DNA from: Eledone cirrhosa
Lineage: Eukaryota
Length of the DNA: 64,000 nt
Direction: 5' to 3'
NCBI GenBank assembly: GCA_964016885.1
Contig: OZ024742.1
Span: 180,296,001-180,360,000, forward strand
The number at the start of each line of letters is the position of its first letter. Positions within the stretch are counted from its first letter, which is position 1. The notes beneath the pieces were generated by a model. The model ran no database searches. It was not told the DNA's origin and saw nothing but the letters and a program-made list of their open reading frames with translations. Below, piece by piece: positions 1-64,000 of this stretch. Both the position numbers and the translations under genes were made by a program.

Positions 1-84
1 TTGATAAGGCAGTTTTGAAGCATTGTAATAAATATCATACCAGGATGTTTACGACCTGGATTGACATTAAAAAAAGATCTGCAA

Positions 85-233
85 GCATGTCAGCAATACA
101 AAAATCTGCAGACATGTTTTAGTATTGCTGAACATGTCTTTTTAGACATGTTCAGCAATACAAAGCACCTGAAGATTTTCAACAATCCATTCTTGGATTG
201 TTGAATTCCTGCAGATGTCTGGTATTGCTGAAG
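85..233. repeat. Nested inverted repeats / multi-hairpin element
   Basis: Perfect 18-bp arms at 122-139/144-161 (gtattgctgaacatgtct-TTTT-agacatgttcagcaatac) and 12-bp arms at 178-189/194-205. cagcaatac/gtattgctg occurs four times in alternating orientation. Confidence 0.85.
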
Positions 234-269
234 ACATCATTAATTTTCATCTGAATTGTATGCTAGAGT

Positions 270-900
270 AGAAAATTAAGTTGTACTTGAGCAATGTCTT
301 TTTTGGAGAAGTAGATGTTAAAAGGGAATCTTCCAAGATGACTCAATTTCATCATTATTAGTTGTTATAACTTACACACAGGAAAATTAACATTAATATA
401 TAAGGATTAAAAGGAGAATGCATGAAGAATATTTGATATATGGTGATGAAGGGTTGTTGCAATATGCAGCAGAAGATATGGGTTTAAATGCAGATGGAAT
501 GTTCGAAAAGGAAGATTTAAAGAGAAGAGAAAAGATCTAGGAATGAGAATGCATGCCAATGAAAGCCTTATAATTGTGAAGTACAGCTTTTACAAAACTT
601 CTCTGATACCCAGAATTGCAGACTGTGAAAAGAAAGCAGAAAATGTAACCCACTTGGTAAGTGGAGGAGAGAGCCGTGTGCAAAAAAAAAAGTACAAGTA
701 TAATTATAATAAAGTTTGTTTGTAACTTCATTGGCTTTTGTCTCATAAATACCAATGCAAATTAATAGAAAATTGGTATGAGCATGTGCCTTGTAAATTA
801 AAGAAGTGATATGGGAAAGCAACGATAATCTGGGATTATGATTTCCTGACTGATGGAGTAATTGAGCATTGCTGATTGGACATGGTCATATTGAAGAAGA
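270..900 (+). mobile_element. Degraded RLE-type non-LTR retrotransposon fragment (R4/Dong-like), zinc knuckle to endonuclease region
   Basis: Manual translation gives ENVTHLVSG..., LHWLLSHKY...NWYEHVP and IIWDYDFLTDGVIEHC*LDMVILKK. These are colinear with ETVAHIVS/IHWHL/WYEHNP/LWDFRIQTD...RPDLVVLDK of the ORF at 62745-63398. Stops and frameshifts are present. Confidence 0.75.
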
Positions 901-1749
901 AGAAGAAGAAGAGGAAGAAGAAGAAAAGCAGCAGCAACATCGTAAATTGTAATCCTAAACCAGAAAAAAACAATAGATCAACAAAATAACAATAATAATA
1001 ACAGCAGTAATATTTAACAACAACAACAACAACAACAACAATAAAAGTAATACAGATAGACATGGTAATAACATAGTTTTAATAAGCGTAACAAAACTCT
1101 GTTTAAAAAAGATGTAAAAGTGGGAATCGAAATTATATGGAAGATGAAAGGGAAAATATATATTTTTTCAAAACCATTTAGAATTATTTGGAAAACATTT
1201 TGAAACTTCAAACTGTTTTTCTTATTTCTTTTTCAATTTCTCATTTTCTTTCATCTTTTTTTTTTTTTTCGTATTGCAATTTTCAAATTAAAATAAAGAA
1301 CAAAAAAAAATGGTAAAAGCAGCAAACATGAAATTCAGAGTGAAATTACAATTCGATGGAACATGTGATAAAATAGAATTTAATAAACAGGATTTACCAT
1401 ATATTCATGCATGCAGTTTCCACTGAAATGGGTTTCTTCGTACACTTTTCATGTTTTTTTTCTTTTTAACACATCGCCATGGAAGGAAGGACCGATACCC
1501 CTTTAGATTTTCAGGGCCTCCAATACCAGGAGGAGGAAGAGGGAAAGTTATCCATAAATCAGGGACAGTGGCTTGAATACTTGCTGGGTGAACTCTGATA
1601 AATGTACCTTAGGTGTCAGGTGATGGCATTAACGCCAAACAAAACTTCCTCTGGTTTTATGGAACAAATCCACATTTTATATTTGTAAATCAAAATATCC
1701 AAATTATTTACTCACTCACTCATGAGTCGAGTTTCCTCTATCCAATTAA

Positions 1750-2090
1750 CAGTGCTCTTTCCATGTGTCTCAATCTAGTATTATCACTCCAAGATCCATT
1801 AAAATACCTCCTGCGTTAGCACATAGCATATCCAGATACGTTGTTGCAGGATGACCTCTACTTCTATGACCGTGCGCAGGCTTCCAAAAAAAGAACATGG
1901 CTGATGCACTCGTTTATTTTTGCCTTGTAACAATGTCCCACAAAAACACACCCTTCTTAGACGAACAATATCCAATGCAGGAGAACTATCCTGATAGGGT
2001 TCTCCATTTGTGACTCTCTGTCGAGCTTATAGGCAGTATCTCTGTGGACAGTTAAAGAGACATTCTCATACCATACTGAAACAAGTCCAG
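1750..2090 (-). mobile_element. RTE-clade LINE 3' coding fragment, degraded
   Basis: Minus-strand translation includes GHCY..., WKPAHGHRSRGHPATTYLDML... and DTWK. This is the RTE C-terminal G-x-R-x-R-G-R-P motif region, similar to 36181-36625. Confidence 0.7.
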
Positions 2091-4024
2091 CTTATAGCTC
2101 TTTTTCTGTCCATTGTATATAAAGACGAGGTGTTTACATCTATCTATATAGTGTTGGCTAGAAATCTATAGATACCTTATGTAGTACTGTATATCATTGA
2201 AAGAAAACATTAATTTACCAGTAATTTATCAAGAACAATAACAACAACATCGCCTGAGAACATAGAAAATCCATAAAAGCTGTTTCTATGGAGGTAAAAA
2301 ATTGTAACACTTTGATAAGTTCTTTCTATGATGATTGTTAGAAATGGCAGTCAGCGAAATGTCATGAACATATTTTATAGATCATTAACAGATGGCATGT
2401 CATAATCATACACAGAATGATTTCCCAATATCTTCCACAGATCAATATTGATCCATGAAATTTACGCTAGCAATATATGATGTTCTTACAATTTCAGATA
2501 TTGAATATAAAATGCAATGCAGCATGATAAAGACATTGTCACTTATTGATACTTAAATTACTGATGCTTGACAAAGAATCAGAGATATTCACTCTAGAGG
2601 CAATTAAAGCAGAAATAAGACGTTCTTAATGAGACACAGACAATATTTAATAAACGTTTCTTATTTTCGTCCAGTGCAGAGAGATACCGTTCTCTTATTG
2701 AAGTAGTCATTGACCATTTTTAAGTAAAACTAAATAGACATATCTAGACATCATCATCATCACCAGCATCATCATCATTGCCATCATCATCATTAGCAAC
2801 ACCAACATCATCTTCTTTGCTATCATCATCGCCATTACTTTATATACGTTTTTCAATGCTTGCATAGATTGCATGGCTATTACAGATTGAATCATTTTTT
2901 ATTTAGAGTTACTTCCTCTTCTAGACAATTTGTGGGACCTCATCAAACTTATACGTCGCGATTTAGGCATCGCTTTTATCACTGGATGCCCTCATAACAT
3001 ATATTATGTACATTTTATCATGGCCTGAACATTAGAGAGATTGTTATGTCTCCAACAAGTCTAAAGATTCCTCTCTATCCTATGTTGTATCCATTTGATT
3101 ATCAAACCTCTTTATATAGTGTACTGGGTGCATTTTATCATGGTACAAACACTATAGATCTTGCCTTGTCGACTGCATGGCTAAAGATACCTCTCCAGCA
3201 CTCATGAACACAAATGAACTTCTTAATCAGTCAGTTATACCTGTGACCTGGAAAGCATAATATTAAAAAAAATGAAATTTACAGTTTACTTTAATGGATG
3301 TTTTGTTGCATATCATAGGAGGTTTCTTGGGTGATTTAATTATAGGGTGATCAATCCTATCACAAAAAGCAACACGAAATGAAATATCTTCTTCAAGGAG
3401 ATAATAGACTGCCCAGTCCAGGAATCAGACACATGACATTATAATGGTGAGTTCAACACCCTAATCGCTAGGCTATGCACCATCACTTGTGAGACAAGAG
3501 AATTATTAATAACTATCACTTTAGTAGAATGTCTGCTGTTTATCCAGTGCTATTCTAATAACAGACTACTAACAGCTGAAATATATGTTGAATAAATTAT
3601 ATGAGAATAAATTGAGTGTTTCACCTGTCTTCTAGAATCATGAGAGGATTCATATCTTACATCTTACTTCTCTAGCAGTAGTTTCATTTGATAGGTAGAT
3701 TCAAATTAAATTTTGCTGACAATTAAAATGACACTGTTAGGAGGCTTTAACAATAGCTGTAAGCTCAGATATCCAAGTTAATAATAGATGTTGAACTCTG
3801 AACTTGAAGACTTGTATACTATTCCTAGTTTACTGCTGTCGGCATAGTTGAGATTTATAACTCTTCGTGACTCACTTAACAGATTTGACACTCAAATGCC
3901 TGAAACTACCTTTGGATTTATGATACAAAATTCCATCTTTTAAAATTAAAATCTTACAACATTATTTTATGTAAGAAACATTAAGACAAGCTTAAAAATG
4001 AAAATGTTGAGCTATATTACTAAG

Positions 4025-4140
4025 TCATGTGGCTAAGTGGTTAGGGAATTGGATTCACAATTGGGAGCTTGTGAGCTCAACTCCTGGACTGGGTGATGTG
4101 TTATGTCCTTGAGCAAGACACTATATTTCATGTTGCTCTT
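4025..4140 (+). mobile_element. tRNA-headed CORE-like SINE (5' part)
   Basis: A-box TGGCTAAGTGG, a degenerate B box, then tgtccttgagcaagacact (CORE-like motif). Related pieces lie at ~3375-3480(-), ~13430-13510(-) and 40700-41320(+). Confidence 0.65.
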
Positions 4141-4588
4141 TCTGCCCGTAGTCGCAACTGGTAGATAGTAACAGCAATCGAAAAACCAATGGAAACATTG
4201 TTTCTTTTGTCCAATTTGACAAGTTCCACCCCACTCAGTAAATGAATGAGGTTTGGAAACTTGTCGATTGTTTAAGAAAAACTAATTTCTTTCACATTCT
4301 TCATTATTTTCAAAATGAATTGAAACATATTAGTTGTATACTTTGTTAATAAGATGGGAAAAAACGGTTAACTTGAAAATAGGCAATATGGAGTAATTGC
4401 AGTTTACTGGTTTATTTAATAAATTACATTTATATCTGTATATATACAGTACAGAGTTTAACTGAGACTGTGTAAACATTTATATAAATATATACATTGA
4501 ATATATAGACATGTAAATATGGTATATTTAACAAAAGTAACAAGTTTAACTAAGACTGCCTATATGGGTATATAAATATACACATTAA

Positions 4589-4809
4589 CCCATTAGTATT
4601 TAAACTGGCCGTATCTGGCCAGAATTTTCTCACTTCTTTCTGTTCAAACCGGCTGTAACTGGCTGCTCATACTGATGTTACGGTATTGTCCTCAAAATAG
4701 ATAAAATCAAAATCTCATAAAATCGATATTATGTGAGATAATTATGTGAGGTAAAGCCTTTACTGTGGAAATATAATAATAAATATAAAGTAATTTAAAT
4801 ACTAAAGGG
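4589..4809 (+). mobile_element. piggyBac-like MITE family P1 (TTAA|CCCTTTAG...CTAAAGGG|TTAA)
   Basis: ttaa|cccattagtattt ... aatactaaaggg|ctaa. The body is shared with copies at 29049-29275 and 56415-56620. Confidence 0.7.
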
Positions 4810-5129
4810 CTAAATATATAGAGATATATACATGTCAAAAATAGATATTTCCCTGTAAACATAATATATTTAACAAATGATGTTGTTAGATTGCAGTATT
4901 CTTCTACTTTATATCAGAAGAAAATAACAATAATACAATGCAATATTCTTTCCTGCAAATCTTGCAAGTAATTTGTAACCAGATAATCACAGGCTGTTTA
5001 GATTATGATGAAGATCTAAGCCATCTGTAACGAACCATGTTTCAATTAACTAATGAAGAATTCTGAGGGTATTAGTAAACAAATTAATTATTAATCACAA
5101 CAAGAAGTATTTTTCTGCAATATACGTAT

Positions 5130-7680
5130 GACCATGTCAACACTTCTTCTTGGAGTTGTTTACCGTCCCCCAAATTACCATCAAGACACACAGCTTTGTG
5201 ATATCCTCAGAGCTGCTGTCAGGAAAACAGCCATTTCTGTTTTATTGCAGGCGACTTCAATCACCCTGAGATTGATTGGGACCTTTCGTTGACTGCAAAG
5301 TGCAAATGATTTCTTTGAGCTAGTGCTGGACTCGAACTGCTCCCAAGTAGTCACCTCCCCAACAAGAGGTGACAACACTTTGGATCTACTCCTTACCATT
5401 AGTCCTTAAACGGTTAGTGTTAATACTGAGGAACATTTAGGTGACTCATATCATGCTATGATCTGTCTCTTATGGGCAGTAACAAAAACCAAACCATCTC
5501 CAAACTGCTCACTTCGACTGGAATAAAGCAGACTGGAACTCTTACTGCACTGAGCTACAATGCCAAAACTGGTTTGAATTTTACGACTCTGGAGGTGTGA
5601 ACACTATACTTCAGAACATCCTGAACTCAATATGGACAGCATGTGCAGCATCAGTACTGTGTAATCACAAAAAACATCCCAAAAGTGCAATTTGGGAGAC
5701 TGCAACAGTCTGACTTGCCAGGAAAGAACATTGTAATGCTGAAAGGGAATACAAACTGCATAAATCAGATACCACTAGAAAAAAGTGCAATAAATCATGC
5801 AACCATCTCAAGCAGGTGAAAAAAAAGACAGTGCTTGAATTTGAACAGCACATAGCAACCAGCCCTGAGAGTAAGGTGTTCTGGAAATATGTACATTCAA
5901 AACAGAGATCTGACTCTCCAGTTGATCTTCCCCACACAAGCCAGATTACTGATGATACCTAAGAATGCACAGAACTCATTACTGAATGCTATGCAGGCAT
6001 TTTTATTGTTGAAAACCAAAACATACCATCTCCACCACCTCTGACATCAAATTCTATTACAACTATGCAATGCTGCAACGTCACCTTAAGAATAAGTGCA
6101 ACTATGCCTCTCCTGGTCTTGATGGTGTTACGTACCTGCTTCTCAAACATGGTGGGTTGTTTCTTCTGCCCCAGCTTTCACTCTTCTTTCAATTCTGTCT
6201 TAACAACGGTGCTACTCTGGAGCAGTGGAAAACTGCCAGTGTCATTCCTCTGTTCAAAAAGAGTGAACTATCGTCCAGTCAGTCTTACTAGCTGCATTGC
6301 CAAACTGATGGAATCCTGTGTCAGAGAAATACTTTGGAACTCCTAGAATTCTCACAGCCTTATCCAGCCTTGCGATTTGGATTTATCCCTAACTCCAGCT
6401 ACTGTGATCAATTTTTCGAATTTCTTGAAGACATCACTGATGGTGGCTCATGGCTGGATGTTCTTTACCTTGACTTTGCTAAAGCTTTTAATTCTGTGCC
6501 ACCCAAAAGACTTATTATGGCAAAAACCTCTGCAATGGGTGTGAAAGATAAACCTTTTAACTGGTTGAAGTCCTTCATTCTCAGTCAAAAAGAGGTAGTC
6601 ACGATTCTAGGACAGCATTCTACATCCTATGAGATGTCATCTGGTGTACTGCAGGTATATGTTCTTGGTCCCATTTTGTTTGTTGCATATATTAATGACA
6701 TAGATGCCAGCTTAAAGATTACCTCAGTGCTGAAATATGCAGGTGACATTAAGCTGTACCTTGAGATAAAAAGGACATATCCTGAACACTATCGATCTTT
6801 CCTGCAATCAGACCTGGACAAAATGCAGCAATGAATCATGGACTGGCAACTCAAGCTTGCTGTGGACAAATGTACCACCATCCATTTTGGGAGGAAAACC
6901 CCAGCATCCACATATTACCTCCACAATAATCATATCAAGAAGTCTTCTTGTGAACATGACCTGAGCACTACGGTCATAAACAATTGGTGTTGGACAAAGC
7001 ACATCTCTAAAATTGTCAAGAAGGCCATGGGTGTCTTGGCATCACTCAGCAAGACCTTTGTCAGCCACTCTCCAGCTATCTATTTAAAGCTGTATATAGC
7101 TATGATGGGGTCACACTTAGAATTTGCATCACCAGTCTGGAACCCCTATCTTTCTCAGAACATTGACCTCCTGGAAACTGTTCAGAAATGTGCAACCTAG
7201 CGAATACCCTCTGTCAGACATCTGCCATACTCTGAATGCTTTGCTTCCCTGGGCATGGTACACTGAAGCTCCGACATCTGGCAACTGACTTTGTAAACAT
7301 CCACAAAATCATTAAACATCTTTCCAACAACAAACTTGAGCACCTTTTTGAATTCCATGTGTCTAACACACGTGCGCATGCCAACAAAGTCAGAAAACAG
7401 CACAGCTCCCATGACTTTTGGAAACATTTCTTCACACACAGAGTTGCTGAAGCATGGAACAAACTACCTGCATCAGTTGTTAGCTGTCGAGACACTGCAT
7501 CCTTCGCCAACACTACACCTGATATTCCCCCACTATACACAAGCACACATGTATATCATGATTCATACACTGTTCACTTTCCTGACAGTTGTACATTATT
7601 CTATGTACTATACATGCACCTTTGATGAGTTGTAGTACACCTGAGCACTGTAGACAATTATTCCATTACTATTATTATAA
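5130..7680 (+). mobile_element. CR1-group LINE, ORF2 (APE endonuclease + reverse transcriptase), decayed, (ATT)n tail
   Basis: APE motifs LLGVVYRPP, IAGDFNHPEIDW and PTRGDNTLDLLLT. RT motifs NYRPVSLTSCIAKLMES, YLDFAKAFNSV, SGVLQVYVLGP and YAGD. CR1 C-terminus HLEFASPVWNPY and FFTHRVAEAWNKLP. Many stops and frameshifts. Confidence 0.92.
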
Positions 7681-8150
7681 TCACGGGGTCGATAAAATAA
7701 AGTACCAGTAATACACTGGGTAATTGCTGGGCTTGTGCCAAAAGTAGAAACAATTATTATAATCACACCATTTTAAAAGCTTCCTACTTAAATTAAAATC
7801 TTCCAGCATCATTTTAAATAAGAACCTTTTCATCAACTTAATAATTAAAATAATTTTAGTAAATCCTTCCACAGTGTTCATTGAAATATAATGTGTATTT
7901 ATCAGAAATATGGTTATGAAAGGGTTAAAGAGCTATAGAAGCAAAGCCTGCTATGAACATTGTAGACATTGTGTTTGAAGAATAATGAGTCCCAGTTCAC
8001 CTTTTCAGCTACAAATACAAATAAAACAAAGAAAAATACATAACACTCCACTGTTTCTACTCTCTCTACTCTTTTCTCTCTCTCCTTTATATCTCTCTTT
8101 TCTATCTTTTGATTCTCCTTTCTTTCTCTCTTTCTACTCTCTTTTCTATC

Positions 8151-8190
<40 letters not shown>

Positions 8191-8778
8191 TTACATCAGT
8201 ACATTATATGTCTGGCTATGATTACACAGTGTGATGCCTTCATGGTTTTGCCACACACCCTCATCTCCCTGCTATCTCTCCTTGCTTATCTCTCCCTCTT
8301 CTCCCTTCTATTCTTATCACCTTCATGTAATGCACCATTTAGCACTGAGCCAAATGGAGTGGTTGAAACAGAACAAGACATTTGGGGCATTTAAATCACT
8401 GTCTTAGCAATACTGAATTAATTGCATTGATGGTGATAATGAGGGTGATGATGATGATGATGATGATGGTGATGTGTTTGAGGATGATGATGATGATGGT
8501 GATGATGGTAGTGATGATAGCAATAACAAGATAGAATCAAAATCACAATGATAGTAATGATGATGATGATGATGATGAACCAACAGCATATAAAATATAT
8601 CCAACAAAAAAGGCCAGCAGCAGTTATAGTTAATGGTCAAACTAAATCTGTTGAGAATGTGATAAAAGCACTCCTGTTAGATATTGTCAATGTTGCTATC
8701 TTCCTTACGAACATTAAATAAAACATTGTCTGATACAATTGTTATTATTATAATGGTAATTATTATTATTGTTATTAT

Positions 8779-8962
8779 TTGGCACTATTGGCAGAGGTTC
8801 AGACGCCATGCTTTGCAGCATAGAGTTACAGCCTTTATGATCTGAGTTCAAATCCCGCCGAGGTTAACTTTGCCTTTCATCCTTACGAGGTCGATAAAAT
8901 AAAGTACCAGTAATGTACTGGGTAATTGCTGGCCTTGTGCCTAAAATAGAAACAATTATTAT
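8779..8962 (+). mobile_element. SINE-A copy (dominant ~185-bp tRNA-headed SINE of this window)
   Basis: Consensus ggtggattggcagtatcggtagagggtcggacgcc...gagttcaaatcccgccgaggttgactttgcctttcatccttacggggtcgataaaataaagtacc...ggccttgtgcctaaagtagaaacaatt(att)n, with an A box (TGGCAGTATCGG) and a B box (GAGTTCAAATC). About 30 full or partial copies lie across the window. Confidence 0.9.
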
Positions 8963-9089
8963 TATGAATTTGATATCTCAGTCATTGATATTATTTACGG
9001 TAAAATTTACCCAAATGAACATCAAGCCACTACCTGATGGGGACAACCTTGATCTCATGATAATCCCAAATCCTTTTCAGTTATTATTA

Positions 9090-9350
9090 TGATCATTTTC
9101 ATTATTATTTTGCATGTTATCACTGCACTATCGAGTGCAGCTCTGAGCACTTTGGGTATGTGCATTGTGGGGTTTGGTGGTGTTGTTTCTATTGTATTGT
9201 GAGTACTTTTTGTAATATGTGCAGGGTGCCTATTAGTGCTATTTTTTTGTGTGAGTCCTAGAGTTTTGGTTATGCATATGTCTGTGTGTATTTTTTCTTA
9301 GAGCACCTTTTATTTTAGGTATTGTTTCTTTCTTCATCATCCACATTCTG
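9090..9350 (-). mobile_element. RLE-type LINE (R4/Dong-like) extreme 3' fragment
   Basis: Minus strand reads RMWMMKKETIPKIKGAL...QKIALIGTLHILQKVL, like the end of ORF 62745-63398 (IPIVIGALG...QKACLLGTARTLR). Followed by a (TAA)-rich tail. Confidence 0.6.
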
Positions 9351-9912
9351 GCTGGCCTTGTGCCTAAAGTAGAAGCAATTATTATTATCACTAGCAGAAG
9401 AAACGCCCTTCGGGCGGTTTTCTTCTTGCTTGTATACTGTGTATATTGATATATGCAAATATATATGCACATAGATATAATATGTAAATTGACAATATGC
9501 ACATAAACTGAACAAAGACTGTGTTACACTTACTTTTGTAATCAGTAAAGTAATCCATTTAAAAAAGAGGCGATAATTGACATGGAAAAGTGATGAAACT
9601 GTTGGCGGAAAATGTTCAGGAATCTTCACTTGAGAAAGTCGATGGGAAGCTTCAAGCAGTGAATTTGAAAATAGATGCTGCTGGTATGAATGAATGAATT
9701 ACATTTAGCAATATAAAGAGTTGACCTTCGCTATATTGTTGTTTTACTGTATTCACATATAGACTTCTTAAGTTTTTCTAGTGTCCCTTTTCTAGCAGTT
9801 AAAAAGTAACTGAAATACATTTCAACTAAAAGAGAGTGATAACTGTTTCACATCACTGTAGAATTTCTTTGTGGACAGTTGTCACTAAACAGACCCCTTT
9901 CATTTAATATTT

Positions 9913-12900
9913 TTAGATTTTTTTTTTTGTAATTCGTGGTAATACAACATACATTTGACCATGTGAGAAGAATTGTATTGGTAGATATACACCTATCTTT
10001 TCAAATGTCTGCCCTTGTGCCTTGTTGCATGTAAGGGCAAAGGCTGGTTTGACAGGAAATTTCTTGCGAGTAAAGGTGAAAGGGAACTCAAGCTCTTGAG
10101 ATACATGTGGTTTCCTTGGGATTAGCAACCTTGTTTCAGCATTGGGACCCAATGCCACTTCAGCTTCAATTACATGATTATGTAAACTGATGATGATGAT
10201 GTAGCGTGTACCATTGCAATGCCCATTTAGAGGATCCAGATTTCTCAGAAGCATGATGCAACTGCCTTCCTTCAGTTGAAGTATGTGTTGGGAAGCCTGA
10301 TGGGGTAAGTTTGTTGATGAACTCAATTGGATTTGGCAGTATCAGTGGAAGGTTGGACGCCATGCTTTCCAGCATAGTTACGTCCCTTTACGATCTGAGT
10401 TCAAATCCCGCCGAGGTTGACTTTGCCTTTCATCGTTACGAGGTCGATAAAATAAGTACCAGTAATGCACTGGGTAATTGCTGGCCTTGTGCCTAAAGTA
10501 GAAACAATTATCTACTGTATCAGAGCTTCTGTAGATTATTTCATGACCAGGGAACTTGGTGACCATGAACTCATTCGCCAATCTTGCTACATCATTTGTT
10601 GGAGTGATATTGGCTCTATTTGCAAGCCATAGTGTGTTTGTGTAGTTTCCTGGAAGATTTGTATACACCGAATGACACAGTCCAGACACATTACAATATT
10701 CCAGACAAAGTTGATTTGGCAGAAGGATTGTGAATACACCTACAGTTGTAACAGTTGGAATGTTACCATTTCCCACATCAAGAAGGTAGTTTGCAAACTG
10801 TTTTTCATCAGAATCCTCTGCATTAATTGATCGTTTATTGGTTCTCATCTCCATGGTTTCTACATAGTCCCAGAGATAGGATCTCTTGATGGTTGCCTCA
10901 ACTATTTGTGGTCTAGCACCATGACATACAGCGGGAAGAATTTGCTCCCAGTCACCAGATAGTAATACTGCTAGACTACCAAATGGCTTTTTGCAATCTT
11001 GAACATCTTTGAAGCTCCTGTCAAGGCATTCAAAGATATGCTTATGTCCCATACCTATCTCATCAATGATTAGCAGGTCAGCTTGCTGCATAAGTTTACC
11101 TGTGTCATCCCTCTTTGTGAAGAAGCAAGTTGATTCAGCAGTCACATTGAGAGGAATCTTGGATTTGGAAGGAAGAGTTCTACCTCTGTGAAGCAAAGTG
11201 GCTGCTATTCCAGATATGGCAGTGGCAAGTGGAATTTTTTTTTATATCGGAGGTAATCCAATAGGATGTTTATGAGATAGGTCTTTCCTGTACCTGCACT
11301 TGCATTCAAGCAGAAAATTCTTCCTTCATTTTCATTTACCGAGGTGATGACTTTGTGAAAAATAACCAGTTGCTCAGGATTCAATGTTGTCAGAATTTCA
11401 TTTATGTTTGCTTGCAGTTGGTGTGTATTGAAATCAGTTTCTGCCCTAAGAACCCTGTTGATTTCTGGTATGGCAACAATAGTTGGGTCTGGCTGAGTAA
11501 GTCCATAGTTGGCATGAATGTCCAAGCCATCATGTTGAAGTCTTTGTTGGATCTTCTGTAGAACAATCTGCACGGTTTGCATGGACATGACTTGCTCATG
11601 ACGTTCATGCATGATATCCTCTGCAAGACAATAATTCCATTTCTCCCAGAACTGCAGAAGGTCATTTGGCACGCTGTACAATAAAATGGAGCAGAAGATC
11701 TCTCGCAGCTGAGGACCAAGCGTAATGGATGAGGCTTCTTCCATAGCTTTGTCTTTTTCTCTATCTTCATCTAACAGACCAAATTTGCTGCATGCTTCTT
11801 GGAATGTTGGAAATTCAACTCCTTCAATTGTCCTCAAATCTTTGTATGAAGTTGACCTAACCTTGTGATGTAGGATCATCCTGATTGATGTCTACTGAGA
11901 GATACTGTTGGAATGCATCCAAGAGATTCACTCATAAATTGTTGATCACCATCCAGATGTCCCTTTTTTCTTCTTTGCCACTTTTTGTTTGTCCAAGTGA
12001 AATATTTAGGAATATCAATATACAATATGTTTTGTGCCAGTGAGTCTCTAATATTCAGTTGAAAATATTCCGTCAACTTAGTCATTGGCTGTCCCCTAGA
12101 AAGAATACTTTCTTCCTGCCCTTGCTCATACACAACCATTTGTTCCCCAGGTAAATGGCAAGGCAACTTTTCAACTGGCGGTTTTCAATGACGTAATGGA
12201 AATTTATAGATTCACCAGAATGCTTCACTGGCTGAGATGTACCATGCATTGATATAGGTCTCAATCTCATTTTGGGCATGGACACAATTTCCTTGATCAT
12301 CCTTAATAGTGAAAGTGATCTTGTCAGATCCTTTTGTGATGTACTTATTTAAGTATTTAACAGCCTTGACACTATGGACAACCTCACAGTTGATGTGGCA
12401 CTGATATCTCAATGAGAGGAAAGGGTTGTATGGAACAATCTACCGATTATCAATAGTAAATTCTTAACCTTTATGTTGGATTGCATGGGTGTGACCACCA
12501 TGCTGTCTATCCCTTCTTCTATACTCCGGAAAGGAATTTTCGGCAACAAATGTGGTTTGTCTGAATGCCTTGGTATAACTTTTTGAGCAATGGCGTTGTT
12601 GTCCTAGCCCTTCCATACATCAGCACATCATATTAGCTTGTCCACATGGGCCATGAATGTTGCAGGTTGTGATGATCTTATGCAGAATTGGATTGGTCTC
12701 TTTATCAGAAATCTCACAGTACACTACCTGATCAATGGCATCAGCAGATTTTGGCTTGCTATCTTCAGCCATTATCAACAGAATAAGCATAAGCATGAGT
12801 GAGGCCTTGTTTTCTGCCACTCTATTGTAACAGATTGAGCCACAACTTTTCCTAGGAGATTTTTTTTCACTATGTCATCCATAAGGCTGTCATACTTGAT

Positions 12901-13090
12901 CTTGAAGACTTTTTCACAAATATCAGGACGGTCTATTTTTTATTTCATCCCAGTTAGAGTTAGTTGTTACCGTGATGAAATAAGATGGCTTTCACATGTG
13001 TTGAACCACAGTCATCGAATTCTGAAAGCACTCACTGTAGAAGCGAGGGAAACCATAGATTGAAGGAGAAAGAACAATTCTCCGGCCTGC
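9913..13090 (-). pseudogene. Helitron Rep/Pif1-family helicase, fragmented
   Basis: Rep motifs SIYGFPRFYSECFQNSM, KPSYFITVTTNSNWDEI, IEWQK/RGLTHA (HUH, frameshifted), IHGPCG and VKYLNKYITKGSD. Helicase motifs ASAGTGKT, IIDEIGM, SGDWEQILP, CNGTR, FALTCNKAQGQT and FSHGQMYV. Confidence 0.95.
10329..10510 (+). mobile_element. SINE-A inserted into the Helitron helicase coding region
   Basis: Full consensus copy interrupting ...SSDTVDN / PIEFINKLTPSG... Confidence 0.9.
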
Positions 13091-14130
13091 ACTTGTTTCA
13101 GACAATAGACTGTGCTCATGCTGGGTACCACAATTAAACGATTTGCTTGACCTCAATTCCAGTACATATATTTTAAAATCTAGTACTTATTTTATTGATC
13201 TCTTCTATTCTCTTTGAAACGTGTATGTCTATGTGTTCATATGTATGATGGTACCCTATCACTTGCGACGAGGATTCTTCCAGCTAGGTTTCTCAAATTG
13301 AACTGTATGAAATTAAGGTGAGAGTGTCTGAGCATGCCATAGACACATATAACGGAGGGTTTCAGGGTGGAACTACATTGGTTCTTCGACTTACTGGCAA
13401 AGTACACTTTTTCTTACCTCAGTGGAGAGAAGAAAAGCTAAATAAAGTGTCTTGCTCAAGAACACAATACACTGATTGGATTCAAACTCTCAACATTACA
13501 ATCACGAGACAAACACACGGACGTAAACGCACACACATAAACACACATACACAGATACAGTAACACACATATGCACACACACACATAAGCAAACAGATAC
13601 ACACACACCTATACATATATATATACACATAAACACTTATGCACACACACATATACACACATATACACTCACATAAACACACCACACATACATATATATA
13701 TATATATATATGTCGGAGTGAGTCTATGTACTTATGCAATAGTAAAAAGAATGTACACCTGTGGATTGAATCATTGGTACTGTAGTAAATTATCCTTTCC
13801 TTATTTCCACATCTTCACATACATACACACAGCCACATATACAGATAACCACACTCGTCTATCTTTCTCTCTACCTACCTATATATCTACGTATCGATCT
13901 ATCGACCTATCTATCTACCTGTCTATCTACCTCTCTCTCCCTCTCACACACACACAAATATATCTATTCTAGAGAATGTGTCCATTAGATGTATTATTGC
14001 ATTTCAAGAATTACGAAGAATTTGCAAGTTACTTCATCCGGGGAGAATTAATAACAGCTTCATTAACCTCGGAAGACGATTTGTGTGTGGTATGTATGTG
14101 TGTTTATATATATATATATAAATATATATT

Positions 14131-14770
14131 CGCGCATGCGCAGTACAGACCAACCTTCTCGCATGTGCAGTATGGACCATCCGTCGCGCATGCACTGTAT
14201 GGACCACCCTTTACGCATGCGCACTTTTGACCAGCCTTTGCGCATGCACTGTATGGACAGCCTTCGTGCATGCGCACTTCCGACCAGGCTTCGTGCATGC
14301 GCACTTCTGACCAGATGTTGCGCATGTGCAGTACAGAACAGCCATCACGCATGCGCAGAACGGATTGACCTTCGCGCATGCGCACTTCGGACCAGACTTC
14401 GCGCATGCGGAGTACGGACGGCCTTCGTGCATGTGCACTTCGGACTAGGCTTTGTGCATGCGCAGTATGGACCAGCCCTCGTGCATGTGCACTTCGGACC
14501 AGCCTATGCACATGCACACTTCGGACCAGATTCCACACATGCGCAGTACGGACCAGGATTCGCGCATGGACCACACGTCGCGCATGCGCACTTCGGACCA
14601 GCCTTCGCGCATGCGCACTTCGGACCAGCCTTCGCGCATGCGCAGTACTGACCAGCCTTCGCGTATGCGCAGTATCAACCTGCCTTCGTGCATGCGCAAT
14701 TAGCACCTTCCTTCGCGCATGCTCACTCCGGACCAGACTTCGCGCATGCACACTTCGGACCAGACTTCAC
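14131..14770. repeat. 27-bp GC-rich minisatellite (~24 units) containing GCGCATGCGC, flanked by ~130-bp direct repeats
   Basis: Unit cgcgcatgcgca(ctt/gta)cggaccagcctt. The direct repeats are at ~13976-14105 and ~14813-14946. Confidence 0.95.
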
Positions 14771-15038
14771 CTATATATATGTCTATGTATGAATAGATAT
14801 ATTTGTGCGTGTGTGTGTCCGTTAGATGTATTATTGCATTTCATGAATTACGAAGAATTTGCAAGTTACTTCACCCGGGGAGGATTAATAATAGCTTCAC
14901 TAACTTAGGAAGACGATTTATGTGTGGTGCGGTATGTATGTGTGTGTGTATATCTATAAATATGTGTCTGCATCAGACATAATTTATATGCTATTACATT
15001 TATATATATCTAATCAATGGGCGTACAACAGTATTTAA

Positions 15039-15695
15039 TCTAAACTATAATAAGTAAGAAGCGCGGGACTGCGTATGGTTTATAATTTTTTATCCCCTTA
15101 GTAAAATAAGTTGGATTACTTTGAATAAATAATTAATGAATATTACATAATTTACCTACTAAATTGGCTGTTCATTAAATATATTTTATTACTTATTTAA
15201 AGATTCACTTCTTTAAAATTTTCAAACGTCAACACTTCCGGTTAGCAATTGTTTAAATAAATATTCATATATTTCTGCCACTAATTTTGCCCTAAAGCAG
15301 TTTATATATAATATCGTCTTTTTTTTAATGTATCGTGGATTACGTTACTGATTACATAAGACAGTGTAACACAGTCTTCGTTCAATTTCTGTGTATATTG
15401 TCAATTGCGATTTTATTTGATCATATCTACATGCATATATACTTGCGTATAATATCAATATACATACTACACATGCTAGCAGATATATAATATCGTCTTT
15501 TTTTAATGTATCATGTATTACGTTACTGATTACAGAAGACTCTGTAACACAATCTTCGTTCAATTTCTGTGTATATTGTCAATTACGATTTTATTTGATG
15601 TATCATATCTACATGCATATATACTTGCGTATAATATCAATATACACACTGCACAAGCTAGCAGTAAACCACCCGAAGGGTTGTTTTTCTGCTAG
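15039..15695 (+). mobile_element. Non-autonomous Helitron, complete (A|TC...CTAG|T), same termini as the large element
   Basis: 5' a|TCTAAACTATAATAAG at 15039 and 3' acccgaagggttgtttttctgCTAG|t at 15692-15695. The subterminal ~180 bp is tandemly duplicated (15296-15480, 15481-15664) and matches the reverse complement of 9391-9550. Confidence 0.85.
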
Positions 15696-16249
15696 TTATA
15701 TTAAATGAGTTAATAAATAAAACGTTATACTTGTTTTACCCTCCCATTTCCAATTAAATCGAACGCTATCATGACTGTATGTGTGTGTTTGTGTAAATGT
15801 ATATGTGTGAATGTATGTATGTTTGTATGAAAGTATGTGTGAATTATGTCCGTGAGTGTGTACTTTTATAAGTTTGTGTTTGCGCCATTATAGTTATATA
15901 CGTATACATATAGATGTACACACTCATACGCGTCAGTGTGTAGAAAATCATAATCTCTCTTTCAATATATATGGTAGTTGAAGTGGTGGTGGTGGCGACT
16001 ATATACCGGAAGTGCAACTTTGAAGAGAAGTCAACTTTAGATTTTTACGAAATTATTTGTTTATGAAATTTAGCACATACATTTATGTAATATTAATTCA
16101 TTATTTATTGAAAGTAATCCAACTTATTTTACTAACTGGATTAAAAGAAATAAACCGTACGCAGTCCTACAGCCCTTGCTTTATTATAGTTTAGATTAAA
16201 TGAAACTTCTTTGAATTTTGCTTCTTTCTCATATCTCTTCTTCTTTGAC

Positions 16250-16670
16250 TCTAAACTCTGCCAGTTGCAGCCTGCGCATCAAGATGAGATATTTTTCTCC
16301 ACAAAGTTCGATCACCAGCATCAAAATTTAAAAAGCAAAGATCGAGTCCAGGCCATAGGTTGACATTATCAAGCCATAGTTTTTGGTTGCCAGCCTCTGC
16401 TTCTTTTACTAGCCAACTATTCTTCCAGGCATAACCTACTCACACCATGAGTTGATCTTTTTACATGAGTTTGAGTACTCTTGACTTGACAATTGATGTA
16501 ATTGGTCTAAGTTTGGTAATGTTGAGCAGCTCACTGAGCCATTTGCCAGTCATAAGTCTCATGATTTGGTTCTGGAATGTAGAGAGCTTCTGAAGTGACC
16601 TTGTGGTCCAATTAACACAGTCAAGACCATATAACACAACTGTGGCAAAATTTGGTAATACAGACATTTA
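16250..16670 (-). mobile_element. LINE (RTE-like) 3' coding fragment
   Basis: VLYGLDCVNWTTRSLQKLSTFQNQIMRLMTG...SIVKSRVLKL resembles the post-RT LLYG-E-W region of RTE-group LINEs. Confidence 0.55.
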
Positions 16671-16749
16671 ACAATCAATTGTCATTCAAATGATATCATA
16701 AGTGCATAAAAAAAACAGTAAATGTCTTTACAAGGTATTTAAATTTATA

Positions 16750-18645
16750 ATGTCCTTCTCAGGATATGGGCATTGTCAGTCAATACTATTTGCTGTATTT
16801 CTTGCAGAGATGGTTTTCCAGGTATCTGGTGCAAATATTTTTATGTTCCCTTTTTTATCATACCAAGTCCACCGACTATCATTGGTATTGAACAGACCTT
16901 AAAATGCCATATTTTCTCAATTTCAATTGTCAGATCTTTATATTTACTGAGCTTTCAGAACTCCTTCGAGGAGATATTACAATCTGATGGAATGCTCATG
17001 TCAATTAAGAAGCATGTTTTCTTTTTATGGCCCTTCACAGTTATATTGGGTCTATTGGCCTTGATTGTTCTGGCCGTGTTCAAATAAAAATCCTATAGGA
17101 TTATCATATTATTGTCTCATGTTACTGCAACTGGGTGATGCTTGTACCACATCTCTGTTTTATACCATAAAATCTGCATATTACCCACTGTAAATATTTC
17201 CCTATTCTATCATGCCTAGTTTTATACTACTGGGGAGCTAATACTTTGCAGCCTGAAACCAGGTGGTCAATGGTCTGAACTTGTTCATCGCAAAATTGAC
17301 ACTGATGACATTGGCTTGAAAGTTGCACGTTGAAAAACACTGATCAGGGCCTGCTTTTAACCCAGAACTCTGCAGCCACTGATAGGTGAGAGTTTGATCT
17401 ACATCAGGTTGCTATGGTGAACATATTCCCCATGTAGTGGTTTTTGCTCCCATTTAGCACACAGTTTCTGTTAACCTTCATTTTTTGCCCATATTTTGAT
17501 ACCTTTTCAGCATTAATTGCAGAATTGTCGTCATTTTAAAAATGTATTCCCAATTATTCCACAAACTTCCTATTCTTTCATGATTTAATGTAAATACTTA
17601 TTCATTTTATGATCTTCAATCATTTTCAACATCCAGTCATCTGTAGTTTTACGGTATTGTTTGAGTCAAATGGCATGATACTCAAGCTGGATTATTCCTC
17701 TACCTCTGCTTTTTCTAGTGAGATAGAATCAATCCATATCATCTGCTTTTTAGTGATATAGTTTATTGTAAGTCAGAAGTTTCCTGATTTTGGTGTCCAT
17801 TTTGTTTATTTCATTAATGTTCGAATTTATGATGTTGAAATTAAAGGTGACAACTAGGATTGCGAGAGCATTTATAGCAGATATTTGATGCTTGGAGTTG
17901 AGCTCAGTTTTCAAGACAGTTCTTACTCTCTGGTCGCATTTTTTTCTCATCTACTCTTTCATGCTGGCATTGTAAATACTTTGGCCTTCATTGATCCCTA
18001 AATATGTGTAAGGCTGTTCCTGTTCTAGTTCCTTAATTATTGTTGTCATATCTATTTCCATTGAGTTTGTGTTTGTCATTCTGCCTTTCCTGGATGTTGT
18101 TTTTACACATTTTCTAGTCCAAACTCCATCCCTACATCATCATTTAGCACCTTAAATGTCTTCAGCAGTCCTTCCAATTCATTGTCATTTGTGGCATACT
18201 GTTTCACGTCATCCTTATAAAACAGATAATTATGGTTTTTGTCATCTATTTTGTATTGTTGAGTGCTAGAGTAAAAGGTTTAAGTGAAATGCAAAATATA
18301 AGTGGAGGAAACGAATCAATTTGAAAAATAGCATAGTTAATGTTTATGCTGCTGGAATTTATAGTTCCATCAGTGTATGCCAATAACTGATTTGTATTCA
18401 ATAGAAATACACTGTATTTCAAGAAGTTGGATATTACAAGAGGAATTTTCAGAACATCCATGGTTTTCAAAATCCATGAGTTGGAAACACTGTCAAATGC
18501 TTTTTTATAGTCAATCCAAACAGTACTCAACCTTCTGCGTTTGTTATGACAGTTTTCCTGTTTTATTAGAATTAGAAGGCCTTTACAACAACAACTTTTC
18601 TGCTCAATAGGGAAAAGATGGATCAAAACAAACACCAGTGACACT
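16750..18645 (-). mobile_element. RLE-type LINE (R4/Dong-like) RT + endonuclease, decayed
   Basis: WIDYKKAFDSV, IFQIDSFPPLIFCISL, YKDDVK, YLGI, ELNSKHQISAINALAI, DHLVSGC, ANRPNI and LIDMSIP motifs occur in order across frames. Confidence 0.85.
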
Positions 18646-18729
18646 TGTTAAAAATACTGAAAGACAAACATTGTTCAAATAAATAAATAAATAAATAAAC
18701 ACTATATCGAATCAAAGACATAGATAATA

Positions 18730-18945
18730 ATGGTTTCTGATTTAGGCACAAGGCCAGCAATTTTAGGGGAGGGGGAAGTGAATTAAATCGACCCCAGTGC
18801 ATGACTGGTATTTTATTTTATCGACCCCATAAGGATGAAAAGCAAAGCTAACTTCAGTGGCATTTGAACTCAGAGCGTAAAGGGCCGTAACTCTATACCG
18901 GGAAGCAGAATGCCCAATTTTTTATTGATACTGCCAACCCACCAT
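18730..18945 (-). mobile_element. SINE-A, older long subfamily (extra ~30-bp segment before the tail)
   Basis: Contains the extra block ggtcgatttaattcacttccccctccccc on the element strand. Similar long copies lie at 22952-23166, 27440-27640, 42175-42575 and 51355-51548. Confidence 0.8.
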
Positions 18946-19679
18946 CCTAAAGACATAAATAATAATAACCACAATATGTCCAAAAATGGTAATTTTCATA
19001 ACAACAACAACAATACACCCACACTTTGACAGTAACACACAGACACAAACATTGTTCACCAATGTAGTATCAAATATTTAATGTTTATACATGGCAAAAG
19101 GAAAGACCAAAACAGACCACTGGTTATCTGTATTCAAAAAGATTGTATCTCTTTGCCCTAAGAATATATCCAGAAGCAGACAACAGGAGAGAACTGATTT
19201 ACCTTTGTTTTACAAAGGAAGGGGTCCTTTTCCATGCCTTCAAAGAATTGATTTCAAGAAGATCTAGCTGATGATAAAGATTTTAAGTATATAAAAGGGC
19301 AAATCCTATGGGACCATGTACCTGACTTTCAGGAATAAGGAGAAATCAAAGAGACAAGCAGAAACAGTGCACAAAATCTCAACTTATTGTTGCTGCTCTT
19401 ATATCTGTTCTTGCAATATATAGCTTAAGATTAAAAAAGACAGAGAACTATTAGAGAAACTCTTATTAGATAGAGGGGAATGATTATAGTTCAAACACAC
19501 ATGACTCCATACCAATAAATATTGTCTCCTCCAACTCTTCCTTACCCCACTTTCCTCTCCAAATGCAGGATTAATTTTTGAATCACTCAATGACATTTCT
19601 AGCATGTAATTCTCATTAACGTGTTTGTGTTTATGTTTGAACTACGCTCTTATATGTAAGGGACAGTAAAGGTTAAATA

Positions 19680-19680
<1 letters not shown>

Positions 19681-19711
<31 letters not shown>

Positions 19712-19729
19712 ATATATATATATATATTT

Positions 19730-19787
<58 letters not shown>

Positions 19788-19874
19788 ATTTATATATATA
19801 TATATTTATATATATATATATTTATATATTTATATATATATATATTTATATATTTATATATATATATATTTATA

Positions 19875-19928
<54 letters not shown>

Positions 19929-20745
19929 TGTGTGTGTGTATATATATATCGATAGATAGTTTTATATATATATATATATAAGAGATAGATATGTAGGTAG
20001 GTATTCATTCCTTGTTGATTTCACCTTTGGATGTGATTGAATACATTTATCTGATTTCAAAATAATTTGATCTCTGCCATTTTCCTGGAATTATTGTGGA
20101 ATCCAAAGTAATATAGTAATTATATGACATCCTCTGCATGTATATATGTATATATATATATATTCATATATATACTGTCAGACATTCAGACATGTGCAAA
20201 CACACACACTCTCTCATACACACATGCACATGTGTGTTGCCAAAATTGTTTTTGCAATCTTTGCCATCAAAATGAAGGATGGTGGAAGTGGAAGATTGCT
20301 AGACCATACATACACATACACATTGGCATAAGCACACATGCAAATATCCATGCATACGCACATACATATACACACATGCACACCAACAGATGCATGTAGA
20401 CACTTGCACATGCACACATCCATCAAAGGACATGTGCACACACGCATACATATATTCATATATATATATATACACATACTGACAGGCACAGAAATATATG
20501 CATACACACACATACATATACACATATACAGAAACATGCATATAAACATAGACACATTTATATATACATATGCAAACACTGATAGACACATTCTCACCTC
20601 ACATTGGCACTCATAAACACACACATACACGCAGGCACAATCATATAGACTTACTCAGAAACATGAATACATATGTACCCATACACACACACACACATAT
20701 GTATCACCTTTTATTTTATATATAATTGACTATATATATATATAT
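19681..20745. repeat. Compound (CT)n/(TA)n/(CA)n microsatellite region
   Basis: Directly visible dinucleotide tracts. Confidence 0.95.
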
Positions 20746-20890
20746 CCGTCTCGGTGGTCTAGTGGTAGGTATTAGAGATGACGGAGATCTTGGTCCTGGG
20801 TTCAATCTTGCCCAGGGACTATAATGTTCGTCTAACCCATGCTAGCATGGAAAATAGATGTTAAACAATTATGATGATGATGATGATGAT
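20746..20890 (+). mobile_element. Short SINE: tRNA(Glu)-like head fused directly to an RTE/Bov-B-type 3' tail
   Basis: ggtggtctagtggt (A box) ... gggttcaatc (B box) ... caggga, then aacccatgctagcatggaaaatagatgttaaac(gat)n. The tail matches the LINE tail at 44445-44490(-). Confidence 0.65.
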
Positions 20891-20923
20891 ATATGTATGC
20901 ATGTATGTATATGCATAAATAAT

Positions 20924-21107
20924 TGTTTCTACGTTAGGCACAAGGCCAGCAATTACCCAGTGCATTACTGGTACTTTATTTTATCGACCCCATAAGGATG
21001 AAAGGCAAAGTTAACCTTGGCGGGATTTGAACTCAGAATGGCAAGGGCCGTAACTCTATACGTCAAAGCATGGCGTCCGACCCTCTACCAATACTGCCAA
21101 TCCACCT
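20924..21107 (-). mobile_element. SINE-A with 18-bp TSD
   Basis: tgtatatgcataaataat at 20906-20923 and 21108-21125. Confidence 0.92.
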
Positions 21108-22951
21108 TGTATATGCATAAATAATGTCTCTCCTAAAATTACTCATTACTTATTGATTGTACCTAGTGTTTGTGTGTGTGTCTTCCCTCCCTAATGCCAG
21201 CCACTTTATAGGATGGACTGGGTACATTTTCATCATGACATCAATGCTAAGGAAGTTGTCGGATGGACTGTCATTTTTTGCAGCATCTTGCAGCAGAACC
21301 CAGACAATTTTGCTACTCTGTATGTTTTACAGTGTCTTCTGTGTGTGATGTGTGTGTGTGTGATTTTTGCACCATTTGAACACAATAGGTTGTTCCAAAC
21401 AAGGTGGACAATGTTGTTATATCAGTATAATATAGTAATGACTTGATAGCAAGTACATGTAATGCTTTTTTGCCAACATTTTAATGAATGATGCAACCTA
21501 TGATTTTCAAATAATTTTAAAAATAATCAAGAATTATTTTATGATTGAAATTTTGGTTTTATGTAAAGTTAGACTGGTAGAGTTTGATCTGCCCTCCCTC
21601 TCTTCCTTTCCTTCACTACTTAATTCTCTTTTTTTCTTTTTCTTCTTTCCCTTTCATTTTTTTTTTCATTGATATTGATATATTTTTATTTTGTCTAACT
21701 TTACATGATATTAAAATATCAAGAATTTGGAGAAATTTAGTAATATTAATAACATTTTATTTTTTTTATTGAACTTCTGTTTAGAATATACCTTAACAAA
21801 TGTTCTTGCCAAAAAATAATGAGGTAATGTATTTAGACAAATATAAACATTTCAAAATAAGAAGTAACATAATAGAAAGAACTAGGTATGGCAGTTAGAT
21901 ATCAAAAGTGTTAACTTCACTATTTCAGAAATCAAACTGTTGCTATTGCCATGACCTGAGGGATTTCACATCAGTAGTAAATATCTTCTGTAGCTCACTC
22001 ATTTCTCCGAAAATTCACATTCAATTTCTCCAATTGGCACCAAACAAACTTCTTATTTAATTTAACTCCTAACAATACGTATATTAAGATCACTATTTTT
22101 TTCTTCATTTTATTTGATTTCACATTTTCTTTCATGTATTTTGTTTTTTGGAATCCAATAAGTTTGTAACGAAGCAATCGTTCAAACTGATAGAAAGACA
22201 AATATACTGTTTCGTTTATCATCAGCTAGACTCCTGACTGATGACATTGAGATACATACATTCATACACATACACACACATATGCATGTGCATGTATATG
22301 CACACACATACACATGCGTGCACATGTATATATATATATATATACACATACACAAATGCGTGCGCATGTATATATATATATATATATACACACATACACA
22401 CACGCACACATATATATATAGAGAGAGAGAGGTGAGAGAGAGGAACAAACAGACAGAGAAAAAATAAGAGGGTTAAAAATCAGAGAAAGAGAGGGAGAGA
22501 GAGAGCGAGGGAGAGAGAGAGAGAGAGGGAGGGGGAGAGAGAGATTGGCCTAACATTAAATAGTCTCTTAGCAATAATCAACTTCCCAAGAGATTAAATG
22601 CAATTTTTTTTAATCAGAAAGATGGAAGAGATTGCACACAAGTTCCTAACAAGATCAGCCGAATTTTCTTTCACAGATCTTTTTTTCTTTTCAATGGATC
22701 AATGAATGGACGAATTATAAGAGATTTACCAATCAACTATATTGCATGTGAGTACACTTTTTAAGAAAGTGAAAGAAGCTTGCTAAATTCGTCTGCCATT
22801 ATATTCTATCTCACTATTTGATAACAAGGGCAAGTTAACTTTTTCTTGACCATATTTCTAAATAAAGGTACTACCTATGATTTTCAAAGAATTTGAAAAT
22901 AATCAAAACTTTGGAGGGATTTAGTACAATAATATTTTCATCATTAAATTG

Positions 22952-23362
22952 AGGTGGATTTGCAATATCGGTAGAGGGTCGGATGCTTTGCTTTGCAGCA
23001 TAGAGTTATGGCCCTTTATGATCTGAGTTCAAATCCTGCCGAGGTTAACTTTGCCTTTCATCCTTATGGGATCGATAAAATAAAGTACCATACACGCACT
23101 GGGTCGATTTAATCGACTTTACCCTCCCCCAAAATTGCTGGCCTTGTGCCTATATAAGAAACCATTATTAAATTGAGGTGGATTGGCAGTATCGGTAGAG
23201 GGTCAGACGCCATGCTTTGCAGCATAGAGTTATGGCCCTTTATGATTTGAGTTCAAATCCTGCTGAGATTAAGTTGCCTTTCATCCTTATGGGTTCGATA
23301 AAATAAAATACCTGTAATACACTGGGATAATGGCTGGCCTTGTGCCAAAAGTAGAAACAATT
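22952..23362 (+). mobile_element. Two tandem SINE-A copies (long then short subfamily) with the same 11-bp TSD three times
   Basis: attaaattgag at 22943-22953, 23167-23177 and 23363-23373. Confidence 0.9.
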
Positions 23363-24276
23363 ATTAAATTGAGTTGGGGAGCATAATTTAACAAAGGTTT
23401 TTAGATAGATATAAACACTTTAAAATATACAAACTTTTAGAGTACAACCATGAGTCATTTCTGGTGTTTTTTTTTTTAATCAAAAGAATTACAGTATTTA
23501 CGTGTGTGTAGACCAGGGCTATTCACCAAAAAATATTTCTATATTAAGTGTAGCTGAGCTAAGTCCATCACTTTCTATACTATAATTTGAAGAACATTTT
23601 GAACTTCATATTGTAAATAAATAGATCTTGTAGGATAAAGCTACACTGGGTGATCTAATAATACCTGTAGACATTAGTTGTTATATCTTGATCTGTCTTT
23701 AACCCATGTGATATCAAACTAGATGTGATTGTCCCTAGTTCTATGATGTAAACGTTTCATATTAAAATGTTTATATTTATCTAAAATCCTCCCATCATAA
23801 TTTTATATAAGAAACTTTGTTACATTATGTCCTAACCACCATCTTATTAATTAGAAAAATACTAAACTCCTCCAAATTTTTCATTAATTTCAAAATGTTT
23901 TTAAAAATGCTTTTAAAAATCATAGGTAGTGTCTTTCATTACAATAATGAAATGGTTAAAATGTTTATATTTAGCTTAAAACCTTCCATCATAATTTTAT
24001 GTCAGAGCCTTTGTTAAATGGCCTTCGAGGTGGCACAGCATCAGGTTGAACCCAAACATATAATAATACATACAGGAATTGCAAACACAAGGTTCTAAAA
24101 ACCTTTGTTAAGTACAAACCACTACCTCCCTATGGACAACTGACGCTGCACATCAGGTCCGAACATGGAAAAGCCACCATCTCTCTCGTCCTCCCCATCT
24201 CTCTGTATTATGAGAAAATGGGGTCCCACGTGCTGGCCACCCCATTGTTAAATTATGTTTTGAGTATCAGTTTAAT

Positions 24277-24465
24277 AATTGTTTCTACTTTTGGCACAAG
24301 GCCAGCAATTACCCAGTGCATTACTGGTACTTTATTTTATCGACCCCATAAGGATGAAAGGCAAAGTTAACCTCGGCGGGATTTGAACTCAGAATGGCAA
24401 GGGCCGTAACTCTATGCATCAAAGCATGGCGTCCGACCCTCTACCGATACTGCCAATCCACTTTT
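24277..24465 (-). mobile_element. SINE-A inside a P2 MITE
   Basis: Full consensus copy flanked by tttaataat. Further copies lie at 25052-25207(-), 26212-26330(+), 30210-30392(-), 30418-30525(-) and 36688-37030(+, two). Confidence 0.88.
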
Positions 24466-26453
24466 AATAATGAGAACATTTCTTATAATACTAAATCCAT
24501 CCAAATTCTTCATTATATTAATTTAAAATAATACGTAGTGTTTTCCAGTAGAAATATGGTTATGAAAGAGCTAAAGATCCAGCTGGACCCAAAATACTAA
24601 TTTGGAATTCTTAGCAATAGACCCTTGCTTGAAGAAACCTTGAATACACCAGAAGGAATAAATCATAGACAGTGTTTTTCAATATGATAATGAAAGTATT
24701 AAAGTTAAAGCTAAACCCAAAAGATTCATGGGGCATTTCAGCAATAGACTCTTGCTTGAAAAAAGCTAGGATATACTAGTATTAATAAAATCATCATATT
24801 TATCTGTTACTATAAACATTTAATGACTTCAAAAGGCTGAAAGGCAAGTTGACCTTGATAAGATTTGAAATCAGAAGGTAAAGGGTTGAGACAAATACTG
24901 CAAATTACTTTGTCTGGCACTTTACTGATTCTGCCAATCCCAAATAGTGGATGTTTTCAAATAAATATGGAATGAACAATAGACACTGTGGGTTTTTGTA
25001 GCCTTCAGAGTTATATGTTATTTAACTCTTAATGTCTTCTACTACATGAAATAATTATTTCTACTTTTTGGCACAAGGCCAGCAATTATCCCAGTGTATT
25101 ACTGGTACTTTATTTTATTGACCCCGTAAGGATGAAAGGCAAAGTTAACCTCGGCGGGATTTGAACTCAGACCATAAAGATCCTCTACCGATACTGCCAA
25201 TCCACCAAAATAATATTAGTAAGATATTCTTGAAAAGTGTACAGCAGCACTATGACTGTACCACATCAAAATTTAAAGTCTTTACTCTGATATTCCAAAT
25301 GTTCATGATGATCTGTCCACTAGTAAATATTCTATAAACATCTGAATTAACAAGTACCATGAAACTACCTAAGTCAGACGTTCTTGGAAAGCACAAAAAA
25401 GCATTATGATGGTATTACATTAAAAATTAAAATCTATAGTTTACTGCAAATTTTCACTGCAATCTGTCTACTAGTAAAATGATACAAACTTGTTTATTTA
25501 GTTATTTTCATTGCAGGTTGTTAAGAATTAAAACTATGTGATAGATTAACAATGAGATGGCAAAATATAAAATTGGTTTAAAATGATAAATGATAGACCA
25601 TATTTAAAAGAGAGAGAGAGAGAGTTGTTGATATATTACGCCATATATTTGTTATATACATATTTATAACTCCTCATATTCTATAGGTCACAAGAAATGT
25701 ACAAGATTATTTTGTTATTTTGATTTACCCATTGAATAATTTTAATCATTCTTTTTGTTGAGGATCATACTACAATTTTTATGATCCTCAACACTTTCTG
25801 AAAATAAATGGTAACCACACCTTACCATATAGTTAATTCCCAAGCTTTACTTCCTATCAAAAGTAATAAGTGACAGAATCACACTTCTATACTATTCTGA
25901 CAGCAATTTTTAACTGTCAGAGACCACCAATGGCTCTATGACACAAAGCTGTTTGTTTTGAAGTGTTATGTCTATCTAAAAATCTTCAATCACAATTTTC
26001 TATAAGAACAATGTTAACTCTTTTCTGACAAGACCAGCCAAGCTCATGGATGTTATCCAACCATCTTGCTCAGGGTCTACTCCTGGGCCTCCTGCCAGTT
26101 GGTTTTGTCCTTGTATTTTAATTATCAAAACAATCAAATAATCTGAAAGGATTAATGAAATAACTAACTTTCAACTTGATAATAAAAGACAAATATTCAT
26201 CTACTGAAATCTTTGAGTTCAAATCCCGTCGAGGTTGACTTTGCCTTTCATCCTTACGGGGTCGATAAAATAAAGTACCAGTAATGCACTGGTTATTGCT
26301 GGCCTTGTGCCTAAAGTAGAAACAATTATCTGCCATGTAATAATAAGATTTCAGTTTTACATATTGGTAGATTTGTGATAATATTTCTAATGAAATATAT
26401 TGTATTTCAATCAGTAAATGAAATATTTGGATGGATTTACTAAAATTATTTCA

Positions 26454-26508
26454 ATATTAATATAAGAACCTTTTGTTATAAGATAACAAAAGGTTCTTAT
26501 ATTAATAT
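26454..26508. repeat. Perfect 26-bp-arm palindrome with 3-nt loop
   Basis: atattaatataagaaccttttgttat-AAG-ataacaaaaggttcttatattaatat. Confidence 0.95.
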
Positions 26509-27289
26509 ATTAAATTATTTGAAAGATTTTAATTTTAATAGAAACTCATTAAAATGGGGGAGGATTGTTTCATAGGAATAGAGTCAATTTTGGGAATGTT
26601 GGTATTGAAAAGGTTAAAAGTTTAAGCTTTGCTCAAAACACCAGGTTAATAATGATAATGTTAGGACTGAATCTCTCCAGAATCTTGATTATTTTCAAAA
26701 TGATTTGAAAATCATAAGTAGTGTCTTCCATTAACATATGTTAGCAGAAGGGGTAAAGAAAAAAGAAAATTTGACAATAGTTAAAAATGGAATTTATCTG
26801 TTCTTTGGATGTATTCATTTGTCTTACATTTGTGCAAGGTCTGTATACGAGAATATATAATAAAGATAATACTTGTAAGAACAGCAATAGAAACGGCAGG
26901 CTTCCTCTCTAAAAGTGTATTTATCACTAAGGGCATTAAACTTAGAAATGTAAATTGTGTTTCAGAGTTCATTAACTCCTTTCATGGCCATCATCATCAT
27001 CCTCAGTATTGTTATCACCAACATCCTTGTCATCATTATGATTATCATTATTATAATTATCCTCATCATCAGCTATTACACTTGCATTAAGCATGATTAT
27101 AAAGGCACCATACCTCCTGTTCCACCATCAGTGTCCTAGGGTTAAACAATAATAACAGCAGTAGGTCTATCAAATCTATTCCTTTAATTGAGCTGTTATC
27201 TTTAAAATTACCATTTTATTATGATTCTATGCAGGCTAACATGAATCTGTCTAAAAATCTTTCACAGAATCACTTCTAAAATAAGTTAA

Positions 27290-27757
27290 CACTTTTGACA
27301 CCAACCTGCCGAAACTGCCCTTGATTCTGTGATATAAAGCTTTTTTAGTTTAAAGTGTTTATATTTATCTAAAATCCTTCCTAAGTAATTTTATGTAAGA
27401 ACTTTTGTTAAGTTATATTTCAAACACTAGCTTAATAAAAGTTTCTGATATAGGCACACGGCCACAGTTTTGAGGGAAGGGAAAGTCGATTAAATTTACC
27501 CCAGTATGTTAGTGGTGCTTTATTTCATCGATCATGTAAGGATCAAAGGCAAAACTAATCTCAGCAGGATTTGAACTCAGAACATAAATTGTCATAATTA
27601 TATGCACCAAAGCATGTTGTCCAATGTTCTACCAAACATCAACCTAATAACGAGAAAGTTAGTTACAGTAATAAACCTTTTAAAATCCTTGATAATTTTC
27701 AAAATTATTTGAAAATCATAGGCAGTGTCTTTCATGAGAAATATGGTAGTGAAATAG
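27290..27757 (+). mobile_element. piggyBac-like non-autonomous element family P2 (TTAA-flanked), interrupted by an old SINE-A
   Basis: ttaa|cacttttgacacc ... gaaatatggtagtgaaatag|ttaa. The diagnostic body (ccatcataattttatgtaagaac...ttttcaaaatgatttgaaaatcataggcagtgtc) recurs at ~7790-7927, 22850-22940, 23700-24015, 24250-24570, 26360-26750 and 59565-59998. Confidence 0.65.
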
Positions 27758-28651
27758 TTAATTATATTTAATGACATATGCCAAAACGTTTCTAATGAAT
27801 TAAAATGTCATTCTTAGTTGTAGAAAGAAAACAAAAACCTAGCAACAACTGTTTGTTACTCAAAAAAAGGGGAGACAATAAAAAAAAACATTAAAAATTA
27901 ATCTCTCAAAGTTAATTTACATGCTTAAAAGAAGGTCTGATTTTCAAAATACTTTGTTCTAAAAATTCGTATGCAAAAAAAAAAAAAAATTTCAAGATAT
28001 TTCCTCTCTTTGGCTTCATTTTTGGTATTCGAATGAATAGCTTGTAGTATATTTAGTCATCTCACAGTACATCCAATCAAAAATAATGTTTTGTCATTGA
28101 AACTTCTAAAGTCATTGATTCTGGGACAAGACCACGAGAAAGTAGCCTGATGAGGTGAAGTGACTGAATCAATGATTACAATAGGGAACATAGTTTTTGA
28201 TATCTGGTGTTTGAGCCATGTTTCCTAGTAATTTTGGGGTGCTGATTTAAAAAATGAAATCCATTTTACTCTATCAAATCAAATGTCCAATTTTTTCAAC
28301 ATTTCCAGTAATGTCAACATTTCTAAGGATAGATTTGATTTCATGGAGCTTGACATAACATTGAAAACATAGCTTTTCAATATCATTTAAAGTAAATGCA
28401 ACTACAAAAGTGAAAACAAAAGTCATGATTTAAGTACCTTCAGTAAATAAAAATCATCAAGCTTGAGCAAATTTCACTATTTTCAATGCAATCAATTTTC
28501 TGTGGCAATGCTTTCACCATCTCCAGTCAAGGTGGTAGAGGTTGGCCTTCTCTCCAGTTCTCCCATCCTTTTTTCTTTTCTTTTTATTTGGCTTTTTAAA
28601 AAAAAAATTTATCATTATGATATAAATATATTCAACATTTCAAAAAATATT

Positions 28652-28730
<79 letters not shown>

Positions 28731-29048
28731 TTTTATTATATAGTGAGAAAGTCTGAGTGCTTGTAATTAACTGTTCAATAGTTATTTTTGCTATTGTTCA
28801 GGAATAAAAAAAAAACCCCATACATTTCACAAGTTAGTGAGAATCTAGTGAGATGTAGTAATTACATTCTGGAAGAGTAATTTTAACTATTCAAAAAACA
28901 TACAAATTCATTTATATTCAATTTTCACTTTCCATTTATTTCATAGTGAAAAACTTTGTGGATGCATGCTGTATAGACAAATGGTTAGAAATGTTGCTTT
29001 GCAATCATATGGTCTTGGATTCAATTCATTCTCAACATGGCATCTTAA

Positions 29049-29275
29049 CCCTTTAGCATTTGAACTAGTCATGTCCAGTCAGAATCTCTCACCTCTTCCT
29101 GTACAAACTGGCTGTAATTTCTTTTTAGCTGTTCATATTGATGTTAAGGTATTCATCTCAAAATGAATAATATCAAAATCTCAATGATTCAATATCATGA
29201 GATAATTATGTGAGATAAAGTGTTTACCATGAAAATACAATAGTATATATAGAGTAATGGGTAATATATAAAGGG
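29049..29275 (+). mobile_element. piggyBac-like MITE P1
   Basis: ttaa|ccctttagcattt ... taaaggg|ttaa. Confidence 0.75.
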
Positions 29276-30821
29276 TTAAGCAATGTTATTTACTATAGTC
29301 TTTAGTCAATCCAAACCCTGTGAATGAAATTGGATGGACAGAAACGTTTTGAAATCCATATGATGGACAGTTTGTGAGTGATTGTGTGTGTGTTATTTTT
29401 CCTGTTTTCTTTGAATGGCTAAAATGGCCCTTCAACTATTGTCACAGATCACATCACTTGCCAAACAAATACATAATCATCATCACTGTTTTACGTCCAT
29501 TCTTCCACACTAGCATGGGTTAGACAGGTTGTCCTGTTGTGGGCAATGCCAGGTTAGGTGACCATGTCTTTCTCATATGGAACTGATTTTGGCTTGATTT
29601 CTACAGCTGGATACCCTTGCTAACATCAACCTCATCTACAGTGAGTACTGAGTGCTTTTTCTTTACTGTGGCACCTACACGACCACTTTACAGTGGGAGG
29701 AGAGTGGGGGGGAATACTGTCTATATGCCTGAACTTTGGCTTGTACCTGTGGGAAGTCGGGTCTTCTGGTGTTAAAACGACACTTCCACAGTGTTATTGC
29801 TTCAGTTTCATCATATAATTCTCAGATCACCTCACAAATCACCAGACAAGTACAACAACTCTAAAAGCAAGATATAAAATTAGATCTCATGACATGTGGG
29901 TGCATTGACTGGTCAGTGTTGAGTGGACTGGAGATTCTATATGGTTGACTGGAGATTCTATATGGTTCTATTCGGCATGTCTTTGTATTGTCCCCTTTTC
30001 TTGTTGCGCCCTTGTGGCTAATAAAGAAGTCTATCATTGGGAGGAGGAGGAGAAGAAGGAGAAGGAGAAGAAGAAGAAGGAGGAGGGGAGGAGGAGGAGA
30101 AGAAGAAGAAGAAGAAGAAGAAGAAGAAGAAGAAACTTGAATTTCAGATATTTTCAGCCATAGTTGGAAAAGATGATGTGAACCCCCAGCAGTGTTGCAC
30201 GTTAATATATAATTGTTTCTACTTTAGGCACAAGGCCAGCAATTACCCAGTGCATTACTGGTACTTTATTTTATCGACCCCGTAAGGATGAAAGGCAAAG
30301 TTGACCTCAGCGGGATTTGAACTCAGATCGTAAAGGGACGTAACTATGCTGGAAAGCATGGCATCCGACCCTCTACTGATACTGCCAATCCACATATAAT
30401 AATGTATAAATATATAATAATTGTTTCTACTTTAGGCACAAGGCCAGCAATTACCCAGTGTATTACTGGTACTTTATTTTATCGACCCCGTAAGGATGAA
30501 AGGCAAAGTCAACCTCGGCGGGATTAGACATATACATCAATATGTATGTATGTGTTTATAGATATGTTTGCTTAAATGTGCATGTATATATATGGAGAAC
30601 ACATCTAAGTGGGTATTTACGCATTTATGTGTGTATATATGTGTAAGTGTGAGTGTATGTATGCATGCATATATGTATGTATGCATGCATATATCTTTGT
30701 AAGCATGTATGTATGTATGTGTGTGTAAGTGTATATGTGTGAATGTGTGTGTATGTGGTTTTGTATGTATGTGGGCATTTACGCATTTATGTGTGTGTGT
30801 ATATGTGTAAGTATAACGTGA

Positions 30822-30858
<37 letters not shown>

Positions 30859-31404
30859 GTATTTACGAATGTATGTATGCATGCATATATGTATGTAAGT
30901 ATCTATGTGTGTGTAAGTATATATATATATATGTGTGTGTGTGTATGTCTATGTGTGTTTTGTATGTATGTGGGTATTTACGCATTTATGTGTGTGTGTG
31001 TGTATATGTGTAAGTATAAGTGTGAGTGTATATATATGTATCTATTTATGTATGCATGCATGCACGCATATATGTACGTAAGCATGTATGTTTGTGTGTG
31101 TAAGTATATATATGTGTATGTGTGTGTTTTTGTATGTATATATGTGGATATTTATGTATTTATGTGTGTGTATATATGTGTAAGTATACCTGTGAGTGTA
31201 TATATATATATATGTATATATTTATGTATGTATGTATGTATGTATGTATGTATGCATATATGTATGTAAGCATGTATGTATGTGTGTGTGTAAGTATATA
31301 TATGTGTTTCTGTCTATGTGTGTTTTTGTATGTATGTGGGTATTTACATATTTATGTGTGTGTATATGTGTAAGTATAAGTGTGAGTGTATTTATGTATG
31401 TATG

Positions 31405-32163
31405 CAATTGGAGCGTTTCCATCAGATGTGTCTCAGACGGATCCATGACGTTCATTGGAGGGACCACATCAGTGATGTCGAGATTTTGGAAAGCTCTATG
31501 TGTGACAGTATAGAAGCTCTTGTGCTTAAGCAACGACTCCGTTGGAGTGGTCACCTTGCCAGGATGAAGGATTCTAGAATACCAAAACAACTCTTTTATG
31601 GAGAGTTGGTTAAAGGAAAACGACCACCACATAAACCAAAAAAGAGGTATAAGGATTCCTTGAAAGCCTCTCTGAAAGACGCTAACATCTCTGCTGATAC
31701 ATGGGAGAATATTGCTGCTGATCGTAATAAATGGAGAAAGACTGTATATGAGGGAAAAGTTGCTTTAGAGGCATCTCGAATCGCTTACGAGAAAGTAAAG
31801 CGGGATGTGAGGAAGGGCATTGCTATTGCACTTCCAGATGGCGAGGGTCCTCCTATGGTGCTGACTTGCAACGTCTGTGCGAGACTCTGCCTAAGCAAAG
31901 CTGGACTCGAAAGTCATCTTCGCAGTCATAAAGTAAGACCAGTGGTTGACTACCAGGCTGCTGTTGGAGATGCTACTCATCATGCTTGCCAAACATGTGG
32001 TAGAGAATGTAAATCAGCAGGAGGGCTCAAGCGACATGCAAAAGTACACGAACTCCAACCACAGCGGACTATTCCCAGTAAATGTCTTGGATGCCGACTC
32101 TGTGCAAGACATTTTAGATCATTGGCTGGGCTAAAAAGCCACATTCGATCGCAGCGCTGTTAG
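31405..32163 (+). mobile_element. 5'-truncated RTE-clade LINE; open C-terminal ORF with three tandem C2H2-type zinc fingers
   Basis: LERFHQMCLRRI...W.D.IS..E.L...QRLRWSGHLARM.DSRIPKQLFYGEL..GKR...PKKRYKDSLK...WE..A.DR.KWR (RTE C-terminus), then CNVC-x12-HLRSH, CQTC-x12-HAKVH and CRLC-x12-HIRSQRC. The ORF-track N-terminus (31318-31404) is microsatellite. The detached 3' tail is at 32432-32478. Confidence 0.9.
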
Positions 32164-32196
32164 TTGCTATCGTGTGTGTGTGTGTAGATATGCTTA

Positions 32197-32227
<31 letters not shown>

Positions 32228-32356
32228 GTATGTGTATATTATTACTGTTGTTGTCGTTATTATTATTGTTGTTATTATTATTGTTATTATTATTGTTCTT
32301 AATGTATGTGTGTGTGTATATGTGTGTGTGTGAGTATGTGTGTGTATATATGTATG

Positions 32357-32394
<38 letters not shown>

Positions 32395-32482
32395 TATTTA
32401 TTATTATTGTTATTATTTTTTTTTTTTTCTTTCTCCTCGTGCAATGGCCATACTCGATAACAAGGGGGCAGCCATCATGTAT

Positions 32483-32893
32483 GGGAGAGATGACCCCTTA
32501 GCCTTTGTTAAGGCAGAATTCTAGGTGAAGGAAAACTCTGATATAACACCTGCGACCCTAATGGTATCCAATGATGTTGACTTGTTCTTCTTTTTGGTAA
32601 ATATCATCTTGGTTAAGAGAGTGGGACTGGCTTTGTGCAGTGCCTTTGCTCACTATAAAGGCTTCACGGCACAGGCATTGCTTTATATCTGGAGATCTCT
32701 CTGCACTTGTCGTCACATGGTACCATGGGCCCAGCACTATATGTCAATAATTGTCACAAGTGTAGTGTTTGTACCAGAGTTTTCAAGTCGCTTGCTGGAC
32801 TAAAAAGTCACACTCGTTCAGCGCATTGGTAGGGGTTCTCCTACATGGATATAAAGTAGTGGCCGTACTCGAAAACAAGTTGGCAGCCGCCAT
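32483..32893 (+). mobile_element. Non-autonomous bipartite RTE derivative, unit 1 (5'-truncated)
   Basis: Near-identical to 33265-33674. Starts at gggagagatgacccc and ends ggcagccgccat. Confidence 0.85.
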
Positions 32894-33068
32894 GCGTATA
32901 TTTGTATGTATGAGTATTTATATATATGTATGTATGTATATATTTATGTGTATGTATGTATATATGTATGTATATATATATAGATAGATTATGTATCTAT
33001 GCATGCATGTGTATATATATGTATGTATGTGTATATAGATGTATGTATGTGTATATATATATATGTCA

Positions 33069-33146
33069 GGTCACCACTTGGTGCTACTGGTAACATGTAT
33101 CCCAGTACAACCTGTTTCATGGTCGGGTCGTTGGCGACTAAACTGG
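33069..33146 (+). ncRNA. Candidate HDV-like self-cleaving ribozyme at the 5' end of the repeat unit
   Basis: P1 ggtca(33069-73)/tggtc(33120-24); P2 ccagt(33102-06)/actgg(33142-46); CC(33111-12)/GG(33125-26) as P1.1; P4 tcg-ttgg-cga; J4/2 CUAA(33138-41). P3/L3 is non-canonical. Confidence 0.4.
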
Positions 33147-33505
33147 CAACCCCACCAAGGTTTCTTGGTGAGGAGGGTGACTTTGGACATCCTGCAGGAC
33201 TAAAAACAAAACCTGTCAAAGGGCAAAGGAGCTCTTAAGAGTCAATGGCCATCCAAAATCACTGGGAGAGATGACCCCTTAGCCTTTGTCAAGGCAGAAT
33301 TCTAGGAGAAGGAAAACTCTGATATAACACCTGCAACCCTGATGGTATCCAATGATGTTGACTTGTTCTTCTTTTTGGTAAATATCATCTTGGTTAAGAG
33401 AGTGGGACTGGCTTTGTGCAGTGCCTTTGCTCACTATAAAAGCTTCACGGCACAGGCATTGCTTTATATCTGGAGATCTCTCTGCACTTGCCGTCACATG
33501 GTACC

Positions 33506-33613
33506 ATGGGCCCAGCACTATATGTCAATAATTGTCACAAGTGTAGTGTTTGTACCAGAGTTTTCAAGTCGCTTGCTGGACTAAAAAGTCACACTCGTTC
33601 AGCGCATTGGTAG
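33506..33613 (+). CDS. 35-aa mini-ORF with one canonical C2H2 zinc finger (RTE-derived remnant; expression unknown)
   Basis: MGPALYVNNCHKCSVCTRVFKSLAGLKSHTRSAHW*: C-x2-C-x3-F-x5-L-x2-H-x4-H. Shares SLAGLKSH with finger 3 of the ORF ending at 32163. Intact in units 1 and 2; a Cys is lost in units 3 and 4. Confidence 0.45.
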   Translation: MGPALYVNNCHKCSVCTRVFKSLAGLKSHTRSAHW

Positions 33614-33759
33614 GGGTTCTCCTACATGGATATAAAGTAGTGGCCGTACTCGAAAACGAGTTGGCAGCCACCATATATATATATATGTGTATATATATGT
33701 ATGTATGTGTATATATATATATATGTATGTATGTGTATATGTATGTATGTATGTATGTT

Positions 33760-34250
33760 GTGTGTCTGTTATTAGTGTTGTGTGTGTGTTATTAGTGTTG
33801 TGTGTGTGTTATTAGTGTTGTGTGTGTGTGTTATTAGTGTTGTGTGTGTGTGTTATTAGTGTTATGTGTGTGTGTTATTAGTGTTGTGTGTCTGTTATTA
33901 GTGTTGTGTGTATGTTATTAGTGTTGTGCGTCTGTTATTAGTCTTGTGTGTCTGTTATTAGTGCCGTGTGTGTGTTATTAGTGTTGTGTGTGTGTGTGTG
34001 TTATAAATGTTGTGTGTCTGTTATTAGTGTTGTGTGTGTGTGTGTTATTAGTGATGTGTGTGTGTTATTAGTGATGTGTGTGTGTTATTAGTGTTTTGTG
34101 TGTGTTATTAGTTTTGTGCGTCTGTTATTAGTGTTGTGTGTCTGTTGTTAGTGTTGTGTGTCTGTTATTAGTGTTGTGTGTGTCTTATTAGTGTTGTGTG
34201 TGTTATTAGTGTTGTGTGTTTGTTATTAGTGTTGTGTGTCTGTTATTAGT
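33760..34250. repeat. ~20-bp minisatellite (gtgttattagtgttgtgt)n
   Basis: Directly visible, about 24 units with a variable GT spacer, between units 2 and 3. Confidence 0.95.
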
Positions 34251-34258
34251 GTATATAT

Positions 34259-34855
34259 GTCAGGTCACCAGTTGGTGCTACTGGTAACATGTATCCCAGT
34301 ACAACCTGTCTCATGGTCGGGTCGTTGGCGACTAAACTGGCAACTCCACCAAAGTTTCTTGGTGAGGAGGGTGACATTGGACATCCTGCAGGACTAAAAA
34401 CAAAACCTGTCAAAAGGCAACGGACCTCTTAAGAGTCAATGGCCATCCAAAATCACCGGGAGAGATGACCCCTTAGCCTTTGTCAAGGCAGAATTCTAGG
34501 AGAAGGAAAACTCTGAACCCTGATGGTATCCAATGATGTTGACTTGTTCTTCTTTTTGGTAAATATCATATTGGTTAAGAGAGTGGGACTGGCTTTGTGC
34601 AGTGCCTTTGCTCACTATAAAAGCTTCACGGCACAGGGATTGCTTTATATCTGGAGATCTCTCTGCCCTTGTCATCACATGGTACCATGGGCCCAGCAGT
34701 ATGTGTCAATAATTGTCACAAGTTAAGTGTTTGTACCAGAGTTTTCAAGTTGCTGGCTGGACTAAAAAGTCACACTCGTTCAGCGCATTGGTAGGGCTTC
34801 TCCTACATGGATATAAAGTAGTGGCCGTACTCGAAAATGAGTTGGCAGCCACCAT
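34259..34855 (+). mobile_element. Non-autonomous bipartite RTE derivative, unit 3
   Basis: Same start gtcaggtcacca and same tail as unit 2, with a small deletion after aaaactctga. Confidence 0.85.
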
Positions 34856-34866
34856 GTATGTATGTA

Positions 34867-35368
34867 TGCTACTGGTAACATGTATCCCAGTACAACCTTT
34901 CCCATGGTCAGGTCGTTGGCGACTAAACTGGCAACCCCACCAAGGTTTCTTGGTGAGGAGGGTGACTTTGGACATCCTGCAGGACTAAAACAAAACCTGT
35001 CAAAGGGCAAAGGAGCTCTTAAAAGTCAATGGCCATCCAAAATGACCGGGAGATGTTGACTTGTTCTTCTTTTTGGTAAATATCATCTTGGTTAAGAGAG
35101 TGAGACTGGCTTTGTGCAGTGCCTTTGCTCACTATAAAAGCTTCACGGCACAGGCATTGCTTTATATCTGGAGATTTCTCTGCACTTGTCATCACATGGT
35201 ACCATGGGCCCAGCACTATGTGTCAATAATTGTCACAAGTGTAGTGTTTTTACCAGAGTTTTCAAGTCGCTGGCTGGACTAAAAAGTCACACTATTCAGC
35301 GCATTGGTAGGGGTTCTCCTACATGGATATAAAGTGGCCGTACTTGAAAACGAGTTGGCAGCCACCAT
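34867..35368 (+). mobile_element. Non-autonomous bipartite RTE derivative, unit 4 (short 5' truncation, ~90-bp internal deletion)
   Basis: Starts tgctactggtaac. The deletion joins gggagatg to gatgttgac through a gatg microhomology. Confidence 0.85.
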
Positions 35369-36152
35369 GTATGTATGCATATATGTATGTAAGCATGTAT
35401 GTATGCATGTGTGTAAGTATGTCAGTATATGTGCGTATGTGTTTGTGTCTATGCATGCATTTTTATGTGTATATATATATATATATATATGAAAGTATGT
35501 ATGTATGTGTCCGTGTCTGTGTGTGTACGTGTGTGTTTGTGTGTGTGTGTGTGTGTGTGTCCATATGTGTGTGTGTAACCAGACATTAAATACACACTGC
35601 ATCATGTAAACACTAGTTAAAAAGACAGAAAGAAAATATAAACAACACATTAATCTTCAAAGCTCATTTTCAGAGATTCAATTTTAGATATTCATTCATA
35701 AGCAAAACTATTCTTGACTATTATTAGATGAGAAAGTCAGTAAAACCAGCTGTAAACAGTTCTTCTATTGATTCTACTAAGTCATTGATGGAAGATCCTC
35801 TGGGATGTGATTACTTTTCTATGCTTTCAATAATTTTTCTGTATAAATATAATGACATGATAGTTTGAGAGTTAATGTGAGGATTTACAGGATATTTCAT
35901 TTAAAACTTTGTTTATGGTAAAATATTACTTGCATCTGTGACTTTTGACATCATATACCACATAAGACCACATTAGCATAATATTTCTCAGAAGTACAAA
36001 ACAACCTTATGACTGCATCGCATTAAATATTAAAGTCTTTGCTATGATACTGGACAAGTTGGTATAATTGGCTAGCAAACTTATCACAAAATAAGGGGGG
36101 TCAGTTCGATTCACACGTACATTAATGCCCATTTTTTTTCCATTCTGAGGTC

Positions 36153-36183
<31 letters not shown>

Positions 36184-36625
36184 GGGCATGTAAAATTCCC
36201 AAGATCCATGGACGAGTTCTCTCCAGCGGTCTCTGTCCCTCATCATCGCTGCCATGTTCTGCATCTCCAAGAGACCAGTGTCTGTCTGTAGGGCATCAAC
36301 ATATGTTAACCTTGGTCTTCCACTTCCAGTGTGTCCATGCAGGGTTCCCACAGGAGCACTGAGTGCAGTGCCAACTCTGGATGTCAGTGAGCATGTCCAG
36401 CTAACCTCAGTCTTCTCTGTGTCACTTTTGAGCTGACTTTTGGGAGTTTCCCGTAGAGCTCTGAGTTTTTCATCCTCATGTTCAGAGCCATCCTCAGCAT
36501 TCTCGTGAGTGAGTTTCTTGGTCAATGTCCAAGTCTCAGACCCGTACAGCAGCACAGACACCACTACAGCAATGAAGAGGCGGATCTTCAGGTCTTAACG
36601 AAGGTCCGACTTCCACACTGACTTA
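36153..36625 (-). mobile_element. RTE-clade LINE 3' fragment with (TAGA)n tail
   Basis: SVLLYGSETWTLTK...GSGRPRLTYVDAL...MRDRDRWRELV. Confidence 0.85.
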
Positions 36626-37153
36626 TATGCCCTGTTATTAAACTGTTTTCAATCGTCAAAAATAGCTACTAATACAATTCAAATATTGTGGATTGGCTGT
36701 ATTGGTAGAGCATCGGACAACATGCTTTGCAGCATAGAGTTACGGCCCGTTATGATCTGAGTTCAAATCCTGCCGAAGTTAATTTTGCCTTTCATCCTTA
36801 CGGGGTAGATAGAATAAAGCACCAGTAATACACTGGGATAATTGCTGGGCTTGTGCCAAAAGTAGAAACAATTATTATTATTATTATTATTATTATTACG
36901 GTCTGAGTTCAAATCCCGTCGAGGTTAACTTTGCCTTTCATCTTTACGAAGTCGATAAAATAAAGTACCAGTAAGGTACTGGGATAATTGCTGGCCTTGT
37001 GCCAAAAGTAGAAACAATTATTATTACTATTACTAGCAGAAAAAAACGCCCTTCGGCCGGTTTTCTGCTAGTGTATGTAATGAGCATATTGGTATTATAC
37101 GCAAATATATATGCATATAGATATATATAAACTGAAAAGTAAATTGACAATAT

Positions 37154-37640
37154 CTTCTTCACCCACTAATTTGTGAGAGGGTCGTTGGGGCAGAGTCCTT
37201 CTTAAACACTCTTTCCAGCAAGTCAGTCAGAAGCATACATCTCTAACTGATCCAGCTGGATCTCAAAGAATGACCAACCAAGCTCATCAATGTTATCCAA
37301 TTATCTTGCTCAGGGTCTACCTCTGGGTCTCTTGCCAGTTGGTTTTGCCTGTAAAATGTGTTCAGCCATTCTTTCCTGAGACATTCTAACCACATGCTCA
37401 TAATGTCGGAGTTGTGATCTCTCAATTCGGAGAAGTAGCGGCTCTACCAGGAGTGACTCTCTGATCTCTGAGCTATGCACTTTATCGAGTAACATTACTC
37501 CAAAGACCCTTCGGAGGAACCCCATTTCTGTCACTTTTATTTGCACTTGTATTCTTTTGGTCATTACTCAAGATTCATGATCCTTGGTAAGAGTTGGCAG
37601 GAATACCAGGAAGACAGCGAGTTTAGCTTTTACACCCACC
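37154..37640 (-). mobile_element. RTE/Bov-B-like LINE 3' fragment
   Basis: EMGFLRRVFGVMLLDKVHSSEIRESL.VEPLLLRIERSQLR.YEHVVRM...KPTGKRPRGRP. A related piece lies at ~26020-26115. Confidence 0.85.
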
Positions 37641-37719
37641 CCCTTCTTCTGATTGCTGAGGCTGGCATATTCCTGCAGTTAGTGAGTCTTTTGGTTCTTC
37701 CCACATTCTGGATGCAGTG

Positions 37720-37985
37720 GTAAGGGAGAGAGCTAGAGCATCCGCACCTGAACGGAATAAAATCCTAAAATACCGTGTTCTGTGAGTTTACTACATTATC
37801 CAGCTTGTGGCTTTCGAGACGTTTGGAGAGTCGGGCTACTGACTGCGAGATTCTTATCTTTACTGGCAGTTTGGAACAGAGGTAACTGGTGATGCTCATG
37901 AGGGCACTTGGTTGTTCCAGCACCTCAACGTTGCCATCACCCCAGGTAATGCTGCAAGCATGCTGGCCTGCCTCAAAAATTATTA
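37720..37985 (+). mobile_element. CRE-clade-like RLE endonuclease C-terminal fragment (not in ORF track)
   Basis: Manual translation APERNKILKYRVL*VYYIIQLVAFETFGESG...VTGDAHEGTWLFQHLNVAITPGNAASMLA matches the AE..K..KY / P.A.ET.G / LFQRLS.A..RGNA pattern of CRE-like elements. Confidence 0.7.
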
Positions 37986-38673
37986 AAGAGGTTTCCCAGT
38001 ACTCCTCGCTATATTGCTATCCTTTGCTCTGATAGCGGCTCGTTTTTCCACTCTTTCGCCTGCATTTTGTTCTAAGTGGCTTAAAATATGTGTATTACTT
38101 GTGTATTTTTTCTTTCTTTTTTCCTTTCCTTTTCCTTTGTATATATTATATTTGTTATTGTTTTCGTTCCGTAACCGTTATATTAATTGAGTTTTTAAAA
38201 AAAAGAGTTAATAAATAAATAAAGAGTTCATAAATAAATAAAGAGTTAATAAATAAATAAAACGTTATACTTGTTTTACCCTCCCATTTCCAATTCACCG
38301 AACGCTGCTATCATCACTGTATGTGTGTGTTTATGTAAATGCATACGTGTGAATGTATGTATATTTGTGTGAATGTATGTCCGTGAGTGTGTATTTTTAT
38401 AAGTTTGTGTTTGCGCGATTATAGTTATATACTTATACATATAGATGTATGTGTGTGCACACTCATACGCATCAGCGTGTAGGAAATCATAATCTCGCTA
38501 TCTCTCTCATCACACACTCTCTCTTTCTATATATATGGTAGTTGAAGTGGTGATGGTGGCGACGATATACCGGAAACTGTGAAAAGAATTAAATTTTAAA
38601 TTATTTATTTTTACGAAATTTGTTACGAAATTTAGTAAATAAATTATGTAATATTCATTCATTTATTCAAAGG

Positions 38674-38862
38674 GTACTGGATTGGCAGTATCAGTAGAGA
38701 GTCGGACGCCATGCTTTGACGCATAGAATTACGGCCCTTGCCATTCTGAGTTCAAATACCGCCGAGGTTAACTTTGCCTTTCATCCTTACGGGGTCGATA
38801 AAATAAAGTGCTAATAATACACTGGGATAATTGCTGGCTTTGTGCCAAAAGTAGAAACAATT
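38674..38862 (+). mobile_element. SINE-A with 13-bp TSD inside a Helitron 5' region
   Basis: atttattcaaagg at 38661-38673 and 38863-38875. Empty-site versions exist at ~16100-16125 and ~15110-15135. Confidence 0.93.
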
Positions 38863-40699
38863 ATTTATTCAAAGGAATCCAACTTATTTTACTAACTGGA
38901 TTAAAAGAAATAAACCGTACATAGGCCCGCAGTCCTTACTTTATTATAGTTTATATTAATAGTAGTAGTTGTTGTAGCAATATAAGTAGTAGTAGCAGCA
39001 GTAGCAGTAGTAGTTGCAGCATTAGTAGTAGTAAATGTATCTTTTCTCGACAATATTTCTGATTGGACATTATTCAAAGATTGAGGTGTTCTGTATTGTG
39101 TTACATAAGAATGTGTTATACACTTAATATCCTAAATATCTGACTATTTCCTTTTTGAGCTGGCTGCTATCAAGTCTTTCTGTGTTCTCATTCCTTGGAT
39201 TATTATTTTCTTCAGCAAAATCAGGAGGAAGGCATCTTGCCTGTTGAAGGAGCTCCATGGGGTGGAATGGATGATGCAGTGGGTATCACTGGTCGTTCTC
39301 CATGACAATGCTTTTCCCATCTTGTTTGCTGGGCACAGCTGAAATGTACTACCAAGACAAGGGTATAGAGTTTGCGTCCTCTCCTTCCCCAAGTTCTTTT
39401 TATAGGTTTTCTCTTTGCTTCCATTCTTTTTTCCTCATTTGTTCTCCCTTCCTTTTTGTAGACATATACAACTGAATGTCAAAATTTGAATCAATAAAAA
39501 TCGTTTAATACATAAACAACTAGTAATCATTCAATATGAGTATTGTGTAATAACAAAATATTTTACTCTTTTTAACCTAGGCAAGAAAAAAAATAAAACA
39601 GCATGGCAATGGTACTCTATAACCACAAGATATGTTATTCTTAATATAAATTCTTATCTATGCTGAAACAAGTTGACCTGAGTCAGGTTTACAGTATAGT
39701 TCAGTGCATCGTTTAATATATTGTTGAATTAACTACCACAATACACACTAATAATATGTAGATTTAAACATCAAGTTCTCTGTTGCTGCCACATTCCATG
39801 AGTTTATTGAGCCATTAGTTATATATTTCTCTGTAGGTTATGAAAGATGTAAACAGTTTCTGAAAGTGGTTACAACAATAATGAAAAACAGGAGTCAAGA
39901 TATTCAGCTTTTTCAATCTACAGAGAAATAGGCAAATAAGATATCATCATCGTTATCATCATTTAACATCCATTTTCCATGCTTGGGTTGTCACTTTATA
40001 AGACAAGTCAAACCCAGAGACCACGTATTGCTCACATGGATCTGTATTTTTGGCTTGATTTCTATGGTTAGATACCTTTACTAACACCAACCGTGTTACA
40101 ATATGGACTGGGTACTTTTTGTAGTGTCACCATCATGACCACCTTACAATGTGGACTGGACACTTTTTGTCATGTCACAAGTATGACCACCTTACATTAA
40201 GGACTGAGTGCTTTTTCTTGTGTCACTGTTACAATCATCTAACAGGATGGACAGGGAGCTTTTTATTGTTGTGGTGCCAGATCAGCATATAGGGTGGACT
40301 TTGTGCTTTGTGTCATGGCACAGCAATTTGAGAGGTCAGATGTTTGGTTTTCATGGGCTGGACAGGTGAGGTGTATCATAGCTGGGGGAGAGAGTAGGTA
40401 AGTGAGTTCGATACTGATTAAGTGTGTAAAATAGTTAAGTGTGAATAGGGAATTAAGGTGGGGGAGGGGTGCACAGGAATGTTGCAGCTAGTATGCATAA
40501 CCCCTGCAAGTTTGTTGCGTTTTATTTTTTGCACATGGAAGGGGAAGGAGCAGGTTTTCTGCAGCATAACAGAAAATATGTTTACATATATAAATGTGTA
40601 TGTTTACATCTGTAAATATGTATTTATATATATAAATATGTGTGCTTACATATGTAAATATGTGTTTATGTACATAAATGTCTATATTTAGAGGGTTGG

Positions 40700-41325
40700 G
40701 CTTGCCATTAAGAGGTTATGAGTTTGATTCTCAGAGCTGGTGATGTGTTGTGTTCTTGAGCAAGACGCTTCATTTCACATTGCTCCAGTTTACTCAGCTG
40801 CAGAAGTGAGTTGTAATGTCACTGGTGTCAATTTGTATCACCCATTGCCTTTCCTTTGGACAACATCGGTGGCAGGGAGAGGGGAGACAGGTCTGCATGG
40901 GTGACTGCTCGTCTTCCACAAACAAACCTTGCCCAGGCTTGTGCCTCAAAGGGAAACTTTCTAGGTGCAAAACTATGGTCATTAGTGACTGATGGCTTAG
41001 TGGTTAGAGCATTGGGCTTGCAATCGAAAGGTTGTGAGTTCAATTCTCAGACCGAGTGATGTGTTGTTTCCTTGAGCAAGACAATTTATTTCACATTGCT
41101 CCAGTTTACTCAGCTGTAGAAATGAGATGATAGGGACTGGGGTCCCTATCATTCCACTGCAAAGTGGTCCTGGAGGTGCCACAGCAAAAAGGCACCCACC
41201 ACTCACTGTAAATGAGGTTGGTGTTAGGAAGGGCATCCAGCTGTAGAAATCAAGCCAGAATCAGTTCCCGTCCCATCCTTGCAAGCAGGGAAAAGCGGAC
41301 GTAAAATGATGATGAAGATGATAAT
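40700..41325 (+). mobile_element. Two adjacent tRNA-headed CORE-like SINEs; the second ends in an RTE/Bov-B-type tail
   Basis: tggcttagtggttagagc...gagttcaattc, then tccttgagcaagaca, and finally ggtgttaggaagggcatccagctgtagaaa...ggacgtaaaat(gat)n. Confidence 0.75.
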
Positions 41326-42174
41326 GATAAATGTCTGTATTTACATATGTAAATATGTTTATATATAGAAAATATATGTGTTTACATATATACATATGTT
41401 TTTTTACATATAGAAATGTATGTTTACATATATACATATGTGTGTTTACATATATAAATGTATGCATTTACATATATAAATGCATGCTTACTTATATAAA
41501 TCTGTGTGTTTATATATATGAATGTCTGCTTGCATATATATGTGTTTGCTTGCAGGGGAAGCAGATGTTAAAATGACAATGATGATGATGATGATGAAAT
41601 GTATGTGTTTACATATATAATGCTTACATATATAGATGTGCTTACACATATAAATGTGTGTTTACATATATAAATGTATACATATATAAATGTTTATATA
41701 TATAAATGTATGTGTTTACTTATATAAATATGCGTGTACATATATAAATGTATTTGCATATATAAATCCATACTTATTTATATAAATGTGTATATGTTTA
41801 TAAGCACATTTCTCACAGCTTAGTTAAATCCTATTTGGTTTCTGTGGTGATATGAATTTATAGTATGCTTCAGAACAAATTAAGATACAATTTATACTAA
41901 CAATTAACAGCTGCACAACAGGAGTACATATATAACCAGATATTTTACTCTAATTAACAACTAGCAATGGCACAACAGGAGTACTATATAACAACAAAAT
42001 ATGTTCCTTTTACTAGCCAATCAACTAACAATGGCACAACTACAGTGCCTTGCAGTAAAACAATGTTAACTTCTTATATATTGATTTCTAATCTAGGCCC
42101 AAGGTTAGCTTTAAGTATTTTTTTTTTTTGCAGCATTTGTTGCTTCACCCTGGAGGGTGGAGGTAACTAATAAT

Positions 42175-42575
42175 GATTTCTAGCATAGGTACTAAACCAG
42201 AAAATTTAGAGGTAGCGCAAAGTTGATTAAATCAACCCCAGTATTTCATGGTACTTTATTTTATCGGCCCCAGAATAATGAAAGCCAAAGTTGACTATGG
42301 CAGGATTTCAACTCAGAGTGTAAAGAACTAGAACAAATACTGCAATTGCATTTTATCTGATGCAGTGGATTGGCTGTATTGGTAGAACATCAGACAAAAT
42401 GATTTACAGTATTTAGTAATGGCTTTCTATGTTCTTGGTTCAATTCCCACCAAAGTCACCTTTACTCTTCATCCTTCTGGGTCAATAAAATAAAGTACCC
42501 GTTATATACTGGAGTCGATATAATCAACTTTCCCCTTCCTCCAAATTACTGGCTTTGAACCAATTTTAGAAAGAG
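42175..42575. mobile_element. Head-to-head inverted pair of old SINE-A copies
   Basis: A minus copy at ~42175-42363 is immediately followed by a plus copy at ~42365-42575. Confidence 0.75.
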
Positions 42576-43219
42576 TTATTACTGAACAAACAACTGCTTA
42601 TGGAATGTTAACTGAGAAGTTAAGGGCTGAAACACTCGCTTGAGGTGGGGGGGGGGGGTCTTATCTGAAGACCTTCTACTATCCAGCTCACCTGAGAGTT
42701 TCTTACCACCGTTTCTTACAACTAGAGTTTAAATCTCATGTAAGTTGTCAATTAGACTGATCATGATGTTAGTTAGCCCTTTCATTACCATATTCTTAAT
42801 GAAAGACACTGCCTGTGATGATTTTTCTGGTGCCACGATATTAGATGTTTCACCTCTTCAGATTTTGTACCAAATGAAACTGCACTAGCATGACATTCTT
42901 GAAAATTACAAAACCGTGATATGAATGCATTACATTTAAAATTCAAGCTTTATTTTATTTAATCGCACATTTTCACAACAATCTGCCCATTGATAAAGAT
43001 TCTACAAACATTTTAATTAAACAAGGAACATGAAATCATGTTAGCAGGACATTAATGAAAACAACACTAATGCTGCCAATTTCCTAAATAATCTGTCCAA
43101 TAGTAAAGCTATTGTAAACATTTGAATAACAACCCATTTTAGATTACATGTTTAACCTAAATCATTAGAGGATGTTAGAATTAATTGTTCTACATCTGGG
43201 TAGGAAATGGAAATGTTAG

Positions 43220-44130
43220 GTTTTGGGATTCAAGTTAAGAGAATTCTAAAGACAACACTGTACATCCATCCAACCATAAATACATATGCATATTATGTGA
43301 TAACCTTTTATAAGATACTGATGAAACATGTGGCAGAAGTAAAGCACAGCCAGACAGAGGGCGACCTTGTGGTGGAACAGCACAGAGGATAAAGCCATTA
43401 AAGCCAAGAGACAAGGGTGGAAAGGCTGGAAAGGTAGCTAAATGATGGTTATACACAATTGGAGAGAGACTGAAAAAAAGGTTTGCCAATGTCTTGAGAT
43501 GTGAAGACCAGAGATGTGAAGAGTTCTGCATTGCAAGGGAGTGTGTTAGTGTAAATCGGGGGAGGAAAATGTGTTAGAAATGACACTGGTGCAGCAGTTC
43601 AATCATACTTTGCTACAAGGGCAAATGTGAGGCTCTAAAAAGGAGCAACTACAGAGGACCAACTTTTAAAAGTGATGGAAAGCATTATAGCATAACTAAT
43701 TAGGAAAAGAGTCAAATTAGATGAGATGCAGTTCGGTTTCATGCCTGGGAAAAGTACTAAATATGCCTTCTACTTTAAGGCAACTACAAGAGAAATTCCT
43801 AGCTTAGAATAAGCCACTATATTTAGCTTTTGTAGACCTAGAAAAGGCCTTTGACAAAGAATCTTGATCTAATATCTGGTGGTCCTAAAGGAAATTAGAA
43901 GAATGGCTTGTAAGAGTAGTGTAAGCCATATACAGAGGCAATGTCAGTAAAGTGAAAGTAGGAAGTGAGTTTAGTCAGGAATTCAAGGTACAGGTAGGAG
44001 TTCATGAGGGTTCAGTTCTCAGCCCACTGCTGTTCATCATAGTTCTCCTTGCCATAACAGAGGAGTTTAAAACTGGCTGTCCATGGGAACTTTTCTATGC
44101 AGATGATTATTTCCTTATAGCTGAATCCAT
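43220..44130 (+). mobile_element. RTE/Bov-B-like RT fragment, decayed
   Basis: CYKGK.EALKRSNYRG, LDEMQFGFMPGKST, FVDLEKAFD, VGVHEGSVLSPLLF and ELFYADD. Confidence 0.88.
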
Positions 44131-44439
44131 CCAGGATAATGTAATAAACAGAGGATGTATAGGTGATACTGTCTCTCTTCTTTTTTATAATATTGACATT
44201 CTGTTTGATACCTTATAGGTAATACCATAAAGTACTCACGTTGTAGAGTGCTTATGTCTCTTTACACTACAGTCACTCAATTGTTTGATCAACCAATGCT
44301 TTATATATATATATTGAAATTAAATTACAAAAAACTCTAATTCTGGGAGTATAAACAAGATAGATGAAAAATGTTTCTATCTAACTTCATTGAGATGTTT
44401 AGGTATTACACACTAATTAACGTTTAATATATATATCAT

Positions 44440-46345
44440 CATCATCATCATCATCATCGTTTAACGTCCATGTTCCACGCTTGCATGGGTTTGGACGGGA
44501 GTTTTCCCACTTGAGGCAAGAGTGGTTGTCTTGCTCGCATAGGACTGTCTGGCGGGTTTTCTACAGTTGGATGCCCTTCCTAACACCAACCACATTTACA
44601 GTGTGGGGCTGGGAGGTTTTTACCATGTTGCCTACACGGCCACATTACAGCGTGGACTGTTTCGCTGGTTTTCTACAGCTGGATGCCCTTCCTAACACCA
44701 ACCACATTTACAGTGTAGGGCTGGGAGGTTTTTACCGTGTTGCCTACACGGCCATATTTACAGCGTGGACTGTGTGTTTTTTTTTGTCATGACACCTACA
44801 CGATCTCATTTGTTTCGGCCTGGATTTTGTGGCACCAACAGACCTTTACATTGATTGGGGCGGTGTGGATGGGGTTGGGGTAGTGGGACGGGGGGTGTAT
44901 TTTGTTAGAGATGCCTACTGACTGTAGTAGGTTTTACTTTGTATTTAGGTAAGGCGGGTCTTCTCTATTACTGAGTACCGCCAAAGGTCTCGGTCCAGTG
45001 ACATTGTCTTGGAGAGGTGTAAGTGTGTGAGGTCGGAATTTATCAGCTCGTCCCAGGTTTTTCTGGGTCTGCCTACTCCGTGGCTACCATCTATCTTTAT
45101 TGCCCTGCACTTTGCTATACAGCTGTTGTCTTTCATGCGCATCACATGACCATACCAACGTAGCCTTATCTCGAGTAAACAACATCTGATCCCTCTTATT
45201 TCTAATTTTTTCCTTAGTTTGTTTATGCTTTGCCGTTCGCGTATATTACTATTACACATCCAGCGGAGCATGCAAGCTTCGTTCCTCTCTAGTCTGCGTA
45301 TATCCTCTGCACACAATGCCCAGGTCTCACTGCCATGCAACATTGCTGTTCGTATGCAGGCATCATACAACCTGCCTTTCATTTTTAGGGAGAACGCTTT
45401 AGCGGCTAATAGTGGTATAAGCTCTCTGAATTTTTTCCATCCAGTTCTGACTCTAGCTACTGTACTTTCAGAGCACCCTCCCCCACTGCTGATTTTGTCA
45501 CCCAGGTAACGGAAGCTGTCCACTATTTCTATAGAACCCTCTGCGCAATTGAAAGAGCTAGTATTTATGGGCACTTGCTGCTACTTATTGCACCAGAGCA
45601 CCGGCCACATGTAAAATCTGTGTTCTTAGTTAGCTTACCTGTGATCCCACTACATCTTTTATGCACCCATACTTTGCATTTGGGACATAAAATGGAGTTT
45701 CTACCTACGCCTTTCCTACACACTGAGCATAGCCATATCCCAGAAGGGACCGCCGCCTTATTTTCTTTCTTACAAACTAGAACTTTAGTCTTAGCCAGGT
45801 TAATTTTAAGGCCTTTTGATTCTAGGCCGTGCTTCCATGTTTGGAATTTCTTCTCTAGCTCGGCCATTGATTCAGCTATGAGCGTTAGATCATCTGCGTA
45901 TAGGAGTTCCCATGGGCAGCCGGTCTTGAACTCCTCTATTATAGCCTGAAGGGCAATAATAAATAGTAGGGGGCTAAGAACAGAGCCCTGATGGACACCA
46001 ACCTTTACGCTAAACTCTTCACTATATTCGTTGTTAATTCTAACCTTGCTCACTGTTTCTTTATACATGGCTTGTATAGCTCTCACAAGCCATTCGTCAA
46101 CACCTAGTTTTCTAAGAGCCCACCAGATAATGGAACGGGGGACTCTGTCGAAGGCTTTCTCCAAGTCGACAAAGGCTAAGTATAGGGGTTTACTTTTAGC
46201 TAGGTACTTCTCCTGTAGTTGTCGTACAATGAAAAGAGCGTCTGTGGTACTTTTGCCTGACACAAACCCGAACTGCATTTCATCTAGATCGATTCTCTCT
46301 CTGATTAGTTGCGCTATTACTTTTTCCGTGACCTTCATGACCTGG
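44440..46345 (-). mobile_element. 5'-truncated RTE/Bov-B-like LINE; RT with embedded PHD-like finger, one frameshift, complete 3'UTR and (GAT)n tail
   Basis: ORFs 45565-46338 (QFGF, FVDLEKAFDRV, GVHQGSVLSP, LYADD, C-x2-C...C-x2-C-x4-H-x2-C...C-x2-C) and 44945-45574 (FRYLG, HGSETW, RLRWYGHVMR, GRPRKTW). Confidence 0.95.
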
Positions 46346-46463
46346 AGTGAGGGGGAGTGTGAGAGCAGCGGGAATATTATTTAGAATTATAGAAAACAAA
46401 CAATTATTGTAAGATATATAGACAAACAATTATTGTAAGATATATAGATGCGAGGACTCGCAT

Positions 46464-46593
46464 CAATATATCTTACAAGCCCCCAGAATCAAAAAATCAT
46501 GTTCATAATTGTTTGTCTTTCTATAATTCTAAATAATATTCCCGCAACCATTTTGGCCGAAAAAAAAAAATTATGCCAGGTTAAATTTAGGGA

Positions 46594-46627
<34 letters not shown>

Positions 46628-47099
46628 GGCCTGCTGAAATCGCCTCTCACCTTCTCACCCCCTCACTCTCACTATCATATACGCTGCTCTCACACTCCCC
46701 CTCACTCCTTGCCAACCAAATATAAATAAGTCTTGTTACAGGGGACTAAACCCAGAATTTGTCTCCTATTATTGATGGTCGCTTGTTCAGTTTTCTTCTA
46801 CGAAATGTAACGTAAATATTTCATTTTCTTCTCAACTCTCCACATTCAGTTCATTCATCTATATATCTTACAATCCCCCAGAATCAAAAAATCGTATTCA
46901 AAATTGGCTTTCTATAATTCTGTTCTGTCTCACCGTTGTTCTAAAAATAATTCTGCTCCTCACATCTATATATCTTACAAGCCCCCAGAATCAAAAAATC
47001 ATGTTCATAATTGTTTGTCTTTCTATAATTCTAAATAATATTCCCGCAACCATTTTGGCCGAAAAAAAAATTATGCCAGGTTAAATTTAGGGATTGGCA

Positions 47100-47115
<16 letters not shown>
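46464..47115 (+). mobile_element. Three tandem putative Helitron-type 5' ends (A|TCTATATATCTTACAAGCCCCCAGAATC) of a second family
   Basis: The motif recurs at ~46464, ~46858 and ~46965. 46965-47110 nearly duplicates 46464-46620. No matching CTRR 3' end was identified. Confidence 0.45.
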
Positions 47116-47133
<18 letters not shown>

Positions 47134-47519
47134 CATACTTTTTTTTTTTTTTTTTTTGTATAAATATTCAGAATATATATCTGAATATATATATATATAT
47201 ATATGGTGTTAGGAAAGGCATCCGACCATAGAAAACCTGAGATAGTCCTATACGAGCGAGGCACGGTCAAGCGACCAATCTTGCCTCAAGTGGGACAACT
47301 CCCATCTAACCCATGCTATCGTGGAAGATGGACGTTAAACGATGATGATGATGATGATGATTATATATATATATATATTATCTCAACATCTATTCCCATT
47401 CTTACTGTGCAGTGTTTGAAGCAACTTGTCAGCCATTAAATATATATGTATTCATAAATCTGTTGTGCTCTACAGCATTTTAAATATGATATATATATTA
47501 ATATATATAGATCAATAAT

Positions 47520-47705
47520 TGTTTCTACTTTTGGCACAAGGCCAGCAAATATCCAGTACATTACTGGTACTTTATTTTATCGACCCCGTAAGGATGAAAG
47601 GCAAAGTTAACCTCGGCGGGATTTGAACTCAGACTGTAAAGGGACGTAACTATGCTAGAAAGCATGGCGTCCGACCCTCTACCGATACTGCCAATCCACC
47701 GCCCT
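47520..47705 (-). mobile_element. SINE-A with 13-bp TSD
   Basis: atagatcaataat on both sides. Confidence 0.9.
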
Positions 47706-48036
47706 CGGTGGTACATAATAGATCAATAATGACAAAAATACAGGGATGGAAAAACACAAAGTCTTATTAAATTCAAACTTGGGAATGAAGACAAAGAATA
47801 AGGAGATAGGAAGTAAGTGAATGGTTCAATGTATCCAACATAAGTCCTTCTTCAGGAAATAGCAAAGTACAGAGAGTGAGAGAAAGTTGGTATAGTAGAG
47901 GTTGGAAGGCTGGAATAAAAATTCAGATGGATGAGGAGGGCAGGCGAGTAGTTCAGTGGGCATGGGTCGGGCTCAAGGTAGAGAGTCTAGGTGTGTCATG
48001 GGTGCTGTTATGTGTGTGCAGATGGAGTGCACTTCA

Positions 48037-48075
<39 letters not shown>

Positions 48076-48079
48076 TATA

Positions 48080-48810
48080 TCATCATCATCATCAGTATTT
48101 AACATCTTTTCCATGCTAGTATGGTTTAGACGGGTTGTCCCATTTGAGGCAAGCCAGGTCAGGTGACTGTGTCTTGTTCATACAGAACTGTTACTGGCTT
48201 GGTTTCTATGGTTGGATGACCTTCCTAACACCAACATTTACAGTGTGTGCTGGGTGCATTTTGTCATGGCACCAAAACAACCACCTTACAGTGTAGACAG
48301 TGGACTGGGGTGGGGGTATAAAGGCGTGGGAGTAGAGTGAGGGTGATTAGGATGTGGGTGGAGTGTTAGGGCATGGTAGGTGTATAGAAGTGTAGAGGGA
48401 AGGTAGGGGTTATGTGGTACATAATAGATGTATGCTTCAACTTGAGCGCAGGGGAAAGTAGGTCTTCTGAATTGCTTTATAATGCTAAAGGTCTCAATCC
48501 TGTGCCATCACCTTTAAGAAGTGCAATTGTGCAAGGTCAGCTTTTATCACCTCATCCCAGGTCTTCCTATGTTTTTTCTACTCCATAGCTTCCATAAACT
48601 TTGATCACCCTGCAACTTTTTTATACAGTTGTCATCCTTCATATGCATCACATGGTCATACAATACAATCTCTTTTCTTGCACACTGCATCTGATCTTTC
48701 TTATGCCCAGTTTATCTCTCAGTTCAGTTACACTTTGCTGCTCACGTATATGTATATTACTATTACACATGCACCAGATCATGCCAGCTTCATTTCTTTT
48801 CTTTCTTATA
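48080..48810 (-). mobile_element. RTE/Bov-B-like 3' fragment with 3'UTR
   Basis: Homologous to 44440-45290 (KTWDEVIK.DL, 3'UTR motif ggtgttaggaagg...aacc...gcatggaaaagatgttaaa(gat)n). Tail-only relatives lie at ~2860-3200, 29480-29820, 39950-40400, 47205-47360 and 61600-61900. Confidence 0.75.
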
Positions 48811-50711
48811 TGAATATATGGAGGCACATAGCTTAGTGGTTAGAGTTCCCGTCCCACCCTTGCAAGCAGGGAAAAAGCAGACGTAAAATGAAATGATGAT
48901 GATGATGATGATGATGATATATATGATGATGGGAAGGGCACCAGCCATGAAGGGCTTGCCAAACTTCAGCCATGTCAAGAACATGGCAGCCTCCCTATTG
49001 TTTAGTGATCTACACAATAAATACACTTAGTACATGCTGTAAAGTAGTTAGTAATAGGAATGGCATCAAGCCATAGGGAACTTGCCAAACAAAAAGTTGG
49101 AGGACCTTCTGTTCTGTCAAGGACAGGACAACCTTTCCTGTGCACTCAGTAGATTTTGAGACCATACATAAGCGAGGCACAAATCTATGACCTGTCTGGG
49201 AAATTATTAGCCCTGCTTCACCACTGGTTTTGTCTGTGTGGATCTGTCCAACCCTTGATAACAAATCAGTAAAATATTAGGAATCAAACTTTAATTAAAC
49301 AAATCCAACAAATTGTATGAATGCAAAGGTGCAGAGAAGATAGATAATTATGCAATGCATGAATATCCAAGGTGTATGTGTATATATATATGTGTATGAC
49401 AGATACATAGATAGATATTAAAATGATCATTGGGATTATAACTACATCACTATATGGGCCTAACAGTCATGTTCCTGATGTTAATTGCTGTTTACTTTCA
49501 AATATTTATTAATCATTTCCTTCAATATCATATTTTCCCCATCCTTTCAAACATTTCTGATTCACTAATCTAAATAGTTTAAAAGGAGGAAATTAAACAA
49601 GGCTGTGTTGATGGAATAAATTAAATACAAATCATATAAAAGCTCTAATTAAATTTCTCTCATACCTTAGTCTGTCGTTACACCATATTTCTTCTGAAAC
49701 TAATTTTCTCTTGATTAATTCTTTTAATTTCCTAATTCAGAAAACTTCTTTTTCTTTGCTTCTTTTCCTTCCTTATTTCAACTATTCACCTTCTACTGTT
49801 GCCCACCCTCCCACCTGGCTCCCATCTCTTTCACCCCCTCATCCCTATACATGGTCCCAGAACATTATTATACCAGAGGTTATCACTGTTAATGCTGATC
49901 ACAGAAGAATGTTAACCCATTCAAAGTATCAAAGAGTTTTAATTTAAAAAGTCCCTTTCGTCGTCTTCGTCATCATCATCATTGTCAACGTCATCATCAT
50001 TATCATCATGACCAACACCACCAAAACCATCAACACCACCACCACCACCAAAACCACCAACACCACCACCATCATCACCATCATCAGAAGCAACAACATT
50101 CACTTCAGTTCTACAAACAAGTGAGGCAATTAAACATTAGAATTCAAAGACGCAAATTGTTAAATAACACATGTAACTCAGAAAAAGTGTTGAGCTGTCA
50201 GAAATGATAGGGCACTGGGCTAATGTTCTGTTGCTTTAATCCCTTTGTGTTCTGATTTCAAATCCTACAGAGGTCAACTTTGTTTTTTCACCTCTCAAGT
50301 GTTGATAAAATAACTCCCATTAAACTATTGATAGTCAATTCAATTAATTACAACTTACATTAATGAAGAATGGATCACAACGTGTAGAGAGATGATCCAT
50401 CCAACCCATGCAAGCATGAAAACATTAACATAAAAATGATGATGATGATGATGATGATGATGAAAACATATTAGTATTGTGCCTGATCAAAATGAAAGGA
50501 AGGTTATAGGTTAACACTAGATTTTCAATAATCTATATGGTTTTGGTTCTGTCCTTAAATTAGTTTTGGTTGAAAGCGTTTCAGTTGTGAAAATGTTGTT
50601 TTGATATTATACAGTAGACAAATATAATATATGTTGAAATATTTACAAAACGAACTTTGTTTTATATTTCAAATATATTCTAGATTAAATTCTATAAATA
50701 AGCAATTGCAT

Positions 50712-50742
<31 letters not shown>

Positions 50743-50747
50743 ATATT

Positions 50748-50757
50748 GTGGGTGGGC

Positions 50758-50790
<33 letters not shown>

Positions 50791-50960
50791 CTATTTGGGG
50801 GGAGAGAGAGAGGAAGGCAAAAACCCAACCACGATGCCTCGCGGTTTTAGTTTGTATTCAGCAAGCCTTTTCATGGGAGTGCACCCTTGAAAAGGCTTGC
50901 TGAATACAAGCCAAAACTGCTAGGCATTGCAGTCAGGTTTTTACCTTCCTCTATACCCAC
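50748..50960. mobile_element. Hairpin (fold-back) MITE-like element
   Basis: ~65-bp imperfect arms with a perfect core ttgtattcagcaagccttttca / tgaaaaggcttgctgaatacaa. Outer ends gtgggt ... acccac. Confidence 0.7.
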
Positions 50961-51120
50961 TTTGCAATTTACAATGCATAGAGTAATCCCCGATTTGTGG
51001 TCTCCCCACTTTCAGTACCACATATTATACATATATATATATATAAAAATTGTAAATCTGTAATAATATTAAAACTATTTTTTCAAATACTATAAATGAT
51101 ATAAAACTATTTGTTAATTA

Positions 51121-51157
<37 letters not shown>

Positions 51158-51869
51158 GAATTATGACTCTGGCTCCTCAATGCTACTTCAGCTTAGTATA
51201 CTTTTATAATTATCAAGTAATTGTATAATTTAGAGTACTATGTTCAATAGCAGAATTTATGCATCTACAGTACAATCTAATCTAGCTATAAATGACAACA
51301 TCTTTACATACTGTACATTGTGTAAAGACCTACTCAATTATTTTCTAGACAACTTTTTCTACATTAGGCAGAAGGCCAACAATTTGAGGGGATGGGAAAG
51401 TTGATTATAATGTCCCCAGTGTGTGACTGGTTTTTTTTTTATCGACTCAGTAAGGATGAAAGGCAAAGCTAACCTTAGCAGGATATGAACTCAGAGCATA
51501 ACCCTATGCCACAAAGCATATTATCCGACACTCTACTGACACTGCCACATGTAGTTGATAACTGACAAACATTTTTTAACTTACTGTCTATATTTAAATG
51601 AAACCAGAGTCCATTATTGTAAATTCTATCCAATGGTTGATTTAGATATGTTGGATATCTTACATAATAATAATTGTTTCTACTTTTGGCACAAGGCCAG
51701 CAATTACCCTAGTGCATTACTGGTGCTTTATTTTATCGACCACGTAAAGATGAAAGGCAAAGTTAACCTCGGCGGGATTTGAACTTAGAATGTAAAGGGC
51801 CATAACTCTACGCTGCAAGGCATGGTGTCTGATGCTCTACCAATACTGCCAACATAATAACAATAATAA

Positions 51870-52560
51870 TGAAAATTATTGTGTACAGTGCTTAGGTGCA
51901 CTACATCTCATCAAAGGTGCATGTATAGTACATAGAATAATTGTTTCTACTTTTGGCACAAGGCCAGCAATTATCCCAGTGCATTATTTTATTGACCCCG
52001 TAAGGATGAAAGGCAAAGTTAGCATAGAATAATGTATAAATGTCCGAAATGTAAACAGTGTATGAGTCATGATATACACATAGACACATACGTGTGTATC
52101 AGGTGTAGTATTGGCGAATTTCAGAAAGCATGGAAGTTTTGAAGGATACAGTGTCCTGACCGCTAACAACTGATGCAGGGAATTTGTTCCATACTTAAGC
52201 AACTCTGAACATGAAAAAATGTTTCTGATGGGAACTGTGTCGTTTTCTGGTTTTGTAAGCATGTCCACAGGTATTAGACACATGGAATTCAAAAAGGTGC
52301 TCGAACTTGTTGTTGGAAAGATTGTTGATAATTTTGTGAGTACCTACTAAATCAGTTGCCTGATGTCAGAACTTTAATGTATCCTTGCCTGGGGAAGCAA
52401 GACGTTCAGAGTATGGTAGATGCCTGATGGAGGGTATTTGTTTGGTTGCACATCTCTGAATAGTTTCCAGGAGATCAATATTCTGAGCAAGATATGGGTT
52501 TCAGACTTGTGATGCAAATTCTAAGTGTGGACACGGCATAACTATATACAGTGTTAAATA
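51870..52560 (-). mobile_element. CR1 3' fragment (same family as 5130-7680) with a truncated SINE-A inserted
   Basis: Reverse complement matches ~7080-7670. The SINE piece at ~51940-52021 is flanked by TSD catagaataat. Confidence 0.9.
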
Positions 52561-52799
52561 GATGATCTATAGTTTATTTATTCTTATTTATGAAACAAAA
52601 TTTCAGTGAGTTATAACTATAATCATTTAGTATGTCTGAGACTAGAAAAGACACAATATTTCTTTCTTCATTAATTTTCAATGCATTTCTATAGTACACT
52701 CTTTTGAAAGTCTTTCCTATAGAAGAATCAACAATGCATTTACATTGAACAGGCATTGCAATATTACATTAAAAAATAAAAATGTATAAATTTGTATAA

Positions 52800-54840
52800 G
52801 AAATAAGCACTTTACTTAAACATGAATTCCAAGCACCACGTTTTGTAGCAAATTCCTTTATTATCTAGTATAAATCTTTTTCGTCATTCTAAATCACTGT
52901 CTATTTATTTCTCATTGGAAATACAAGTCAGTGAAGACAGCCATTTTTGCAGCATTGTACTTCTTAAGAATGATCAATTTCTGCCCAAGGTTGAAAAGTT
53001 CTATTGACAGGAAAAGTTCTATTAATATACCAGATAGCATTGCTTATCTTACACTTTTAAAAGTTATTGTGATTTTACATATACCTGAGCTCATTTAACA
53101 TCTATAGGTTGCATAGGGAATATCTGTGCAAATACTACAAACGTTTTCACGTCAAATTTTTCACATTAAAATATAAAAATTCTTCAGTATGAGCAAATTA
53201 CTCCTTCAATGATAAAAAAAATCATTATCATCATTGTTTTATGCCTGCAGTTACATGCTTTCAAAATATCTCACTCTATAGTTCATTAGTTCTCCTTTCA
53301 TTCATGTTCTGGTGGGTCAGAGGAATCAAAATCATTTAGTCATTCTATGTTTACCATTGTTTCTTTGACAATGTTACCATGATGTTTACCTTTACAATTA
53401 TTTTCAAGGTATTGAATGAAATCATTAATTTTATCCTTGGCTTAAAGTGCAAAACATCAAATAATTTCTCAGCTTGTGAGAATATGGTATGAAAAACATG
53501 AAAATTAACACATTTTGTTAATTTACGAAGCATTGGGGAAGTTTGAAAATGCGTTAGTTACAATGCAGACAATTCTAAGAACTAGATATTAACTATGAAT
53601 AATAGTTGAATAAACTGGGTAAAATACCCCTGGAGATGGAAACATGTGAACAGAGACATCTGCAGGAATTGAATCACACATCTCTCATATGCTAATCAAT
53701 TTTCAAAATAGATTATCAGTTTCACCATGTAACTTCATGCCACCTTTCAACAAACCCCTTTATAGCTGACATATTTCTAGATGATGTACTTGAAGATGTA
53801 CATTTACTAAAGCTGCACGAATGCAAGCAAATTATTTTAACTCTATTTACTTTCTTATCACTTCTACTCAAAACTAAGTTTGTGTGCATTACAATTGCCA
53901 TACTTAAACTCTTTCTCCTTCAATTTTATTTGTAACCCATTTTGTTCATCTGCCACTACAATTGTTTCATCGTATGTTTGGCTAATCAATTTAGTTTTAG
54001 CATCACTAAAACAGTTAAAAACACTTTATATCATATCATCTTGCCTTGATGCACTTCTAACATTACTTACATTTAAAAAATCCTAAACATCTCTCATTTA
54101 CTTAGACTCTAGTTCCATACCTGAAGATAATAGAAAGAGCTAAGTTTGTATTTTACAGTTAGTAGTTTTGCCAGCTTGTACTGATATAAACAGAACACTT
54201 TCAACTTTAGTTCACATTACATCAGCTATTATATTATCATTTGCAGATATAATGTCATTTTGTATTGGACTTAGAACTCTTGGAAAATGTTTTCATCTTT
54301 CTTTGGTAGAAAGTTTTGATGCAAAACAATGCAATAACTCAAAATAATTACTTTTGTTGTGGCTATCTTTTCCTTCACACAATGGCAGTTCTTGTTCACA
54401 AAGATATAATACAGCATTTAATGACTGTTTTGAATATTGTGTATTATATTCAACTAATTTATAATGCTGCTCTTTTTCAAGACTTGCAAATTCACTAAGT
54501 GCAGTTACTACTATGTCACACACACCAAATGTTTTTAATTATTTGTAATTATTTAAATGACTCATAGATTTAGAATGATGTTTGCAGTCACTCAGAATAT
54601 GTTTATAGTTATTATAATAGCCATTGTTCTAAGCTTAACTTGATCTGGGCTGAAAAAGCACACACAGCTTACAGTATAGTTTTTCATTTGATGTGATTGC
54701 ACGTAACCAATCAATCTGTTCATGACATCTGATTAGAAATGAACACGTGTAAAATAACTTGATTTTATATTGTCTCACTTTTCAGCAATATTTCTTCATC
54801 CAAAAGTCTTTTCTTTTAACTCTATCATTATTCCCTTTTC
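52800..54840 (-). pseudogene. hAT-superfamily transposase relic (TTF zinc finger / ZMYM1-like)
   Basis: DWLRAITSNEKLYCKLCVLF (TTF finger), AVLYLCEQELPL...SNYFELL, IQNDII, QTYD...GLQIKL, CNAHKLS and a C-terminal FSTLGR...LRSTM..KWLSSL dimerisation-like region. Heavily decayed. Confidence 0.8.
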
Positions 54841-54844
54841 CATT

Positions 54845-55031
54845 GTGGGTATATATACGTATATATATATACGTATATATATATATATAAATATATATAT
54901 ATAGGAAAAGAGTCAGGACCCGACAGCTGAGCTCCGGCCATTTCAACAGCAAGATCCGAACAGTTCAAATCTAGCTGTCAAAACGGCCGGAGCTCAACTG
55001 TTGGGATCTTGACTCTTTTCCTATTACCCAC
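54845..55031. mobile_element. Hairpin (fold-back) MITE-like element
   Basis: ~60-bp imperfect arms ataggaaaagagtcagga...gatccgaa-cag-ttcaaatc...tcttgactcttttcctat. Outer ends gtgggta ... tacccac. Confidence 0.75.
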
Positions 55032-55233
55032 TCTACTACCTACCCTAAGTATTGAGTACTCTAGTGTGTTATGGTCTTCTTGGTTCCTTACCACATTTTC
55101 TTTGATATATATATACAGTTTTGGGTTCTTTGATTAAAATGTAATTATGAAGCTGAACAGCACATGGAAAAAAGGCCACAAAAGCCACCAAAATCACCAA
55201 CAACAACAATACAATCATTATCGATATTCCAAG

Positions 55234-55423
55234 GACGGTGGATTGGCAGTATCGGTAGAGGGTCGGACGCCATGCTTTCCAGCATAGTTACGTCCCTTTA
55301 CAATCTGAGTTCAAATCCCGCCCAGGTTGACTTTGCCTTTCATCCTTACGGGGTCGATAAAATAAAGTACCAGTAGTGCACTGGGTAATTGCTGGCCTTG
55401 TGCCTAAAGTAGAAACAATTATT
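55234..55423 (+). mobile_element. SINE-A with 11-bp TSD
   Basis: gatattccaag on both sides. A truncated copy with TSD cagtaaaataat lies at ~55953-56046(-), with further copies at 51670-51853(-) and 56832-57020(-). Confidence 0.92.
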
Positions 55424-56414
55424 GATATTCCAAGCAACCTAAATAAGCAACAATCACGAAAAAGCTGAAACCCCTGCAATAGTTTGATCCCTTTTAGTTA
55501 ACAGGGTAACAAATCCCTCAATTTATTAAGCTTGAAATATAGACAATTAAAGATATGACAGATCACTACTAATAATTCTGCCAGAAGTTAGTCATGTTAT
55601 TAGAAGGAAGAATAAAAGCTTGTTTGTTTGTTTGCTTCCTCTCATGACCAGCCAACTAGCTGTGAAACATGTAAAGAAAATTTATTCTCTTTTTCTGTTG
55701 GTGACTTGTGTAGTGAGATTGGTACAGTTCAAGGTTTGAGTTAATCTTTAAAATAATTACAAATTTGGAAGGATCTAATAAAATAGCTGACTTTGTTTCC
55801 ATTAATTGGTATATTAATTCATTGTTTGGAGCATAACTTTTCAAATGAAATTATGATAGGAAGTTGAATTTTGATAGACTGGTTCATCCATATTCATATT
55901 CAGAAGTAGAAGAGAAACATATCTTCTTTAAGCAGTCACCACAGTAAAATAATTGTTTCTACTTTTGGCACAAGACCAGCAATTACCCAGTGCATTACTG
56001 GTACTTTATTTTATCGACCCCGTAAGGATGAAAGGCAAAGTTAACCAGTAAAATAATAATAGCAAACATAGTTTCTTTATGAGTTTTAATGAAAAGAATT
56101 ATTACACTCAATTAGTTTATATAGATTAAGCTGCCCATCTGTAGATATATGGCATTTCTCTCTTTAGAATTTATTAGTGTAGACCTAGACAATGATATAC
56201 ATATGTATGTATGTCTATTCATTGAATATATATATGAATAAAACAGACTAGCAAAATTCAGTATTCTCAATGCACAGTTAATAAAATCATTTGAAAATAG
56301 TTCCTTCATGGTGAAAACCTGACAGCAATGGCTGTAATCCAGAGTTATTCTTAGACTAGCAATATGTTAGGAAAATGTAATATGAATACCAACAAGGCAC
56401 CTATGTTTACCTTA

Positions 56415-56620
56415 CCCTTTAGCATTTAGATTACTATTATATGTACTATTATATTTTCATGGTAAAGGCTTTACCTCACATAAATTCAAATCTATAAGAT
56501 TTTGACATTTATTTTGAGAACAATACCTTAACATCAGTATGAGTTGTCGATTACAGCTGGTTTGAATAGAAAGAGGTAAGAGAGTTCTGTCTGGATACAG
56601 CCAGTTTAAATGCTAAAGGG
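56415..56620 (-). mobile_element. piggyBac-like MITE P1
   Basis: 14-bp perfect TIR ccctttagcattta; right flank ttaa. Confidence 0.75.
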
Positions 56621-57019
56621 TTAAATAGTGTACTAGAAGAAAATTCTGGATATGACCACAAGAATATTAGATGTTGAAATTTTAAGATTTTAATTTAAAA
56701 CTGAACATTTTAAAAACAGTTGGTTTTGTAACATGGTGATTTCAGACAGATTGGTATCAAAAGGTTAATTATTCTTGTTCATCATGGTCCAGTTACCTGG
56801 AAATATGTCTTTTGTATATTGATTGCACACATAATTGTTTCTACTTTAGGTACAAGGCCAGCAATTACCCCAGTGCATTACTGGTGCGTTATTTTATCGA
56901 CCCCATAAGGACGAAAGGCAAAGTTAACCTCGGCGGAATTTGAACTCAGGACGTAAAGGGCCATAACTCTATGCTGCAAAGCATGGTGTCTGACACCCTA
57001 CCAATACTGCCAATCCACC

Positions 57020-58015
57020 AGTGATATAATGTGGTGTAGTGTGGTATAGTGTGGTGTAGTATGGTATAATGTGGTGTTGTGTGGTATAGTGTGGTATTGT
57101 GTGGTATAATGTAGTATAGTGTGGCGTTGTGTGATATAATGTGGTGTTGTGTGGTATAGTGTGGTGTAGTGTGGTATAATGAGGTGTTGTGTGGTATAGT
57201 TTGGTGTTGTGTTGTATAGTATGGTGTTGTGTGGTATAGTGTGGTGTTGTGTGGTATAATGTAGTATAGTGTGGTGTAGTGTGGTAAAGTGTGGTGTAGT
57301 GTGGTGTAGTGTGGTGTTGTGTGGTATAGTATGGTGTTGTGTGGTATTGTATGGTATAGTGTGGTGTTTTATGGTATAGTGTGGTGTTGTGTAGTATAGT
57401 GTGGTGTAGTGTGGTATAGTATGGTGTTGTATGGTATAATTAGGTGTTTGTGTGGTATAATGTGGTGTTGTGTGGTAAAGGGTGGTGTAGTGTGGTATAA
57501 TGAGGTGTTGTGTGGTATAGTTTGGTGTTGTGTTGTATAGTATGGTGTTGTGTGGTATAGTGTGGTGTTGTGTGGTATAATGTAGTATAGTGTGGTGTAG
57601 TGTGGTAAAGTGTGGTGTAGTGTGGTGTAGTGTGGTGTTGTGTGGTATAGTATGGTGTTGTGTGGTATTGTATGGTATAGTGTGGTGTTTTATGGTATAG
57701 TGTGGTGTTGTGTAGTATAGTGTGGTGTAGTGTGGTATAGTATGGTGTTGTATGGTATAATTAGGTGTTGTGTGGTATAATGTGGTGTTGTGTGGTAAAG
57801 TGTGGTGTAGTGTGGTGTAGTGTGGTGTAGTGTGGTATAGTATGGTGTTGTGTGGTATTGTATGGTATAGTGTGGTGTTGTGTAGTATAGTGTGGTGTAG
57901 TGTGGTATAGTATGGTGTTGTATGGTATAATTAGGTGTTGTGTGGTATAATGAGGTGTTGTGTGGTATAATGTGGTGTTGTGTGGTGTTGTGTGGTGTAA
58001 TGTGGTGTAATGTTG
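57020..58015. repeat. Pentamer-based satellite (GTGGT/GTAGT/ATAGT/GTTGT) with higher-order duplication
   Basis: ~1 kb. The diagnostic string gtggtataatgaggtgttgtgtggtatagtttgg occurs at 57171 and 57492 (321-bp period). Confidence 0.93.
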
Positions 58016-60482
58016 GTGGCATGATAATGGTTAATGGTTCATGTTAACTATGGTTCAGTTAACTGTGAATGTCTGTGTGTTGTTTATAGGCTGGCAGGGT
58101 AAGGCTGATAGTGAATTGGTTAACAGATCAGTTAACATCTATCGTGTCACTGACAACATCATAATTAGATTTACAAAATAAAAAAAAGGAAAGAACATTT
58201 TTTAAAAAGCACAAAAATAAACAATCAATTAAATCCCTAAACAGATATACAAATATATGGAAGGCTTGAATTGCATGAAACAGATCTGTACAATATGGAA
58301 GGAAGGACAGGAAATTGAAAAATTAGATTTGAAGAACACTGACATGTTTCATGTTCGTCTAAATGTCCTAATGTTTGGATATTTATTGATTCTTCACCGT
58401 TTTTTGCTGTTATTGATTTTTATTTGTTATTTAGATATCAAATTATTTTTTTCACTTTTTTCTTCTAGTTTCTTTTTATTTCAATCTCCTCAATTTAATG
58501 TTTTGTTGCTTTTTTATATCTTATTTTATACTTCCATTTTCTAATTTTGCATATTCTTTCCCTTGATTTACAATCCCCCTTACTTTCTCTTATTTATTTA
58601 TCTTTCATTTTCTCTCTATCTGTCTTTCTCTTTTTCACTTTATCTATCTTCCTTTGTTTCTTTTTCCATTACTTTTGCATTTTAAAACTCTCTCTCTCTA
58701 TATATATATATATTTATATATATACATATATATAAATACATATGTATATATATATATATATACATTTATATATATATATATATAAAACAATAGATCTATG
58801 TATATGTCTATCTCTATCTCTCCCTCTATCTATCTATAGATCTATCCATCAATCTATTTAAATCTATCTATTTATCAATACATATCAAATACCCACTCTA
58901 TCTTATATTCCTTCTTCCATTAATTCTTTCTTACATCTTTCCATTTCAACTCAACAACTTCCTTCTTTCAATTCTAACATTTTTCTTTTTCCTGAACTTT
59001 CTCTTTTTACAGTTTCTTTTTTCATTTTAAAAACTTTTCCTTCAATCCTTCTCGCTCCACTTCCTTTCTATCTTTCCTTATTTCCTACATTTGTTCCTTC
59101 AATATTCAATTTCTTTCATCTATTTCTTCAAAAAACATTTTTTCTTTTTCCTCATTCATTTACTTTGCTTTTTTACAGTTTCAACTCGTTTTTCTTCAAA
59201 ACCCAACTTTTCCTTTTAACAATCTTTTATTACTTCCTTTCTTTTATCTGTTCTTTTTTGTTTGATAATTTCCTTCTTTTTCTCTTTCTTTCTAATTTGT
59301 TTGATTATTTCTTTTATTCATTTCAGTTTTCTTTCTTTCTGTCTTTCTTTAATTGTTTGCTCTTTTACTTCCTTCTTTCCTTCTTTCTTTATTTGTCCAG
59401 CCCATGCAAATCATGGAAATTGGACTTAGAACAATAACTCTAACTTTAACACTGACAAAACAAAACACTGTTGAATAAAATAAAAACAAGTTCTAAACCT
59501 GTAGAGCCTGTATACTAAATTTGCTCTCGGTGTATGTCTGACTTTTATTGTTCTTATAATCTTGCTTAACACTTTTGGCTTGGAACCATCTCCAGGTTCT
59601 ACAATACAAAACTTTATTTAAATGTATTTATATTTATCTAAATACCTACCATCATAATTTTATGTGAGAACTTTTGTTAATTTATTCTTCAAACACCAAC
59701 CTAGAATAAGAAAATCAGTTATATTAATAAATCCTTCCGAAATCTTCATTAGTTTCAAAATGGTTTGAAAAATCATGGGCAGTGTCATTCATTAAGAATA
59801 TGGGAAGGGTTAAAGTGCTTCTATGTATCAAAACGCTTACCATCGTAATTTTATGTAAGAAGCTTTGTTAAGATATGCTCCAGCTTATTAATGAGAAAGT
59901 TAGTCATATTACCAAATCTATAAATTTTTTATTATTTTTCAAATGATTTGAAAATCATAGGCAGTGTTTTACATTAGAAATATGGAAATGAAAGAGTTAA
60001 ATAGACATCAATGAAAACATTAAACATATACATGTGACCAAATATCCTGTTAATTTGGAAGCAGTGTAAGCATGAAATACGACTCTGAAATCATTTCCAA
60101 AAGATTCCCTATGATAAAAAAGAATGATATTAATTTGAAATTTCATTAAATTGCCATTTTCACATAAATATATTCTGATTTTTTTCTTTGAACTTTTATC
60201 TGAGCATAACATAGAAATATATTCTTCAACTGTTCAATGTATTTTATATGATAATCAGAATATATATATATATGTATGTGTGTGTATGTTTGTGTACATA
60301 CATACATGAAAAACGGAACTAAAATGATGATAATGAAGATGATGATGGTGATCGTGATGATGATGATTATGGTGGTTATATATAAGTATAATTAATTGAT
60401 AAACTCACGGCCCGAAGTCTTTCCAGCAAGATGATTTAATTTGAATTATCTTTCCATAGAACATCTTAAAGTAATTGCTTTT

Positions 60483-60594
<112 letters not shown>

Positions 60595-61193
60595 AATATC
60601 AGGATCCATGCAGTAATATTGATGTCAATGGAGACATAGCATATTAGCTACTGGCCACTCAATAAATATGTTAGCTATCTTCAAAAACTACCAAAACGAC
60701 ATGAGATCTAACAACAACAATCCCACAGTTGAATAAGTCAACACCATAAAAAGAGAGCTCATTCTTATTTTTATTCATTTAATTAACCTGCCTCAGCACC
60801 ATACTGAAAAGAAAACATAATCTTTAAAATAGAGTCTGTCTGATAATAGAGACAATGAAAGCTAATCATTGAAACAGAATTTGTCTGGTTATAGAGGAAA
60901 TAATATCGAGATTAACTGATTAAAAATAAATAATAAAAAACATAATTTCTTAATCATTAATTATTTTACAATAAGAAGATTGGGTAGTAATCCAAGTTAT
61001 ACTCACTCCTCCCTGCAATGTATAGCTAGAGGGAAATGACTTTACAAGATATCATATTTATTGAAGAAAGGTTGAGAAGGAATGGAATTCTGGCACATGC
61101 AGGCCTTACTCATGGAATTTTCTTTAACTGTAACAGAGTCAACAGAAATGATAACATATCACAGTAATTAACTTTTATTATATTTATATCATG

Positions 61194-61382
61194 AGGGCGG
61201 TGAATTGGCAGTATCGGTAGAGGGTCGGACGCCATGCTTTCCACCATAGTTACGTCCCTTTACGATCTGAGTTCAAATCCCGCCGAGGTTGACTTTGCCT
61301 TTCATCCTTACGGGGTCGATAAAATAAAAGTACCAGTAATGCACTGGTTAATTGCTGGCCTTGTGCCTAAAGTAGAAACAAT
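61194..61382 (+). mobile_element. SINE-A, full length, 17-bp TSD
   Basis: attatatttatatcatg on both sides; begins gggcggtgaattggcag. Confidence 0.93.
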
Positions 61383-62529
61383 TATATTTATATCATGTAT
61401 TTTGTGAAAATATGCCTTTATTGGTTAGTTGTTACCGATCAGTCAATTAAGATGGTGAAAGTGATAAGAGATAGTGTGCCTGTATATCTCAATAAAGAAA
61501 TAAAATATTGTAAGAGATTTCATTAGATATAACACTAGTTCATCAGTTTTTCCAACAATGCTCACATCATATACTGATATACAGATACTGAAAGATTGAA
61601 TCATCATCATCATCATCATCACCGTTTTAAATCCATTCTTCCATACTCTCATGGGTTAGACGGGTTATCCTGTTGTTGGCAATGCCAGGTCGGGTGACCT
61701 TGTCTTGCTTATACGGGAACTGATTTTAGCTTGATTTCTACAGCTGGATGCCCTTCATAACACCAACCTCATTTACAGTGAGTACTGGGTGCTTTTTTAC
61801 CATGGCGCCTACTTGACCACTTTACAGTGTGGGTTGGGTGCTTTTTATTCATGACATCTACACCTGAGACTGAAGAGACCATTAATCCTGTGAGTAATTG
61901 ATACATGGAGAGATACAGAGTGGGAATAGAGATATGTAAAATCCTGATTGCGGTGCCAAGTGGCTTGTGTGACATACAAGCCAAAATCCCTTGTGGCCGT
62001 GGTCAGAACATTACATCTCTCTCTCTCTCTGTATAACACATGCAAGTGTTGAAAAATTAAATGACAATTATGATTATATATATATAAATACATAGAAGCA
62101 TGCACACATACACACATATATGCACATTGCAGCTCTCTGCATAATATCTGTCAACCATGTTCCGTTCTCAAATTATTGGTCAACTCAAGGCAATGGTAGA
62201 AGACAATTTATTTATGACAATGCAGCTGAATCAATTAAGTCAATGGAAACCTAATTAAATTGTTACTGACATAGTCACATGCAGTAGAAGAATGTTAATT
62301 TTTATTTATAGTAATAATAATAATTGTTTCTACTTTAGGCACAAGGTCAGCAATTACCCACTGGTACTTTATTTTATCAACCCTGTAAGGATGAAAGGCA
62401 AAGTCAACCTCGGCGGGATTTGAACTCAGATCGTAAAGGGATGTAACTATGCTGGAAAGCATGGCGTCCGACCCTCTACCGATACTGCCAATCCACTGCC
62501 CTTTCTATAGTAATAATAATAATAATAAT

Positions 62530-63500
62530 ACAAATATGTGACTGACAGTAGGGAGCCAATGCTCAGAATACTGAAAGAGAGGACAATAGACCAGGGGATG
62601 TCCAAAGAGGAAATAACAACAAAGAGGAAGAGCAAACTTCATAAAAAATCCCTTCATAGTACTTTCTTTAAGAAAACTGAATATAGAGATCCACAGACAT
62701 TGAACTGGTTAAAAAGAAGAGAGCTTATAAAGGCTACAGAATGAATGCTAATGGCTGCGCAAGAGCAGGCCCTCAGAACGAAGTGGGTGAAACACCATAT
62801 TTACAAGGAGGAGGCTAGCCTACTGTGTAGGATCTGTGGAGAGAGAGAGGAGACTGTGGCTCACATTGTATCCAAGCGTAAACACCTAGCCCAGACTCAC
62901 TATAAAGGCTGGAGACATGATGTGATGGGCAAGGTGATCCACTGGCACCTAAGCAAAGTAAACAATTTGCCATATTCTGAGAAGTGGTATGAGCATAATC
63001 CAGAGTCAGTGATAGAAAACGATCAGGTGAAGGTGCTATGGGATTTTAGGATACAGACGGATAAGAAACTGGAACACAATAGGCCTGACCTGGTTGTTTT
63101 GGACAAGGAAAAAAGATCGTGCCTGATTGTAGATGTAGCCTGCCCATTTGACATGAGAGTGCAAGAAAAGGAGAGGGAGAAAATTAACCGATACCAGGAC
63201 TTAAAGTGGGAGGTAAAAAGGATTTGGAACTGCCATGAAGTCAGAGTCATCCCGATTGTCATAGGCGCACTAGGTACTATCTCAAAGAGTTTCCAAAGAT
63301 GGTTAAAGAAAATTAGTCCAGCCTCGCATTTTGGAACACTTCAAAAGGCATGCTTGCTGGGAACAGCAAGAACCCTCCGATACGTCCTAAATATCTGAGG
63401 CTGCAGGTAGCGGTTAGATATTCATTTCAACAAACTTTCCAGTTAAATAACATCAATGACTGAAACTCAAAGAACAACAATAATAATAATAATAATAATA
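62530..63500 (+). mobile_element. 5'-truncated RLE-type LINE (R4/Dong-like) with (TAA)n tail, flanked by SINE-A copies (62322-62500, 63503-63686; both -)
   Basis: LMAAQEQALRT, CRICG..EETVAHIVS (CCHC knuckle, last Cys lost), RHD, LWDFRIQTD, RPDLVV..IVD (PD-D) and K..RYQDL. Sits between (AAT)n tracts. Confidence 0.92.
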
Positions 63501-63714
63501 ATAATTGTTTCTACTTTAGGCACAAGGCCAGCAATTACCCAGTGCATTACTGGTACTTTATTTTATCGACCCCGTAAGGATGAAAGGCAAAGTCAACCCC
63601 GGCGGGATTTGAACTCAGATCGTAAAGGGACGTAACTATGCTGGAAAGCATGGCGTCCGACCCTCTACCGATACTGCCAATCCACCAATATAATAATAAT
63701 AATAATAATAATGA

Positions 63715-64000
63715 TTTCTTTATTAACCACAAGGGTTTACATAAAGTAGACATTAAGGACAGTGCAGGACAATACAGGACGGTACAAATTGGCATTTCTA
63801 CGTGTAAAAAACAAAAACAGAGGATGTAACAAAAAAATAACAATGAAAAATTCCCCAATAGGTGGGAGACTTCGGAAGGACATTTGTGGAGAAAGCCCAG
63901 TAACAAGGCCACAGTGACCCTGATCACCAAGGCAAGTGCCCTCTCCCAGTTTTCCACCTTTAATTTACAGATACGTACTCAGAGTAGGCCCATTGACTCG
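63715..64000 (-). mobile_element. Probable LINE 3' end (unclassified), runs off the window
   Basis: Minus strand ends tgtattgtcc...cccttgtggttaataaagaaa. The same terminus occurs at ~29985-30030(+). Both abut simple repeats. Confidence 0.4.

What the first reader, a model, noticed from the sequence alone, without database searches (positions are those of the whole stretch)
31405..35368. Stacked RTE system: a zinc-finger RTE followed by four head-to-tail internally deleted derivatives, all inserted in (GTAT)n
Seen: five co-oriented elements lie within 4 kb, each ending in the same tail motif tggcc.tactcga.aac.ag..ggcagcc(a/g).cat followed by gtat/at-type microsatellite. The four ~600-bp units consist of an RTE-type 5'UTR (ctaggagaaggaaaactctga) joined to the last C2H2 finger and the 3' tail, with no RT. 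They have different 5' truncation points (32483, 33065, 34259, 34867) and private indels, which suggests repeated retrotransposition rather than simple tandem duplication. Known: bipartite 5'+3' RTE non-autonomous elements and R2 SIDEs exist. Inference: this family targets the microsatellite that its own tail creates, so it piles up into self-extending arrays, mobilised by the ZnF-RTE clade next to it.
Basis: partly seen in the sequence, partly recalled or inferred. Interest (0 to 1): 0.72.

Follow-up and report, generated by a model that had tools for sequence, protein, structure and literature searches.

The report
Microsatellite-seeking RTE parasite, parent found
The four repeats are copies of a 607-base parasitic jumping element (over 20,000 per genome) formed by deleting the middle of a zinc-finger RTE retrotransposon other than the one beside it; its copies sit mostly in GTAT/TA microsatellites, so repeated insertion likely stacks them head to tail.

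Summary
Observation largely confirmed; interpretation partly. The units are a dispersed non-autonomous family U: 607 bp, 21,293 matches to a junction-spanning pattern, about 1.8% diverged. U is an internal deletion of a 4.06-kb zinc-finger RTE, RTE-B, found here: U 1-425 and 428-607 frame its ORF, and the majority bases differ at 4 of 605 positions. The neighbouring RTE-A is only a sister family (57% protein identity). Stacking is genome-wide: 9 of 99 consecutive gaps are under 2 kb, all co-oriented, against 0.7-1.3 expected; neighbouring tails run 43 same to 2 opposite. 51 of 75 5' flanks are GT/TA repeats against 5.7% background. 'Its tail creates the target' is not supported: tracts are symmetric, duplications come from the target, and the stack splits an older repeat array. 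Most neighbours share no rare variant (38 of 53 pairs), but U1 and U2 share a likely conversion tract and a local clade is not rejected. Bipartite RTEs are known; this strong microsatellite bias was not found in the papers searched. The scan saw like elements earlier on other DNA of this genome (e1-8894651, e1-9598424).

The parts
30654..31404 (+). Older compound GT/AT micro/minisatellite, left half of the target; ends in the 11-bp left duplication ATGTATGTATG (31394-31404)
31405..32478 (+). RTE-A, 5'-truncated copy: end of the ORF (RT C-terminal part and three C2H2 fingers, stop at 32161-32163), a microsatellite-filled 3'UTR that is part of the element, and the 3' stem-loop with (CAT) end
   Evidence: (40 of 40 scored hits 96-100%; the 3'UTR repeats recur in the dispersed copies)
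32482..32891 (+). U1: bipartite element, family positions 198-607 (5'-truncated), 3 nt behind the RTE-A tail
33063..33672 (+). U2: full-length U (ATG plus positions 1-607), young subfamily; positions 457-543 likely converted from U1
33063..33155 (+). Conserved structured 5' head shared by RTE-B and related short families; can be drawn as a non-canonical HDV-like ribozyme (unproven)
   Evidence: no Rfam ribozyme hit
33256..33462 (+). Conserved RTE 5'UTR core (U 191-397), ~69% identical to the RTE-A 5'UTR
33490..33495 (+). Deletion junction (U ~425-430) inside a ~20-bp imperfect repeat shared by the RTE-B 5'UTR and its second zinc finger
33536..33607 (+). Last C2H2 finger of RTE-B retained in U2
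   Evidence: (zf-C2H2 E 3.8e-5)
33637..33674 (+). 3' double stem-loop and CCACCAT end, likely the RT recognition signal
33756..34252 (+). 20-bp GT-rich minisatellite (24 copies) between U2 and U3; not found in any other fetched locus
34257..34853 (+). U3: full-length U with a 13-bp internal deletion
34867..35366 (+). U4: family positions 17-607 with an 86-bp internal deletion, 13 nt behind the U3 tail
35367..35508 (+). Right half of the older compound repeat; begins with the right duplication ATGTATGTATG and continues the array unit (52 of 54 identical to 31244-31297)

Best explanation
The four units are copies of a 607-bp internal-deletion derivative of the zinc-finger retrotransposon RTE-B, likely copied by RTE reverse transcriptase into pre-existing GTAT/TA microsatellites, where repeated, likely mostly independent insertions stack them head to tail. 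Shown: parentage, copy number, flank bias, target-site duplications starting with AT, polarity and clustering. Inferred: the deletion arose by recombination or template switch between a ~20-bp look-alike in the 5'UTR and in finger 2. The ORF protein of RTE-B (and perhaps RTE-A) binds the shared 3' stem-loop. The endonuclease nicks inside the repeat and the RNA's CAU end pairs with the primer. Each insertion duplicates part of the repeat, so both flanks stay targets of the same polarity. Afterwards neighbours occasionally convert or duplicate each other; U2 likely received positions 457-543 from U1.
For: Parent: 7 of 20 long RTE-B stretches carry U 1-~425 at 91-98% upstream of an APE-RT-C2H2 ORF, one more from position 99; 19 of 20 carry U ~428-607. 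Majority bases differ at 2 of 425 and 2 of 180 positions; junction homology. Dispersal: 40 of 40 scored hits 99-100%; 20,460 tail matches, which include RTE-B tails; 21,293 matches to a junction-spanning pattern; 4 copies in 400 kb of arbitrary stretches. Target: 51 of 75 5' and 54 of 75 3' flanks simple GT/TA, against 1515 of 26,610 arbitrary 30-mers. 74 of 75 3' flanks begin ATGT or ATAT; flank type agrees in 29 of 37 (Fisher p 6e-4); duplications of 8 bp or more in 38 of 75 against a shuffled mean of 17.8, maximum 26. Stacking: 9 of 99 gaps under 2 kb, 9 of 9 co-oriented; 28 of 70 anchors have a co-oriented guild tail within 1.5 kb, 43 same to 2 opposite; 7 of 30 RTE-A-type tails have a U starting within 100 nt. 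Independence: 38 of 53 neighbour pairs share no rare non-CpG variant. Same age: U, RTE-A and RTE-B all have median divergence ~1.8%. Tail covariation: 4 of 7 pairs change on both sides across 9 sequences.
Against: 9 of 53 neighbour pairs share 2 or more rare variants against 1.0% of background pairs, so local duplication or conversion contributes. Holding U1-U4 as one clade is not rejected and fits better than the free tree (p-AU 0.62; bootstrap unsettled). All four share 543T, although this is a CpG site and U1, U3 and U4 show 8 of 29 CpG decays against 78 of 925 elsewhere. 21 of 213 copies have a long 3' tract but a short 5' tract, against 12 the other way, so some tail addition is possible. 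No empty-site alleles were examined. Which enzyme moves U was not tested: the youngest U copies (35, median 0.3%) have no equally young RTE-B among 33 sampled, but the sample is too small to decide.
Confidence: 0.8

Rival explanations
1. One reading: the element itself adds a (GTAT)n tail at insertion, and that new tail is the preferred target for the next copy.
For: Perfect (ATGT)5+ tracts are rare in arbitrary DNA (8 listed in 400 kb, five of them in or at one stack) and mostly lie beside guild elements. 25 of 213 copies start within 50 nt of an upstream guild tail. Lepidopteran RTEs are reported to generate microsatellites (PMC2887409, abstract).
Against: Tract lengths are equal on both sides (means 71.7 and 71.9 nt, p 0.72). 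Duplications with unique letters and no added tail exist (L084, L097, L131, L144). No convincing unique duplication with a repeat spacer among 37 copies with complex 5' flanks (three script calls were chance 7-mers or a local duplication). Only 46 of 213 copies have a recognisable guild tail within 200 nt upstream. The window's stack splits an older array.
Confidence: 0.15
2. The stack grew mainly by local DNA duplication or gene conversion from one or two insertions, or arrived as a read-through multimer.
For: U1 and U2 share 457A (2 of 134 others), 509T (0 of 136) and 543T; the AU test does not reject a local clade. Clear local duplicates occur in L138, L139, L114 and L067. An earlier scan note describes a duplicated array in this genome (e1-8894651).
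Against: U2 carries young-subfamily letters (12C, 51T, 198T, 426C) that U3 and U4 lack. U2 lacks U1's 376, 593 and 605 changes, which fits a short conversion tract. U3 and U4 are closer to dispersed copies (3.5%, 2.2%) than to each other (4.5%). The spacers are unrelated in length and sequence.
Confidence: 0.15
3. The co-orientation reflects loss of closely spaced inverted copies rather than polar targeting.
For: Inverted neighbours are nearly absent (2 of 45). Instability of close inverted repeats is established for Alu (recalled).
Against: Same-strand close pairs are in absolute excess (9 against 0.7-1.3 expected for both orientations), which loss alone cannot produce. The flanks read GTAT on the element's sense strand.
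Confidence: 0.07
4. U was born from RTE-B, but its recent copies are moved by RTE-A, which shares the tail stem.
For: Near-identical tail stem-loops. 30 of 51 sampled RTE-A copies against 1 of 24 RTE-B copies are under 1% diverged (both samples were picked by similarity).
Against: The unbiased RTE-A sample (n 12) is as old as RTE-B. Young U are only 1 of 94 unbiased copies, so few young RTE-B would be expected among ~243 candidates.
Confidence: 0.3

Closest known systems
Bipartite ORF-less non-autonomous RTE LINEs (Bov-A, RTESINE1/2, WALLSI3, RTE-N2_Lch; Kojima 2018, PMC5786205, parts 1-3 of 5 read)
   Same: True 5' end plus 3' end of an RTE joined by internal deletion; no tRNA head seen; short-repeat end; far more copies than the parent.
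   Different: Here the 3' part keeps an intact C2H2 finger, several sister RTEs each have a short family, and the copies sit in and stack within GTAT/TA microsatellites.
RTE-2_OV of Octopus vulgaris (Petrosino 2022, PMC9115989, section 6 and passages read)
   Same: Single-ORF RTE with endonuclease, RT and C2H2 finger, and a 3'UTR made mostly of microsatellite starting at the stop, as in RTE-A.
   Different: Sequence identity could not be tested (no motif match in 8 supplement files searched, 4 not searched). In the parts read, the paper describes no bipartite partner or target bias. RTE-B has a short 3'UTR without that microsatellite.
RTE insertion signature (Nishiyama and Ohshima 2018, PMC6007223; PMC13295347; passages read)
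   Same: The first base of the duplication agrees with the 3' repeat of the RNA, and priming by base-pairing is proposed.
   Different: [quoted passage not shown] Here 68% of 5' flanks are such repeats. PMC6007223 names only Tx1 and R1 as APE clades with site-specific members.
Tandem TEs by double insertion (McGurk and Barbash, bioRxiv 10.1101/158386, abstract and section 8 read)
   Same: [quoted passage not shown]
   Different: Described in Drosophila; here the shared site is a microsatellite used by several families.
HDV-like ribozymes at the 5' end of RTE and R2 elements (cited in PMC5786205, PMC6765202, PMC3774820; Ruminski 2011 itself not held)
   Same: The head can be drawn in the same nested order (P1, P2, P3/L3 with CC, P1.1, P4, a C-U/G-A-A linker), with the cut predicted at the observed 5' end.
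   Different: P1 is interrupted, there are 4 extra bases between P2 and P3, there is no Rfam hit, and the pseudoknot helices have no two-sided changes.

Membership tests
Bipartite non-autonomous RTE | 5' end shared with an autonomous RTE | tested here: met
   U 1-~425 at 91-98% in 7 of 20 long RTE-B stretches; 2 majority differences in 425 positions
Bipartite non-autonomous RTE | 3' end shared with the same RTE | tested here: met
   U ~428-607 follows the RTE-B ORF in 30 of 30 loci and 19 of 20 stretches
Bipartite non-autonomous RTE | No RT or endonuclease coding capacity | tested here: met
   only one finger remains
Bipartite non-autonomous RTE | Dispersed copies with fixed 3' end, 5' truncation and target-site duplications | tested here: met
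Bipartite non-autonomous RTE | Mobilised in trans by RTE protein | not testable with these tools
   inferred from the shared tail and equal age
RTE clade (RTE-A, RTE-B) | Single ORF with APE endonuclease and RT | tested here: met
   Pfam Exo_endo_phos and RVT_1 above cut-off in both families; the sampled copies carry stops or frameshifts
RTE clade (RTE-A, RTE-B) | RT phylogeny within the RTE clade | not tested
   no RT tree built; assignment rests on architecture, the 5'UTR motif and C-terminal motifs recalled as RTE-type
Derivative of the adjacent RTE-A | High identity to RTE-A at both ends | tested here: not met
   ~69% over U 191-397 only; RTE-A against RTE-B 66-68% nt, 57% aa. RTE-A's own derivative is a different family, B4
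tRNA/5S-headed SINE | Small-RNA-derived Pol III head | tested here: not met
   no tRNA or 5S match in Rfam at E<=5; the head is the RTE-B 5' end
Sequence-specific (site-specific) LINE | Nearly all copies at one defined target sequence | tested here: inconclusive
   74 of 75 3' junctions begin ATGT/ATAT, but only 51 of 75 5' flanks are simple repeats, of two types: a strong preference, not strict specificity
HDV-like ribozyme | Match to a curated model | tested here: not met
HDV-like ribozyme | Nested double pseudoknot supported by covariation | tested here: inconclusive
   94.0% of cells paired against 92.6% for the unknotted fold; two-sided changes only in a hairpin common to both models and one P4 pair; 10 related sequences
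HDV-like ribozyme | Self-cleavage at the 5' end | not testable with these tools
   needs a co-transcriptional cleavage assay

The most novel reading that the evidence does not exclude
These three-finger RTEs form a microsatellite-targeting lineage of the RTE clade, which the papers read do not list among the site-specific APE clades. At least five autonomous families and four short families share a covarying 3' stem-loop, and most that could be seen share a 5' head that is a non-canonical self-cleaving ribozyme. They use GTAT/TA tracts as polar safe-harbour sinks, and the short element outnumbers its parent by one to two orders of magnitude and has switched to a sister enzyme.
Probability: 0.25. 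Interest if true: 0.65.

Novelty: new variant of a known kind. Interest (0 to 1): 0.42.

Why it matters
It gives a complete parent-derivative pair with a mapped deletion junction in a genome whose short repeats are poorly classified (893 of 900 recently active SINE families unclassified in O. vulgaris, PMC13282606). It makes a standing question testable: whether RTE 3' repeats make microsatellites or find them. Here the data favour finding them. A strong polar microsatellite bias in an APE-type RTE would widen the list of targeted LINEs and explain retroposon stacks that can seed satellites. The basic element type is well known, so the surprise is moderate.

Tried and rejected
Parent hunts that failed before the tblastn found it: three 'not-U' patterns gave 51, 129 and 76 matches; those listed (51, the first 100, 76) read as indel or truncation variants of U, and none of 60 fetched loci had new RTE coding sequence joined to the U 3' part. 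One such pattern was out of register and simply counted U. A back-translated guess at the parent's second finger gave 0 matches. A loose end from a public run mapped to one unrelated place. The protein database search with the unit's peptide gave nothing. RTE-D is old (79-84% among hits) and was rejected as the mover. Expression: no RNA holder listed; the contigs laid show presence only. Twister, hammerhead, twister-sister and hatchet readings of the head were considered by eye from recalled consensus; none fitted fully, and Rfam gave only microsatellite-driven miRNA and other sub-threshold hits. Single-sequence folding of the U head is no better than shuffles (z -0.3 and -0.2). Base reading by the fingers as the cause of targeting was considered and rated low: the recognition positions are mostly S/A/G and the linkers are long and not TGEKP-type (positions recalled, not tested). 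Six literature searches listed no paper on this family or on microsatellite-targeting RTEs; subscription papers and Repbase were not searchable, so U may already be a Repbase or Dfam entry.
Full report
Setting. The window is G000:C3:180296001-180360000 in a 3.0-Gb animal genome. Earlier scan notes call it an octopus; I did not test that.

Anatomy. 31405-32478 is a 5'-truncated LINE, RTE-A, whose frame ends in three C2H2-like fingers. It is dispersed and young: 40 of 40 scored hits are 96-100% identical, among 1735 candidates. The TG/ATT/TA/T repeats after its stop recur in the other copies, so they are its 3'UTR. Long copies encode APE endonuclease, RT and fingers in one ORF. Four units follow: U1 32482-32891 (family positions 198-607), U2 33066-33672 (1-607), U3 34260-34853 (1-607, 13-bp deletion) and U4 34867-35366 (17-607, 86-bp deletion). 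U2 and U3 share the full-length 5' end, so only two units are truncated.

U is a large dispersed family. All 40 scored hits of U2 are 99-100% identical over 605-607 bases. An exact 38-mer of the tail occurs 20,460 times; this count includes RTE-B tails. A pattern spanning the deletion junction occurs 21,293 times. Forty arbitrary 10-kb stretches hold 4 copies. Unbiased copies have a median divergence of 1.8% from the majority; a young subfamily (35 copies seen, 1 of 94 unbiased) has a median of 0.3%. U2 belongs to that subfamily.

The parent is not the neighbour. RTE-A matches U only over 191-397, at ~69%. After several failed hunts (see Tried and rejected), a tblastn of the unit's finger against all fetched loci found a fragment in L178 with two further fingers upstream of the U tail. 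Searching with it gave 243 candidates, 40 scored at 96-100%. All 30 loci fetched continue into the U 3' part. Of 20 longer stretches, 7 begin with U 1-~425 at 91-98% and one from position 99; six of the seven are 4014-4072 bp long and one is 3400. They encode Exo_endo_phos, RVT_1 and zf-C2H2. U and RTE-B majority bases differ at 4 of 605 positions. The junction lies in a ~20-bp imperfect repeat shared by the 5'UTR and finger 2, so the deletion was likely homology-guided. RTE-A and RTE-B are 57% identical in protein and 66-68% in DNA. RTE-A has its own bipartite derivative, B4: 12 of 30 loci with the RTE-A tail, against 16 with RTE-A ORF and 2 unassigned. Further short families (B2, B3) and older finger RTEs (C, D, E, F) end in the same kind of tail. 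Across 9 such tails a 7-pair double stem has 95% of cells paired and 4 pairs with two-sided changes; 0 of 500 shuffles reach the covariation score, though that control ignores relatedness.

Target. Among 75 copies taken from consecutive pattern hits on C1 (30's loci, 45), 51 5' flanks and 54 3' flanks are at least 80% TA/AT/TG/GT dinucleotides. The background is 5.7% of 26,610 arbitrary 30-mers. 74 of 75 3' flanks begin ATGT or ATAT. Flank type agrees on both sides in 29 of 37 copies (p 6e-4). Duplications of 8 bp or more occur in 38 of 75 against 17.8 (maximum 26) in shuffled pairings, and some carry unique letters with no added tail. In 213 copies the tracts are equally long on both sides (71.7 and 71.9 nt, p 0.72); 21 have only a 3' tract, 12 only a 5' tract. 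Of 37 copies with complex 5' flanks, none shows a convincing unique duplication with a repeat spacer. In the window, the whole stack is framed by an 11-bp duplication, and the right flank continues the older array on the left (52 of 54 identical; score 98 against a maximum of 83 in 70 control loci). The repeat is therefore mostly the target, not a product of the tail. Against this reading, perfect (ATGT)5+ tracts are rare and mostly lie beside guild elements, which does not tell cause from effect.

Stacking. Of 99 gaps between the first 100 consecutive tail hits, 9 are under 2 kb and all 9 are co-oriented; 0.7-1.3 are expected. Around 70 anchors, 43 further guild tails lie in the same orientation and 2 in the opposite; 28 anchors have a same-strand neighbour within 1.5 kb. 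Anchors inside one stack count each other, so these are not independent. Seven of 30 RTE-A-type tails have a U starting within 100 nt, the arrangement seen in the window.

Insertion or duplication. The tree had 140 copies covering positions 290 or less to 600 or more; two double-fetched rows were dropped for the pair counts. 38 of 53 neighbour pairs share no rare non-CpG variant, and 9 share two or more, against 1.0% of 9400 background pairs. So most stacks look like independent insertions with a real minority of local duplicates. In the window, U1 and U2 share 457A, 509T and 543T, while U2 keeps young-subfamily letters up to 426 and lacks U1's changes at 376, 593 and 605; a conversion tract from U1 fits best. 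All four share 543T, a CpG site, at a locus where U1, U3 and U4 show 8 of 29 CpG decays against 78 of 925 elsewhere. The free tree needs three changes for the four, but the AU test does not reject one clade (p 0.62; the held tree scored 9.6 higher; bootstrap unsettled), so phylogeny alone does not settle it.

Mechanism (inferred). U keeps what an RTE RNA needs in cis. The ORF protein likely binds the 3' stem-loop, nicks inside the repeat and primes on the CAU end; priming by 3' repeats is proposed in PMC6007223 (passages). Duplication leaves a same-polarity target on each side, so later copies of any guild member land head to tail. U, RTE-A and RTE-B expanded together (median ~1.8% each), so RTE-B is the likely main mover; RTE-A may move the youngest copies, but the sample cannot decide. 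31 of 75 copies are full-length with a common 5' end. The head is conserved across families and can be drawn as an HDV-like fold cutting at that end. Rfam has no hit, and pair counts do not separate it from an unknotted fold, so this stays a lead.

Comparison. Bipartite ORF-less RTEs are established (PMC5786205, parts 1-3 of 5). RTE-2_OV resembles RTE-A in layout (PMC9115989, section 6 and passages; 8 supplement files searched, 4 not, which could hold its sequence). Other papers seen: PMC2887409 (abstract), PMC13295347 (passages), PMC13282606 (part 1 of 3), bioRxiv 158386 (abstract and section 8), bioRxiv 2022.11.04.512097 (abstract), PMC6765202, PMC12988792 and PMC3774820 (passages). Six searches listed nothing on this family or on microsatellite-targeting RTEs; Repbase was not available. 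Labels such as RTE 5'UTR motif, Dong/R4-like and the C2H2 recognition positions are partly recalled. Earlier scan notes report a like element in a 25-kb array and in a satellite, and Dong/R4-like elements in the same repeats; I did not check that they are the same family.

Verdict. A real, genome-wide system of a known element type, with an identified parent and an unusually strong polar microsatellite preference; the self-made-target loop is not supported. New variant of a known kind; interest 0.42.

Noticed in passing
L061 ~1500-2800, L065 ~1250-2475, L072, L074 (RTE-A 5' ends): Long RTE-A copies lack the conserved head that RTE-B and RTE-A's own short derivative B4 keep. They carry over 1.2 kb of shared upstream sequence with microsatellites and a SINE-like piece: likely 5' switching or capture, as reported for tobacco RTEs.
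   Followed up: partly
U positions 198-206 (window 33263-33271): 5' truncations cluster at the start of the conserved RTE core (13 rows listed among 134 copies, one double-listed; U1 is one), and an RTE-A-type copy in L058 starts at the same place: a possible RT stall or second RNA 5' end.
   Followed up: no
U position 428 (window 33493): The A/G polymorphism at the deletion junction (51 A, 221 G of 288) matches the 5' and the 3' parent letter respectively, so U may descend from two nearby crossovers, or one may have mutated into the other.
   Followed up: partly
L032, L034, L035, L105, L328, L339 (3' flanks); L069, L072, L074: Another LINE with an ACAT-type end often sits in the same tracts on the opposite strand; its ORF motifs look R4/Dong-like (recalled).
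   Followed up: no
L066:2752-3300, L065, L029, L080, L141, L126, L144, L132:2563-3751, L034, L033, L140, L247: At least three more bipartite families and four older zinc-finger RTE families with related tails; B3 pairs with RTE-C by its tail.
   Followed up: partly
window 31405-35366: CpG decay in U1, U3 and U4 (8 of 29) is above the 95th percentile of other copies, which suggests a methylated locus.
   Followed up: partly
window, e.g. 8779-8965, 10328-10514, 30203-30393, 36688-37035: About 20 copies of a ~190-bp SINE-like repeat, often in ATT/TAA tracts.
   Followed up: no
window 36180-36630 (- strand), 43760-46350, 6109-6690: Fragments of other LINE families.
   Followed up: no
window 14129-14768 and 57021-58018: 27-bp and 20-bp minisatellites.
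   Followed up: no
G000:C4:203.8-204.7 Mb (L314-L320): An old RTE-D fragment recurs seven times at ~120-170-kb spacing with near-equal scores, suggesting a large tandem segmental duplication.
   Followed up: no
P0001-P0013: Multi-finger RTE C-termini occur in other unnamed animal-like assemblies at 41-61% identity.
   Followed up: no
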